Positions 1-57,431 of a stretch of 57,431 nucleotides of DNA are shown here, piece by piece; the stretch's first letter is position 1; each line of letters starts with the position of its first letter. The DNA is from an uncultured virus (IMG/VR IMGVR_UViG_3300009183_000053) (taxonomy: Duplodnaviria > Heunggongvirae > Uroviricota > Caudoviricetes), in IMG/VR virus record IMGVR_UViG_3300009183_000053, one strand, 5' to 3'. The notes beneath the pieces were generated by a model. That model was given only the letters and a program-made list of their open reading frames with translations. It did not search any database and was not told where the DNA came from. The position numbers were made by a program, and so were the translations under genes.

Positions 1-1252
1 TACCTTTAACTCCATTGAGAGCAGTAGCATTAGCAATTGCTGCACCGCCTGCGCCAACAGCCACAGCAAAAACACCGCCGGCCGTTGAAATGGATCCTCT
101 AAGAACACCACCAGCGCCGCCGCCGCCGTTCGCATTAGTAGTATTGTGGTTACCACCACTACCACCGCCAGCTACAATTAGTGCTTCAAAACTAAGTCCC
201 GGAGTGATTACAACATTTGCTGAATATGTTCCTGTTGTGATTGATAGTGTTTTTGTTTCAGCAACTTTGACTTTTGTTGGTACACTAAGTGTGAAAGCAC
301 CTGATGCTGAAGTAAAGTAACCTGTTAAAGAAGTGCCGTTTAAATCTGCTGTTGTTACGCCAGTTATTGTATAAGATACATTTGCTGAATTACTATCATA
401 CAAAGTGAAATTGATAGTTGTTCCACTAAAAACTGTGTTTGCTGGATTTAAAAATCCATTGACCAATGGTGTGGTGGTACCATTCCATGCGTATGTACCA
501 GAATAAACACCCTTAGTTGTTACGCCTGTTGTTACATAAGTTGTTGCATTAACTGTTTGGCTGGTCAAACAACCAGTAAATGTTGCAGAACTTGATGTTG
601 TCGTATTGAATACTGTGTCGGTTATTACTAAACCTGCACCGCCAGAATAATCAGCAGCGGCATTTGCTCCATTATAGAACGTAGAGTTATATACTTTACC
701 TGTTGGATTACCACCGTTATCATATTGTACTGACCAAGCATTGTTGGAATTTACTTCTTGGAATATTGTATTATATGCCGAACCTCTGAAGTTTACAGAC
801 TCATCATTTAAAACTGATACTGTATAACTGGTTGTTCGTCCACTGTTGTTGCGCTTTAATATGGCGCCATAAATGGCCGAACTAGAATTTACAAAATTGA
901 GTGGCGCAAAATCTCGTACTGCGGTTGCATCAGTACAGTTTATGATTACTTGACCGGCAGAACAAACAAATATTCTAGGATTCCCACCGTCACTTATACA
1001 TGCTGCGCCATAACCATTAGCTAATGCGGTTGCTGATATATTATATGTGCCAGCAAGAATGACAATGGTTACTGATGTTGCTGTACCGCTTGTTGCACTT
1101 AATGCCGCTGCAATGGTCAAGTACGGTGTGCTTACCGTATTGCCGTTATTACTGTCACTACCCGAAGCACTTACATATTTTACCGATGCTGAACCAGCTA
1201 CGATTAACTCGTAACTATCTGGAAATCCATAAGTCGCTAATACATTTGCCAT
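1..1252 (-). CDS. Partial fibre/adhesin gene running off the window start: N-terminal DUF1565/beta-helix-type motif plus Gly-rich domain
   Basis: Absent from the ORF track. ATG at 1252 reads MANVLATYGFPDSYELIVAGSASVKYVSASGSDSNNGNTVSTPYLTIAAAL..VTIVILAGTY. The same frame near base 190 reads FEALIVAGGGSGG..GGGGAGG, the start motif of the other Gly-rich proteins. Only these two parts were translated by hand. Confidence 0.8.
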   Translation of the reverse strand, partial: MANVLATYGFPDSYELIVAGSASVKYVSASGSDSNNGNTVSTPYLTIAAALSATSGTATSVTIVILAGTYNISATALANGYGAACISDGGNPRIFVCSAGQVIINCTDATAVRDFAPLNFVNSSSAIYGAILKRNNSGRTTSYTVSVLNDESVNFRGSAYNTIFQEVNSNNAWSVQYDNGGNPTGKVYNSTFYNGANAAADYSGGAGLVITDTVFNTTTSSSATFTGCLTSQTVNATTYVTTGVTTKGVYSGTYAWNGTTTPLVNGFLNPANTVFSGTTINFTLYDSNSANVSYTITGVTTADLNGTSLTGYFTSASGAFTLSVPTKVKVAETKTLSITTGTYSANVVITPGLSFEALIVAGGGSGGNHNTTNANGGGGAGGVLRGSISTAGGVFAVAVGAGGAAIANATALNGVKG

Positions 1253-1294
1253 TTATTTTTTAATCAACCACATGAGTTTTCAAAAAAACTCCTG

Positions 1295-2602
1295 TTAAGC
1301 TTTTCTTACCAAGAACATGTCTCTATATAGACTGTCATTTCCTATTACGTATGCATAATATGCTTCATTATTAACCACGAATGTTTGACCTGGTGTGTAG
1401 TATTGTTGTAAGAAAGTATCTGATCCACTCATACTCTTATATAATCCTATTGCTGTACCGCCAGCAGTTGTTGCGCCTTGTGTGTTCTTTGCAAATACAA
1501 TTGGAAATGCAGGAGGAACAAAAGTGCCTGTCGATGGATCCATTGTTGGACCAGTTACTTGATAATTTCCTCTGATTTTTGATTTAAAATTGGAAAATCC
1601 TGATGAAGGACACATTGGTACTTGCATCTCATTTGCCCAATGGTATCTAGGATCTCTGATGTAAGTATTCCACTGTGATGTTGAATAGGAATAAGCTGAA
1701 AGTGGATCGATATAGTTGCCTGATAGGTCAAGCACAGCGGCAGATGTGGCGTTGTTGACTTGGTTGTTTATTCGATACCAAAATGGTGAATTGTTTACTG
1801 TGCCTGAACTTGAAAGAGTTCTTGTCCACATACTTGCATTTGATCCACAAGATTGGTCGTAATAGGCCGAGGCATCATAACAAACACTTGCTATCGGTGG
1901 ATTATCGTTATATGAATCTTCCCAAGCTTGAGTAGTTCTTAGTCCGACATACATCATACCACCAGGTCCATAACCTGCCGTTGATGATAGGCCGCCTGAC
2001 ATTAATATAAAATATCGTTCAGTGCTAGCCACCAACCATTCACCTCCTTGTACTCCTGGTCCCCATGGAGTATAATTATATGCAGTGGTTGAAGTATCTG
2101 TTCTATTAACATCAAATCGGTTACTAGTATATTCTCCACCATAACTAGGCATATATTGAGCTGTACCTAACAAATAATTTCCACCCGCATTAGCAGTTGT
2201 ATTGAAACCGTGTGAAACTAATATGTGAGGATAAGTTGTATATGCTCCATTGAAAAGATGATTCACATTAGTTCTAAAACTCAACTTGCGAAACGGATAT
2301 GCACCCTTACCACTATCTCTAGATAGGTCTAATGTATAAGGCGAAGCAAAACTTGTACTATAGTCTGAAGTTATGTTTGTATTAGCGGTGTTCGCCCAAC
2401 CACCACCTTCAGCATTACTGATAACCTGTGTGATTACATCTGCTCCAGCAGGTGTAACTGCCGGTGCAGTTTGTGATAAAGCACTTGGTGTTGAGTTTGC
2501 AGCTGCAGTAGTTATAGCTCGTATTGCTCGTAAAAAATTTATAGCAACTGCTTTTTGGTCGGTTACTGTACCGTTAACTGATGGGTTAATTCTACATAAC
2601 AT
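1295..2602 (-). CDS. Hypothetical virion protein (Ser/Thr/Gly/Tyr-rich), probable fibre tip component
   Basis: 435-aa ORF in the fibre operon, upstream GGAG RBS, no family recognised. Confidence 0.6.
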   Translation of the reverse strand: MLCRINPSVNGTVTDQKAVAINFLRAIRAITTAAANSTPSALSQTAPAVTPAGADVITQVISNAEGGGWANTANTNITSDYSTSFASPYTLDLSRDSGKGAYPFRKLSFRTNVNHLFNGAYTTYPHILVSHGFNTTANAGGNYLLGTAQYMPSYGGEYTSNRFDVNRTDTSTTAYNYTPWGPGVQGGEWLVASTERYFILMSGGLSSTAGYGPGGMMYVGLRTTQAWEDSYNDNPPIASVCYDASAYYDQSCGSNASMWTRTLSSSGTVNNSPFWYRINNQVNNATSAAVLDLSGNYIDPLSAYSYSTSQWNTYIRDPRYHWANEMQVPMCPSSGFSNFKSKIRGNYQVTGPTMDPSTGTFVPPAFPIVFAKNTQGATTAGGTAIGLYKSMSGSDTFLQQYYTPGQTFVVNNEAYYAYVIGNDSLYRDMFLVRKA

Positions 2603-2607
2603 ATTTT

Positions 2608-3810
2608 TTACTCCGTTAGTAATGAATAATCATTAATTGTGAATCTTCGAACACTGCTTCCGTCAACGTAAGTTGTGTGTGCTCCGTATATATTTTCAGG
2701 AATTTTATATAATCCATAAATTACAGACAATACGTTGCCGTTATCTTCGTGATTAATAAACACTGGATTTTCTATTACAACTACAGAACCATTTTCATTA
2801 TATTTTCTTAATGGTGGTGTACTGACCAGGCTCATGGCGGCCTGTGGGCCATAAGAATTAGTTGTAAACTTATATCTATAGGCGTTGGTTCCACCGAAAT
2901 ATTCAGATTCTAAATCAATGCCTACCATTAATGATTCGCCTGTATATATTCTTGACACACCATTTTTACCAATGTCAAAAATACCAATAGATGTTGCATT
3001 GTATGGACTACTTATAACAAGCATTTTACTACTTATAACAATGTCGATACCGTGTTGTAGACCATAAGCATTAAATGTGTTTGGTAATATGTTGGCACTT
3101 ACAGGTCTAAAAACTTGCCAGTAAGTAAATCCAAATACTGAGTTCATCTCGTTTGTTGTTGACGTAACATAAGTGCCGGTTGATCCAGTTGTGCCAGTTA
3201 TTTGTGATGAAATTGTTGTAGATGGAGAAACACTATTTGGATCATAAGAATTTGCGCCACTATTTCCTAATGCAAATTCGCCAGCTTTTGGAAACATCAA
3301 ACACATGGCGCCACTGAAGTTGGCGCCTGCGGTTCCAGTAGAATAATATCTATCATAATTTGGACCGATTATATCACCAACAGCCAGTGTGTATCCAAGT
3401 TTTAAATTGCCAACAGCATTAACTGTCATTGTTGTACCAGAAAATTTTGCTTGTATGTATCCAATAGATTCATACTTTACTACTTCTCTGGAATTAACTA
3501 GAGTATCGGTACCAGATGTGTATGTGTTTGCAAGTGTTATGGTTGTTAATTTTGTTGCATCATAAGATAATCTGATGTAATCGAGGTCGCCATAATCGTT
3601 ATGTATTTTACTGTAAGTGTCTGAACCTGCAGCAGTTCCTACTCGAGCATATTTTGCAGAAGGATATGTTCCATAGAATACTGTGTTTGCTGTATCGCAA
3701 CCTACACTTAAATGTGCTGTCGTATTGGCCAAACCTCTAATGATATTATCTATATCAGTTCTCATGGTGGTAACGTTAGCCGTACTGTTCATTCTATATC
3801 TAACTAACAT
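2608..3810 (-). CDS. Hypothetical virion protein, probable fibre tip component
   Basis: 400-aa ORF coupled to the upstream stop (TAATG overlap); N-terminus loosely similar to 1295..2602. Confidence 0.6.
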   Translation of the reverse strand: MLVRYRMNSTANVTTMRTDIDNIIRGLANTTAHLSVGCDTANTVFYGTYPSAKYARVGTAAGSDTYSKIHNDYGDLDYIRLSYDATKLTTITLANTYTSGTDTLVNSREVVKYESIGYIQAKFSGTTMTVNAVGNLKLGYTLAVGDIIGPNYDRYYSTGTAGANFSGAMCLMFPKAGEFALGNSGANSYDPNSVSPSTTISSQITGTTGSTGTYVTSTTNEMNSVFGFTYWQVFRPVSANILPNTFNAYGLQHGIDIVISSKMLVISSPYNATSIGIFDIGKNGVSRIYTGESLMVGIDLESEYFGGTNAYRYKFTTNSYGPQAAMSLVSTPPLRKYNENGSVVVIENPVFINHEDNGNVLSVIYGLYKIPENIYGAHTTYVDGSSVRRFTINDYSLLTE

Positions 3811-4124
3811 TACTGGTCTCCTTGTGATACTGATTGTACTTCTGTATTTGCATCAGGTACTGGATCAGGAATTATTGGTTCTTGATAGCTTAAATCTGCG
3901 ACCTGAATAAATTTTACAGACTCTAAATTTTCAAAACTATGAAAGTAATATGTACCAGCTGGTACTTGAGTAACAGCAGTTTGAATTTGTCCGTTACCGT
4001 GTTCGGCCACAAATTGTTCGGTAATATATGATAAAGGTGATTCACCATCAGGAACATTACCTGTAAATTCATAGACATAACCCGAATAAATTGAAAAAAT
4101 TTGTTTGAAATAGTAATTTGTCAT
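3810..4124 (-). CDS. Small acidic hypothetical protein (likely start MTNYYF at 4124, not 4184)
   Basis: ATG at 4124 lies just after the upstream stop and a CTAAATA late-promoter-like box; avoids a 50-bp overlap. Confidence 0.65.
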   Translation of the reverse strand: MTNYYFKQIFSIYSGYVYEFTGNVPDGESPLSYITEQFVAEHGNGQIQTAVTQVPAGTYYFHSFENLESVKFIQVADLSYQEPIIPDPVPDANTEVQSVSQGDQ

Positions 4125-4134
4125 AGTCTTATAT

Positions 4135-5022
4135 TTAGGTGTTTGTATATTTAATTCTAACAAATAAGTCTGTTGCGGATGCACCGTTCACATCTAAAGT
4201 TAGATAGTCGGTAGTCGCCAAACTTACACTTATATTTGCCGGAGTCATAACAGTTTGATTCTGAGTAATGGTAAATGTATTACCTATACTTGTTCCATTT
4301 TTCTTAATAATGTACGTGAAATTACCAGAAGTGGCCGCAGTTGATAAATTGGCATATACTGTAGTTAATGACATTGCTCTAGGTGGATAAAACCTACTTG
4401 TGCCTGTGTATGGTGAAGTGATTGCACCTGTCATTGTCAAACTTATATATGTATCTACAGATGAACCGCCGCCAGTATTGGCAGCATTGTAAGCCGAATT
4501 TGCTCTAGCAAAAGCTGCGTTAGCAAAGATTGCACCAGAATTGGCTGTTACAAAGGAACCATTGGCAAAACTGGCTGCTGAGTTGGCAGTTATAAAAGAA
4601 CCATTAGCAAAGATTGCACCAGAATTGGCTGTTACAAAGGAACCATTGGCAAAACTGGCTGCTGAGTTGGCAGTTATAAAAGAACCATTAGCAAAACTTG
4701 CAGCTGAATTGGATGTTGTGAAGGCACCATTAGCAAAACTGGCTGCCGAATTGGCCACAGTAAAAGAACCATTAGCAAATGAACCTGCTGAGTTTGCAGT
4801 GTTATATGCATTGTTGGCTTGACCTCTTACCCATGTGTCTGTAGAATTGTTTGCTTGAGAAAATGCTGCGTTTGCCTGTATGAAAGCTGCATTTGCTGTT
4901 GCTGATGCTTGTCCTGCATCGGTAGGAACTCTTGTCCATGTACCATAAGTGGTACTATAGGTATATGTTATACCATTTACTGTGGCCTGTTGGCCATTTG
5001 TTGGACTGGTTGGAAATGCCAT
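4135..5022 (-). CDS. Short fibre protein: FPTSPTNGQ N-domain, Asn/Ala heptad coiled coil, C-terminal beta-rich domain
   Basis: ANSAASF/ANGSFVT heptads; C-terminal ~110 aa with alternating beta pattern. Confidence 0.7.
   Translation of the reverse strand: MAFPTSPTNGQQATVNGITYTYSTTYGTWTRVPTDAGQASATANAAFIQANAAFSQANNSTDTWVRGQANNAYNTANSAGSFANGSFTVANSAASFANGAFTTSNSAASFANGSFITANSAASFANGSFVTANSGAIFANGSFITANSAASFANGSFVTANSGAIFANAAFARANSAYNAANTGGGSSVDTYISLTMTGAITSPYTGTSRFYPPRAMSLTTVYANLSTAATSGNFTYIIKKNGTSIGNTFTITQNQTVMTPANISVSLATTDYLTLDVNGASATDLFVRIKYTNT
4520..4695. repeat. Perfect 84-bp tandem duplication (4 heptads)
   Basis: ttagcaaagattgcaccagaattggctgtt... starts at 4520 and again at 4604. Confidence 0.9.
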
Positions 5023-5048
5023 TTAAAATATCTCTGTTGTATTATGAA

Positions 5049-5056
5049 TATTTATT
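5049..5056 (-). promoter_or_regulatory. Late promoter-like box AATAAATA
   Basis: Upstream of 5022. Confidence 0.55.
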
Positions 5057-6008
5057 AGAACGTAATGGAGCCTGAAGCATTAAATACATAAACTCTATAA
5101 CCACCTGCTACTGTGTATGTTGGTGAACCTGATGTTGCTGTAACTGCCGGATTAGAATCTGCAAACCGTATGATTACAATACCAGAACCACCTGTAGTGG
5201 CACTACCACCGCCACCGGCACCACCGCCTGTATTAACTGTGCCATTTTGTTGACCGCCATTGTTACCAGCGCCACGTCCGCCACCACCAAGACCACCTGC
5301 ACCACCTGCGTAAGCGCTAATATTTTCTACACCGCCACCACCACCGCCTGCATAATAGGTTGATGTTCCTGATATATTAAAAGATAATCCAACACCGCCA
5401 GCTGCGCCATTACTATTTACTGTACCTGATGCACCAGCACCACCTGCACCACCACCTGCACCAGCACTTGCAGATGCTGCGTTGAATCCTGTACCGCCAC
5501 CATATCCTTGTCTAGGAGGACCAACAGTACCTGCGCCACCTGCATTTGACCCATGACCACCGCCACCACCAGAACCACCATCGCCACCAAGACCACTGTA
5601 AGTGGCATAATAACCACCACGACCACCACCTATTGCAGTAATTGATGTGCCGACAATTGATCCATCAGATGCAACAAAAGAAACTGATGATGGACATGTA
5701 ATTAAACTGTTTGAACCGCTTGCATTTGTGCCTCCGCCAGCACCAACTGTAACAGTATATGCTCCAGCTGAAACTATTATGGTACCATACAGTAATCCAC
5801 CAGCACCGCCGCCTCCCGAATAATTAACGGAACCTCCACCACCTCCACCACCTGCAACAATAAGTGCTTGTATGTTGATTCTTGGCGCAGGCCAATTGCC
5901 TGCAGCTTTAGCTATTCTTTGGTCATCAGCAGAGTATACACCACCACTAGAACTACCTAATATTGTTTGTGTTGTACCTATGATACCAAAATTACTTCTT
6001 GTTCTCAT
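5055..6008 (-). CDS. Glycine-rich domain protein (putative receptor-binding tip)
   Basis: ALIVAGGGGGG...YYAGGGGGG...GGSGIVIIRF...YRVYVFNASGSITF motif set. Confidence 0.8.
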   Translation of the reverse strand: MRTRSNFGIIGTTQTILGSSSGGVYSADDQRIAKAAGNWPAPRINIQALIVAGGGGGGGSVNYSGGGGAGGLLYGTIIVSAGAYTVTVGAGGGTNASGSNSLITCPSSVSFVASDGSIVGTSITAIGGGRGGYYATYSGLGGDGGSGGGGGHGSNAGGAGTVGPPRQGYGGGTGFNAASASAGAGGGAGGAGASGTVNSNGAAGGVGLSFNISGTSTYYAGGGGGGVENISAYAGGAGGLGGGGRGAGNNGGQQNGTVNTGGGAGGGGSATTGGSGIVIIRFADSNPAVTATSGSPTYTVAGGYRVYVFNASGSITF

Positions 6009-6009
6009 T

Positions 6010-6366
6010 TTAGATAGTAATTAATTCATAACCCGCTGACATGTGTATTGCTGAGTTTGCGCTCACAACAGTTTGCAACACATCATTTTCTTCCAAATAA
6101 ATTGGACTATCTTTACCTAATAAAACTAATGTTGAATTTGGAGGTACGTTAACTTTTGCACCTAAGAAATATGTTGTGCCACTACGATTGATTATTGCAT
6201 TAGCAGAAACCACATCTGAGTTATTATAGTTTGTAAAAATTATTGAATTTAATTTTACAACTGTATTAGCTGAAACAGTAATAACATTTGATGATACGGT
6301 TGTACAGTTTGCTGTGGCAGTCTTGCCTGTTATTGTATTTGCACTGATTAAATTTGGTGCGGCCAT
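6010..6366 (-). CDS. ~110-aa beta-sandwich-like virion protein (putative adaptor, copy 4)
   Basis: Pattern shared with 8998, 12084 and 16678 ORFs (..IIFTN..STLVL..IYLEENDVL..GYEL). Confidence 0.7.
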   Translation of the reverse strand: MAAPNLISANTITGKTATANCTTVSSNVITVSANTVVKLNSIIFTNYNNSDVVSANAIINRSGTTYFLGAKVNVPPNSTLVLLGKDSPIYLEENDVLQTVVSANSAIHMSAGYELITI

Positions 6367-6367
6367 T

Positions 6368-7300
6368 TTATCCTCCGAATACTAATGAATACCCAACAAC
6401 CCTGGCATTATTTGTGGAACTTGTTGTTGAAGATGCAGTAGTTGTGTTTGAAAATGTTGGTGATACTATATCTACCCAATTGTTACTTGTGCCATCGTTT
6501 ATATATTCATAAAGAATGTCTGTTGCAATTATGTACCATTGGTCTCCCACTTTCGGACTTGTTGGTGCAGTGTTTGATGCAGTATAGGTGATGCCTGCTC
6601 CACCAGTATTTGCTTTTAAGAAGGCTGCATTAGCAGTACTGTATGCATTGTTGGCTTGGTTTCTCACCCATGTATCTGTGGAACCTGTATTTGCCTGAGC
6701 ATAGGCAGCATTAGCCCTATCAAAAGCACCATTAGCAAAACTGGCCGCAGCATTTGCAGTTACAAAAGCACCGTTAGCAAATGAACCTGCATTGTTTGCT
6801 TGTAAGAAAGCACCATTTGCAAAAGAAGAACCTGTGTTTGCAACTCCATAACTGGAATTAGCCCTATCGAAAGCACCGTTAGCAAACGATGCAGCTGCAT
6901 TGGCTGTTATGAAAGAACTGTTCGCAAATGAGGCACTAGAATTAACAGAAGCAAAGGCACCATTAGCAAATGAGGCTGCATTGTTTGATTGTTCGTAACT
7001 TGAATTTGCTCTTAAGAAAGCACCGTTAGCAAATGTTGCACCGGAGTTTGCGGTTGTAAATGATGCATTAGCAAATGTTGCACCGGAGTTGGCTGAATTA
7101 AATGCGTTGTTGGCCTGTGTTCTAACCCAGCTGTCGGTTGCATTATTGGCTGTATTGAATGCCGCATTAGCTCTATCAAAGGAACCATTTGCAAATGCAG
7201 CTGCCGTGTTTGCTTGGCCAAAGGCTGCATTAGCCCGTACAAATGCATCACTTGCAGTTGTATCATCTATAATAAATGGTTTTATTTTTAATAGTGACAT
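6368..7300 (-). CDS. Asn/Ala heptad coiled-coil fibre with APTSPKVGDQWY module and hydrophobic C-terminus YSLVFGG
   Basis: Translated sequence. Confidence 0.75.
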   Translation of the reverse strand: MSLLKIKPFIIDDTTASDAFVRANAAFGQANTAAAFANGSFDRANAAFNTANNATDSWVRTQANNAFNSANSGATFANASFTTANSGATFANGAFLRANSSYEQSNNAASFANGAFASVNSSASFANSSFITANAAASFANGAFDRANSSYGVANTGSSFANGAFLQANNAGSFANGAFVTANAAASFANGAFDRANAAYAQANTGSTDTWVRNQANNAYSTANAAFLKANTGGAGITYTASNTAPTSPKVGDQWYIIATDILYEYINDGTSNNWVDIVSPTFSNTTTASSTTSSTNNARVVGYSLVFGG

Positions 7301-7321
7301 TTTTTATTGAAGTGATATCTC

Positions 7322-7699
7322 TTAAATGTTTTCAATCTTTTTTACTTTTTCCCAATAATCTTCTGGACATGTTTGTGCTGAATTGGGATCATGCTGTTCT
7401 CCATAAATATCTTCAACCACTTCCCCATCAATATTTCTTAAAGCAAATACACAATAATAAATTGTGTCATCTTCTAAAGCAACAATTTTATGTTCTTGTT
7501 CTTTTTTAATAATAATAAAAGTTGGTGCGGTGAATTGTTTTGGTTCTTTACCTTCAACAGTAACTTCTACTTTACCTTTTGTTAGTAACGTTACATGGTC
7601 AAAAAAATGTTTGTGGCCAGGAGCTTTATCTTCCTTTCTTTCCAAAACATGTTGTCTAACCCAAATGTTTCCAAAATAACCAAGTTCATGCGATGACAT
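7322..7699 (-). CDS. Cupin-fold protein
   Basis: GHKHFFDHVTLL..G.V.V motif and later EH.I.ALED, typical RmlC-like cupin metal ligands. Confidence 0.7.
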   Translation of the reverse strand: MSSHELGYFGNIWVRQHVLERKEDKAPGHKHFFDHVTLLTKGKVEVTVEGKEPKQFTAPTFIIIKKEQEHKIVALEDDTIYYCVFALRNIDGEVVEDIYGEQHDPNSAQTCPEDYWEKVKKIENI

Positions 7700-7714
7700 A
7701 ATAATATAAACCTT

Positions 7715-8095
7715 TTAAACAGTTACTACTGGTGTTGATTCTCCGTCAGAGATATCTTTCCATGAAAGTGTTTCTTCATCCCAACTATACACTTTACCAT
7801 CTGTAGGCATAGCGACTGGCGCAGTCCACAAACAAGTGTCTTCTACTAATGTCCAACTATTATATGGTTTAGGTGGTATGAATGCATCACGACCTGAGTC
7901 ATAAGTATATCCTGTACCAGCATAATTCTTTCTCAATGGTGTTCCACCTAATGTGTGTACACCGGCATGTGTGTTGTAACTTGTTTGTACGAAAGAACTA
8001 GGTTCTCCGAATAAACCTGTATCAATCACATCTTGTTCTATTACTAGAACTTTTGTTACGATGTTGTTTTCATCTATTTGTGCGAAATGTGCCAT
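7715..8095 (-). CDS. Conserved phage protein (MAHFAQ...QTSYN...RKNYAG...DAFI...WDE), possible fibre assembly chaperone
   Basis: Motifs recognised from proteins usually adjacent to Gly-rich fibre genes; function inferred. Confidence 0.6.
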   Translation of the reverse strand: MAHFAQIDENNIVTKVLVIEQDVIDTGLFGEPSSFVQTSYNTHAGVHTLGGTPLRKNYAGTGYTYDSGRDAFIPPKPYNSWTLVEDTCLWTAPVAMPTDGKVYSWDEETLSWKDISDGESTPVVTV

Positions 8096-8104
8096 TTTTA
8101 CCTC

Positions 8105-8998
8105 TTAAGAAATTCTATATTTAACAATTACAATACCTGAACCACCAGCTTTTGCACCGCTGCCATTCCAGCCTGCGCCGCCACCGCCACCCATGTTAGC
8201 TACACCAGTTTCATCTGCTCTACCGGCACCTTGGCCACCAATTCCTCTGTATCTTTCATAGTTTTGTCCATATCCACTATTAATTCCAATACCGCCGCCG
8301 CCACCAACAAATGTAACTGTGTTTCCTTTTATCATAAAATATTGTGGAGGTCCACCTCCACCACCTACATCACCACCAAGGGGACTTCCTCGGCCTGCTG
8401 CACCAGAACCACCGTGTGAATAATAATTGCTACCTGATGTACCTGTTTGGAAACCATTGCCACTGATAGAATATATCCAACTGGTTTGTCCGCTTTGTGG
8501 ATTTGATCCACCAGTCGATGTTACACTTATGCCTGTTCCGATAAAAGAAGATGATGTTGCAGTACCAACAGTCCCAGCTGCTTGGCCACCACCAATTGTT
8601 ACTGTGTATGTTGCTGCTGCTAAAGTTGCTAGTGCTGAACCCTCAACAGCTATATCTCTAGTAAAAAGATTTGAATTTTCTGCACCATAATATTTTACTT
8701 GGCCACCAGCACCACCGGTTGTACTCGTATGGCCACCACTACCAGCACCCACAACTAACAATTCAATACTATTATTGGATGCACCTAAAGAACTTACTAC
8801 AAATGAACCACTTGATGTGAATGTATGTACTTTGTAAGTTGCATTATTTGCATCTATAAATGTAGTAACTGTACCACCTGTGGCCGTAGGTCCAACTGTG
8901 ACAGCACCGCCACCACCGCCAGCTGAAGCGACTGGTTGCTGGTAAGATATAGTCCTATTAAAAGCTAATCCACTTAAGGAAGATTTTTTAATTGCCAT
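8105..8998 (-). CDS. Glycine-rich domain protein (putative receptor-binding tip)
   Basis: ATGGTVT..YKVHTFTSSGSF..IELLVVGAG...GGSGIVIVKY. Confidence 0.8.
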   Translation of the reverse strand: MAIKKSSLSGLAFNRTISYQQPVASAGGGGGAVTVGPTATGGTVTTFIDANNATYKVHTFTSSGSFVVSSLGASNNSIELLVVGAGSGGHTSTTGGAGGQVKYYGAENSNLFTRDIAVEGSALATLAAATYTVTIGGGQAAGTVGTATSSSFIGTGISVTSTGGSNPQSGQTSWIYSISGNGFQTGTSGSNYYSHGGSGAAGRGSPLGGDVGGGGGPPQYFMIKGNTVTFVGGGGGIGINSGYGQNYERYRGIGGQGAGRADETGVANMGGGGGAGWNGSGAKAGGSGIVIVKYRIS

Positions 8999-9327
8999 TA
9001 GTAATTCTCCGAACCAAACGCACTAAAGGTAACGTTGCCTGTGTTAGCATAAACAGTAAGAACATCAGTTGCTGCTAGTGTTAAACCTAATGTCAAAGCA
9101 ACAGTATCACTTGCACCTAAAACTGTGTCGTATGAAATGTATTGTGAATTGGCCAATGATGCACCAGCTGGACGACAAGCAATTCTAAAACCTGTGGTAT
9201 TTGCTGACAAATTTGCAATTGAAATTGTAGAAATTACTGTGCTGTTTGCTGCTGGCACTGTGTAAAGAGTTGTTGCAGTATTTGGTGCTGGATTAGATTG
9301 ACCTAAAATTTTTAAGACCGATGGCAT
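8998..9327 (-). CDS. ~110-aa putative adaptor (copy 3)
   Basis: KILGQSNP..TATTLYTVPAA..RIACRPAGA..FGSE, clearly paralogous to 12084..12413. Confidence 0.8.
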   Translation of the reverse strand: MPSVLKILGQSNPAPNTATTLYTVPAANSTVISTISIANLSANTTGFRIACRPAGASLANSQYISYDTVLGASDTVALTLGLTLAATDVLTVYANTGNVTFSAFGSENY

Positions 9328-9330
9328 TTG

Positions 9331-9600
9331 TTAAGCTCCCATTAATAAAAAAGTGTTTGTATATGTTAATGCAACATTAGCGTTTACTAATGCAACATTA
9401 GCGGTTGCGTATGAAGAATTTGCTGTATTTGCGGAAGACCTTGCAAATGCTTCGGTGACTGATGGTGTACCACCTACAGTTGTACCATCATGCACGACTA
9501 CCACACCTTTAGTTGTGTCAACAGTAACTTCTCCGGTTGCTCCGGTAAAGATTATGGTCTGTGCAGTAGTTCCTCGCCTAAATTGTAGTTGTGTAGCCAT
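9331..9600 (-). CDS. Mini-fibre: Mtd_N/hyaluronidase-type N-terminal domain, short coil, C-terminal FLLMGA
   Basis: LQFRRGTTAQ..FTGATGEVTVDT..VVVHDG..GG motif. Confidence 0.75.
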   Translation of the reverse strand: MATQLQFRRGTTAQTIIFTGATGEVTVDTTKGVVVVHDGTTVGGTPSVTEAFARSSANTANSSYATANVALVNANVALTYTNTFLLMGA

Positions 9601-9619
9601 TTATATTCCTTAATATAAG

Positions 9620-9627
9620 TATTTATG
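9620..9627 (-). promoter_or_regulatory. Late promoter-like box CATAAATA
   Basis: Upstream of 9600. Confidence 0.55.
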
Positions 9628-9862
9628 TTAAATAACCCGCATCGAGTGGGATTAAACTATCTGGATAAAAAACTGATATTGTTGTTTTATTATCCCAAAT
9701 TCTACCATACTGTTCTAGACCTAATCCACCAAAAATTTCTTGTGCTACTGAACCGTAATCACCCAAAGGAAATTTAACCTGAGTAAATGTGTCTGAACTT
9801 GTATATCCTAAATCAATTAATGTTTGGTTGTCTATGTTTCTTCTGTTGATTTTTGTTGCCAT
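9623..9862 (-). CDS. 79-aa protein with repeated D-x-G motifs (DLGY, DYGS, DAGY)
   Basis: Upstream AAGGA RBS; fills the gap in the operon. Confidence 0.65.
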   Translation of the reverse strand: MATKINRRNIDNQTLIDLGYTSSDTFTQVKFPLGDYGSVAQEIFGGLGLEQYGRIWDNKTTISVFYPDSLIPLDAGYLT

Positions 9863-9873
9863 TTTTTAATCCT

Positions 9874-11109
9874 TTAAATCGCTGTGCCGGTATATATGGA
9901 AAGAATTTCTGAATCAGTCAATTCACCATCTATAATCTGAATTGCATCTAGTGATGTAGGAGATGCTACACCTGGATAAGGGTATTGTGTTCCTATATAA
10001 TTTGTTCCCATGTAATTACTATTAACTAAAATATTACTAGCAGAAGTTTCTTTAACTCCATTGACATAAGAATCTACTCTTAGAGTGGATTTAACAACCC
10101 ATGCTAACATAACCCAGCTGCCTGTGTTAACACTAGTTGTTCCTTGATTATCTGTTCCATTTGCTACTGTGATTTTTCCGTTACTCATACCTAAACCCCA
10201 ATAAGTGGCATTTCCGGTGTTAGCAAAGATTCCAACACTAGGTGAATAAGAACCTCCAGTATTACTTTGCGTGCCTTTATACCAAGCAACATAAGTTTTA
10301 CTTCTTGTTGATGAGTTGTCAGTTAATTGGTCTATTGTTAAGTAGGTACCTGTTCCCCATCCAGTTGCAAAACCAGAATTACTAACACCACCAGTTGATT
10401 GATAGGATAATGTTCCTACTGTTGTAACTGTGTAAGAACCTGTTACTGTTAAACCACTAGCATTAAATTGTAATCCTAGTAGTTTTGTTTTGCCAGCTGG
10501 CGTTTTTAATTCAACACCAGTAACAGCATTTATACTAAAACTTCTACTAGTTGTTTGTAACTCAGCATCAGTAGCTGTAATTGTAAAATTATAAGTAGCA
10601 GCTGAACCTGTAGTAGTACCAGAGATTACACCCGTACTTGAATTTAAACTTAATCCTGTTGGCAAACTGCCTGATGTAACACTGTAAGCAATTGTGGTAT
10701 CACTGTTTGCACTTATTGTAATTGATGTGCTTGCATCGACAAATGAAGAACCTAAAGAACCACTTGCAGTTGACCATATAGGCACATCACTAAAGGATAT
10801 ACCAGCAGGTTTAATTCCAGAAGAACCATCATCATTATAAACATAGACATTATATGTACCAGCAGTTTTGGCTGGACTTATAAATGTTAAACTTGCACCA
10901 CTTACATAGGTGGTGTTACAACTAGTTTCGTTTACATAAACGATTGAAGCAGCTTTAAAACCAGAACCATTAACTGTTACAGTTTCACCACCGGTTATCC
11001 TTGCAGCAGTAGCACTACCTGTAAAAGTTACAGATGATATCTTAATACCACCACCTAAAGAATTTAGTGCTGCTGTTGCTATGTTATCTGTTGTAATTTT
11101 GAGTGTCAT
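9874..11109 (-). CDS. Adhesin-like protein: IPT/TIG + putative Ig domain + LamG/ConA-like lectin domain
   Basis: GGETVTVNGSGF..GTYNVYVYN.DG (IPT); SGSLPTGLSLNSSTGVISGT..YNFTITATD (He_PIG-like); W.K..SW...YVNG..LD.IQI..L.DSEI..IY (LamG-like). Confidence 0.75.
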   Translation of the reverse strand: MTLKITTDNIATAALNSLGGGIKISSVTFTGSATAARITGGETVTVNGSGFKAASIVYVNETSCNTTYVSGASLTFISPAKTAGTYNVYVYNDDGSSGIKPAGISFSDVPIWSTASGSLGSSFVDASTSITISANSDTTIAYSVTSGSLPTGLSLNSSTGVISGTTTGSAATYNFTITATDAELQTTSRSFSINAVTGVELKTPAGKTKLLGLQFNASGLTVTGSYTVTTVGTLSYQSTGGVSNSGFATGWGTGTYLTIDQLTDNSSTRSKTYVAWYKGTQSNTGGSYSPSVGIFANTGNATYWGLGMSNGKITVANGTDNQGTTSVNTGSWVMLAWVVKSTLRVDSYVNGVKETSASNILVNSNYMGTNYIGTQYPYPGVASPTSLDAIQIIDGELTDSEILSIYTGTAI

Positions 11110-11118
11110 ATTATTTTC

Positions 11119-12084
11119 TTAGAATGTAATAGAACCTGAACTGGTCCATTTATAAACTCTGTAACCATCGGCAACTGTAACTGTTGGTGAACCTGTAGTT
11201 GCTGTTGCTGCTTTATAATCAACTGCATAACGAATAACAACTATGCCTGAACCACCTGTACCTGCACCACTTGAAGTATATCCTGCAGTACCATTAGAAC
11301 CTCCGCCGCCACCGCCAGAATTAATACCACCTGCGCCTGCAACAGCACCTACATTACCGTTGCCGCCACCATTACTACCGCCAGTGCCGGCAGTTGTGCC
11401 TGACCACGTACTACCGCCACCGCCACCGCCTGCGCCGCCGTCACCACCTTTTACACCAGTATTATAACAACCGCCACCACCACCGCCTGCATAATACAAT
11501 GATGTTCCGGTTATTGATGAAGATAATCCAGCTCCGCCGTTTCCACCAGAAGGGAAAGATGCTGCTATAGCATTAGAACCTGCAGCGCCAGCACCACCGC
11601 CACCTCCGCCTGCGCCGCCTGATCCATCAAGTCCACCGCCACCGTTGTTGCCTTGTCCTGCGGTGCCCGCACCACCACCTGATGCTACGCTAGCACTTCC
11701 TGAATCAGAACCTCCACCGCCAGAACCACCTGATGCGCCTTTACCTGCAATGCCCGATCCTCCATAACCACCGCCTAAAGATGTAATTGTTGAGAATGAT
11801 GAATTTGTGCCGTTCGCACCTGCAAGGTTTGTTGATGCAGCTGCACCAGCACCACCTGCACCAATTGTTACTGTTAATGATACACCAGGAGATACTGCAA
11901 AACCAGCTGCAGTTTTAAAACCACCAGCACCACCGCCACCACCAAGCCAAGCACCACCGCCACCACCACCAGCAACGACAAGATATTCAATTGCGTTTGC
12001 TGTTGGTATTGATGGATTAGATATACTTGTGCTATTAAAAACCTTAGCACTAAGTTTTTCTGTGCTGTGCGTTTTTACCACCAT
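11119..12084 (-). CDS. Glycine-rich domain protein (putative receptor-binding tip)
   Basis: IEYLVVAGGGGGG...GGSGIVVIRY...YRVYKWTSSGSITF; paralogue of 5055..6008. Confidence 0.8.
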   Translation of the reverse strand: MVVKTHSTEKLSAKVFNSTSISNPSIPTANAIEYLVVAGGGGGGAWLGGGGGAGGFKTAAGFAVSPGVSLTVTIGAGGAGAAASTNLAGANGTNSSFSTITSLGGGYGGSGIAGKGASGGSGGGGSDSGSASVASGGGAGTAGQGNNGGGGLDGSGGAGGGGGGAGAAGSNAIAASFPSGGNGGAGLSSSITGTSLYYAGGGGGGCYNTGVKGGDGGAGGGGGGSTWSGTTAGTGGSNGGGNGNVGAVAGAGGINSGGGGGGSNGTAGYTSSGAGTGGSGIVVIRYAVDYKAATATTGSPTVTVADGYRVYKWTSSGSITF

Positions 12085-12413
12085 TAACTAATCTCCGAAC
12101 CAAACAAGTTGAAACTTAGATTTGCAGTACCTGCATATACTGTAACTATATCAGTACTAGCTAGTGTGATACCAATTGTTAAACTGATACTATCGTAAGA
12201 TGGAATAGCACCATTGTATGCAATATAGTGTTTTGGATCCAATGTTGCACCTGCTGGTCGTATTGCAATTCTATAAAAATCATTACTAGCCGATTGATTA
12301 CAAATAGTAATAGTTGAAGCTATTGCACTTGTTGCTGCTGGCACCGTATAAAGTGTTGTTGCTGTTGTTGCCAGCGGGTTTGATTGTCCTAAAACTTTGT
12401 ATGTGATTGCCAT
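12084..12413 (-). CDS. ~110-aa putative adaptor (copy 2)
   Basis: YKVLGQSNP..TATTLYTVPAA..RIAIRPAGA..FGSEIS. Confidence 0.8.
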   Translation of the reverse strand: MAITYKVLGQSNPLATTATTLYTVPAATSAIASTITICNQSASNDFYRIAIRPAGATLDPKHYIAYNGAIPSYDSISLTIGITLASTDIVTVYAGTANLSFNLFGSEIS

Positions 12414-12422
12414 GTTCTTTCC

Positions 12423-15400
12423 TTATCCACCCATTAATAAAAATGGGCTTAATGTTTCAGCTGAAGATACTGTAACTGCTAATTCACGCACTTGAATATC
12501 AACACCAGTGGCAGGCGCAGTTGCAAATACTACGTTTGCACCAGATACTGTGTAGTCTGTAGTTGGTCTCTGTAAAATACCGTTTTCTGCAACAAGTAAA
12601 TTGTTTACATTTACACCAGAGGTTACTGTAAAGTTTGTTGCAGTATTGTTGCCTGTATATGTTCTATATATTAAACTACTAGAACTTATATTTGTACCTG
12701 ATAATGTTGTGACTTCAATGTATGCTGTGTTTGGTGGAACAGAATCAAATGTTAAAATGTTTCCTGATAAACTATAAGAAGTTTTAGGTTGCATCACACC
12801 TTGTACAGAAACAAAGATTATGTTTTCACTGTCTGGTGTTGTTGACAAAGTGAATGCTGAATTTGAACCATCGCCAGTAAACACATCAACAAAACCTGTT
12901 AATGTTGCAGTAGAACTGGTGTTTGCTTTATTGTAAGCCGCATTTGCTTGCGCTCTTGCCCAAGTGTCTGCACCACCGGCAGTATTGGCTGCTATGAAAG
13001 CTGCGTTAGCTGTATTGTATGCGTTGTTGGCTTGATTTCTAACCCACGGATCCGTTGCATTGTTAGCTGCATTGAAGGCTGCGTTAGCAGTTACAAAGGC
13101 ACCGTTAGCGAATGATGCAGCTGAGTTTGCTTTATCGAAAGCACCATTAGCAAATGATGCTGTGGTATTCTGAGAGGCATAAGAAGCATTAGCGGTTACA
13201 AAGGCACTGTTAGCAAATAATGCACCAGAATTGGCTGTTATGTAAGATGCGTTAGCAAATCCAGCAGTTGTATTTTGTGCTGTATATGATGCATTAGCAG
13301 TTATAAAAGCTGCATTAGCAAATGTTGCTGTGGTATTTTGTGCAATATAAGACGCATTGGCTCTTAGAAATGCACCGTTTGCAAATGAGTTGGTTACACC
13401 TATTGATGTTGCAATTGTTGTGCTAAAGTTGGCATCGTTACCTAACGCAGTTGCCAATTCATTTAATGTATCTAACGTTGTTGGCGCAGAGTTTACAAGA
13501 TTTGCAATTGCATTACCAACATAAGTTGTTGTTGCATATCCAGCAGAAGCATGATTGCCCCAAGCATATGCTGCATTGGCTGTTATGAAGGCACCATTAG
13601 CAAATGATGCACCAGAATTGGCTGCATTGTATGCTGCGTTTGCTTGTGTTCTTACCCAAGTATCTGTTGAGTTATTGGCCGCATTAAAGGCAGCATTAGC
13701 AGTTATGAAGGCACCATTAGCAAAACTGCCAGCACTATTGGCCTTATCATATGCATTATTAGCTTGAGTTCTTACCCAACTATCAGTAGAATTATTGGCT
13801 TGTAAGAAGGCAGCATTTGCTGTTGCATATGCGGAGTTTGCTCTAACAAAAGCAGAATTGGAGTTGTCTGTAACAACAGGAACATTACTTAATAATTCAC
13901 GTACTTGAATTATTGTTCCATTTGCTGGAGTATCCACAAAAGTAATAGTATTTCCTGTTACACTATAATCTGTTAGTGGATTTTGTGTAATACCATTATC
14001 AAAAACAAGTATACTATTTGCAGTTGTGTTAGATGAAATTGAAAATGTATTCGTGTTACCATCACCAGTAAAATTTCTGGTTATATAATAAACTGAAGCT
14101 GTATTACTGGCTGTAATAATTGTACTGTATGCTAAGTTTGCGGTAACGAAAGCTGCATTGGCTGTACTTCTTGCATATGCATCTGCACTGCCGGTGTTGG
14201 CTGCATTAAAGGCTGCGTTAGCAGTTACAAAGGCACTGTTAGCAAATGATGCCGTGGTGTTTTGTGATGTGTAAGATGCATTAGCAGTTATGAAGGCACC
14301 GTTAGCGAATGATGCTGTAGTATTCTGAGATGCATAAGAAGCATTAGCTGTTACAAATGCAGCATTAGCAAAACCTGCCGTGATATTCTGTGCAACATAT
14401 GATGCATTAGCAGTTACAAAAGCACCATTAGCAAATGATGCAGTAGTATTTTGTGCTGTATAGGATGCATTAGCTGTTACAAAAGATGCATTGGCCAATC
14501 CGGCCGTTATATTTTGAGATACATAAACTGCATTTGCTGTTGTATAAGATGCATTAGCAAATCCAGCAGTTATATTTTGTGATGTGTAAGAAGCATTAGC
14601 AGTTACAAAAGCACCATTAGCAAATGATGCTGCTGAGTTTGCAACTATAAAGGATGCATTTGCAAAACTGGCTGCTGAGTTGGCAACAACAAATGCACCA
14701 TTGGCAAAACTAGAACCAGTATTTGCAACTCCGTAACTAGAATTCGCACGGTCAAATGCACCATTAGCGAATGAAGCAGCTGCATTGGCGCCAACAAAAG
14801 CACCATTAGCAAATGAACCTGCATTGTTTGCCTGTACAAAAGCACCGTTAGCAAAACTGGCCGCTGAGTTAGCTGCCGTGTATGCTGTGTTTGCTTGTGT
14901 TCTGACCCAAGTATCGGTGGAATTATTGGCCGCATTAAAGGCTGCATTTGCCTTATCGAAGGCACCATTAGCAAATACAGCGGCTGAATTGGAGGTTATG
15001 AAAGATGCATTTGCAAAATTACCGGATGAATTGGCTGCAGCAAATGCATTATTAGCCTGACCTCTTACCCAAGTATCAGTAGAGTTATTGGCTGCATTAA
15101 AGGCTGCATTGGCCGTTGAATATGATGAATTGGCTCTGTTAAATGCTGAATTGGAATTATCAGTAACAACAGGAACATTACTTAATAATTCACGTACTTG
15201 AATTATTGTTCCATTTGCTGGAGTATCCACAAAGATGATTGTGTTTCCTGTTACACTATAGTCCGTTATTGGATTCTGTGTAATACCATTATCAAAAACA
15301 AGAATACTATTCGCAGATGTATTGGATGAAATTGAAAAGTTGTTTGTGTTACCATCACCAATAAAATTTCTGGTGATATAATACAATGCCGCTGTATTAC

Positions 15401-16676
15401 TGGCTGTAATAATTGTACTGTATGCTAAATTGGCTGTACTAAAAGCCGCATTTGCTTGTGCTCTCGCAAAAGTGTCCGCACCACCAGATGTATTTGCTTG
15501 TGCATAGGCTGCATTAGCATGGTTAAAAGCCAAACTAGATATTGTTACACCGGTATTGGCTTGTGTAAATGCACCATTAGCAAATGATGCTGCCGCATTG
15601 GCTGTTACAAAAGATGAATTAGCAAAACTAGAACCTGAATTTGCCGTAGTATAACTGGAGTTTGCTCTATCAAATGCACCATTAGCAAATGAACCAGCAC
15701 TTGTTGCTTTACTATCAGCTGTATTGGATGTTGTGAATGCTCCGTTAGCAAAACTTGCTGCTGAGTTAGCAGTTACAAATGCACCATTAGCAAAACTGCC
15801 AGCACTATTGGCTTTATCGTATGAATTATTAGCCTGACCTCTTACCCAAGTATCTGTTGAATTATTAGCCTGTGCGTAGGCCGCATTAGCACGGTCAAAG
15901 GCTGCATTAGAAAAGATTGCAGTAGTGTTTTGTGAAAGATATGATGCATTAGCGGTTACAAAGGACGCATTGGCAAACGATGCTGATGAATTAGCCGTAT
16001 CAAATGCATTATTAGCCTGACTTCTTACCCACGTATCAGTAGAATTATTTGCCTGTGCATAAGCAGCATTGGCTCTATCGAAAGATGCATTAGCAAATAT
16101 AGATGTTGAGTTGGCAACTACAAAAGAACCATTGGCAAACGAAGCTGCCGAGTTGGCCTTATCGTATGCCGTGTTAGCTTGTGTTCTTACCCATGTATCG
16201 GTGGAACTATTGTTGGCCTGCAAAAAGGCCGCATTAGCAGTTGCATACGCTGCATTGGCAGTGTTTGATGCATATGGATCTACGGCACCACCGCCAGTGA
16301 TAGTTGTTATCTCAACATTGGCACCATTTTCAAATGTGGTATCAAAGTAAACTACATTACCTGTAACAGTATATGTACTTCTTAATTGAGTAATACCATC
16401 GACTACCGCAATTATATAGTTTTCACTTGATGGTGTTGTACTTAAATTAAATGTTGATGTTGCACCATTAGCGGTGAACGCATCGGAATAAACTGATACT
16501 GGTGATGCAGTAAAGTTTCCACCAGTATTTGCTTGTGCATAGGCTGCGTTGGCCCTAGCAAAAGCCGCATTGGCAAAAGAGGCTGCTGAGTTAGCAGTTA
16601 CAAATGCACCATTAGCAAATGAACCAGCTAACCTTACATCCTTCTTATCTTGATTGCCAATGTAAGTAAATTCCAT
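12423..16676 (-). CDS. 1417-aa fibre trunk: Asn/Ala heptad coiled coils, five ~60-aa beta domains, APTTLDTLNELATALGND fibre motif, C-terminal PFLLMGG
   Basis: Translated sequence; recognised tail-fibre motif. Confidence 0.8.
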   Translation of the reverse strand: MEFTYIGNQDKKDVRLAGSFANGAFVTANSAASFANAAFARANAAYAQANTGGNFTASPVSVYSDAFTANGATSTFNLSTTPSSENYIIAVVDGITQLRSTYTVTGNVVYFDTTFENGANVEITTITGGGAVDPYASNTANAAYATANAAFLQANNSSTDTWVRTQANTAYDKANSAASFANGSFVVANSTSIFANASFDRANAAYAQANNSTDTWVRSQANNAFDTANSSASFANASFVTANASYLSQNTTAIFSNAAFDRANAAYAQANNSTDTWVRGQANNSYDKANSAGSFANGAFVTANSAASFANGAFTTSNTADSKATSAGSFANGAFDRANSSYTTANSGSSFANSSFVTANAAASFANGAFTQANTGVTISSLAFNHANAAYAQANTSGGADTFARAQANAAFSTANLAYSTIITASNTAALYYITRNFIGDGNTNNFSISSNTSANSILVFDNGITQNPITDYSVTGNTIIFVDTPANGTIIQVRELLSNVPVVTDNSNSAFNRANSSYSTANAAFNAANNSTDTWVRGQANNAFAAANSSGNFANASFITSNSAAVFANGAFDKANAAFNAANNSTDTWVRTQANTAYTAANSAASFANGAFVQANNAGSFANGAFVGANAAASFANGAFDRANSSYGVANTGSSFANGAFVVANSAASFANASFIVANSAASFANGAFVTANASYTSQNITAGFANASYTTANAVYVSQNITAGLANASFVTANASYTAQNTTASFANGAFVTANASYVAQNITAGFANAAFVTANASYASQNTTASFANGAFITANASYTSQNTTASFANSAFVTANAAFNAANTGSADAYARSTANAAFVTANLAYSTIITASNTASVYYITRNFTGDGNTNTFSISSNTTANSILVFDNGITQNPLTDYSVTGNTITFVDTPANGTIIQVRELLSNVPVVTDNSNSAFVRANSAYATANAAFLQANNSTDSWVRTQANNAYDKANSAGSFANGAFITANAAFNAANNSTDTWVRTQANAAYNAANSGASFANGAFITANAAYAWGNHASAGYATTTYVGNAIANLVNSAPTTLDTLNELATALGNDANFSTTIATSIGVTNSFANGAFLRANASYIAQNTTATFANAAFITANASYTAQNTTAGFANASYITANSGALFANSAFVTANASYASQNTTASFANGAFDKANSAASFANGAFVTANAAFNAANNATDPWVRNQANNAYNTANAAFIAANTAGGADTWARAQANAAYNKANTSSTATLTGFVDVFTGDGSNSAFTLSTTPDSENIIFVSVQGVMQPKTSYSLSGNILTFDSVPPNTAYIEVTTLSGTNISSSSLIYRTYTGNNTATNFTVTSGVNVNNLLVAENGILQRPTTDYTVSGANVVFATAPATGVDIQVRELAVTVSSAETLSPFLLMGG
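13860..15460. repeat. Internal ~300-bp duplication (about 13860-14160 and 15150-15460)
   Basis: Long identical runs, e.g. gtaacaacaggaacattacttaataattcacgtacttgaattattgttccatttgctggagtatccacaaa in both copies. Confidence 0.85.
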
Positions 16677-16677
16677 G

Positions 16678-17004
16678 TTATGTTATTTCCAATAGACTCA
16701 CAATAACATCAGCTGCTGAAGCATTACTTGTTGAGACTTTTAGTATATCATTGGCTCTCATTACTAATTTTTGTTCACCACCAATAGTAATTAAAGAATT
16801 ACCTGGATCAATTGGTGCCATCTTAACCATATAATAGTCCGACCCACCAGAAGTTAAAATGACGTTTGCGGTTATTGATGTGTTTAGTATGTTTGCTATA
16901 GTCATGCCAATGACTGTCGTTGATACATTGGCACCAGCTGTATAGATTGCTGTAGGTGATGTTCCGACTGCTGCTTGTAGTTGATTTTTAAAAGTATTTG
17001 CCAT
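16678..17004 (-). CDS. ~110-aa putative adaptor (copy 1)
   Basis: MANTFKN..IYTAGA..TVIGMTIAN..KLVMRANDILKV..SLLEIT. Confidence 0.75.
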   Translation of the reverse strand: MANTFKNQLQAAVGTSPTAIYTAGANVSTTVIGMTIANILNTSITANVILTSGGSDYYMVKMAPIDPGNSLITIGGEQKLVMRANDILKVSTSNASAADVIVSLLEIT

Positions 17005-17022
17005 TTAAATTTCCTTATCCTT

Positions 17023-17030
17023 TATTTATT
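17023..17030 (-). promoter_or_regulatory. Late promoter-like box AATAAATA
   Basis: Intergenic, upstream of 17004. Confidence 0.6.
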
Positions 17031-17032
17031 CA

Positions 17033-17512
17033 TCAACTAAAGGCGATAGTGAAAGCAACAATGTCTGAGTTAGTGTCTAGTGCTGTTGTTCCTGTATTAG
17101 CTTTGGTATAAGCTGCATTAGCATGAGTGAACGCCGCATTAGCAAACGATGCAGTTGTATTTTGTGCTGCATATGCAGCGTTGGCACGGTCAAACGCAGG
17201 ACCAGGGTCATTTCCACCTGATACCGATGCATTGATTGTGATTGTTTTTGTGGTTGTATTTGTGCTGATGGTAACATTATTACCAGCAATGAAAGACAAG
17301 GTGTCCGAACCACTTCCCGCAAATATTAGGGAGCTGTTTGAGTTGATTGTGTCAAACGAAAATTGGTTGGAGATGTATGAAGTTCCACCAAGACTGTTTT
17401 TATAAAACAGTTTTCCATCGGCGTAGTTAAGAGCGACCTCACCAAATGCAAGACCTGATGGTGTGTTTCCTGTTACGCCTGATTTTTTTAACTGTATTGC
17501 TGTGTTTGACAT
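17033..17512 (-). CDS. Mini-fibre with T4 gp37-like N-terminal domain and hydrophobic C-terminus IVAFTIAFS
   Basis: IQLKKS..P..L..GEVALNYADGKLFYK. Confidence 0.7.
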   Translation of the reverse strand: MSNTAIQLKKSGVTGNTPSGLAFGEVALNYADGKLFYKNSLGGTSYISNQFSFDTINSNSSLIFAGSGSDTLSFIAGNNVTISTNTTTKTITINASVSGGNDPGPAFDRANAAYAAQNTTASFANAAFTHANAAYTKANTGTTALDTNSDIVAFTIAFS

Positions 17513-17516
17513 TTAC

Positions 17517-18242
17517 TTAAAACGATCCGCCATCCTTGAGTTCGCCATCAGCACCAACTAAACTTGTTATAGCAGTTGGTACCACTTCTTTATTCAGCTG
17601 TTCTTCAATTTTTTTTCGCTTGGCAGGAGGTAGTTGTAAGTATTCAATCTTTTCAGTTAATAATTTAATCGTATCATCTAAATTACTTTTTTCAGTTTCA
17701 TGTTTCTGAATCAACAGTTTAACATTCTTTTCATTTTCTTGATTAATGCCATCAATCTTTCCAGTATTTTCGGAATTAATAGAGTTGATTCTATTCTCAA
17801 GTTCTGTACGAACTCTATTAGTTTCTTCTCTGGCTCGAATCAATTCACCTTTAAACGTTTCAACATGTGTTGCTTGATTTTTAACACTTTCATAGTCTCT
17901 AAACTTTGTGTTTAATTCTTCAAGTTCAACACGATGTTTATTGGTCAATTCATTAATGTCGGTACTTTGTTTAGAAACAAGTTTTTCGGTTTCGGCTAAC
18001 TTGTTTTTTAAATCTTGTATAACATTATTTTCATTTGATGCATTGGTTTGTTCCAATTGTTCAATTAATGTTTGTAATTCATTATTGGATTTTGCCAATG
18101 CTTCAATTTTTTCACTCTGTTCTTTTACAACCTCATCAGTAATTTTTTGATTCGCTTGCATTGAAACATTTCGGACAACACAATCTGTCATTGTTGCCGT
18201 TAATGTTTCAATATAATAATTTAAATACTTTTCATTTGCCAT
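17517..18242 (-). CDS. Charged coiled-coil protein ending in DGGSF
   Basis: E/K/N-rich heptads; AGGAG RBS. Confidence 0.7.
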   Translation of the reverse strand: MANEKYLNYYIETLTATMTDCVVRNVSMQANQKITDEVVKEQSEKIEALAKSNNELQTLIEQLEQTNASNENNVIQDLKNKLAETEKLVSKQSTDINELTNKHRVELEELNTKFRDYESVKNQATHVETFKGELIRAREETNRVRTELENRINSINSENTGKIDGINQENEKNVKLLIQKHETEKSNLDDTIKLLTEKIEYLQLPPAKRKKIEEQLNKEVVPTAITSLVGADGELKDGGSF

Positions 18243-18288
18243 ATCAAACTCCTATCATAAAAAAAATCTATTACATTATATAGTCAGC

Positions 18289-20202
18289 TTAGAATTGACC
18301 TCCATCCAAAGCGGATGACCAAATAGGAACACCTGCATTGGTTACTGTAAGAATTTGATTAGACCATGTTTGGTCGGATGAACCTGCAGCAGCAGTAACA
18401 GCTAGTGCATTTGAACCATCGCCGTATACGATACCCTTTGATGTAAATGTAGAAGCACCAGTACCGCCTTGTGTTACAGTCAGACCAGAAATATCAGCAG
18501 CAGTCGCAGCACTTACACGGCCGTATGCATCAACAGTCAATGATGTGATTGTTTTAGCAGCACCTAGTGTACCAGTCAATGCATACGTTACGTTAGCGAT
18601 TGCTTGAATTGCACCGTTGCCATTACCAACCAACATTCTACCAGCGGTGAATGTCGATGCACCTGTACCGCCTTGTGGAACTGATAGACCAGAAATTTCT
18701 TGTTGTGTGAATCCTGTTACACGACCATATACGTCTGTTGTAATGTTGTTAACTGTGTTTGATGTTGCAACGTTTACGTTTACAACAGAAACGTTTGCTT
18801 GTGATACTAGACCACCTGTGCCGTTACCAAGAACAACCTGACCTGCGTTGAATGTACTTTGTCCTGTACCACCTTGGCCAACTGTTAGACCAGAAATCTG
18901 ACTGAATGTTGCAGCGGTTGTTCTACCATATGCATCAACAGTTACAGAAGTAATGGTGTTATTTTGTGCGCCAGTACCTGTTTCGGTATATGTACTATTA
19001 GCAAGTAGTTTTAATGAGTTTGAACCATCACCAACAAGGATAGAACCAGCAGTGAATGAACTTGCGCCAGTACCACCATTAGATACTGTTAGGTCATCAG
19101 TTAATGTTAATGATTTTAGTGATGTTGCACCAGCAACTGTTAGTGTACCAACTTGTAATACTGTTGTGTTTGCCCATGCAGCAACTAAGTTTGATTTCAA
19201 GTTTGCTTGGCGGAAGGTTCCTGATGAAACGTTGATTACGTTACTTGATGGATCACCTGTATAATTGTCGAATAGGTAATATGCACCATCACCAGCATGA
19301 CGAATCAAACCAGCAGAACGAGCCGTACCATCATTGTATGAACCAACAAAACCAATATCAACTGCATCGCCTGCATTATTTGCCGCAAGAACAATCAATG
19401 CATCTTCAGTTGACAATGTTGTTACATCATATTTTGTAACATCACCTAAAACAGCAAGATTACCGCTGATGGTAATATTACCATCAATCGTTTGATTCAT
19501 TGATGCAGTATTTGAACGAACAACTGTAGTGTCTACACTAAAAGAAACTGCATTGTCTGTTACTACTGATGTGATGCCTTCACCACCAATGAAGGTCAAT
19601 GTGTTATTTGCAAGGTGTACTGTATCTGTACCAGTATCACCAGCAATACTCAATGCTGTGGCGATACTTGTATTAGCAATGGACATGATACGACCATTTG
19701 CAGCAACAGTAACAACTGGTATGTTAGATGTACCACCATAAACACCAGCGGTTAGACCAGCAATAGTGTTAAGTGATGCACTTAATGTTGCATTTGCAGT
19801 ACCATTAAACAACTGTGCAGAAGCAGTAATGTCACCACCAGTAACATTAATAAATCTGTCTGTTTGAAATTGTGTTGCAGAGTTTGCGTTACCTGAGAAA
19901 GCGCCAGTACTTAATACGCCGCCATCAGAGAAACTAATACTTCTGACGTTTGCGTGGCCTAAGAAAACGTTACCAGATGCGTCACGTTTAACTATGGTGC
20001 TTACAGTATTTGAACTGGTAGCTGCATCAATCTGTGAGGTATAGTATTGACCACCAACATTAACAACACCTGTACCAGATGGTGAACCAATGAAAATGGT
20101 ATTTGAAAGGTATGAATAACCAAGTTCACCGGCTTGTAGGCTTACTGGTGTGCCTAACGTGGTGGAACGCTTGATTAGAATTGAGGTGTTTCCGATGGCC
20201 AT
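18289..20202 (-). CDS. Fibre protein with gp37-like N-domain, repeated V.QGGTG / TVDAYGRV modules, C-terminal LDGGQF
   Basis: Translated sequence. Confidence 0.75.
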   Translation of the reverse strand: MAIGNTSILIKRSTTLGTPVSLQAGELGYSYLSNTIFIGSPSGTGVVNVGGQYYTSQIDAATSSNTVSTIVKRDASGNVFLGHANVRSISFSDGGVLSTGAFSGNANSATQFQTDRFINVTGGDITASAQLFNGTANATLSASLNTIAGLTAGVYGGTSNIPVVTVAANGRIMSIANTSIATALSIAGDTGTDTVHLANNTLTFIGGEGITSVVTDNAVSFSVDTTVVRSNTASMNQTIDGNITISGNLAVLGDVTKYDVTTLSTEDALIVLAANNAGDAVDIGFVGSYNDGTARSAGLIRHAGDGAYYLFDNYTGDPSSNVINVSSGTFRQANLKSNLVAAWANTTVLQVGTLTVAGATSLKSLTLTDDLTVSNGGTGASSFTAGSILVGDGSNSLKLLANSTYTETGTGAQNNTITSVTVDAYGRTTAATFSQISGLTVGQGGTGQSTFNAGQVVLGNGTGGLVSQANVSVVNVNVATSNTVNNITTDVYGRVTGFTQQEISGLSVPQGGTGASTFTAGRMLVGNGNGAIQAIANVTYALTGTLGAAKTITSLTVDAYGRVSAATAADISGLTVTQGGTGASTFTSKGIVYGDGSNALAVTAAAGSSDQTWSNQILTVTNAGVPIWSSALDGGQF

Positions 20203-20244
20203 TATTATTATCCTTTTTGATTAGTTGGATTTAAATCCTATATC

Positions 20245-20252
20245 TATTTATG
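20245..20252 (-). promoter_or_regulatory. Late promoter-like box CATAAATA
   Basis: Upstream of 20202. Confidence 0.6.
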
Positions 20253-20478
20253 AAAAATTGCCTGCATCAATTATACTAATTGCATTAGCAATGTACTCCG
20301 GTCCGCCTATACTAACAATATTATTGCTCCACAACTGAGTTTCTACATTTAATGTGGTACTACCAATAAAAAGAGTGTTGGAAACAAAAGAAAATGCTAA
20401 TTCTCCGTCAGCCAAATTACTTGGTGCCGTATTTGCGTAAGAACGCAGTATTTGAATTGTTGTATTTGATCCTGCCAT
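20248..20478 (-). CDS. 76-aa protein consisting only of a gp37-like N-domain plus C-terminal IDAGNFS
   Basis: IQILRS..APSNLADGELAFS..NTLFIG, paralogous to the N-terminus of 18289..20202. Confidence 0.7.
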   Translation of the reverse strand: MAGSNTTIQILRSYANTAPSNLADGELAFSFVSNTLFIGSTTLNVETQLWSNNIVSIGGPEYIANAISIIDAGNFS

Positions 20479-20486
20479 AACTTATC

Positions 20487-21020
20487 TCAAAAGAAACCCA
20501 TATCAACACCCTGGAATGCCAAATAAGTTATAGAGTTTGCCACTGCTCGTTGAATTGCTTCTTCTGGAATTACACCAGCAATGGTTTGTACTGGTGTAAG
20601 ACCACCAACTGGTGATACAACAAGCGCAATAGGATTAGGATTTGCTGCTGTCGGCGCAGCTGAAAATGAAAGCGCACCAGTTGTTGCTTCGGCTTTAATG
20701 ACTGTACCATCCAAGTCAATAGTGTTACCACTTAGGTAAAGACTTCGGAACTTTCTTGTTCTGCTACCAAGGTCGAATGTTCTTGACTCTGTTGGTATTA
20801 AATTACCATGAATTGGTGTATCGGTACCAAGGCCTTTGGCACTAAATGTTTTTGTCTCTGAGTTATAAATTATCACATCACCGGTGTTTGCACCAGTTAA
20901 TGATAAGTCTGTTAAACTTCTGAGTGTTTGTGTACCGTAAGATAGAGTTTTGACCCTTGATTTTTGTCCTTCTATTCTTACCCTAACGGTTGCTGGTTGT
21001 CTAACTGTTACTGTTGGCAT
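20487..21020 (-). CDS. Short fibre-like protein ending in VDMGFF
   Basis: L.SLTD..G.VIIYN and GNLIP..FDLGS..F..LYLSG.TI fibre motifs. Confidence 0.65.
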   Translation of the reverse strand: MPTVTVRQPATVRVRIEGQKSRVKTLSYGTQTLRSLTDLSLTGANTGDVIIYNSETKTFSAKGLGTDTPIHGNLIPTESRTFDLGSRTRKFRSLYLSGNTIDLDGTVIKAEATTGALSFSAAPTAANPNPIALVVSPVGGLTPVQTIAGVIPEEAIQRAVANSITYLAFQGVDMGFF

Positions 21021-21029
21021 GATGTTCCT

Positions 21030-21371
21030 TTAAAATACAGTAACTTGAGGTAACACGTTCACAATTCCTTCTAAGACTCTCGTAACATTGTTAGAAGAAT
21101 CTTTTATAACAACATCATATACATATCTACCAGCAGAAATATTTGCTGTGTTTGCATATGGTAAAGACATAACCATGATACCTTCAGTTGGATCATTGAT
21201 GGTTATAACAAATTGCGCTGTTGTGTTACTTGAATAATAAGATTTTTTCATCACAGCTTTAATTTGGCAATTAACTAATTGAAAAGGTGTACCGTCAGCC
21301 TCATCCAATGCTACTGATGTGTTGAAGCTTGAACCTTGTTCTAAAAATAATTCTTGATAACCTGCTGGCAT
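21030..21371 (-). CDS. Conserved 113-aa virion protein (Ig-like, probable baseplate/fibre attachment)
   Basis: L.LEQGSSF..KKSY..TA.I.AGRYVYDV..RVLEG.V.V.P pattern. Confidence 0.65.
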   Translation of the reverse strand: MPAGYQELFLEQGSSFNTSVALDEADGTPFQLVNCQIKAVMKKSYYSSNTTAQFVITINDPTEGIMVMSLPYANTANISAGRYVYDVVIKDSSNNVTRVLEGIVNVLPQVTVF

Positions 21372-21390
21372 TTTTTAACCCCTTTAGAGG

Positions 21391-21398
21391 TATTTATC
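21391..21398 (-). promoter_or_regulatory. Late promoter-like box GATAAATA
   Basis: Intergenic, upstream of 21371. Confidence 0.6.
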
Positions 21399-21400
21399 AG

Positions 21401-22393
21401 TTATTCGGTTCGCATCCAAACATATAATGGATCAATGTCTGGTGTTGTATTGGCTGTGCCAAAGGCTGTGTTGGTAACTGCTACCCAGGTACCAAAACCA
21501 AACAATGTATTCGGATTAGCACTGTTCAATCCGTTCATGTAAATTGAACCAATCGGATAACCAGTGGTTAATGTATTTATTGTGGTAGGAATAGAAGGTT
21601 TATCTGATAAATCAAAGTAAGAACCTGATGTGGCCACTGAAGCTAAACCTGCAACAGCTGATGCATTAATTAAAATTGCGATATTGTTTGCTGAAGTAAG
21701 TCTACCTCTGTTATCAACGGTGAATCTTGGCACAAAAGATTGTGACCCATATGAACCAGCCGTTACACCTGTTATAGTTAGTCTAGCTGATGGTAAAAAA
21801 CCTGCGTTTATATTAGCTGCATCTGTTGTGTCTGTTGTTGCTGATGTGGCCAAACCAGTAACTTGTGCAGATGATATTGATATTGTAACGTTAGCTGCTG
21901 ATGTAATTCTACCATAAGAATCTACTACAAATCTTGAGTATGCGGAACCAGCTGAGGAACCATATGTACCAATTGTTACTGCTGTTGTTGGTAATCTGGC
22001 CGCAGGTAACGTACCTGATGTAATGTTATCAGCAACTGTAGTATCCGTGGTTGCTGATGCAACAAAGGTTGGATAACCAGTAATCTGTGAAGTTGCAATT
22101 TGAATTGCAGTGTTAACCACACTAGTAATTCTGCCTTTTGCATCTACGTTAAATTTTGGAACAGAACTTGCTGTACCATAACCTGTTGCAGATACGCCAG
22201 TATTAATGAATCTAGCATCAACAAATGTACCAGATGTTACTTGACTTGTAGTTATTGCAACAGCCTGTTGTGACGCTGATGTAATTCTACCTTGAGCATC
22301 AGTAACTATTGTTGGTATTTGTGTGGCATCACCATAAGTACCAGCAGTGACTGCTGTGTTTGCCAGTACTGATGGCGTTATCTTTGTTGTCAT
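21401..22393 (-). CDS. Fibre protein with four YG..P.F.VD..GR.T repeats and a short gp10-C-like end
   Basis: YPIGSIYM..NP..LFGFGTW..YVWMRT. Confidence 0.7.
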   Translation of the reverse strand: MTTKITPSVLANTAVTAGTYGDATQIPTIVTDAQGRITSASQQAVAITTSQVTSGTFVDARFINTGVSATGYGTASSVPKFNVDAKGRITSVVNTAIQIATSQITGYPTFVASATTDTTVADNITSGTLPAARLPTTAVTIGTYGSSAGSAYSRFVVDSYGRITSAANVTISISSAQVTGLATSATTDTTDAANINAGFLPSARLTITGVTAGSYGSQSFVPRFTVDNRGRLTSANNIAILINASAVAGLASVATSGSYFDLSDKPSIPTTINTLTTGYPIGSIYMNGLNSANPNTLFGFGTWVAVTNTAFGTANTTPDIDPLYVWMRTE

Positions 22394-25300
22394 TTAATCT
22401 GTCCTTTTAATACTTCAATTTCTGCTTTAAGTTCTTTAATTGCTTCAATCAAAACACCAACAATGTTACCATAAGATACTGACATAAACTCATCATCACT
22501 TGCGGCTTCCATAACAACTTCAGGTAATACTTCTTTCATTTCTTGTGCAATAACACCAACACCTTTTGTGCCAGAATCAATTCTTTCATAAGTAACACCA
22601 CGCATTTTTGATACAGTGTCTAAAGCATTTGTAATTGTTTCGACATTTGTTTTTAATCTTGCATCAGAGTAAGCAGTAACGTTGTTTCTAAACACTGCAT
22701 TACCAACAGTATCTAATGTCATTCTATATGTATTTAAACCATCGGACCATCCACCAATTCTAAAGACGTTATCATTGTCCAGTCCCATATTAATCGCAAA
22801 TGAACCTGGTCTATGAAACGACATGGTGGCGTGGTTTGTACCTATATTACCATTATTACCATAAACAACCAACGTACCCGCTTGACTAGCTGTACCTGTA
22901 GGAGATCCAGACTTATGATTGCGTGTTCCTGTAATATCAAAAGTATCACTTGTATTTAATACATCTGCACCATTAACAACCAAACCTTGGCCATTTAAAT
23001 AATATTTCGTACCATCATTAAAAAGATATCTATTTTGGGCACTATTTAAATAAAGAACACCAGTTGTACCACCAGTTCTATATGCGGTGATATCACCCGA
23101 AAGTGCCAATGTAACCTTACCTGTACCCGATACTGTAGTCTCACCAGTAAATGCTGCTCCGGCTAGTTTTGCCAAACCTGTAGGTAGTCTTGCATCTGCC
23201 AATGTTCCGGATGAAATATTGCTTGCGTTGGTTGTATCGGTAATAGTTGGGAAATCCGATATCTGTGATTTTGTAATAGAAATTTGTGAATCACCTGCAG
23301 CTGTCAGTCTACCTTTTGCATCAACAGTAAAGGTTCCAACTTTAGCGGCACCACCATATGAACCAGCTGACACTGCTGTTGATGGTAATCGAGCGTCAGG
23401 CAATGTACCTTTGTCGATGTTACCAGCACTTGTAGTATCAATCGTTGCTGAGTTTGCCAATGTTGGGAAGTCCGACACCTGAGATTTGGTGATAGAAATA
23501 GTAACGTTCGATACGGCAGTAACTCTACCTTTGCCATCAACTTTAACTTGAGCAATTTTTGATGCGGCGCCATATGTGTATGCATTTGCATCTGGACCAG
23601 CATCAATTAATTGACTGTCTGCAATAGTACCAGTAATTTTTGTATTTGCAAGACTTGTTATCCAAGATGGATTAGCATAAGAACTACTTGAATACAATCC
23701 ATTTGTTACTGTGCCTGCATTACCTGTAATACTTGATGTTAATGTGTACCCAGCATTTGCAAGATTGTTTACGAATGCTGTTGTAGCAAAATGTGTGTTT
23801 GATGTAGTAATTGGCATAGTAAGGCCATCAACACGACCTGTAAATGTACCACCAATCTTCGGCATCTTTCTAGTTTCTAGGTTGTCAATCGCATCTTGAA
23901 TAGTTGCACCAGACATATCACCAGATACAGGACCGTAAACAATATTGTTTGCAAAATACTCATACACCGCATAACCATCGACCTCAACCAATATTTTATC
24001 ACCTGTTACTGGTGCGCTTGTGAACTGTATAATTGAATTTGAAGTGAATGCATTATATTCAGATTCTAATTGACGCACACCGTTAATGTATGTTCTCAGT
24101 TGTGTACCAACACTAAATGTTGGTGTAGTAAATTTGGTTGTAAGGCTATCACCAGTATATGATAAACGTGATGATGAAATTCTAGAACCTGGTTGTGTAC
24201 CACCTCCACCACCTGTACCACCGGTGACCCAAGAATATCCACCTGATCCATCTGTACCCAAAACTTTTCCTGCGGCACCTGAACCTGCTGCAGCAGTGAC
24301 AGTCAAACCAAATAATGATGCGTAGGATGATGTTCCTGTACCACCTTGGCCAACCTGTAGTGGTGTTGTTAGTGATATTGCAGCAAAGGTTGGTGAACCT
24401 GTTGTGGTTAGGTCTTGTGATGTGCTAATTGACAATGTGTTGCCAGTACCATTATCATTTGTGGCAAATATAACAATACCATTGTTACTCTTTAGTGTAA
24501 TACCAGCAACATTTGCAGTAACAAAACCTGTTGTTCCTTTAATTGTTGCAACAGTCGTATTAGCTTTATCAAATGCTGCATTGGCCTGTGCAAATGCTGG
24601 TGCAACCTGAGGTGCCACATTGTTTGCGGATTCATATGCAGCATTTGCATGTCTGAACGCAGCATTAGCAAAAGATGCAGTTGTATTTTGTGAAGTGTAA
24701 GATGAATTGGCTCTTACAAATGCTGCGTTTGCAAACTTATCTGATGAATCAATTCGACCTTGTAAGAATGTATTTGCAGTTGTAATTTTAGTATTCAACG
24801 TATTGGCTGCTGTGGAAGAAGCGGCCTGTGCGGCTGTTTGGTCTAATGCATCACTAACATATTGATCCGTTATTATTCTATAATAATTGCCGTTAGTTAC
24901 ATTTAATATATCAAAGTTTTTATTTGTTTCGTTCCAACGAAGACTTGCATTTGCACCAGTAACACCTCTATTAATATCAATTGAACTAATTAATCCTTCA
25001 TTTGATCCTGCGTTCAAGGTAAATACATTTGAGTTGTATATTGTTGTGCCATTAATAACAAAATTACCACCAACCGATAGTTGTCCTACAGTTTGTAAAT
25101 TATTAACAAACACTGATGCGTTATTAGCATCAATTTTTTGTGTCACACTCATTGTTGCAGTGTTTACAGAAATGTTTGATTGTAATCTATTTGTAAATGT
25201 ATTACCTGTTACATTTAATAATGGTGTATATACAATACTATTTGCTTCTAATCTATTTGCAAATGCTGTTGTTGATACACTTAAAATTTGCGTGTTAACG

Positions 25301-26619
25301 GATGTATTTGCCTGTACTTGGTCAATCAATGCACGCTGAGTCACAGATAAAGTTTCTGTATTGGCTGATGTATTGGCTTGTAAAGTATTGGTATGAGTTT
25401 TACCTGTTACAGCTATAGCTGCAGTGGTAATTAATGTGTTCGCAATTAAATTTTTTGTCCAACTGGTGTTAACAACACTTGAGTTGGATGTATTCATTGA
25501 CGAATTTGCTTGCAAAAACTGAGTTAATGTGGTGCCCTCAACGTCTATTGAAGGTGTGTAGATATGTAAGTTTGCTGTAAGATAATCACCAAAAGAATTT
25601 ATTGAATGTAAAGTTGGTGTGGTTATATTTGCAGATGCAAAAAACGAAGTTGAGTTTGTATTTCCAACAGTTACAATATTATTTTGTAAATAAACTGTGT
25701 TTGCATAAAATAAATTTGCGTATGCGGTATTTGTACTATACTGGTCAACTGTATAGATTGCAATATTTGCAGACAATGTATTGGTGGTTATTACATTAGA
25801 TGCAATTATATTTGAAGAACTAATAAATGAATTGGCTAATAAGTTCTTTGTATAAACTGTACCTGTTATTGATGCATTTGCTGTATTAACGGATGAATTT
25901 GCCTGCACTCTATTTGCATATAGTGTATGTACAATAGATGCATTTGCTGTATTAACGGATGAATTTGCTTGTAATAAATTACCATAGATACCGGTTGTTG
26001 CGGAGAATGATGCCGCATTAACAATCGTATTGGCCTGAATTTCTGTTGTTGTTATGGAAGTATTTGCTTGTAAACGGCTGGTGTATATACTACTGTTTGC
26101 ACTGATAACATCAGTAACAATTTGATTGTTTGATTGTAATTTACTGGTGTATGTTGTACCAGTTACAGAGAGTGTGGATGTGTTAACTTTTTGACGAGCT
26201 TCTAGAATATTTAAATCTAAGTTTCCACCAACATACAAATCACCAGCAACTCTGGCATTGTTGGCCACTTTTAAACCAAAACCTGAACCCAACACATTCA
26301 ATACGTTTGCAATGTTTGCACTGCCTGATGTAGATAAACTCAATTCAGTATTTGTAAATAGTCCTTGGCGTTGTACAGTCAAATCATTCTGTATTGTTGC
26401 AGAAGAACCAACACCTTGTACACTCAAAACTTTTTGTATAATAACATTACCATTTGACTGTAATGCGTTTAGTGTTCCTTCGGAAAGATAAATTGTACCC
26501 GAATCTTTTACATAATTATCTTTGGCCAATACATTATTCTCAGCAATCAATGCACTGGTTGCAGTCAACCAATGTCCGAATGTATTGGCATAACTTAATG
26601 TGGTAACTGTATTAGCCAT
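22390..26619 (-). CDS. Long tail fibre with C-terminal peptidase S74 intramolecular chaperone
   Basis: YSDARLKTNV..NALD.V..MRGVTY..GVIAQE..VLPEVV..SVSYGN..VLIEAIKELK; N-terminal NTF..W motif. Confidence 0.85.
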   Translation of the reverse strand: MANTVTTLSYANTFGHWLTATSALIAENNVLAKDNYVKDSGTIYLSEGTLNALQSNGNVIIQKVLSVQGVGSSATIQNDLTVQRQGLFTNTELSLSTSGSANIANVLNVLGSGFGLKVANNARVAGDLYVGGNLDLNILEARQKVNTSTLSVTGTTYTSKLQSNNQIVTDVISANSSIYTSRLQANTSITTTEIQANTIVNAASFSATTGIYGNLLQANSSVNTANASIVHTLYANRVQANSSVNTANASITGTVYTKNLLANSFISSSNIIASNVITTNTLSANIAIYTVDQYSTNTAYANLFYANTVYLQNNIVTVGNTNSTSFFASANITTPTLHSINSFGDYLTANLHIYTPSIDVEGTTLTQFLQANSSMNTSNSSVVNTSWTKNLIANTLITTAAIAVTGKTHTNTLQANTSANTETLSVTQRALIDQVQANTSVNTQILSVSTTAFANRLEANSIVYTPLLNVTGNTFTNRLQSNISVNTATMSVTQKIDANNASVFVNNLQTVGQLSVGGNFVINGTTIYNSNVFTLNAGSNEGLISSIDINRGVTGANASLRWNETNKNFDILNVTNGNYYRIITDQYVSDALDQTAAQAASSTAANTLNTKITTANTFLQGRIDSSDKFANAAFVRANSSYTSQNTTASFANAAFRHANAAYESANNVAPQVAPAFAQANAAFDKANTTVATIKGTTGFVTANVAGITLKSNNGIVIFATNDNGTGNTLSISTSQDLTTTGSPTFAAISLTTPLQVGQGGTGTSSYASLFGLTVTAAAGSGAAGKVLGTDGSGGYSWVTGGTGGGGGTQPGSRISSSRLSYTGDSLTTKFTTPTFSVGTQLRTYINGVRQLESEYNAFTSNSIIQFTSAPVTGDKILVEVDGYAVYEYFANNIVYGPVSGDMSGATIQDAIDNLETRKMPKIGGTFTGRVDGLTMPITTSNTHFATTAFVNNLANAGYTLTSSITGNAGTVTNGLYSSSSYANPSWITSLANTKITGTIADSQLIDAGPDANAYTYGAASKIAQVKVDGKGRVTAVSNVTISITKSQVSDFPTLANSATIDTTSAGNIDKGTLPDARLPSTAVSAGSYGGAAKVGTFTVDAKGRLTAAGDSQISITKSQISDFPTITDTTNASNISSGTLADARLPTGLAKLAGAAFTGETTVSGTGKVTLALSGDITAYRTGGTTGVLYLNSAQNRYLFNDGTKYYLNGQGLVVNGADVLNTSDTFDITGTRNHKSGSPTGTASQAGTLVVYGNNGNIGTNHATMSFHRPGSFAINMGLDNDNVFRIGGWSDGLNTYRMTLDTVGNAVFRNNVTAYSDARLKTNVETITNALDTVSKMRGVTYERIDSGTKGVGVIAQEMKEVLPEVVMEAASDDEFMSVSYGNIVGVLIEAIKELKAEIEVLKGQIK

Positions 26620-26620
26620 T

Positions 26621-26842
26621 TTAACCTTTTTCTAATAGTTTTAGTAACAAACTTTTAATTTCTGTCATGTCTTGTTTCATTTCTGTGATATCAGACTTTA
26701 CTTTATTTATTTCTTCTTTTTGAGACTCCATACCACGGCGTCTAGCTAGATAGTCATCTAGTCCTGTTTTATCTTGGTTGATAATGGCGCCACTCCTAGG
26801 ATCTCTCACTAATTTGGTGCCTTTTACTCTCAGTAAGTTCAT
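26621..26842 (-). CDS. Small conserved coiled-coil protein typically following the DUF4815 gene
   Basis: LVRDPRSGAIIN..EIKSLLLKL. Confidence 0.7.
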   Translation of the reverse strand: MNLLRVKGTKLVRDPRSGAIINQDKTGLDDYLARRRGMESQKEEINKVKSDITEMKQDMTEIKSLLLKLLEKG

Positions 26843-26844
26843 AA

Positions 26845-29800
26845 TCAGAATGTGGTGTTAGTATTTGGAGGTAAAGCAATAGTTCTCACATCAGACAAAT
26901 ATGGAACAAGAGTTTTGTCTGTGGTTGTCAACACAATTTTGATTGCAAATTGACTGAATGTGTAGTATGTTTGGCCATTGGTACTTAGATAAGAAATAAA
27001 ACCTTGGTCTTTACCTGAGTTGCCTGGAGCAAAAGTATACTCACGTACATCACTTCTTGATTGTGAATATGTTCCATCAGAACTATTTGTTTTTGTCATT
27101 AGTTGCCAGTAACCATCATCAAAAGCTTGTGTATCATTTCTACTTAAAACTTTATAGTAAACATTGATATCGGTACCAACTGGACGATATGCAGAGAGGT
27201 AAACACTCAAGTCGCCAGAATCAAAACCACCATCCAATACAACTTTTTTGGTTAAGTATCGTGTTTCTGCTGGACCACCTTTAACAGAAGTTTCACCAGC
27301 AATTGTTGCGGTTGCGCCTGTTCCAGGTGTATTGTTTGCATCAAGTATAGTAACAGTTGGTGTCTCAATGTAACCAGAACCAGGTGATGTAATATAAATG
27401 TGGTCAATTACTCCACTAACCACATTGGCCGTTGCATATGCTTGTTCACCATTCTTACCAGTCGGTGAAGAAATTGTAACAGAGGTACATGAAGCATTAT
27501 AACCACTACCACCATTTGTAATTGAAATTAAACTGTTAGACAATTCACAATTGTTAATATCATATTGGATTGCAAACAAAGAAGTACCTGCATCAGAAAT
27601 GATAGGTGATACCGCATCGTCTGTAGACTCCAAATAACCATACATTGAGAATGATGTTGTGGAGTTTGATTTAAGTATTCTTTCACCTTTATTGTCATTC
27701 AAATAAATGTGTTCATACATTGTTGTACCATATTTACCTGGATTAATATTAACCTCAGGTGTTTCTGTGCCACTCTGTAATGTGGCTGCATATGTGTATG
27801 TAATTGTTGTTGAAGGCGGAATAAAATCTGTTGTAGACAAGTTAAACGCATCAACTAACACATCATCATTCGTGGTTAGAACAACATTGTTTACCATTGT
27901 ATTTGCATTTGTAAAATAATCAATGTTATTTTCTATCAATCCTCTTTGTGGTAATTTTTTAGGCACAATCATTCTGATTGATGGTGTCTTTGTTGTGTCA
28001 AACTTGGCACGTTCAACTGTAAACATTAAACTTTGGTTTTGATCCGCTGTCCATGTCTGAGCATTTTGAGAGATGAACAATGCACCAACATATGGAGCAC
28101 TGTTGATTTTTGTAATTGAACTTGGATATGGATCAGTTGCAAGATTCTTCACCGATGAAGGTAGTGCTGTATCACCATTCGCAGCGGTATATAAAGTATA
28201 TTCATTTGAAGATGATTTCAAAATCATTGCGTACAAACTACCCGATTGGATATACACAGGTGAATCAAAGACGAATTCTGTGTATGTGGTTTCATCCAAG
28301 TATTGTGGAGATTCTGACACATTAATTTTATATGCAGGTAAAGTAATAATAGAATTGTCTAGTGTAGAGCCATTTGGATAACCATTTAATGTTCCAACAA
28401 TAGACAATGTTACTGGTGCTGCATCACTTGTTGGTTTAGTTTTAAAGAAAACCTTAACTGAAGAAATGTATGCACCATTGGCAAAATTATCTCCATCAAT
28501 AATAAATGTTTGAGCCACAGGATCATAAGGTGAATACCACACACTGCGAGAAGTATTATTCTTGGTGAATGCTGGTAAAACCAAATCTCGTTTATTAACT
28601 TGTGTGAATACATCTTTTGCACCAGAAGGTGATGCACCAAAGTCTATGTTTTGTTTGTTAGTTTGTAGGCCAGACGCATAGAATGTGCCTTCTGCAAACG
28701 TTGTTACTGTTTCTTCATTTCCATTGAAACGATTGTCTATACGAAACACCCTTGAACCGCTGTGAAATGTATTTCCAGGTACAGTAAATATACCAAAAAC
28801 ACTACCTTCCTCATTTGTTTGTAATTTTCCAATAGAATATACATCATTTACTGAACATGAAATTGCTGTAGTTAAAGTTATAACTTTCGTTGTGCCATTG
28901 TATCCTGTAACTATTGCTGATTGGCCTTGACCTGATCCAGCAGTTATGTATAATGTACTACCAATATAATCTGTACTGGTTGATGAAGCTAAAGTTGACA
29001 AGGTAAGTGTTGTTGTACTACTAACAGTTTGTATTAATCCACCGTTGTGTGTTTGACTACTGAATGTTCCTTGTGCTGTACTAGTTTGATAAACACCTTC
29101 TGCATTAAAGAAAGCATTTTGTAATGCATTTCCATTATGGTATGTTGTTGTCTTACCATCAGCGGCTACATACAATCTCATATTATTAGAACCTGGATAA
29201 TCATATGTGCCGATAATAATACCTGTTGGTACAAATGTTCCTGATGTATAGTAACCCACAATATCACCTGAATTAAATGTACCTACCACATTTGTTAATT
29301 CAATTGTGTTTCCTTTTCTCAAATAATTGTCAACTAAAATTGTATCAAAGAAACTATGTACTTCAGTTTTGTATAACAAACCAGTGGATGCAACTACAAT
29401 TTCTTGTGGTCTTATCCAAGGAAGAATACTAATGTCGTTGATGTAACCATTGTTTAATGAATATGTATTGTCTACTTGACTATATGCACCCATTAAATTG
29501 TTTTGAGATTGATTCTGTGTAGTTTGGTATGTTGATGTAACAGTTGTATCTGTTATATTTTCTGTGTAACCAACGTTTCTACCATAAGGACCATCAAATC
29601 TACCATGATTTTCATGGTTGACTGCAAATGAATTTGTGCTTGTTGATTGTGATAGTAATGTTGTTGTGCCTGAAACGGTCTGCCAATCACCAGAAACTAA
29701 TGTGTTGATTGTGTTTGAACTTTGCCATATGTGTAGATTAGGATCAACAATCAAAAGTGATGGTGAGTATGTGGTATCTACCCAATTGTCTACATTAGGT

Positions 29801-32800
29801 GATAAAGAAATTAATCCTTTTGCGTTTGTAACGGAGAAAGGATTAAGGTTGACCGTTCTACTTGCCAACTTTTGAGCAATAATATTTGTTGTTGTGTAAG
29901 GCAGAGAAAAATAGTTTGTATAACCACTAGATGTTCTTCCAAAATTAAATGCTGAAATTGCACTTGCGGTTGGTCTACCCATGTTATAGGCCAGAGCTAA
30001 GTTCTTTAACGGGAAATTTTGAACAGTTTGTTTAGCTGTCATCTGTTTTGTTCTACGATTGATGGATGCTTTGAAATCGGCTGTGCCTGCATCTGCAGCT
30101 GCAAAGCTAGAAAAATCATCCACCATAATACCATTTTTAAATCTATTCAATCCATATGCGTCAGAAATTTGTAATGAATTTGCATTTTGTTCTAAAGAAT
30201 TCATCGCAGTATAGTATTCGATACGGTTAATTCTAGTATCTAAACCAGCAATATCTGACATTGTATATCGGCGGTGTTGTGGTACTTCAACAGACAAGTC
30301 GGATAGACCTGATGTTAATTCTGTTGGTACGTAACCTGTATATGGTTTGTGTGATATATTAGCCAAAATTAATGAACCATCTGGTTCATTAGGCATCAAA
30401 GGGTTTATTGAAGGTGAACCTTCTATGATTTGAATCGATTTATCTTTAGTGATAATCAATTTATCTTTACGACCAAGATAGTAAGAGTAATCACAAATAA
30501 AGGTTGTTAAATCCGCAGGTTGTAATGTACCCAATCTTGTTGAAGATGGATTTGAATAACGATATACAAAATTTACTTGTGCATTTAATCTTGCAGGCCT
30601 AAAATCTATACAGTCTCTTAACGCATAAGAATAACCATGTTTACTAATGTATACTGGTATTTCTCTGTAATCTTCTGGTGAACTGGAATTGTCTACGTAG
30701 GACATTTTACTAAAATATCCATCACCGCCAGTATGTTTATAGTAATCTAAGATAACAAGAATATTACCAGCAGGTTTGTCTGCACCTGGTTTCAAACTTA
30801 TAGATGCGTGGTCATAATAACTATCTCTTTGGCCATTATCAAATGTATAACGGTTTGTCACATCATAAGATGCATTTGTTAACATGGCCACAGTTGGCAA
30901 TATACTTGTCTTTGTATCTATAATTTTTAATACACGTTTAACATCAGACAAATATAATGATTGTTGACCTGAAGAAAGAACTCCTGCTGATTTAATGTAA
31001 ACATGTCCTTTTGAATCTACAGAATCGTCAACGTATGTGTTTGTATTTACCTGTGTAACATATCCTGATGTGTTACTGGATACAGCGGTTGTGTTTCCTG
31101 TAACTAGATTTTTAATTCTTAACACATGGCTTGTATTTGTTCCATCAACAACAAATATTTTTGCAATAATTGTTGCAGTAAATGCTGTCAAATCTGAAGT
31201 TAATGTTGCAAAGTTGGCAACAGAACCATCGCCATTTAATGTAACACTTCTACCATTAATAGTCCAAGGTATTACTTGGCCGTTTGATATAGTACTGTTG
31301 GATTGTTTATCTGTAACAAGTATAGTATAGCATTGTTCAACAACATCACCAGATAAGGTTGTACCTTCGTTACCTAGATGTTTAAGTACACCCGCATAAC
31401 TTCCAGTAAATGATAACTGAGCCGATAGTGTACTACCAGATACGTTAAATGCCACACCTTTTAATTCTTGGTAGGTTGTGTATGATGGTGAAGCAATACC
31501 TGAAACATATGGGTTACCTATCGGGTAAATCATTTCAGGTATATTTGGATTCAGGAACTCGGCATCACCTGTGGCTAAATTTCCTATCTTACCTGTGTTA
31601 TCAATTTTAGCACTTGAATATATTGTTTTTGGATATGTACCATCACTGTTCGTAAACACCATAGACTCAACATCTGGTGTATCAAAATTCAAAACATAAA
31701 CTGAAGAACTATCCGGTGTAACACTCCACGATTGACTTACTGTTGCAGCTCGTGTTGTGCCGTTATAGTTGGAGATTGTCCTAGTTTCACCAGCATTTGT
31801 ACCTTTGGTGATTGTAACATCAACACCAACATAAGCACCATCGACACTAGAGGATTTACCATTTACATTTGGTAAAATTATTGATGTTGCATTTGCTGAA
31901 ATTACATTTGATGAAATAGATTTATTAACAATATCATACACATGTGCTTTATAAACATATGTGCTTGCATCACTATTGGACGGACTACTTTGAAATTGTA
32001 GGCCACGGATGTATGCTGTTGCAACCAATGTTGAATTGTAAGTTGTTGCATTTGCGGTATTGATACTGGTATTTGCAACACAATGGAAGTCTACTGTGTT
32101 TGCGGTTGTAACTGGAAAGGTAGTTGTACCTGAACCAGCAACATTACTAACCAAGAAATAACTACCATAGTCTATGAAAGATGGTTCATTATTTTGTGAA
32201 GCGATTGTTCTTGCACGGTTGGAAATGATATTGATTGGTGATGGATTCTCAACACGATATCCATGTACATAAGCCAAACCTTTACCAACATTTAAAGTAT
32301 ATTTGGATGAATCATCTTCGTATGTTTTTGGTGTAAGTTTAAAATCATTGATGATATAATCACCATTGGTTTCGTAATCACGTTTTGCAAAATAATCATC
32401 AATGGTCGCATAAACAGAACCATCAACCATTTTATATACACTGCCATCTTCGATACGAACCAACTCAATGAACAATGAGTCATCACCAAAATATAATGGT
32501 CTAGATGATAATTGTAAATTGATTACATATCGGTCTGCACCTGGAGCCTGATAGTTGGATGCACCAACTGCTGGATCCAATAATGAATTATCATTTGCAT
32601 AATCATAAATTGTTTCGGTAATTTCCAAACCAACACGTTTTGATGGAGTGTTACCATACTTGTCGAGAATAACGGTTTGTGGAACAACTTGCACAAAGTT
32701 ACCTAGTACATAGAAAACACCTTGCGAAACAGATGCAATTGATGATGCACCAACTGCACCACTAGGCATGGCCTGACACGTTAGGTTTGAATCTGCATCA

Positions 32801-33225
32801 TAGATTATATCATTATCGGCAAAATGTGTACCTGTTTTGTATGATACAACTAACGTTATTGGGTCACCTTCACCTGCGGTACCTGTTGCAACTGCTGTCG
32901 TTAATACTCTTGCAACAACTGTGCCTGTTGCATTTCTAATTAGTTTGTCTTGAAACTGTTCAATATCAATTGTGATACTTTGATATGTGGACTGAACTTT
33001 AATATATTGTACATCAAAATTGGTTGTAACCTGGCCACCTGTAACAGGAGAATTTTGTTTAAAAATGTTGTCCGCAAAACTGGTGATTTGATTTTGTAAT
33101 ATTGTTTGTGCTTGTGTTAATTCTCTTGCTTGTACAGCAACACCGGGTTTAAACAATATGCGATGGAAGTTTTTTGTTCCATCGAAATCGTCATAATATG
33201 GATCAACGTTAAAATTTAAAGCCAT
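26845..33225 (-). CDS. Large baseplate-associated structural protein (DUF4815/VrlC-like)
   Basis: PYYDDF..FHRILFKPG.AVQARELTQ; APGADR; NRFKNG..VDDF; DPVAQTF; position after gp8. Confidence 0.85.
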   Translation of the reverse strand: MALNFNVDPYYDDFDGTKNFHRILFKPGVAVQARELTQAQTILQNQITSFADNIFKQNSPVTGGQVTTNFDVQYIKVQSTYQSITIDIEQFQDKLIRNATGTVVARVLTTAVATGTAGEGDPITLVVSYKTGTHFADNDIIYDADSNLTCQAMPSGAVGASSIASVSQGVFYVLGNFVQVVPQTVILDKYGNTPSKRVGLEITETIYDYANDNSLLDPAVGASNYQAPGADRYVINLQLSSRPLYFGDDSLFIELVRIEDGSVYKMVDGSVYATIDDYFAKRDYETNGDYIINDFKLTPKTYEDDSSKYTLNVGKGLAYVHGYRVENPSPINIISNRARTIASQNNEPSFIDYGSYFLVSNVAGSGTTTFPVTTANTVDFHCVANTSINTANATTYNSTLVATAYIRGLQFQSSPSNSDASTYVYKAHVYDIVNKSISSNVISANATSIILPNVNGKSSSVDGAYVGVDVTITKGTNAGETRTISNYNGTTRAATVSQSWSVTPDSSSVYVLNFDTPDVESMVFTNSDGTYPKTIYSSAKIDNTGKIGNLATGDAEFLNPNIPEMIYPIGNPYVSGIASPSYTTYQELKGVAFNVSGSTLSAQLSFTGSYAGVLKHLGNEGTTLSGDVVEQCYTILVTDKQSNSTISNGQVIPWTINGRSVTLNGDGSVANFATLTSDLTAFTATIIAKIFVVDGTNTSHVLRIKNLVTGNTTAVSSNTSGYVTQVNTNTYVDDSVDSKGHVYIKSAGVLSSGQQSLYLSDVKRVLKIIDTKTSILPTVAMLTNASYDVTNRYTFDNGQRDSYYDHASISLKPGADKPAGNILVILDYYKHTGGDGYFSKMSYVDNSSSPEDYREIPVYISKHGYSYALRDCIDFRPARLNAQVNFVYRYSNPSSTRLGTLQPADLTTFICDYSYYLGRKDKLIITKDKSIQIIEGSPSINPLMPNEPDGSLILANISHKPYTGYVPTELTSGLSDLSVEVPQHRRYTMSDIAGLDTRINRIEYYTAMNSLEQNANSLQISDAYGLNRFKNGIMVDDFSSFAAADAGTADFKASINRRTKQMTAKQTVQNFPLKNLALAYNMGRPTASAISAFNFGRTSSGYTNYFSLPYTTTNIIAQKLASRTVNLNPFSVTNAKGLISLSPNVDNWVDTTYSPSLLIVDPNLHIWQSSNTINTLVSGDWQTVSGTTTLLSQSTSTNSFAVNHENHGRFDGPYGRNVGYTENITDTTVTSTYQTTQNQSQNNLMGAYSQVDNTYSLNNGYINDISILPWIRPQEIVVASTGLLYKTEVHSFFDTILVDNYLRKGNTIELTNVVGTFNSGDIVGYYTSGTFVPTGIIIGTYDYPGSNNMRLYVAADGKTTTYHNGNALQNAFFNAEGVYQTSTAQGTFSSQTHNGGLIQTVSSTTTLTLSTLASSTSTDYIGSTLYITAGSGQGQSAIVTGYNGTTKVITLTTAISCSVNDVYSIGKLQTNEEGSVFGIFTVPGNTFHSGSRVFRIDNRFNGNEETVTTFAEGTFYASGLQTNKQNIDFGASPSGAKDVFTQVNKRDLVLPAFTKNNTSRSVWYSPYDPVAQTFIIDGDNFANGAYISSVKVFFKTKPTSDAAPVTLSIVGTLNGYPNGSTLDNSIITLPAYKINVSESPQYLDETTYTEFVFDSPVYIQSGSLYAMILKSSSNEYTLYTAANGDTALPSSVKNLATDPYPSSITKINSAPYVGALFISQNAQTWTADQNQSLMFTVERAKFDTTKTPSIRMIVPKKLPQRGLIENNIDYFTNANTMVNNVVLTTNDDVLVDAFNLSTTDFIPPSTTITYTYAATLQSGTETPEVNINPGKYGTTMYEHIYLNDNKGERILKSNSTTSFSMYGYLESTDDAVSPIISDAGTSLFAIQYDINNCELSNSLISITNGGSGYNASCTSVTISSPTGKNGEQAYATANVVSGVIDHIYITSPGSGYIETPTVTILDANNTPGTGATATIAGETSVKGGPAETRYLTKKVVLDGGFDSGDLSVYLSAYRPVGTDINVYYKVLSRNDTQAFDDGYWQLMTKTNSSDGTYSQSRSDVREYTFAPGNSGKDQGFISYLSTNGQTYYTFSQFAIKIVLTTTDKTLVPYLSDVRTIALPPNTNTTF

Positions 33226-33234
33226 TTTTTTCCC

Positions 33235-34614
33235 TTAGAAACCTAATACGAATCTGAATTGTTCTATGCCATCAGTACTTCTTTGAACACCGGATCTATT
33301 CTGTACATAAATCATATAACCAGAATGAACTGCAAAATTTGGAGTACTGTATGACAATAATGTTCTTGTTGTCTTTGAATCTTGTCCAAATATTGGACTG
33401 TTATTTGCTGGAGTGCCTGTTGTATTTATCAGCTTAATTAAATTGGAACCACCATCAAAACTTAAAACGTTTGCATAAAATGATGGATTGGCCAAAGTAC
33501 CTTGATATACAAACTCATCAGGTGTGTATCCTGCATCTGAACCTGGAGCCACGACAATGTTTGTTGTCGTGCTGTAGATAATGCCATTGGCTGGAGTTGG
33601 ATTATATTGTTTTGTAGTTGGATTTACCAATATACCAACTTGGTGATAATCTATATCTGTTGGCACAAAACCATTTTCATCACCATCAAACTCAGCGGTC
33701 AACATAACATGTTCGCAACCTAATTCAGAAATAGGATCAAAACCGTGGCCACCAATTGGTGATGTTGCCCATGTAACGTTGGCATTACTACCTATTGCGG
33801 AAGTTACTGCAATATTGGCATAGGTATAGTTACTACCTGGATTTACCACAATAATATCTCTAACTGAACCACCATTCACCAATGATTGCACGTTTGCGGA
33901 TGCGCTTGCACCTGTGCCGTCACCTGTGATAGTAACATACACGACCGCATTGACCGTGTCGTATCCTGACCCACCATTTATGACGTTGATAACATCTATA
34001 CTACCCGCACCTGCACTGGTAACTAATGGATTAGGAGTGTTTGACCCTATTTGCACAGGCATCCACTCTTTGTCCATAAACTTAAGTTTTAGGCCAGTGT
34101 CGATGGTGTACATAAATTTCCATTTGTAACCATCGTCACCTTGGAAGATTCTATTAGCTGAGTATGTACCAGGTTCAAAATACGGTTCTCTTGTTGATGC
34201 GCCAGCGTTGTTGTTCCATAAACACTTGAACACTTGGTCGTATTTGTTTTTGACGTAGAATGTTTTGGTTATAAAACCGTTTGCATCTTTGACCAACATA
34301 TCAACATCGTCACGGAAATAATCATATACTATACCTGTAGTCCAATTCACTCGTTGGATGACTGGTGAAATATCACTGGTCTTAATTTTTTTTGCAACAA
34401 AGATGTTCTTTTGAATTTGTTTCATTGACTTCAAGTCACCTGTTGGTGTAACAGGATTATTATTGTCTGCCCATGGAGTTGGCTTGGCCAAGAAACAATA
34501 GTAAGAATGAATTGGTATTGTAATTGCAGGCGGTACTACTGCAACTGGTGCATAATACAAAAGGTCTATTTGAGAAACCTTTGATGCGCTTGTGAGTATA
34601 TTTTTATTTGCCAT
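33235..34614 (-). CDS. gp8: Baseplate wedge subunit gp8
   Basis: FYV.N..VFKCL.N..P..DGYKWKFMYTI; P.GGHG.D...ELG; synteny after gp7. Confidence 0.85.
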   Translation of the reverse strand: MANKNILTSASKVSQIDLLYYAPVAVVPPAITIPIHSYYCFLAKPTPWADNNNPVTPTGDLKSMKQIQKNIFVAKKIKTSDISPVIQRVNWTTGIVYDYFRDDVDMLVKDANGFITKTFYVKNKYDQVFKCLWNNNAGASTREPYFEPGTYSANRIFQGDDGYKWKFMYTIDTGLKLKFMDKEWMPVQIGSNTPNPLVTSAGAGSIDVINVINGGSGYDTVNAVVYVTITGDGTGASASANVQSLVNGGSVRDIIVVNPGSNYTYANIAVTSAIGSNANVTWATSPIGGHGFDPISELGCEHVMLTAEFDGDENGFVPTDIDYHQVGILVNPTTKQYNPTPANGIIYSTTTNIVVAPGSDAGYTPDEFVYQGTLANPSFYANVLSFDGGSNLIKLINTTGTPANNSPIFGQDSKTTRTLLSYSTPNFAVHSGYMIYVQNRSGVQRSTDGIEQFRFVLGF

Positions 34615-34618
34615 GGTT

Positions 34619-34626
34619 TATTTATT
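34619..34626 (-). promoter_or_regulatory. Late promoter-like box AATAAATA before gp8
   Basis: NATAAATA 4 nt before the ATG. Confidence 0.6.
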
Positions 34627-35440
34627 ATGCTCGAGTGATAGCTACAAAAGTATTTTGTGTTGTTCCATCAACACACATATATCTTGCTAAAATAGTTGAT
34701 GTTGCTGGTATCGAATATGTTGTTGCATTAATTGTTGAGTTTAATGCAGAAACACCGTGTGTAAACACTTGGCTGGTAGCTGCAGTATTTGTAATCCACG
34801 CAACAACTTCTTTACCTGTTAATAAATTAGATAACGTTACTACCAATCCTGCAGCAGTCTGAGCTCGCACCATTGATTGTGTTGACATGTTAATTGTAAT
34901 TGCAGTCTGAGCACTAGCTAAAACTGTCGGTGTATGAACGAAACCGTTTTTTGGTTCAACATAACCAGTGATGATTAGGTCACCAGCAAATGTGCCACTT
35001 GTATTTGCTAATGCGTTGTTTGCTTTGGTGAATGCTGAATTAGCAAATGTTGCTGTGGTATTTTGTGCTGTATAAGAGGCATTGGCTCTTAAGAAAGCAC
35101 CGTTTGCAAATGTTGCAGTAGTATTTTGTGAATCATATGATGCATTAGCCGTTACAAATGCACCATTAGCAAAAGATGCAGCACTGTTGGCTTGTATATA
35201 ACCAGAGTTCGCTCTTGTGAAGGCACCGTTAGCAAAATTGCCAGCAGAATTTGCAACACTGGATGGTGTATTTGCCTGTAAGAAAGCCGCCTGTGCAAAT
35301 GCATCAGACAATTGAAAAATTTGTTCTAGTGTGTATGAATTGGTGCTGCCTGCTTCCAAGTTCACACCAACAAAAATTGTATTTGCTTTGTTGGTTGTTG
35401 TACTACCCTGTGTTAATTGCGAAATTTTTACTGTTGACAT
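34625..35440 (-). CDS. Asn/Ala heptad fibre with VKISQL N-terminus inserted between gp7 and gp8
   Basis: Translated sequence. Confidence 0.7.
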   Translation of the reverse strand: MSTVKISQLTQGSTTTNKANTIFVGVNLEAGSTNSYTLEQIFQLSDAFAQAAFLQANTPSSVANSAGNFANGAFTRANSGYIQANSAASFANGAFVTANASYDSQNTTATFANGAFLRANASYTAQNTTATFANSAFTKANNALANTSGTFAGDLIITGYVEPKNGFVHTPTVLASAQTAITINMSTQSMVRAQTAAGLVVTLSNLLTGKEVVAWITNTAATSQVFTHGVSALNSTINATTYSIPATSTILARYMCVDGTTQNTFVAITRA

Positions 35441-35443
35441 TGT

Positions 35444-38400
35444 TTACCCCAATAGGATTGAATTTTCATCTTCTGTTATTAATGTATCACCACTTTCTGT
35501 GGCAAGTTCTGGCATATATGGTACTCCAGCTGAACCATATAATTCAATTTGACTTGATGATACGGTACTGTTTGCAATGAAGGTTCTTTTCACAGCCATA
35601 TAAGAATTTGTCGTTGAGGTTAAATTAGTTGACAAATATATTTTTTTGTTTATATAATCAACTGTATTAACTACCTTACTTGAATTATTATCAACAAGAA
35701 CAATGTCACCACGATAAACAATATCTCTTATTGGATAATTTGGATCACTATAGTTTCCATTGTTCATCAAGTCATACAGACCGGTTAAAGATGTAATATT
35801 TAGTACGTTTGAACCAGAGTTACCTGTTACCACGGCAACGTTTGCATAGGTCAGCCAAACATTACTTGCAAGTGTAACTATACTTGTTTCATTGTTAACT
35901 GAAACAATTTCCGAATATACATTTGGTCCATTTTTAGTTTTAATAAGAATGTGTGTATTTGGAGTAAATATTTGCTGTAAGTTTGCACCATTTGTTTGAT
36001 TGATTTTAATTTTGTTATTACTTTTATTCGTAAAATCTGTTACAATTGTTACCACATTTTCTACATTCATATTAATATAATAAGACCATGGTTTACCTAG
36101 ATACATTGCTTCATAAACATGTGAACTTATATTATTGTTTGATTTTAAACCATAACGTCCTAACACATTTGTTCCTACAGGATGTAACAGACCTAAAAGA
36201 ACTTCTCTGTATTTTGAAATCTCTTTATCAACTGTAATCAAATAGGTAAAGTTATTGTACTTATCGTCCTGCATAATGTCGAATGAACTTGGTTGTCCTT
36301 GTGAGGTCAAATACTGACCATCACCAATGACCAGTCCATTTAAGAATGTTGCGTTTGCTTTTGCTGAACCGTCACCATATGAAATGTAACCTTGTTTGTT
36401 ATAGTTTCTGGTGTATACTGTTCTATTGCCTGATGCATCAAAGTAACTATATGATTTTTCAAATTGCGGAAATGCCGAGTTGGCCATCTTGAGATTGATG
36501 TTTCTATCTTCACCTAATATCTTCAATGTTAAATTTGGATTTGGATTTGCATTGTAGTTAAACACTTGTAGATTGTACAGTGACAATTGTGTGTTTGCAT
36601 CTGGAGCCAATAACGATACTGAATTAACTCTGGCGGTATATGTTGATAGGTTGATTGTCGGACCTTGATAGATGACCTCACCTTTACGTGGTAGATTTTC
36701 AATCGCAACGTTTGACACAACAATATCTTGTATCTTTAATGATACGCCTGGTTGTGATGAGTAATCTTCGCCATAATTTTGTATGCCAATTGTAGTAACT
36801 GAACCAACTCGGTCAACAACTAAAGAGAAGTCAGCACCAGTGCCTAGTATTCCAGGTACTGTTAAGATTGCACCAGATGCTCGTGCGTTTGCTGATTGTA
36901 CACTTACTGAGGGTAGAAATTCATTTTTGTAACCTGTTCCACCTAATGTATAGAGTGGAAATGGATTGGCTGGATTATAAAAATAAGATACTCCTGTTAT
37001 GGTACCGTTCGCACCAACGCTGGTAACGTTTGCGTATGCACCTCGACCAGAACCTCCACTGAAAACTATTCTATCGTTTGCTTGATACCAACCTCCACCA
37101 TTAATGATTTGAATTGGTGCAAGTATACCAAGCGGTGCAATATCAGAACGTAAGGCTGAATAAACATCAAATTCATCTTCAGTTTTTATAGTAGATATAA
37201 CTTCTACTTCAGGCACAGTAGAAATACCGCCGCCACCATTGTCAACAATCATACTGAATATTGAACTTGTCTCTAATGAACCAAAAGAAAGTGCATCAAT
37301 CAATCTTGTGTTTGCATTTGCACTTGCCATGTTTGCAAAAAAGAAATTACTATTGCTAATTAAAACATTACTTTTGAATCCAATAACATCAGTTGTAATG
37401 TAACCAACATTTGCTCTTGCATTACCAGGTGAAGATGCTGTTGTTATAACTGCACCACTAGCCAAAGCATTAGATGATTGTACTGTTGCGGTAAGACTGA
37501 CAACAGCCTGTGCATTTACAGAAGGTACATATTTAATACCTGTAATTGAACCGTTTGCACTAACACTAGTAACATAAGCAAAGGCCGCATTAGCATAATT
37601 CACTCTATCATTTATTCTATAACCTGAACCGCCATTAACAATAGTGTAAGATGGTGGTAAGAAATTAGACAAAGCATATACGTTTGCTCTAGCACCTCCA
37701 CCACCAATCACTGTAACAACGGTGTTTGGTTTTAAAGTATAACCAAAACCACCATTAACAACATTGATACGTTGTAGAGAACCTCTTGTTGTTTCTGAAA
37801 CAATAGCAGATGCACCAACACCAGTCGTGTCATCATCCATACCATCATAAACAACAACAGGATCACCTGGTTGGTATAAAGAACCACGTTTAACGGAGTT
37901 TATTTTAATTTGACTGATTTGACCTACAATTTTTGCTGTAAGTATTTGACCGTTAAACAACACATCTTGATTGTTTGAATCAACTATCTTAACAAATTCT
38001 CCAGACTCAAACAGACGTTCAATATCTGAGATAAAGATTTCAGTTTTATCACCAACCAATACTGCGGCTTCAATTGTTGCAATAGATTTTGATTCTAAAC
38101 CAAACACTCTTAAGTTTTTGGTGTTTAAAAAATTACGGTTACTTGATGCAAGTTTTAAACTCTTTGAAACATACCATGTACCAGCTGATGCTTTGAATAC
38201 GGCTTCTTTGGTATTAAATACTTCAAAATCGGAATTGAAAAGAACACGAAAAAGAAACTCATACGATGCCGGTGTACCTTTGGTTTTATATAACTGTCTG
38301 GCAACTTTAACCGTTTCTTCTTTGCTTAATAGAGTATCTTTTGGAAAGAAAGGTAAAAAATCATTCGTAAAGTAATCTAAAAATTCTTCTGTTGTTGTAT

Positions 38401-38578
38401 CAATATCTTTATATGATAACAAATTCTGAGTTCTTTCCGATACCTTTCCCGTTTCTTCCATCCATTCATAGTATGCCTTAATGAATGTGTGAAAGTTTAT
38501 ATATTGGTCATTGTCACGAATGTGCTCAGGTAACTGGTCTTTAACCAGTAAAGAGGTTAGTTGGCCGTTTTCTATCAT
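35444..38578 (-). CDS. gp7: Baseplate wedge initiator gp7-like
   Basis: QLPEHI..FIKAYYEW; Y.TKGT..S..FLFRVLF; QD..YNNFTY; LLHPVGT; synteny after gp6. Confidence 0.8.
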   Translation of the reverse strand: MIENGQLTSLLVKDQLPEHIRDNDQYINFHTFIKAYYEWMEETGKVSERTQNLLSYKDIDTTTEEFLDYFTNDFLPFFPKDTLLSKEETVKVARQLYKTKGTPASYEFLFRVLFNSDFEVFNTKEAVFKASAGTWYVSKSLKLASSNRNFLNTKNLRVFGLESKSIATIEAAVLVGDKTEIFISDIERLFESGEFVKIVDSNNQDVLFNGQILTAKIVGQISQIKINSVKRGSLYQPGDPVVVYDGMDDDTTGVGASAIVSETTRGSLQRINVVNGGFGYTLKPNTVVTVIGGGGARANVYALSNFLPPSYTIVNGGSGYRINDRVNYANAAFAYVTSVSANGSITGIKYVPSVNAQAVVSLTATVQSSNALASGAVITTASSPGNARANVGYITTDVIGFKSNVLISNSNFFFANMASANANTRLIDALSFGSLETSSIFSMIVDNGGGGISTVPEVEVISTIKTEDEFDVYSALRSDIAPLGILAPIQIINGGGWYQANDRIVFSGGSGRGAYANVTSVGANGTITGVSYFYNPANPFPLYTLGGTGYKNEFLPSVSVQSANARASGAILTVPGILGTGADFSLVVDRVGSVTTIGIQNYGEDYSSQPGVSLKIQDIVVSNVAIENLPRKGEVIYQGPTINLSTYTARVNSVSLLAPDANTQLSLYNLQVFNYNANPNPNLTLKILGEDRNINLKMANSAFPQFEKSYSYFDASGNRTVYTRNYNKQGYISYGDGSAKANATFLNGLVIGDGQYLTSQGQPSSFDIMQDDKYNNFTYLITVDKEISKYREVLLGLLHPVGTNVLGRYGLKSNNNISSHVYEAMYLGKPWSYYINMNVENVVTIVTDFTNKSNNKIKINQTNGANLQQIFTPNTHILIKTKNGPNVYSEIVSVNNETSIVTLASNVWLTYANVAVVTGNSGSNVLNITSLTGLYDLMNNGNYSDPNYPIRDIVYRGDIVLVDNNSSKVVNTVDYINKKIYLSTNLTSTTNSYMAVKRTFIANSTVSSSQIELYGSAGVPYMPELATESGDTLITEDENSILLG

Positions 38579-40653
38579 GTTGTTTTAGCTGTTACATTAA
38601 CAATGATTGATTGTGGATCATATTCATCAAGCGTTATGATTCTATTATAAGATGATGAAATGATAGTTGATGTTGGTGTTACTGTCATCGTCAATTGTCC
38701 CAATTCATTATCAACTATAATTGGTGCAAAGGAATTTAATGTAATAATGCCAGATTTATAATCAACCGTACCAATGTTTCCATCAAATACAGTCTTCACA
38801 TTTAATGTATCATTAAAATAAGTTCTTAAAGTACCATATTTACCTTCAAGTGCCACTGTTGCTGCACCTAATGTACCTGTTGTATCATTTGATTTGTTTG
38901 TGATTGTTACTATTGCTGAAGTATACCCTACACCTTTTGTCAAAACATTTATTTGTTTGATAATACCATTGACCACCACAGCTTCTGCCGTTGCGCCACT
39001 ACCATCACCTAAAACTGTAACTGTAGGAGGATACTCATATCCAAAACCAGGATTTGTAACTGTGATTGATTCTACACCGCCTGTAGAAGAAGGCACTTCT
39101 TCAATGTTAAGGCCTTGAATTGTTTGAGCCAAGTTTAACGGGTTTCTATAAACAACTGTTGGTGTACTTAAAATACCACTTAAAAACATACCTTTTTTCA
39201 GTTCTGTACCATAATAAAGTTTGTATGTTGTTGGTGTACTTAGATTTGGAAAGAATTTTTTCTGTAGTTTAATAGAAATTTCATTCGTAATAATAGATGC
39301 ATCGGCCGCATTAATTCTGTTGTTAAAATCTGATGCTTTAAAAGTGGAATTAAATGTGTTTAATGTTGATAATGAATAAGAATATATCACACTTCTAACA
39401 GCCGCTTTGATTTGTGCAGCTGATGCGGTAGTTTTCTTAGGATCATACAATACGTTTGCTGTAATTTGAACGTAAGTATAATCTGGATCAACAATTGTTG
39501 GTTCAACTGTCATTATTGAAATTGGTTTCAATACATCTTTGATGAGTTTTGCTTTTTGATTTTGTGTTATTGTGTAACCACCAGTTGGTTTCATACAAAC
39601 AAATACACGACCATAAACAGGAGGATCGTTCTGTTGGCCACCCCAAACGTTTACTGCATCAAATGAATAACCTAATTGATTTTGTTGAATTGCTGTAATG
39701 TAATCATCTTTGGTGACGGCACGATTTTGTGCGGCATATGATTTTGGTGCTTGTAATTTAATAGAATCAATTGTTTCTCTTGATGAACCTTGTGATGCTG
39801 AAGTGATAGGTGTAACAACTGTGTTACTATAACCAGCAATAGTGTTCATTATTACGAAATTGTTTGCGCCAGCACCACTTAAACCTTGAGTGGTAACATA
39901 AGAAACTTTAACAATATTACCATTCTTCAATGCTTTACCTAATATTCCATTACCAAAATAGATTTCGAAGTAACCGTTCAAACCTTCTTGTAAGAAGTAT
40001 ACCGCAGAACTATTATTCAATGTTAAATAATCAGATGCTGAACTAAATGTTGTTAGGTAATTGTTTGATGAAGATTCTTGCACTGCAACCAACAGTGTGG
40101 TTGTATCAATATTTGTGTCTGGTAACTTAAATAATGACTTGGTATTTGTACCAACATCTACTAAAAAAGAATATACTTGTGAACTGCCTTGTTTTAATGT
40201 GATTTCATTAAACTGTGCAACACCATTAACTACATTAACTGTGTGTGAATCTGTGTTCACAAAATTATAATTGATACCATCAATAGCTTCAGATAGAAAG
40301 CTCGTATATTTTGGCAGTGTCAATGAAGCATCAGTCACCTGATTTACTCTCAAATTAATTGTGGCTGAAGGCGCAATCGCAGATTGTGGAATGTAATTTA
40401 ATAATTTTGCTTGAGAAACAACAGAGTTTCTTTGTAGAGCTGTGTCTAAAAACATTTCATTCGCAACCATATTCAAATAGTAGGCATTATATTGTGTATT
40501 GTATGCCAGTATATCTAAAAGGGTGGAAATTGCAGAACCTTCATAATTATAATCATTAAGGACGCCATTGTCCTTCATGTAGTTTTTTAAACTGTCTTTG
40601 ATTGAACCGAAATCTAGTTCGGTTATGTTGAAATTTGAATTAGCACCTGCCAT
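38575..40653 (-). CDS. gp6: Baseplate wedge subunit gp6
   Basis: LDF..IK.SL; DYNYEGS..LLDILAYNT.Y; NEMFLDTA..R.SVVS.AK; AQNRAVT..DY; VWGG..PPVYG.V. Confidence 0.93.
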   Translation of the reverse strand: MAGANSNFNITELDFGSIKDSLKNYMKDNGVLNDYNYEGSAISTLLDILAYNTQYNAYYLNMVANEMFLDTALQRNSVVSQAKLLNYIPQSAIAPSATINLRVNQVTDASLTLPKYTSFLSEAIDGINYNFVNTDSHTVNVVNGVAQFNEITLKQGSSQVYSFLVDVGTNTKSLFKLPDTNIDTTTLLVAVQESSSNNYLTTFSSASDYLTLNNSSAVYFLQEGLNGYFEIYFGNGILGKALKNGNIVKVSYVTTQGLSGAGANNFVIMNTIAGYSNTVVTPITSASQGSSRETIDSIKLQAPKSYAAQNRAVTKDDYITAIQQNQLGYSFDAVNVWGGQQNDPPVYGRVFVCMKPTGGYTITQNQKAKLIKDVLKPISIMTVEPTIVDPDYTYVQITANVLYDPKKTTASAAQIKAAVRSVIYSYSLSTLNTFNSTFKASDFNNRINAADASIITNEISIKLQKKFFPNLSTPTTYKLYYGTELKKGMFLSGILSTPTVVYRNPLNLAQTIQGLNIEEVPSSTGGVESITVTNPGFGYEYPPTVTVLGDGSGATAEAVVVNGIIKQINVLTKGVGYTSAIVTITNKSNDTTGTLGAATVALEGKYGTLRTYFNDTLNVKTVFDGNIGTVDYKSGIITLNSFAPIIVDNELGQLTMTVTPTSTIISSSYNRIITLDEYDPQSIIVNVTAKTT

Positions 40654-40654
40654 T

Positions 40655-41056
40655 TTATCTGTTTCTCTCTAAAAAAACTGTTACAGTAGTTGGTTGTGTT
40701 GCATTTGATATATAAAAAGTTAGTGTAACATCATAAGCATTTCTGTCAATGTATGGTGTCACTACTACATTTTTCATATTTACCCTAGGTTCATAGTTTG
40801 CAATTGCAACTGAAATTTCTTTTTCTAAAGCCGCAGCTGTAACACTGGAGATATTTTCAAATAAAAGGGTGTCTATATTAGATCCAAAATCTGGATTCCA
40901 TAGTTTTTCAAACTTTTTTGTTAATAATATGTTTCTCAAAGAACGGATGATGGCTTGATTATCATAACTTAAAGCGATATCATTCAACACAGGCCTCTTT
41001 GCGAGTGTGAAATCTATATCGGAGTATAGTTTTTGTATAGTTTGTGAGGTTGCCAT
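40655..41056 (-). CDS. gp25: Baseplate wedge subunit gp25
   Basis: YSDID; AI.RSL.NI..T...E...P.FGS; I.NYEPRV. Confidence 0.92.
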   Translation of the reverse strand: MATSQTIQKLYSDIDFTLAKRPVLNDIALSYDNQAIIRSLRNILLTKKFEKLWNPDFGSNIDTLLFENISSVTAAALEKEISVAIANYEPRVNMKNVVVTPYIDRNAYDVTLTFYISNATQPTTVTVFLERNR

Positions 41057-41060
41057 CTTT

Positions 41061-41068
41061 TATTTATG
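41061..41068 (-). promoter_or_regulatory. Late promoter-like box CATAAATA before gp25
   Basis: NATAAATA 4 nt before the ATG. Confidence 0.65.
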
Positions 41069-41153
41069 TCTAGGAGTAAAACGCTTTTTTGTATTTTCGA
41101 AGCTGTGGGAGAAAATTCTTAGGCCGGAACGCAAAAATTCGAAATTTCGGCAA

Positions 41154-42008
41154 TTATGCAATTCTTGACTTGGCCTTCTCGGTACCAATTAAATTATTAA
41201 CTAAGTATTTTTCAGTTTCACCCATATTGTTCAATCTCTTAGTTTTATTGTATCCGTCAACAAACCTTTTAACATTATTGTAAAAATCAATATCAGCTAC
41301 TTTTCTCTGATTCATAAAGTTCTTAATATTGTTCATTTGTGTATTTAATGTTGTCAATTGTTGACTTGTGAGATTTGATGTTGCTGTGGTTACTGTTGTG
41401 GAGTATCCAGTTTCTGGATCAATCGTTGTTGATGTTGTTATGGTCACACTATTTGCAAATTGTTGTTTATATGTTAACAGAGTATTGTTATTTGCAATCA
41501 ATTGTGGTTCAATCATCAAACTAGTGAAACTACCCATAATTGGTGCATTGTTTGTTACCGCATCAGTTTGATAAGTAATATACATTGCGGTTCTACCCGC
41601 ACTCATAGCTAAATCCATATATGGACTGAGTGTATCTAAACCATCATATTCTGTTAATCCAGATTGTTTACTGGTGTGTGTCAAAAATGCCATTGCATTA
41701 CTCATTAATTCAGTGGATGAGGTTTTGACATTGGCCATATTATTTACACCATTGCCTGTGTTTGCAAGTTGATATATTGCATTTGCATTTGTATAAATTA
41801 ACATGGTTATAGATTGCATTGGGTTTTGGTAGTAACCACCATAATCATTATTTGCAATATCTTGTGCTTGCCAAGATGTAATGAAAGGTGGCATTGTGTC
41901 CATATGTTCTTTTGTGTCGATGGACAATTCTTGTATATGACCATTAGGATCATCAAATCCGTAACCAAATGAATGAAAAATTCCTGCTGCGTTTGCCACT
42001 GCTACCAT
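41154..42008 (-). CDS. Hypothetical baseplate-region protein
   Basis: 284-aa ORF between gp5-C and gp25. Confidence 0.6.
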   Translation of the reverse strand: MVAVANAAGIFHSFGYGFDDPNGHIQELSIDTKEHMDTMPPFITSWQAQDIANNDYGGYYQNPMQSITMLIYTNANAIYQLANTGNGVNNMANVKTSSTELMSNAMAFLTHTSKQSGLTEYDGLDTLSPYMDLAMSAGRTAMYITYQTDAVTNNAPIMGSFTSLMIEPQLIANNNTLLTYKQQFANSVTITTSTTIDPETGYSTTVTTATSNLTSQQLTTLNTQMNNIKNFMNQRKVADIDFYNNVKRFVDGYNKTKRLNNMGETEKYLVNNLIGTEKAKSRIA

Positions 42009-42009
42009 A

Positions 42010-42882
42010 TTATACTCCTGCGAATGGTGTCATTGGCATTGTAGTTGGTGTACCATTATTACCATTGCCGTGGATGTGTGTATTGAATATTGATGTATTA
42101 ATTTTATCTGACATTAAAACCGCATCCATCACACTAATTTTTGCCAAAGCAAAGTTCGCCATGGCTGCATTTACTGAAACAACAGCATTCACTGATGTGA
42201 GTGCATTGATTTGACCAGGAACTGCAATTGGTGATGCTGGTGTAGGGAATCCAGCAGACACACCGCCTGATGTTGTGAATCCATCAACTCCAGCGTAAAC
42301 TCCTGTACCGGCTGTAACCCTAGATTCAGCATTAATCATATCTGCGTGAATTGAACCACCAACATTTAAATCAGATGCTATAGATATGTGGTCAGCTGCA
42401 CCGAGATACATTGTTCCGCCAAAATTTTCATCAGCTGTAATTCTCACATCACTATCACCCAATATATCTATTTCTCCAATAGCTCTGATGTTTGTGTCAC
42501 CTTTAACTTGTAGGTTGTAATTGCCACCAACCTGTACATTCATATCTTGCAGTACATTTAGGTTGCAATTACCTCCAATTTCAATATTACAATCACCACC
42601 AATCAATATATTTTTATTTGAGACAATAATTGTGAATCCGTTGCCATAAACTTTATGTACTTCATCACCGTTTGGATGCATTTCAATAAATGTACCCGTT
42701 CTATGTGATAAACGTATACGTTCTCTGGTTGGAGTGTCATCCATTTCAAATTTATGTCCAGCTTCAGTTTGTTGAACATTGTTATATGGATAAACAGGTT
42801 GATAATATGTATTTGCGGCAGATTCAGGTTCTGTCCACAAATTATCAGCTGGCGGAGAATTAATGTCTGTAGTGTCTGTCAT
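42010..42882 (-). CDS. gp5: gp5 C-terminal part (beta-helix spike) with HxH tip motif
   Basis: YPYN.V..T..GH.FE.DDTP..ERI..HRTGTF.E; V.G..N..V.G octad repeats; terminal THIH. Confidence 0.85.
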   Translation of the reverse strand: MTDTTDINSPPADNLWTEPESAANTYYQPVYPYNNVQQTEAGHKFEMDDTPTRERIRLSHRTGTFIEMHPNGDEVHKVYGNGFTIIVSNKNILIGGDCNIEIGGNCNLNVLQDMNVQVGGNYNLQVKGDTNIRAIGEIDILGDSDVRITADENFGGTMYLGAADHISIASDLNVGGSIHADMINAESRVTAGTGVYAGVDGFTTSGGVSAGFPTPASPIAVPGQINALTSVNAVVSVNAAMANFALAKISVMDAVLMSDKINTSIFNTHIHGNGNNGTPTTMPMTPFAGV

Positions 42883-42885
42883 GGT

Positions 42886-43755
42886 TTATGGTGTGGATTT
42901 TTTTAAATCTTTAGGTTCAAGGCTTTTAGCAACACTGTCTGTTGTTGGTAATGATGCACTATAATTAGCAATGGTTTTATTTGCAGCTTTTACTTCTGCG
43001 GCTGAAACAGGTACCATTAAACCAACGGTCGCAGCACCTGCAATCGCAACAGCACCAGCAGCTGCAGTACCAGCCAATTTTACTGTAGTAACAGTTTCAT
43101 TTATAAGTGATTTTGTTGATTTAATCAAATCAGAAAAACCACTATCTTCTCCACCAGCTGTGAGTTCTTTGAAGAAGTCTGTCATAACATTTTTCACGAG
43201 TTTTAAGAATTTTGCTAAACATTGAGCCAACATTTTTAAGAATCTTGCTGGTAATGATAAAATCCATTGAATTATGGCTCTAATTTTTGTGATATATGCC
43301 AACACATACTTTTCAAAATTAATAACATCTTTTAAAAATTTCTGTACAGTCTTCAACCAACGAGCTGCTTCTTTTAGTTTGGCCGCAATCGCTGCAAATA
43401 TACCAGATTTGTCTGATAAACCTAAAGCTTTCAATATTGCACGAATTTGTTCTCTAATTGCTTGTGCAGTTGCTTTGATAAACTTTTTCAAGTATATATT
43501 TTTTCTCATATCATCAATGAAACTACAAACATGGGTTAATTTTTTATTGTTGTTACCCACACTTGTTCCATCAACCACACTTCTTGCACACATAGGTGTA
43601 GTTGGTGTTCCTGGTACTCGACCATCATTTTCTGCTCCAAGTGGTGGTTTTAAGTTTGCATTACCTACGATGGGTAAATCACCTGAAGATGGTCCTGTTG
43701 GTTCCACATTTGTGATAGTACTTTGACCTGGTGTAAATATTTCTGCTGTTGCCAT
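42886..43755 (-). CDS. Hypothetical protein with Lys/Leu-rich amphipathic helices, between the two gp5 parts
   Basis: 289-aa ORF tightly abutting both neighbours. Confidence 0.65.
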   Translation of the reverse strand: MATAEIFTPGQSTITNVEPTGPSSGDLPIVGNANLKPPLGAENDGRVPGTPTTPMCARSVVDGTSVGNNNKKLTHVCSFIDDMRKNIYLKKFIKATAQAIREQIRAILKALGLSDKSGIFAAIAAKLKEAARWLKTVQKFLKDVINFEKYVLAYITKIRAIIQWILSLPARFLKMLAQCLAKFLKLVKNVMTDFFKELTAGGEDSGFSDLIKSTKSLINETVTTVKLAGTAAAGAVAIAGAATVGLMVPVSAAEVKAANKTIANYSASLPTTDSVAKSLEPKDLKKSTP

Positions 43756-43756
43756 A

Positions 43757-44080
43757 TTATATCTCTTGTGTTGTTTGGTCTGGTTCTTTTTCTAAACCAG
43801 GTAATACACCCATCATTACTGGTGCTTGACCGGAATCTCCATCCATGAAGAAACCTACAATCCATTCATCTAACATAGGTGCTGAAAAAGATTTTGAATT
43901 ATTGATTGGATACATCGGCAAAGCCCAAGGTAAATCTTCCGTTGGTAAATCTATCTTATTATCTGTATGCCAACCAAAAATTCTAACTTTGCATCGACCT
44001 AGACCTAATGGATCACCCCTGAATTCATTGATACCGACCCACCAAATAAATCCATCTTTACCTATAAAATTATTATTCAT
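43757..44080 (-). CDS. gp5: gp5 N-terminal OB-fold domain as a stand-alone ORF
   Basis: F.WW.G..E...DPL.LGR.KVRIFG.H...LPT.DLPWA...VGFF.DG...Q.PV.MG.LP. Confidence 0.88.
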   Translation of the reverse strand: MNNNFIGKDGFIWWVGINEFRGDPLGLGRCKVRIFGWHTDNKIDLPTEDLPWALPMYPINNSKSFSAPMLDEWIVGFFMDGDSGQAPVMMGVLPGLEKEPDQTTQEI

Positions 44081-45422
44081 TCACTGCTCCCAAATATGAT
44101 TGGTCTGGATATTTCAATTTTGTATTTTCTTTTGCTAATTCCAAAACAGTTTGATATGTACCTTGTGTTTGTATAATATGCCTAACAGCAGTTACAAGAT
44201 ATATGCCAGAAAAATATTCATCTTTTTCTCTTGTGGCTGCTGTCGGTGTGCCTTCCATACCTAAAGAATATAACAAGATGTTAACTGTTCTTCCTGCTGT
44301 TATACTACTGTCTCCAGGTATTATTGCCTTCATCACCGTGTAATTTGACAAGGCAATTTGTGCGGTTCTATTAGGCACGTATGTCTCTATGTATATGTCT
44401 TTGGCCACACCATCCGGTTTTTGACTTATATATTCTTGGTCGATTTGATTTGCATTACTAAATGCCAGTTTCAAAGAACTTTCATACATCTGTGTTTGGT
44501 GTTTACCGAATCTATTGACTGCTGAACCTGATTGTGTATATCCCAATTCATCTTTACTAAAATTTGTAACTGTCTTTGTTCTTTTAATTGGATCAATTGA
44601 AATTAACCTGTTGGCATACATACCAGAATTTGTTGCTTCTAAGGTGTCATATGTTTTTATGAATTCATAATCTAGAATGTTAAACATATTTTCAGCTCTG
44701 TTACTATAATTCAAGTCTGATGGTTGATATTTGTATGTTGCATAAGGAGTATCCGCAAACATTGATTGTATTGACTGAAAGTAAAATCCATCGTTTGTTT
44801 CATAGAATAACATATCTGCGCCGCCATTAATATCTGGCCTTGCGTATGTTGATAACCAACTTATTGCTTCAAATGGTTTCAATCTAGGTATAACAAAATC
44901 ATAAACACCATATGTTTGTTGTATGTATTTGACTTTTTTAGGATTAACTTTTAATCCATTGAATTCATCCAAAAGTAAACTACTTACAATATCGGATATT
45001 ACCGTTCCTTTGAAAGATTTTGAAACCTTCAGTTGTTCAGACAAAAACAATTCTTCCGATGAAAAATACATTGTAAAAAATTCAGAGTTTTTATTGCCAG
45101 CTGGTTTTCTGTTACCGACCTTATATAATCTATATTTTCTTGAATTTTTATATTCTGCTGATTGTTTTTTTGATTTTCCGTAGATAATCTCAATAAATTC
45201 TGAACCATCTAATCTGAGTTTTTCAATAATACCAACAGCATCACGTAAAACAACATTACCAGAACAAGCAAAAGAGTATATGTCTTCGAAAAAAGACAAC
45301 TCAACAACTAGGTGTTTTAATTTAAAGGTGTCGCCATAATCGGTAATAATATCCACTGCTTCCAAGTTGAAGTCTTGTGCATATCTTGGTCCGCCAGCTG
45401 GTGCGCTATTATCTTCAGCCAT
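44073..45422 (-). CDS. Probable baseplate hub protein (gp27-like)
   Basis: FEDI..SG..L.D..G; FYET..GF.F.S; PGD..AG..V; SG.YLVTAVRH; lies between gp53 and gp5. Confidence 0.65.
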   Translation of the reverse strand: MAEDNSAPAGGPRYAQDFNLEAVDIITDYGDTFKLKHLVVELSFFEDIYSFACSGNVVLRDAVGIIEKLRLDGSEFIEIIYGKSKKQSAEYKNSRKYRLYKVGNRKPAGNKNSEFFTMYFSSEELFLSEQLKVSKSFKGTVISDIVSSLLLDEFNGLKVNPKKVKYIQQTYGVYDFVIPRLKPFEAISWLSTYARPDINGGADMLFYETNDGFYFQSIQSMFADTPYATYKYQPSDLNYSNRAENMFNILDYEFIKTYDTLEATNSGMYANRLISIDPIKRTKTVTNFSKDELGYTQSGSAVNRFGKHQTQMYESSLKLAFSNANQIDQEYISQKPDGVAKDIYIETYVPNRTAQIALSNYTVMKAIIPGDSSITAGRTVNILLYSLGMEGTPTAATREKDEYFSGIYLVTAVRHIIQTQGTYQTVLELAKENTKLKYPDQSYLGAVNE

Positions 45423-45423
45423 A

Positions 45424-46020
45424 TTACTTCATCAATTCCAAAAATTGCGACTCTAGTTTATCCGCATATGCTTTATTTAATATTTTTATATTTCTTTTTG
45501 ACTCGTTTAAAGAATTTTCATATTCATAATTTGTAACTACACTTTTTACAACATTTACTCTAATTGTTTCTGAACCCAATGTATATGTTGTTGTCGTACT
45601 AGATTGCAAGCTGTTATAAACTTCTTGTGAAATTGTTTCGGTATCAACAGTTGTTGTGTTTGTGTTTATATTTGTTTTTGTGGTAATTCTTTCATAATGA
45701 TGTGTAGAATTTAAATTACCAGTATTATATTTGTTTAAAATATATTTTTGAAATTTATTTGAATTTAATGGCCAGTCCCATTGTGGATCATTTAATTGGT
45801 TACAATATAAAACAATCCAAAAACGATTAACATCTCCATAATATTTGTAAGCAATAATTTCAGGAGTATCACCGTCTTGTACATCATAATTATAATAAAC
45901 TAGAGCATTATTTAATACACTTGGTATTACACTTGCTCTTGCCATTAAATTTGTATAGATTGTGGTAACATTGTTTTTGTCCACATATCTTATTTTTGGT
46001 AAAGAATTAAAGTATTGCAT
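45424..46020 (-). CDS. gp53: Baseplate wedge protein gp53
   Basis: YF..LP; Y.VQDGDTPE.IA.KYYGD...W.VL..N...DP..DWP; YEYE..LNE.KR.IK.L. Confidence 0.9.
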   Translation of the reverse strand: MQYFNSLPKIRYVDKNNVTTIYTNLMARASVIPSVLNNALVYYNYDVQDGDTPEIIAYKYYGDVNRFWIVLYCNQLNDPQWDWPLNSNKFQKYILNKYNTGNLNSTHHYERITTKTNINTNTTTVDTETISQEVYNSLQSSTTTTYTLGSETIRVNVVKSVVTNYEYENSLNESKRNIKILNKAYADKLESQFLELMK

Positions 46021-47060
46021 TAGTATCCTGCCTCGATTGATGCTCTGTCAACCAAGATAATTTCTTTAAATGTGATGTTCACAATACTTTGTACCGGTGC
46101 ACCATCTGTATGTGCTGTCCATCCATTTGGTGCATAGTTTACATCAATTGATTCAATTACACATTTTTGTAATCTTGGGAGATTTGTATTTGTTTTGCCT
46201 TGGAAACGAAAATCAATGTTAAAATAAGCGGGTGGCACCCAAAACATACCTGCAAAAGCAGTTGATGCAGCTGGCGCAGCCCACTTTCTAAACATTTTTA
46301 TAATTTGTTTAACATCTTCAGCTTCTCTTGCTGAATATGGTGTAAATGTGAATGACATATCAAATGTTCTGAAGTCGATACCTTGAAACAACATTTGTTT
46401 TTGGGGATTAAAAACGTAACCAGCTTTGTTCAATATAACTTTTGATGCATCGTTGTTTACCACATCTGTAAATTTACTAACAACCCTACCCAAAAGTGGT
46501 ATTGCACCGGCAGCTGATGCTAATGTTGTACTATCATCATAAGATGCACCAGAACTCAAAGAGAAATTTTCTGGCATGTATAAAGATATGTAACCGACTG
46601 GTGTTCCTTTTTTCTCACTAAAAAAGTTTGTGACACCAGCAATTTTTCCAGCTAAACTATCAAGTGCTCCAAAACCTGCGTTTAATGTGCCGGTTGCGGC
46701 TCCTCTAGGATCATCAACAACTTTTGTTACGCCGTCTGAAACGGTTGATGTGAAACTACTCCATGTGCTGCTTAATGAATCGGCCGAGATACCGTTAATT
46801 GCATCTAGACCTTCGCCAGCGGCATCAAATCCCATGTCTACAAAATCTCTATTCAAAACATATATACCTTCTAAACCAATTTCTTTCACTTCTTCGATTG
46901 TAAAGAATACTGAATGTGATTTCGTAGAACTACCTAAGTCTCTTGGATATTGTACAAAGTCCAGTCCTCCACTTTCATACAATGATCCAAGTGGACCGCC
47001 TAGTAATCCACCTGGTATATTAATCCCGCCAATTGATGTTGGTATTGAAATAAGTGCCAT
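46020..47060 (-). CDS. gp48: Baseplate tail tube cap gp48
   Basis: YP.DL; I.LYMP; NP...LF.G..FRTF...F.F.P.S..EA..V..II..FR; P..F.I; L.F.E. Confidence 0.85.
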   Translation of the reverse strand: MALISIPTSIGGINIPGGLLGGPLGSLYESGGLDFVQYPRDLGSSTKSHSVFFTIEEVKEIGLEGIYVLNRDFVDMGFDAAGEGLDAINGISADSLSSTWSSFTSTVSDGVTKVVDDPRGAATGTLNAGFGALDSLAGKIAGVTNFFSEKKGTPVGYISLYMPENFSLSSGASYDDSTTLASAAGAIPLLGRVVSKFTDVVNNDASKVILNKAGYVFNPQKQMLFQGIDFRTFDMSFTFTPYSAREAEDVKQIIKMFRKWAAPAASTAFAGMFWVPPAYFNIDFRFQGKTNTNLPRLQKCVIESIDVNYAPNGWTAHTDGAPVQSIVNITFKEIILVDRASIEAGY

Positions 47061-47090
47061 CGTTTTGTTTTCTGAAAGAGTGATATATAG

Positions 47091-47098
47091 TATTTATG
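47091..47098 (-). promoter_or_regulatory. Late promoter-like box CATAAATA driving the baseplate operon
   Basis: Upstream of gp48 at the divergent junction, overlapping the gp4 start codon. Confidence 0.7.
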
Positions 47099-47530
47099 GC
47101 ATATTCAGGAACGTTTCGACCCTCAAATCCCCAAAAATACATGGGAGACCACAAAAACATTATATATCGCTCATCATGGGAATGTCGAGTGATGAATTGG
47201 CTCGACAAAAATCCAAGTATTGTGTCTTGGGCCTCAGAAGAATTAATAATTCCATACAAATCACCAGTTGATAATCGTATGCACCGATACTTTCCAGACT
47301 TTGTTGTTAAAGTTAAAGACAAAAATGGGCAAACAAGAACGATGATGCTTGAAGTAAAACCAAAATATCAAACAATGGAACCAGAAAAAAAGAAACGTGT
47401 TACGAAACAATACATACAAGAGGTTGTCACATGGGGTGTCAATCAAGCCAAATGGAAGGCTGCAACAGAATATTGTTTGGATAGAGGTTGGGAGTTCAAG
47501 TTAATAACGGAAGACCATCTTGGACTGTAA
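47096..47530 (+). CDS. gp4: Head completion nuclease gp4
   Basis: P.NP.KY.GD...I.YRSSWE; W.SEE..IPY..P.D...HRYFPDF; EVKP; N.AKW.AA. Confidence 0.93.
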   Translation: MAYSGTFRPSNPQKYMGDHKNIIYRSSWECRVMNWLDKNPSIVSWASEELIIPYKSPVDNRMHRYFPDFVVKVKDKNGQTRTMMLEVKPKYQTMEPEKKKRVTKQYIQEVVTWGVNQAKWKAATEYCLDRGWEFKLITEDHLGL

Positions 47531-47541
47531 CTAAATATCCA

Positions 47542-48159
47542 ATGACGACAAAATCCATACTCACCACATTATCAGAAGAAAAGATAGCGGCTCAATATCC
47601 AACGATGAGCCGTGAATCTTTGCGTTGGTTGTTGCAAAAAGTTGCAGCGCTTAGAAATCCAACACGTTTATCTGTTCCAATTACAAAAGAACAAAATAGA
47701 TGGACAAGACCAGGAGACAGACAGAAATTTTTAATGGGTGGTATGTATTATTTTGTGTATGATCCAAAAGGTAAGGCAGATTTACCATATTATGACAGAT
47801 TTCCACTGGTATTGCCACTTAAAAGACAATCAGATGGGTTTATTGGGTTAAATCTACATTATTTGCCGTTAAAGTATAGGGTTCTTTTCCTGCGTAAGTT
47901 ATTGAATTTCGCAATCTATGATGAGAATGATGAAATAAAGCGAATCCGTATCACCTATCAAATCCTGGAGGCTTCTTCCAGGTTAAAAGAATTCAGACCT
48001 TGCATCAAACACTACCTATACAGTCATATAAAATCCAGAATTCTGGCTGTAGAACCTAACGAATGGGATATTGCAACATATTTACCAATTCATCAGTTCA
48101 AAAAGGCAAAACCACAAGAAGTCTGGAAAGATTCGGTCCAAGAAATAAGGAATTCTTAA
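47542..48159 (+). CDS. gp2: DNA end protector protein gp2 (likely start 47542)
   Basis: Y.F.YDPK.K..LPYYD.FPLV; GF.GLNLHYLP; PCIKHYL..H; start follows CTAAATA box. Confidence 0.92.
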   Translation: MTTKSILTTLSEEKIAAQYPTMSRESLRWLLQKVAALRNPTRLSVPITKEQNRWTRPGDRQKFLMGGMYYFVYDPKGKADLPYYDRFPLVLPLKRQSDGFIGLNLHYLPLKYRVLFLRKLLNFAIYDENDEIKRIRITYQILEASSRLKEFRPCIKHYLYSHIKSRILAVEPNEWDIATYLPIHQFKKAKPQEVWKDSVQEIRNS

Positions 48160-48831
48160 ATGGCACGCACACTCAACGATTTTAAATCAAGTTTTTCTGG
48201 TGATTTGGCTAGAACCAGTAGGTTCGATGTTGAAATACCTCTACCATTAACTTTGGTTCCATATATAAAGTCTGCTCGTAGACTCAATTACAGATGTGAG
48301 GTTGCAAATTTACCTGGCAGAACATTTGCAACCACGGATCAAAAGACTTATGGTCCAGTAGAAAAACATCCATATCTTACAACATACAATGATATTGATT
48401 TGACATTCATTGTTGATGATGACATGCAACAGAGATTGCTTTTTGATGGTTGGTTGAATTACATCAATCCAACATACAATTACAATATGCGTTACAAAGA
48501 AAATTACGCAACAACTTTGACAATCAATCAATACAACGTTTCAAATGAAAAAACATATACCGTCAGTTTGATGGATGCATATCCAGTTTCTATGAATCAG
48601 TTGGATTTAGATTGGAACGGAGATGGATATCATAAACTGACAGTAACATTTGCATACACATATTGGAAAAATTTGTCTCTACAAGCTTTCGGTATGGACC
48701 TTTTGGATGCAGGTTTAGATTCTATTGCAAGTGGAATAGGTGGATTAGGTGGTTCTATTGGAAATGCTGTTTCAAGTGGATTTAGTGGCATAGCAGATTC
48801 AATATCATCACCAATAAATTTTAATGAATGA
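48160..48831 (+). CDS. Tail tube-like / baseplate tail tube initiator (gp19/gp54 family)
   Basis: LAR..RF.V; C....LPG; F..W...I; L..AYP......LDW; L.VTF.Y..W. Confidence 0.75.
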   Translation: MARTLNDFKSSFSGDLARTSRFDVEIPLPLTLVPYIKSARRLNYRCEVANLPGRTFATTDQKTYGPVEKHPYLTTYNDIDLTFIVDDDMQQRLLFDGWLNYINPTYNYNMRYKENYATTLTINQYNVSNEKTYTVSLMDAYPVSMNQLDLDWNGDGYHKLTVTFAYTYWKNLSLQAFGMDLLDAGLDSIASGIGGLGGSIGNAVSSGFSGIADSISSPINFNE

Positions 48832-48845
48832 ACTAAGGAGTTATT

Positions 48846-49571
48846 ATGGCTTTACCAAAACTTGAAGTGCCAACATATGAACTGGAATTACCACTTTCTA
48901 AAAAGAAAATTAAATACAGACCGTATTTAGTCAAAGAACAAAAGGCCTTGATGATGGCCTTAGAATCTTCTGATGCAAAAACAATTCAACATAATGTCAG
49001 AGAAATTTTGACTGTATGTACTTTGTCTAAAGATGTAGACATTGATGAATTGCCGATTGTAGATATTGAATATTATTTCCTACAGTTGAGAGCAAAATCG
49101 GTCAGTGAAATCTCTGAATCAAAGTACCGTTGCAACAATGAAGTCGATGATAAAGTCTGTGGCAACATTATGGAAGCCAAGATTGATTTGACTGAAATAC
49201 AACCAGTACAAGAAGAATATGTGGATCCGGAAATTAAATTGACCGACACAATCACCATCAAGATGAAATATCCACCATTTAAGTTGGTTAAAGATTCTAT
49301 TGATATGGATAACATCACAGAAGTTACCTTCAATATGTTGGCACAGTCAATTGAATATGTTTATGATGGCGAACAATTTCACTATGCAAAAGAAGTTCCT
49401 GTGCAAGAATTGGTTGAGTTTATCGAACAATTGAACCAAGAACAGTTTGAGAAACTGGAGAAATTCTTTAATAGTATTCCTAAACTATCTAAGAAAATTG
49501 ATATGACTTGTTCCAAATGTGGTTTCGAACACCACTTGGATGTGGAAGGGCTCGAAAGTTTTTTCGGCTAA
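48846..49571 (+). CDS. gp26: Baseplate hub assembly protein gp26
   Basis: MALPK...PTYEL.LP...IKYRP.LVKE.K; D.EY.FL.LRAKS; C..CG; GL.SFF. Confidence 0.9.
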   Translation: MALPKLEVPTYELELPLSKKKIKYRPYLVKEQKALMMALESSDAKTIQHNVREILTVCTLSKDVDIDELPIVDIEYYFLQLRAKSVSEISESKYRCNNEVDDKVCGNIMEAKIDLTEIQPVQEEYVDPEIKLTDTITIKMKYPPFKLVKDSIDMDNITEVTFNMLAQSIEYVYDGEQFHYAKEVPVQELVEFIEQLNQEQFEKLEKFFNSIPKLSKKIDMTCSKCGFEHHLDVEGLESFFG

Positions 49572-49756
49572 TACTTTGTTATGATGATTTAAAAAATTAC
49601 TACAAGACTAACTTTTCTTTGATGCAACACCATAAGTATAGTCTTACCGAACTTGAAAATATGATACCTTGGGAACGAGATATCTATGTCGCCATGTTGA
49701 TTCAATATTTGGAAGAAGAAAACCAAAAACTAAAAGAACGACAAAGAAATAAATGA
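49559..49756 (+). CDS. gp51: gp51-like hub assembly catalyst in the -1 frame relative to gp26
   Basis: NYYKTNF.LMQHHKYSL.E.ENM.PWER.IY..L; the first in-frame ATG after the gp26 stop (49622) lies inside the conserved block. Confidence 0.82.
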   Translation, partial: FFRLILCYDDLKNYYKTNFSLMQHHKYSLTELENMIPWERDIYVAMLIQYLEEENQKLKERQRNK

Positions 49757-51501
49757 AGTTATTCGGAAATAAAAAAGAAGGCACAGGCGATAAATCGTCA
49801 AGCCCTGTTGCGTCTGAAAAAACTAAACAATCGGCTGGATTTTTAAAAAGGTCTGTCAATAAAATTGGTGATATTCTGCACAAAAAATTTGGTTCAACAG
49901 AAAAGATAACTGACACCGATTCAATGTCTAACGCCGAATATCTCGGTGAAATTTATAAATTGATGGTGCAAAACAGTGTTGATATAAAATTAGAACGTGA
50001 ACAACAGGTTAACTTTAGAGAGGAAGAAGATTCTGAGGAACAAAAAAGACACTCTGAAATAGTCAAGGCCTTGACTATACGTAGAAGACCGAAACCTAAA
50101 GCAGTTATACGCCGTGAGAAGAAGGCAGAAGAAAAGGCCAAAGAACCGCCTAAGAAAACTGGTGAACCACCTAAGAAACCAGCAGAGCCATCTAAACCAG
50201 CTGAACCTGCAAAGAAACCAGCAGAGCCATCTAAACCAGCTGAACCTGCAAAGAAACCAGCAGAGCCAGCTAAACCAGCTGAAAAAGCCAAAAGAGAAGT
50301 TGATGACGGAGTTAAAAAAGCTGCTGAAGAAAAGGCTAAAAAAGATGCTCAAGAGGCAGCCAAAAAAGCTGCTGAAACCAAAGCCAAAAAAGAAGCTGAG
50401 GAAAAGGCTAAGAAAGCTGCTGAAGAAAAGGCTAAGAAAGCTGCTGAGGAAAAGGCTAAGAAAGAAACAGCAGAAAAATTAAAGAAAGAGGAACAAGAAA
50501 AATTAAAACGTGAGGCTGCGGAGAAAGCTAAATCTGAAAAATTAAAGAAAGATGCAGAACCGGTTAAACCCTCTACTGCAACTCAGAAACCTCCTACACC
50601 ACCTAAGTCGGCTGTTTCTACAGCAGAAAAGATTGGTGCTGGTGCGGCCGTTATTGGAATACTTTCAGGCAGAGAAGCTTTAGCTACCAACATTTCAAAG
50701 TATGAATCTGGAGATAAAGGTTATAATGCATATAATAGAGGTGATTATTTTCTTGCCAAGAAGAACGAAGGTGCATATCTAAAATCAAATAATATAGATT
50801 TTAGTAAAATGACAATCGCTGATTATTTGAAAAGAACAAATAAAAAATTAGATGCTGGTGGCAAATTAGATGCATCTGATCCAAATGTATTATTTGCTGT
50901 TGGTAAATATCAACTTATTCCTGGTACAATGAAAGTCATGGCTGAAAAATTAAAACTTGATCCTGATAAAACATATTTAACACCAGAAATACAAGATATG
51001 TTGTTTGCAAAGGGTCTAACTACCAAAGGTGGTGGAGGTCGATTTGCAGTTGATGATTATATTAACGGAAAAGAAGGAGCAACAAGAGATGCTGCTATAC
51101 TAGCACTTGCAATGGAATTTGCATCTGTTGGTGTTCCTTATGATATAAAAGCAAAAAGTTTATTTAAAAATACATTACCACACGTTGATTTAAAAAAAGG
51201 AGAAACTTTTTATAAAACGCCAGGTGGATTTAATGCAGCACATAATCCACCTGAAGCCGTTGGTGATGCTTTGGATTATGACCGAGCTCAAAAATTAAAT
51301 AAATCTAGTACCACACAATCAGCACCAGCAAATAATACAGGAGTTACAATTAATAATTCTTCTGTAGATAATAAAGATATGAAGAAACAGGACAATCCTG
51401 CGCCAATAAACATACAACAAAATACAACTAATGTAAATAATTCAAACGAATCATCAAACACATCAAAGGTTGATGATAGACCAGCACACCAAAGAAAGTA
51501 A
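49753..51501 (+). CDS. Tape-measure/hub-like protein with Pro/Ala/Lys/Glu linker and lysozyme-like domain
   Basis: YES..GYNAYN; MTI..; AVGKYQ.IP.T; F/L.PE.QD; LA.EFAS resemble lambda-lysozyme-type catalytic domains; position after gp26/gp51. Confidence 0.65.
   Translation: MKLFGNKKEGTGDKSSSPVASEKTKQSAGFLKRSVNKIGDILHKKFGSTEKITDTDSMSNAEYLGEIYKLMVQNSVDIKLEREQQVNFREEEDSEEQKRHSEIVKALTIRRRPKPKAVIRREKKAEEKAKEPPKKTGEPPKKPAEPSKPAEPAKKPAEPSKPAEPAKKPAEPAKPAEKAKREVDDGVKKAAEEKAKKDAQEAAKKAAETKAKKEAEEKAKKAAEEKAKKAAEEKAKKETAEKLKKEEQEKLKREAAEKAKSEKLKKDAEPVKPSTATQKPPTPPKSAVSTAEKIGAGAAVIGILSGREALATNISKYESGDKGYNAYNRGDYFLAKKNEGAYLKSNNIDFSKMTIADYLKRTNKKLDAGGKLDASDPNVLFAVGKYQLIPGTMKVMAEKLKLDPDKTYLTPEIQDMLFAKGLTTKGGGGRFAVDDYINGKEGATRDAAILALAMEFASVGVPYDIKAKSLFKNTLPHVDLKKGETFYKTPGGFNAAHNPPEAVGDALDYDRAQKLNKSSTTQSAPANNTGVTINNSSVDNKDMKKQDNPAPINIQQNTTNVNNSNESSNTSKVDDRPAHQRK
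50173..50283 (+). repeat. 39-bp tandem repeat, about 2.8 copies (KKPAEPSKPAEPA)
   Basis: aagaaaccagcagagcca.. at 50173, 50212 and 50251. Confidence 0.9.
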
Positions 51502-51504
51502 AAA

Positions 51505-52944
51505 ATGGCAGATAATAAACTAAATTATCAACAGGCTAGAAGTGTCAGAAAAGCAAAATTTTCCGACATATTGCTTGACCAACTAGCACAAAGCGATAGA
51601 AGTGTACTTGGTGCTGTTGGTAAAACCATTTCGATGAAAGGTCAGGCTAGAATTAAAGGCATTAAAGAGAAATTTGATCCTTTGAATATCATAAGATTTA
51701 TGACTATGGGATCCAGATTTGGTCCCGCTTTGTTTGGTAAAATGACTGGTCGTAATCAAAAAGATATTGACTATTTTACTGGCCGTACTAAAAGTGTTGT
51801 TGGCACCAGAAACACCGCAGATAGATTAAAGAAAGTTGGTGGTGACGGTGATTCAGAAGGCATCAATCAACAATTAGCAAAAATATTTTCTTTCCTACAA
51901 AATAATCGTGAAGAAGATATTAAGTTAAAACAATTGGCTAAAAATTCTGAGGAAGAAATTGCCTTGGAAAAAGGTAAACGCCATAAAGAATTGATTGATA
52001 CACTACAGAAGTTAATGAAACATATTAATTCTGGTGGTAAAATGACTGCTGAACCAATGGAAAAAACTTCAATGTTTGGCAACATATGGGATAATATCAA
52101 GGGTTTGGCTGAGATGATGGGTGAAATGCGAAAATTCATGTTTGATATGGCAAAAAGAATAGGCATGCCAATTTCTAAAGGCCTTTTGTCGGCTGGTAAA
52201 TTTGGTTTACGTATGTTACCAACTGTCGCTGCGGCCGCCGTGGTTGGAACAGCTATTCTTGGCGCTGATTATCTTGCTCGTGAGTATCTTGGTGTTGGAA
52301 AAAATGCAGACGGAACTGATATTGTAATTGATGAGAAACAAGATGAAGAAAACTGGAATAAAATGAATGCAGCTGAAAAGTTTGAATCCAGTATTGCAAG
52401 AGCTATAGAACAAGCCGGCGATATACTTTCACCAAATGCAGCACTTGAAGCGAGAGCTGCGAGAATAAAAAACGAAACTGAGTATCTAAAAAAGAAAGAA
52501 CAAGGAACTGCAACAAGAGTGGAACCAGAAGCACCAGAAGATATGATGTTTGATCCTGAAGGTAATTTGATACCTTTGCCACCAAATAAGTATCAATCTT
52601 CACCTGTTACAATGCCAGAAAAACCTGCTGTCGTACCACAAGCACCAGCAAATATGGAATTTGATGCTGAAGGTGGATTAATACCCTCGCCTGTACAAAC
52701 TAAACCAGTACCTGTACCTGCGATACCAAAGTCTGCACCCGTTTCATCACTATCAAATACCAATTCTGATTTGAATTTACCTAAACCTGCCGCATCAAAT
52801 GATATGAAACCTATCATTAACAAGACAGTAAACAATCTCTCACAGAAGCAGGAAAGAACTGGATTAAGACCTAGTCAAATATCTGTGCGTAATGATGAAC
52901 CAACGTTCATGCAATTGATTATTCAATCAACAAGAGTTGTTTAA
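51505..52944 (+). CDS. Second tape-measure-like protein, partial paralogue of 49753..51501
   Basis: Helical; hydrophobic segment LPTVAAAAVVGTAILGA; Pro-rich tail; shared K.RH.E...L motif. Confidence 0.55.
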   Translation: MADNKLNYQQARSVRKAKFSDILLDQLAQSDRSVLGAVGKTISMKGQARIKGIKEKFDPLNIIRFMTMGSRFGPALFGKMTGRNQKDIDYFTGRTKSVVGTRNTADRLKKVGGDGDSEGINQQLAKIFSFLQNNREEDIKLKQLAKNSEEEIALEKGKRHKELIDTLQKLMKHINSGGKMTAEPMEKTSMFGNIWDNIKGLAEMMGEMRKFMFDMAKRIGMPISKGLLSAGKFGLRMLPTVAAAAVVGTAILGADYLAREYLGVGKNADGTDIVIDEKQDEENWNKMNAAEKFESSIARAIEQAGDILSPNAALEARAARIKNETEYLKKKEQGTATRVEPEAPEDMMFDPEGNLIPLPPNKYQSSPVTMPEKPAVVPQAPANMEFDAEGGLIPSPVQTKPVPVPAIPKSAPVSSLSNTNSDLNLPKPAASNDMKPIINKTVNNLSQKQERTGLRPSQISVRNDEPTFMQLIIQSTRVV

Positions 52945-52948
52945 CCAA

Positions 52949-52972
52949 TAAAAAACCCCGCCGAAGCGGGGC
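52949..52972 (-). terminator. Rho-independent terminator with C(UUCG)G tetraloop after gp32
   Basis: Minus strand CCCCGC-TTCG-GCGGGG-TTTTTT at the convergent junction. Confidence 0.9.
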
Positions 52973-52992
52973 CTAAACGGTCAGAGAATCGT

Positions 52993-53874
52993 TTAATCTT
53001 CAGCCAACTTGGCAAAGTATTCCATATCGTCATCATCAGTAGCTGCGATATCAACTTCAACTGGCTTCTTAGGTGCAGCCTTAGCTTGTTCAACTGTGGT
53101 ACGTGCTCGTGGAGCATCACCTTCATCATTCAAACCAAGTACTTTATCCAAACGTGTTTTCAACATATCATAAGACTTGAATTCTTTGTCAGCCGTCAAC
53201 TCAGTCAATGAGAATTGTGACTTCCAAATTTTCTCCAACTTCTCATCGTCATCCAACAATGCAGATGGTGATGTGAATTCAGACTTATCATAGTTTTGAT
53301 AACCCGCAACTTTAGTGATACGCAACTTAAAGTTAGCACCTTTCCACAAATCAAACGGATTGATTGGTGTTTCATCTTCAAATGCAGGATTCATTGCACC
53401 TGTAACCTTCTCAAAAATCTTGGCACCAAACTTGAACAATTTAACTTGTCCTTCGTTCTCTGGATGCTTAGGATCAGAGATGATATAAACGTTAGCAATG
53501 TAACTTAGTTTGCGTTTTTGTTTACGAACAATATCTTTGTTCGCTTCAATGCCTGAGTTCCACAATTTGTTGTTGTGTTCACATACAGGACATTGTTGGT
53601 TCTTGGTTGTTAAACACTTGTCGATTAACCAACCACCAGGACCTTGAAATCCATGTTCGAAAATCTTAGCCCAAGGAAGACCATCTTCACCATCAACTGC
53701 TGCTGCGGGTAGAAAACGAATCGTAGCCATGCCGTTACCAGCTTTGTCTACTTCTGGTCGCCAAAAGTTTTCTTTATCGGATTTACCTTCAGTGGAGGCG
53801 TTGAGCTCTGCCACTTTTGCTTTCAATGTGTCCAGATTGCCTGAACTTTTTTTAAGATTTGAAAAATCTACCAT
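52993..53874 (-). CDS. gp32: Single-stranded DNA-binding protein gp32
   Basis: FW.P..DK.GNG.A.IRFLP; HGFQGPGGW; CPVCE; G.V.L.KFG.KIF; NPFD.W.GANF; NYD.SEF; acidic tail. Confidence 0.96.
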   Translation of the reverse strand: MVDFSNLKKSSGNLDTLKAKVAELNASTEGKSDKENFWRPEVDKAGNGMATIRFLPAAAVDGEDGLPWAKIFEHGFQGPGGWLIDKCLTTKNQQCPVCEHNNKLWNSGIEANKDIVRKQKRKLSYIANVYIISDPKHPENEGQVKLFKFGAKIFEKVTGAMNPAFEDETPINPFDLWKGANFKLRITKVAGYQNYDKSEFTSPSALLDDDEKLEKIWKSQFSLTELTADKEFKSYDMLKTRLDKVLGLNDEGDAPRARTTVEQAKAAPKKPVEVDIAATDDDDMEYFAKLAED

Positions 53875-53888
53875 GATTTACCTTTCTA

Positions 53889-53921
53889 GTATAAACGGAA
53901 TATTAACGGAGTATAAACGGA
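53889..53921 (-). promoter_or_regulatory. Three tandem 11-nt repeats in the gp32 leader (putative translational operator)
   Basis: Minus strand TCCGTTTATAC / TCCGTTAATAT / TCCGTTTATAC directly before the GAAAGG RBS. Confidence 0.6.
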
Positions 53922-53951
53922 TTGTCCACATAGTTCATTATATCATATTAT

Positions 53952-54446
53952 TTAGGCATCGTCAAGTATAAACTTCAACTGTACCAAGGTGTCCGCAACA
54001 TTCTTATGTAAGATTGCCACTCCACCTGCAGCACGCCAATCATCAATAACACTCTCTGTATCATCAATGATTAACGTATCTGTTCTTGCATATCTTTTCT
54101 TTAGTTCCTTACCTGGAACCAAGTTACGTTGGAAGTCAATACCCTGCGTTTCCAACCATTTAATCTTTTGTTCAGAGATTGCTTTGTGTCTTTTCTCACT
54201 TGCTGTGGAGGACAGAATCTGAGTTGGTGGTAATGCATTGCGTAATGCACGAACTAAATCCATTGCATCAGGCATCAAATCAAGTGTTTCAAAGTGTCCA
54301 TCAGCAATAAACTTATCAAAAAATTTATTGAATTCTTTATATTCTCTGGTTGAACTAGGCTGAACTTTAAATAATTCAACGTATCTCTTTTCAAAGTCGG
54401 CAATAACGCCATCCATATCCAAGTAGATGCAATTAATTTTAGGCAT
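53952..54446 (-). CDS. HAD-superfamily 5'(3')-deoxyribonucleotidase-like protein
   Basis: IYLDMDGVIADF; ILSS; K.KW; LIIDD...I..W...GG..I.H. Confidence 0.85.
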   Translation of the reverse strand: MPKINCIYLDMDGVIADFEKRYVELFKVQPSSTREYKEFNKFFDKFIADGHFETLDLMPDAMDLVRALRNALPPTQILSSTASEKRHKAISEQKIKWLETQGIDFQRNLVPGKELKKRYARTDTLIIDDTESVIDDWRAAGGVAILHKNVADTLVQLKFILDDA

Positions 54447-55047
54447 GTTCTCTCAAACTTTCTTTTAAAATTGTCTTAAACTTATCTTTATCATAAACAA
54501 GAAACGGTGTGTACTTTTCAATTTTTCTTTTCAATGTAGGCCAAATAACATCATCTGTTATTTTTTTGTTCCACATTGGTAAGAAATTCATAATGTCATT
54601 AAGTATACACACCGTCTCAATGTTAATGTTGCCATAAGTCATCTCTCTCAACAGCAATGGATATTGTCCGTCTACAACTACTAACATTTCATTAGGCGAT
54701 TGTGTTGCTGTGAATAGACCTATTATATCTTGTTCGAATCGGTATGTCAAGCTCTGGTTTCTTTTTTGCCATTTCTTGTAGTTTTCTTCACCTTCGATAC
54801 CACATATATCTCCTACCCAATTCACATTGGTTTCTAGGAAATTGGCAATATAAAAAGTACGTAATTCATCTATGTTGTACTTCCGTGATAACTTGTAAAA
54901 AGAATACTTGGCTTTATTGTTTGCAAAGTTGTCCTTTGATACGTTGGTCTTTCCGTTGTAACGAAAAAAATCGTAAGAATCAGAAGTAAAATGAAGTTTA
55001 ATGCTTTGATATAGGGCATACGCTTCAAATCCTGTCGTTTCGGTCAT
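54439..55047 (-). CDS. gp59: Helicase loader gp59
   Basis: GFEAY..Y..IKLHF....YD.F.Y.GK; F.KL..KY; IET...L; KY.PFL. Confidence 0.88.
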   Translation of the reverse strand: MTETTGFEAYALYQSIKLHFTSDSYDFFRYNGKTNVSKDNFANNKAKYSFYKLSRKYNIDELRTFYIANFLETNVNWVGDICGIEGEENYKKWQKRNQSLTYRFEQDIIGLFTATQSPNEMLVVVDGQYPLLLREMTYGNINIETVCILNDIMNFLPMWNKKITDDVIWPTLKRKIEKYTPFLVYDKDKFKTILKESLREHA

Positions 55048-55265
55048 AGAGGCAATTTAGAACTTTTCTTCAATAGGTTTAGGTCTTGTGCTTCTTCTCT
55101 AATCTTTGCTTTCAATGCACTAGAGACTAAAGAAGAAGCCACATCGACTTCCATGCCTGTTTGTTCACAATGATGTATGATTGCATCCATATGGGTACCA
55201 CCCAATTCACTGACGTTTTTACTAATCATTTCACTAAATTCATTAATTTCGGTTTTTGTTGGCAC
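55044..55265 (-). CDS. gp33: Late transcription co-activator gp33 (likely GTG start at 55265)
   Basis: F...I......MDAI...C.......V..L.S..LK.KI..EA..LNLL; synteny with gp59 and gp32. Confidence 0.82.
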   Translation of the reverse strand: MPTKTEINEFSEMISKNVSELGGTHMDAIIHHCEQTGMEVDVASSLVSSALKAKIREEAQDLNLLKKSSKLPL

Positions 55266-55267
55266 TT

Positions 55268-55756
55268 TTAAGCTTTCGTATAGAACAGATGATTTCCAAT
55301 TTTTGCAACATACTTTAATCTCCACGCCGGATTTACCGATGTGTTATGATAGAACATTGATTTCGTTTTGTATATTGTATCATGTAAGTGATTTTCTGTC
55401 AAGGCTTTTCTTGCGACAATTAGGCATTCTTCCCATGCATACTTACTTCTAACAGGACCGACATTCTCACCAACCCAACTGAATTGGTATGTACTGCCCG
55501 TTTTTTGGTATACCACTTCACAAATTGTTTTAGGATAAAGTGGATTATTCACACGATTCATTGTTACTTGCGCTACTGCTAATTTACCTTCATACGATTC
55601 ACTTGCGGCTTCATAGTAAATGTTTTTGGCCATGCAAAGTAATTGTTTATTTAAATCCTGTGAAACCACTCTTTCTATTGGAATTGCTTGTTCTTGGGAT
55701 GTTAAAGGTAAAATCAATAATGATAAAGAAAATAATAAAGTTGATAAAAACTTCAT
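55268..55756 (-). CDS. SleB-like cell wall hydrolase (Hydrolase_2) with signal peptide/anchor
   Basis: CMA.NIYYEA..E...G..AVA.VT.NRV...P.TICEVVYQ..QFSW; YH...V.P.W; IG.H.FY. Confidence 0.9.
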   Translation of the reverse strand: MKFLSTLLFSLSLLILPLTSQEQAIPIERVVSQDLNKQLLCMAKNIYYEAASESYEGKLAVAQVTMNRVNNPLYPKTICEVVYQKTGSTYQFSWVGENVGPVRSKYAWEECLIVARKALTENHLHDTIYKTKSMFYHNTSVNPAWRLKYVAKIGNHLFYTKA

Positions 55757-55800
55757 TGGTACTCCTTGTGTGTGTAAAGGGGGATAACCCCCCTTAATCC

Positions 55801-56079
55801 TCAGGTAGTTTTTCTGGTAACCTTGACTTCGGGTACTACAGGTGAATTAGACACAAAACTATTTAAAGATGTAGCTTTGCTAATAATGTCTGTTTCTGAG
55901 GGGATGGTCGGCAATCCTGGATGTTCAGGTGGTATTTCACCTTTAGACCTTGCCGTTTCGCATTTGATGTGCCAGTCTTGTTGTAGACGGTCTCGTTCTG
56001 CGTTGTATGAATCATATAACATGTCTCTTGCCATTTTTAATAGTTCAAGACGGATTTCAAAGGGTGTCATGTTTGACAT
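55801..56079 (-). CDS. Conserved hypothetical phage protein
   Basis: TPFEIRLELLKMA.DML..P....II.KA..LN.FVS; strong AAGGAG RBS. Confidence 0.75.
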   Translation of the reverse strand: MSNMTPFEIRLELLKMARDMLYDSYNAERDRLQQDWHIKCETARSKGEIPPEHPGLPTIPSETDIISKATSLNSFVSNSPVVPEVKVTRKTT

Positions 56080-56148
56080 AGTTTTCTCCTTGTGTTGTGT
56101 AAGTGTGTTGGTGGATTATTTAAATGGGTCCCACCGAACCCATATACT

Positions 56149-56156
56149 TATTTATA
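56149..56156 (-). promoter_or_regulatory. T4-type late promoter TATAAATA
   Basis: Exact T4 consensus 70 bp upstream of the 92-aa gene. Confidence 0.75.
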
Positions 56157-56160
56157 CGTA

Positions 56161-56613
56161 TTAGAAACCTACTTTGATTCCGGCAGTAACGATGTTGCCG
56201 TTGAATGAATCAACACGGGTTTGGCCATATTGACGGTCTACTGACAAACCAGCAGTTACGTTCTTTGCAACTGGAACGCTTGCACCAGCACCTACTGTCA
56301 ATGCTGAACCATCTGAACCTGTATTGTTATTCAACCAAGCATAACCAACACGACCATTCAATGATACTGGTCCTACTTTAAAAACATCCTTGCTAGCAAC
56401 CAAACTGAAACGATTTTGGTCATTAGATTCACGATAGAAACGTGATACACCAGCTGTTAGGTTATATTCACCAAAATTTTCACCAATAGTAACACCATAA
56501 CCATAACGGTCAGGATTAAGTGAAGTTTGGCCAACTGCCGTAACTCCAACTTCGATTGCTGATGCGGAAACTGCGGCCAAAGCCAACAAAGATGCGATTG
56601 CTAATTTTTTCAT
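56161..56613 (-). CDS. Small outer-membrane beta-barrel protein (OmpA-like/Ail-Lom-type)
   Basis: Signal peptide MKKLAIASLLALAAVSASA; about 8 amphipathic beta strands; terminal Phe (GIKVGF). Confidence 0.85.
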   Translation of the reverse strand: MKKLAIASLLALAAVSASAIEVGVTAVGQTSLNPDRYGYGVTIGENFGEYNLTAGVSRFYRESNDQNRFSLVASKDVFKVGPVSLNGRVGYAWLNNNTGSDGSALTVGAGASVPVAKNVTAGLSVDRQYGQTRVDSFNGNIVTAGIKVGF

Positions 56614-56621
56614 TAAAACTC

Positions 56622-57203
56622 CTAGTTATTAAACAAAATCGACTTAGATATATCTATAATATAAATTAGTCTCCTCTTATCAGTCTTATTATATGCACTA
56701 TGCAATTCAGCATTATCAAATGCAAATAAGTCAGACCAATCCTGCTTTATACCATTAACTTCCAGTGCAATATCACCTTGCGGTATAATTAATGGTATAT
56801 GAATTCTTACTGTGTTGCGTGAACGATTCTCAATGTCTACATGACTTTTAATAACACCACCTGATTCTAGTACACTGTAACCACTACAACCAATGTGAGC
56901 AATATACTGTTGTGTTAGTGTTGATGCGGTTGGAAATATGTTGCGTATTCTTGGTTGTAAAAAGAAATTATGTTCAACCTTTTGTTCAGGTAATGCATAA
57001 CGTAGGCCTTCAACCTTCCAATCATTCTTTTCTTTTTCATCCAAAACAGCATGTGGGTTTGATGCAGCATATGATACACCGCCTTTAAATGTGGTGTGAA
57101 AGTCTTTATGATATTCTAAAAATTCATCACGTAATTTTGGTGCCAATTCCATCAATTCATCAGCGATTTTAATTTCATTCCTACACCAAATTGACTGCAT
57201 CAT
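56622..57203 (-). CDS. Aspartyl/asparaginyl beta-hydroxylase-like 2OG-Fe(II) oxygenase
   Basis: YS.L..GG.I..HVD; R.HIPL..P; FDN...HSA.N....RL..I.D. Confidence 0.82.
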   Translation of the reverse strand: MMQSIWCRNEIKIADELMELAPKLRDEFLEYHKDFHTTFKGGVSYAASNPHAVLDEKEKNDWKVEGLRYALPEQKVEHNFFLQPRIRNIFPTASTLTQQYIAHIGCSGYSVLESGGVIKSHVDIENRSRNTVRIHIPLIIPQGDIALEVNGIKQDWSDLFAFDNAELHSAYNKTDKRRLIYIIDISKSILFNN

Positions 57204-57214
57204 ACCTCCATTAA

Positions 57215-57380
57215 GTGGTTGGTTATTCTGTTACGAGGAAACCAACCGAAACCCTAAGCGGCGTTTAGGCTGCTAATGCGAACTGTGAGTCGTTTGCGTT
57301 TACTTTGATTTAGTTTTTACACCTACTCTGGTGAGTTGTCCACTTCTATACTTGTTACCCTGTCGAAACTATGCAGCCCC
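57215..57380 (-). ncRNA. ssrA: tmRNA coding piece (probably two-piece/permuted); tag ANDSQFALAA* at 57297-57265
   Basis: 5' GGGGCTGCATAGTTTCGACAGGG; GCAAACGACTCACAGTTCGCATTAGCAGCCTAA; terminal hairpin GGTTGGTT..AACCAACC; no T-arm/acceptor 3' strand downstream. Confidence 0.88.
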
Positions 57381-57431
57381 ATCAGAAACACACCCCATTA
57401 GAGCCCGTAAAACGGTTTCTTTCATCTAAGA

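Follow-up and report, generated by a model that had tools for sequence, protein, structure and literature searches.

A candidate connector of C-terminal peptides and jelly-roll adaptors in the multi-gene tail fibres of an uncultured T4-like phage

Joints in described phage fibres

The range of bacteria open to a phage is set by its tail fibres, and how long multi-gene fibres are assembled in T4-like phages of marine and fresh water, in pelagiphages and in cyanophages is largely unknown. In the T4 long tail fibre, gp34, gp35, gp36 and gp37 are linked by non-covalent joints that include small proteins. In phages T2, Mu and lambda the fibre gene is followed immediately by a small gene, whose product (gp38 in T2, Tfa in Mu and lambda) binds the fibre carboxyl terminus. 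Two further arrangements have been reported. Receptor binding proteins (RBPs) of Klebsiella podophages combine a branching domain in RBP1 with a conserved docking peptide of RBP2 (PMC13352976), while in the chain-like fibres of podophage A1002 several fibre units dock on a dock domain through beta-sheet augmentation (PMC13730344).

The locus analysed here belongs to an uncultured virus of the Caudoviricetes (IMG/VR IMGVR_UViG_3300009183_000053). The stretch of 57,431 nucleotides under study (the window) codes also for T4-like baseplate, gp32-like and gp59-like proteins. The resemblance to T4 lies in a T4-like myovirus having a multi-polypeptide fibre with small joint proteins. Unlike in T4, members of a single jelly-roll family of ~110 aa, in three classes, together with terminal peptide motifs define every joint. 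No PHROG or Pfam family of the T4 gp35/gp36 hinge proteins was found among the adaptor matches, and a very distant relation is possible. As for Tfa and gp38, the adaptor gene lies directly downstream of a fibre gene; in contrast to them, it precedes a class-matched distal protein to which it is sometimes fused. Adaptors had no match to Tfa/gp38-like chaperones in Pfam or NCBIfam, and their PHROG matches are not chaperone families. The Klebsiella RBPs share with this locus a short terminal peptide that docks on a dedicated domain and exchangeable tips, but their docking domain reportedly lies within RBP1 and only an amino-terminal peptide is involved (PMC13352976); here a separate adaptor is found between a carboxyl-terminal plug and an amino-terminal head. 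A1002 differs in that its dimers reportedly line a 'rope' protein and are not arranged end to end as plug, adaptor and head (PMC13730344). Searches of the full-text literature, whose coverage leaves out most subscription journals, retrieved no description of the plug motifs or of the adaptor, only unrelated papers for the six plug motifs, and nothing usable on the structure or proteomics of phage HTVC010P.

Plug peptides and their matching adaptors

Four joints, all on the minus strand, were found in the window (Table 1). The positions and peptide endings originally reported for them were confirmed from the ORFs and their translations. So was the identity of the product encoded next after each adaptor: a glycine-rich tip in three joints (PF21722; Pfam E-values 2e-16, 5e-9 and 1.8e-17) and, by gene order, the 1417-aa protein in one. 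Adaptors are designated below by their lower coordinate.

Table 1. Genes of the four fibre joints in the window, in order of transcription, with the distance to the following gene
Feature	Position	Strand	Characteristics	Next gene
Proximal fibre segment, 159 aa	17033..17512	-	ORF; anchor-like N-terminus, short Ala-rich coil, class-B plug DIVAFTIAFS	28-nt gap
Class-B adaptor, 108 aa	16678..17004	-	Predicted single jelly roll; phrog_1276 match	Starts 1 nt past the stop codon
Shaft, 1417 aa	12423..16676	-	~24 SFANGAF-type repeats; head MEFTYIGNQ (B), plug SPFLLMGG (A)	9 nt
Class-A adaptor, 109 aa	12084..12413	-	AF2 model: single eight-stranded jelly roll	Overlaps the stop codon by 1 nt
Glycine-rich tip, 321 aa	11119..12084	-	PF21722; class-A head MVVKTHS
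Short anchor protein, 89 aa	9331..9600	-	Mtd_N domain PF18454 (E 3.3e-13), coil, class-A plug NTFLLMGA	3 nt
Class-A adaptor, 109 aa	8998..9327	-	57% identical to 12084; phrog_1276 E 2.4e-6	Overlaps the stop codon by 1 nt
Glycine-rich tip, 297 aa	8105..8998	-	PF21722; class-A head MAIKKSS
Shaft, 310 aa	6368..7300	-	SFANGAF repeats; C-terminal class-B2 plug GYSLVFGG	1 nt
Class-B2 adaptor, 118 aa	6010..6366	-	AF2 jelly roll; hhalign link to class B	Starts 1 nt past the adaptor
Glycine-rich tip, 317 aa	5055..6008	-	PF21722

The plugs fall into class A (phi-phi-L-x-G-x, for example FLLMGA), class B (A-phi-x-I-A-phi-G/S, for example AFTIAFS and LAIALG) and class B2 (S-phi-V-F-G-x, for example SLVFGG). 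The complete genome (179,754 bp) holds 764 mechanically called ORFs of at least 50 aa, of which exactly 5, by patterns that were written after the data had been seen, end with a plug motif. All 5 directly precede one of the 5 adaptor genes of this genome and agree with it in class, the fifth pair lying outside the window. The original observation that the plug is always followed by an adaptor thus stands for the window (4/4) and the genome (5/5), but adjacency is not obligatory in other phages, where six B plugs are found before a neck gene with no adjoining adaptor. No adaptor turned up elsewhere in five contigs with such orphan B plugs, but these are fragments, 4-5% complete, and the negative result carries no weight.

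Plug gene and adaptor gene are 1-28 nt apart in the window; for 140 other joints the distance runs from -1 to 42 nt. The B plug of the 159-aa protein is kept in 36 close relatives, with AFAIALG or LAIALG variants in more distant ones, and in 6 other loci 6010-type adaptors come after the B2-related plugs AIAMSIVFGF and SIIFGI. The sampled loci hold 2,550 distinct ORFs, with 145 occurrences of the plug patterns. A detected adaptor follows immediately in 128 of these; the remaining 17 are all on the fibre strand, with 6 preceding 6010-type adaptors and 2 lying one small gene away from the adaptor. Conversely, the ORF upstream of 5 of the 86 class-A adaptors lacks a pattern plug, two cases being unexplained (L008 and L062). 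The 145 non-redundant joints, drawn from 157 viral loci, comprise 78 that pair an A plug with an A adaptor, 57 that pair B with B and none that is crossed, so that all 135 classified joints match.

A second sample was picked by the upstream Mtd_N anchor domain, independently of the adaptor. In it 12 of 18 plug-bearing proteins precede an adaptor, with class agreement in every case (12/12), against 2 of 39 proteins without a pattern plug, both of which end in plug variants that the patterns missed (Fisher p 1.8e-6). In homologues of the 89-aa protein this domain is combined with plugs of any of the three classes (A, B or B2). Proteins upstream of adaptors vary widely in length (22-1330 aa), the plug being their only common feature.

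These three observations (class agreement in both samples, one anchor domain with different plugs, and upstream proteins of very different length that share the plug only) argue against plug and adaptor being co-inherited as a cassette without touching each other. In that case the plug would be an intrinsic motif for trimerisation or membrane activity, with the adaptor binding elsewhere on the fibre. Such an explanation, which we consider quite unlikely, draws on the plugs found without an adjoining adaptor, on contact between plug and adaptor being something that we infer, and on the absence of fine covariation within class A. Tail and adaptor had been expected to covary in homologous loci, and they do so at the level of class, with 0 crossed joints, but not within class A. 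On a tree of 83 class-A adaptors the plug variants FLLMGA and LMLGGM (MGx/xGM) swap at least 12 times, and both are found beside near-identical adaptors. Residue-level covariation of plug and adaptor within this class was therefore dropped, and it points to no contact.

Distal partners and the adaptor fold

The protein encoded after the adaptor starts with a head peptide that is class-specific across joints: M-[AS]-[IV]-[KR]-x-x-S for class A and M-x-[YF]-[IL]-G for class B. The gene for this protein follows the adaptor gene at -4 or -1 nt in 56/86 class-A joints and at -1 or +1 nt in 47/58 class-B joints, a spacing from which translational coupling of the third gene to the adaptor gene is predicted. 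A further plug was found in 18 of the 38 proteins after B adaptors and in none of the 73 after A adaptors. B joints are thus predicted to be internal to the fibre and A joints terminal.

Among 96 longer homologues of the adaptor, 27 have a carboxyl-terminal extension (13 of these with PF21722) and 51 an insertion in the first loop. P0140 is a natural fusion of an adaptor with a tip like that at 11119..12084; it is 60% identical in the adaptor part and 78% identical in the final 41 aa. In the 8 direct fusions the linker has 9-18 aa, versus a leader of at least 25 aa in 32 split tips; as judged by these lengths, the fused proteins lack the leader peptide of the tip. Class-specific heads, overlap or near-contact of genes and natural fusions all support the proposal, made at the outset, that the adaptor would recruit the next gene product. 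Two other candidates were set aside: P0215 (amino-terminal peptide, poly-Gly, adaptor), considered as a single-chain plug-adaptor, has an amino-terminal piece that resembles the start of a Gly-rich domain rather than a plug, and in the read-through protein P0351, considered as a folding test, a 3-residue link would impose a hairpin whatever the truth.

The four adaptors had been described as paralogues of ~110 aa, and profile comparison shows that all are homologous. The two that follow FLLMG tails are indeed the most similar pair (12084 versus 8998, 57% identity, E 1e-34); 16678 and 6010 are 26% identical (BLASTP E 9e-8), and BLASTP gave no link between the two pairs. The classes are connected by hhalign, with probability 97.7% (E 2e-12) for A versus B and 97.6% (E 3e-12) for B versus the 6010 type, the comparison of class A with the 6010 type being weaker (E 0.0068). 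A single HMM built from B homologues matches all four adaptors in their own genome (E 2.6e-49, 2.8e-12, 2.2e-6 and 1.4e-4). Besides 8998, phrog_1276 matches 16678 (E 3.2e-8, positions 1-111 of 325) and 12084 (E 4.9e-10); 6010 gave no direct match and joins this group through class B. The family of the class-A adaptor 12084 comprises 2,278 clusters at 50% identity (matches at E<=1e-3). For the adaptors Pfam gave no family at E<=0.01, NCBIfam none that is meaningful (its sole row is NAD kinase, at 16 bits versus a cutoff of 304) and the ESM Atlas none with a name, and PDB sequence searches with the A and B profiles found at best unrelated enzymes (E 0.027 and 0.1). A role is proposed here for a very large family that is without a Pfam or NCBIfam model or a solved structure.

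The AF2 models of adaptors 12084 (pLDDT 94.6, pTM 0.85) and 6010 (pLDDT 91.5) are complete jelly rolls of the same fold, with structural neighbours in common. Neighbours of the class-A model are generic jelly rolls (best Z 9.7), and those of 6010 include 7vrr_A (Z 10.2), 7a02_A (9.4), 4ind_A (9.2), 8qpg_TD (9.1) and 7dou_4 (8.8). Nucleoplasmin-like, cement, turret and Ena chains (Z 8.8-10.2) rank above the TNF-like chains of APRIL, BAFF and CD40L (Z 6.5-7.4). The Bacillus Ena subunits and ExsF (PDB 7a02, 8pdz and 9h3d), small jelly rolls at Z 9.1-9.4, are among the best neighbours, with a Foldseek E of 2.5e-3 for 9h3d_E. According to the entry titles, Ena subunits reportedly form disulfide-linked pili and ExsF was solved with the amino-terminal peptide of an anchor protein. 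At 5-14% identity the likeness of these proteins to the adaptors is one of generic fold, and homology is not claimed.

Both AF2 monomers are complete and eight-stranded, and so do not have the missing strand of a fold that awaits donor-strand complementation; augmentation of an edge strand of the modelled adaptor by the plug would be possible. A complex prediction of three copies each of adaptor 8998 and the 89-aa plug protein, run with an own alignment per protein and without controls, gave 0.00 and 0.01, the mark being 0.32, and counts neither for nor against binding.

Small jelly rolls often form the knobs of fibres. The TNF-like neighbours at Z ~7, the position of the adaptor as last fibre gene in some phages and the first-loop insertion of the 51 longer homologues, which on visual inspection might be a binding domain, would suit an adaptor that is itself the distal receptor-binding knob, the Gly-rich proteins being independent fibres elsewhere on the baseplate. 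We find this very unlikely. Residues K6, Y22, N39 and E107 are nearly invariant in adaptors across hosts, which is unexpected for a receptor-binding surface, and the 1417-aa shaft comes after the B adaptor and carries a B head. The further plugs in proteins after B adaptors and the existence of adaptor-tip fusions likewise oppose a terminal knob.

Occurrence in other phages and a model for fibre assembly

The arrangement recurs in hundreds of other phage loci, and phages with members of the adaptor family infect Pelagibacter, Roseobacter, Synechococcus, Rhizobium, Yersinia and Pontimonas. Cultured phages with the joint include Roseobacter phage CRP-9 and Methylophilales phage Melnitz. Relatives of the class-B adaptor are present in 52 records of cultured phages, several of them annotated as virion structural proteins, among these HTVC010P, S-TIM5 and Rhizobium phages. 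The HTVC010P protein AGE60294, which has this annotation, is homologous to the class-B adaptor (34% identity, E 1e-6), and the protein encoded upstream has 178 aa and ends with PTALAIALG. This homologue (HTVC010P/phrog_1276) differs from the adaptors of the window in that its record assigns it no function and it lacks a distal partner downstream; in Pontimonas phage phiPsal1, too, nothing tip-like follows the adaptor. Yersinia phage vB_Yru_GN1 has a full B joint together with separate genes annotated as coding tail fiber assembly proteins.

The observed anatomy, class matching, fold, fusions and structural-protein annotations of homologues probably reflect a non-covalent connector of plug, adaptor and head for fibres built from several polypeptides. 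The last 6-9 residues of the proximal polypeptide would be a hydrophobic plug of class A, B or B2 that is bound by the class-matched jelly-roll adaptor. The adaptor is probably an oligomer around the fibre axis, with K6, Y22, N39 and E107 on its binding face; physical binding, stoichiometry and this face are what we infer. The distal polypeptide would dock on the same adaptor via its class-matched amino-terminal head. B joints would extend the shaft, and A joints would attach a terminal, probably receptor-binding, tip. The window may thus code for a long fibre (159-aa anchor, B adaptor, 1417-aa shaft, A adaptor and Gly-rich tip), a very short one (89-aa anchor, A adaptor and tip) and a further fibre joined by B2, with a fourth lying outside the window.

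The position of the adaptor gene directly after the fibre gene is typical of fibre chaperones. The adaptor might accordingly be a folding and registration cap acting in trans, a foldon that grips three carboxyl-terminal plugs and nucleates trimerisation of the shaft, with retention in the virion optional and attachment of the next protein secondary or absent. The lack of a distal partner in HTVC010P and phiPsal1 and the B plugs of proteins encoded before the neck gene, at the place of fibritin, agree with such a role. It is nevertheless unlikely: the adaptor-tip fusions and the domain insertions in 51 of 96 longer homologues imply that mature fibre proteins retain the adaptor domain, homologues bear the annotation 'virion structural protein', the amino terminus of the next protein is class-matched, and vB_Yru_GN1 has assembly genes of its own.

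A plug-adaptor-head connector would account for the shuffling of anchors, shafts and tips between phages. It would also provide a simple sequence-based rule, by which the classes of plug, adaptor and head tell which fibre genes join, in what order, and which tip is terminal. In laboratory phage-host pairs the joints offer handles for studying and exchanging receptor-binding tips.

More tentatively, and with somewhat less than an even chance of being correct, the classes of plug, adaptor and head might form an orthogonal assembly code acting in trans. The adaptor would read the free hydrophobic carboxyl terminus of any segment of its class, in a PDZ-like manner, and also the amino terminus of any head of that class. 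One adaptor gene could then serve combinatorial fibres made from few interchangeable segments and tips, and the code would be the basis of modular fibres in phages of SAR11, SAR116, roseobacters, cyanobacteria, rhizobia and enterobacteria. Phage Melnitz has two B plugs and four B-type heads within the 17 kb read and, by tblastn of its record, a single adaptor place, a gene content that suggests such a code.

Fibre joints in the phage genome

The window corresponds to positions 18970-76400 (- strand) of a 179,754-bp virus record with direct terminal repeats, a G+C content of about 37% and a rating of 100% complete. Elsewhere in the window, PHROG matches identify T4-like baseplate wedge and hub proteins, a tail-tube protein, a DNA end protector, a gp32-like ssDNA-binding protein and a helicase loader. 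The phage is therefore, from these structural and replication genes and the complete record, a T4-like myovirus. A 2126-aa protein adjoining the baseplate genes (window 26845-33225, -) matches phrog_358, of unknown function, over 1,780 residues (E 0) and is a very large conserved virion-module protein.

The genes described here are all found on the - strand, within a region dense in tail fibre genes. The original prediction of four proteins whose hydrophobic C-terminal peptide (the plug) precedes a protein of ~110 amino acids (the adaptor) is borne out exactly by the ORFs and their translation, both in coordinates and in peptide endings. The gene that follows each adaptor gene begins no more than 1 nt away from the adaptor's stop codon or shares 1 nt with it. 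It codes for the 1417-aa shaft after adaptor 16678 and for proteins with the glycine-rich domain PF21722 after adaptors 12084, 8998 and 6010. In a fifth joint (genome G000:C1:78777-80165 onward, locus L166:436-2786) an overlapping Gly-rich protein with the likely start MGIKSAS follows the adaptor. Among 764 mechanical ORFs of at least 50 aa in the complete genome five have a plug-pattern ending, the number of adaptor genes is also five, and every plug gene directly precedes an adaptor gene (5/5), an adjacency that is more than chance.

Plug and adaptor genes of the five joints (window positions unless stated otherwise)
Feature	Position	Strand	Product and spacing
Plug protein, class B	17033-17512	-	159 aa, ends IVAFTIAFS; 28-nt gap to adaptor
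Adaptor, class B	16678-17004	-	108 aa
Plug protein, class A	12423-16676	-	1417 aa, ends SPFLLMGG; 9 nt to adaptor
Adaptor, class A	12084-12413	-	109 aa
Plug protein, class A	9331-9600	-	89 aa, Mtd_N PF18454, ends NTFLLMGA; 3 nt to adaptor
Adaptor, class A	8998-9327	-	109 aa
Plug protein, class B2	6368-7300	-	310 aa, ends GYSLVFGG; 1 nt to adaptor
Adaptor, class B2	6010-6366	-	118 aa
Plug protein, fifth joint	genome 78777-79832, outside window		351 aa, SFANGAF repeats, ends SPFLFLGI
Adaptor, class A, fifth joint	genome 79842-80165, outside window		109 aa; 9 nt after plug gene

The adaptor family and its fold

The description of the four small proteins as paralogues holds when profiles are used, but BLASTP alone gives two unlinked pairs, 12084 with 8998 (57% identity, E 1e-34) and 16678 with 6010 (26% identity, E 9e-8), with no significant match between the pairs. 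Three of the four match positions 1-111 of phrog_1276, and a single HMM from B homologues detects all four within the phage's own genome. In profile-profile comparison class A matches class B (probability 97.7%, E 2e-12) and class B in turn matches the 6010-type adaptors (probability 97.6%, E 3e-12), the match between class A and the 6010 type being weak (E 0.0068).

The AF2 models are confident eight-stranded jelly rolls (pLDDT 94.6 for 12084 and 91.5 for 6010). Both have common structural neighbours at Z 8.8-10.2, namely HDT1/nucleoplasmin-like cores, the trimeric cement protein of phage KHP40, archaeal-virus turret domains and Bacillus Ena subunits. A Foldseek search of the PDB yielded STMV-type capsid jelly rolls alone (E about 3e-4, TM about 0.5). 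As judged from these predicted structures, the likeness is one of generic fold and assigns the adaptors to no family.

A class-A query matches proteins of about 109 aa in at least 7,989 clusters (90% identity); 2,278 clusters at 50% identity and 163 predicted viral structures match at E<=1e-3. Some 109-aa homologues (P0013, P0038, P0067, P0071 and others) bear the JGI name 'glucose-6-phosphate dehydrogenase assembly protein OpcA', which looks like a propagated mis-annotation. Homologues P0158 and P0164 have a signal-peptide-like hydrophobic N-terminus ahead of the adaptor domain and may represent secreted proteins of cellular origin that are related to the phage adaptor.

Class matching of plug, adaptor and head

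Viral contigs were scanned with class-A and class-B adaptors, yielding 157 loci. A script located every adaptor copy (184), the nearest ORF ending upstream and the nearest ORF starting downstream, and removal of duplicates left 145 joints. Class-A adaptors follow A plugs in 78 joints and class-B adaptors follow B plugs in 57, with no crossed combination (0 of 145). Five A adaptors are preceded by another ending: one (IFTLMGA) is a variant outside the plug pattern, two (loci L028 and L071) have the plug gene one small ORF further upstream and two (L008 and L062) have no plug explanation. The last five joints, with A or B adaptors, have no upstream ORF, four having at most 288 nt of sequence ahead of the adaptor. 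Plug-pattern endings occur in 145 of 2,550 distinct ORFs of at least 60 aa on both strands of the loci; 128 are directly before a detected adaptor and the remaining 17 are all on the fibre strand, a zero background that is descriptive and no formal test because the plug patterns were defined with data already seen. Six of these 17 precede 119-aa 6010-type proteins (phmmer E 2.6e-13 to 7e-7), six a different gene, with a conserved N-terminus common to five, and the rest further fibre genes. No fine plug-adaptor covariation was found within class A on a tree of 83 adaptors.

A second sample, independent of the adaptor, was obtained by scanning with the Mtd_N anchor of the 89-aa protein (80 loci; 57 distinct proteins after removal of 12 loci with incomplete genes). 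An adaptor follows 12 of 18 plug-pattern proteins, of the same class each time (A 2, B 9, B2 1), and is absent after 37 of 39 proteins without the pattern (Fisher's exact p 1.8e-6). The two exceptions end IPLILALS and IPLIVALG, by their sequence clearly plug variants. In homologues of the 89-aa protein a single conserved anchor domain is combined with endings of class A, B, B2 or another type, and plugs are thus exchanged independently of the remaining protein. Six B plugs of this sample without adjacent adaptor each stand ahead of one conserved gene, whose closest phage-record matches, tested for the L188 copy, carry neck-protein or head-tail-adaptor annotations. Such orphan plugs (..SIALG/AIALG) terminate coiled-coil proteins of 71-746 aa that have an Mtd_N anchor and are encoded immediately ahead of a gp13-like neck gene (loci L171, L176, L180, L188, L192 and L231; also Methylophilales phage Melnitz, L248:15471-15686), and therefore sit where T4 has fibritin.

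The N-terminal peptide of the distal protein (the head) also follows adaptor class. Proteins after A adaptors start M-[AS]-[IV]-[KR]-x-x-S and those after B adaptors M-x-[YF]-[IL]-G or M-x-F-x-Y-I-G; the window conforms, with MVVKTHS and MAIKKSS after its A adaptors and MEFTYIGNQ after its B adaptor. Of 86 class-A joints, 56 have a 1- or 4-nt overlap between the adaptor gene and the gene after it; in class B the spacing is -1 or +1 nt for 47 of 58 joints. A further plug is absent from all 73 complete proteins after A adaptors and present in 18 of 38 after B adaptors (13 A, 5 B), which suggests that B joints extend the shaft and A joints attach an end piece. The long fibre of the window has this order, B joint first, then A joint. 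The B2-plug shaft (310 aa) starts MSLLKIKPF, resembling a class-A head; if this is a genuine head, an A adaptor could carry the segment, which would be an exception to the terminal position of A joints.

Window ORFs 9874-11109 (-; MTLKITT..) and 9623-9862 (-; MATKINR..) have class-A-head-like starts, neither directly after an adaptor. The former carries TIG and He_PIG domains, which in fused homologues separate the adaptor from the Gly-rich core (P0191; by eye P0243 and P0244). A similar N-terminus (MTTKISRNNIND) is found on ORFs after A adaptors in loci L029, L038 and L043, and proteins of these types are possible alternative partners of the A adaptor. A ~125-aa family, phrog_7759 (E 4.9e-35; N-terminus MAHFAQ/MSHYAK), recurs beside fibre tips (window 7715-8095, -; Melnitz L248:3313-3684 and 5943-6326). 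Loci L028 and L008 have a 117-119-aa ORF between plug gene and adaptor whose C-terminal ending resembles this family by eye. The family is a candidate tip-specific assembly factor.

Cultured phages, natural fusions and a putative docking mode

Class B occurs in Pelagibacter podophages, Roseobacter CRP-9, Puniceispirillum HMO-2011, Rhizobium myophages, cyanophages S-TIM5 and S-SRM01, Melnitz, Ochrobactrum vB_OspM_OC and Yersinia vB_Yru_GN1. Class A is found in the Pontimonas siphophage phiPsal1, where an 86-aa protein ending LMLMGG lies six bases ahead of the adaptor. Homologues carry structural-protein annotations, as record labels: in HTVC010P a 178-aa protein ending ALAIALG precedes a 121-aa 'virion structural protein'. 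In vB_Yru_GN1 the adaptor is ORF53, flanked by ORF52 with the ending SMAIALG and by ORF54 ('tail fiber protein') with the start MSYLG; ORF55 carries the label 'tail fiber assembly protein'. In some phages no distal partner follows the adaptor. Melnitz has a single adaptor place (tblastn of the record) for two proteins with B plugs and four with B heads, one protein having both, in the 17 kb examined, suggesting that its adaptor is used in trans. A literature search, with most subscription journals outside its coverage, found no description of plug motifs or adaptor.

Fusions and insertions retaining the adaptor domain in mature fibre proteins were found among the 150 best cluster representatives and 96 longer homologues. 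Of the latter, 27 have a C-terminal extension (PF21722 in 13), 51 carry an insertion of 150-260 residues behind the first adaptor strand and seven are tandem doubles. Homologue P0140 (362 aa) is 60% identical to 12084 across residues 1-111, and its last 41 residues are 78% identical to the window's tip. In eight direct fusions 9-18 residues link adaptor and Gly-rich core, against at least 25 residues ahead of the core in separate tips (n=32); the head peptide is thus missing from the fused forms, which a docking role for this peptide would predict. The insertions show that the loop after strand 1 can accommodate whole domains; the 51 homologues with an insertion, from the range P0348-P0421, retain the first strand MATTYKVLGQ, followed by the inserted domain and the remaining jelly roll.

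Gene anatomy, class matching of the three elements, the fold, the fusions and insertions, and the structural labels of homologues are established here. In the mechanism that we propose, the plug's free C-terminus and the head's N-terminus would both bind the adaptor, which would form an oligomer encircling a trimeric shaft; positions that classes A and B both conserve (K6, Y21/22, N38/39 and E106/107) would mark the putative binding face. That the plug fills a missing adaptor strand is ruled out by the AF2 monomers, which are complete folds; likelier modes are edge augmentation or binding in a groove where subunits meet.

A 1409-aa fibre (window 22390-26619, -) matches 'long tail fiber distal subunit' PHROGs and has neither plug nor adaptor. 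Its C-terminus resembles by eye a self-cleaving intramolecular chaperone domain; if so, the phage would have two different solutions for fibre ends.
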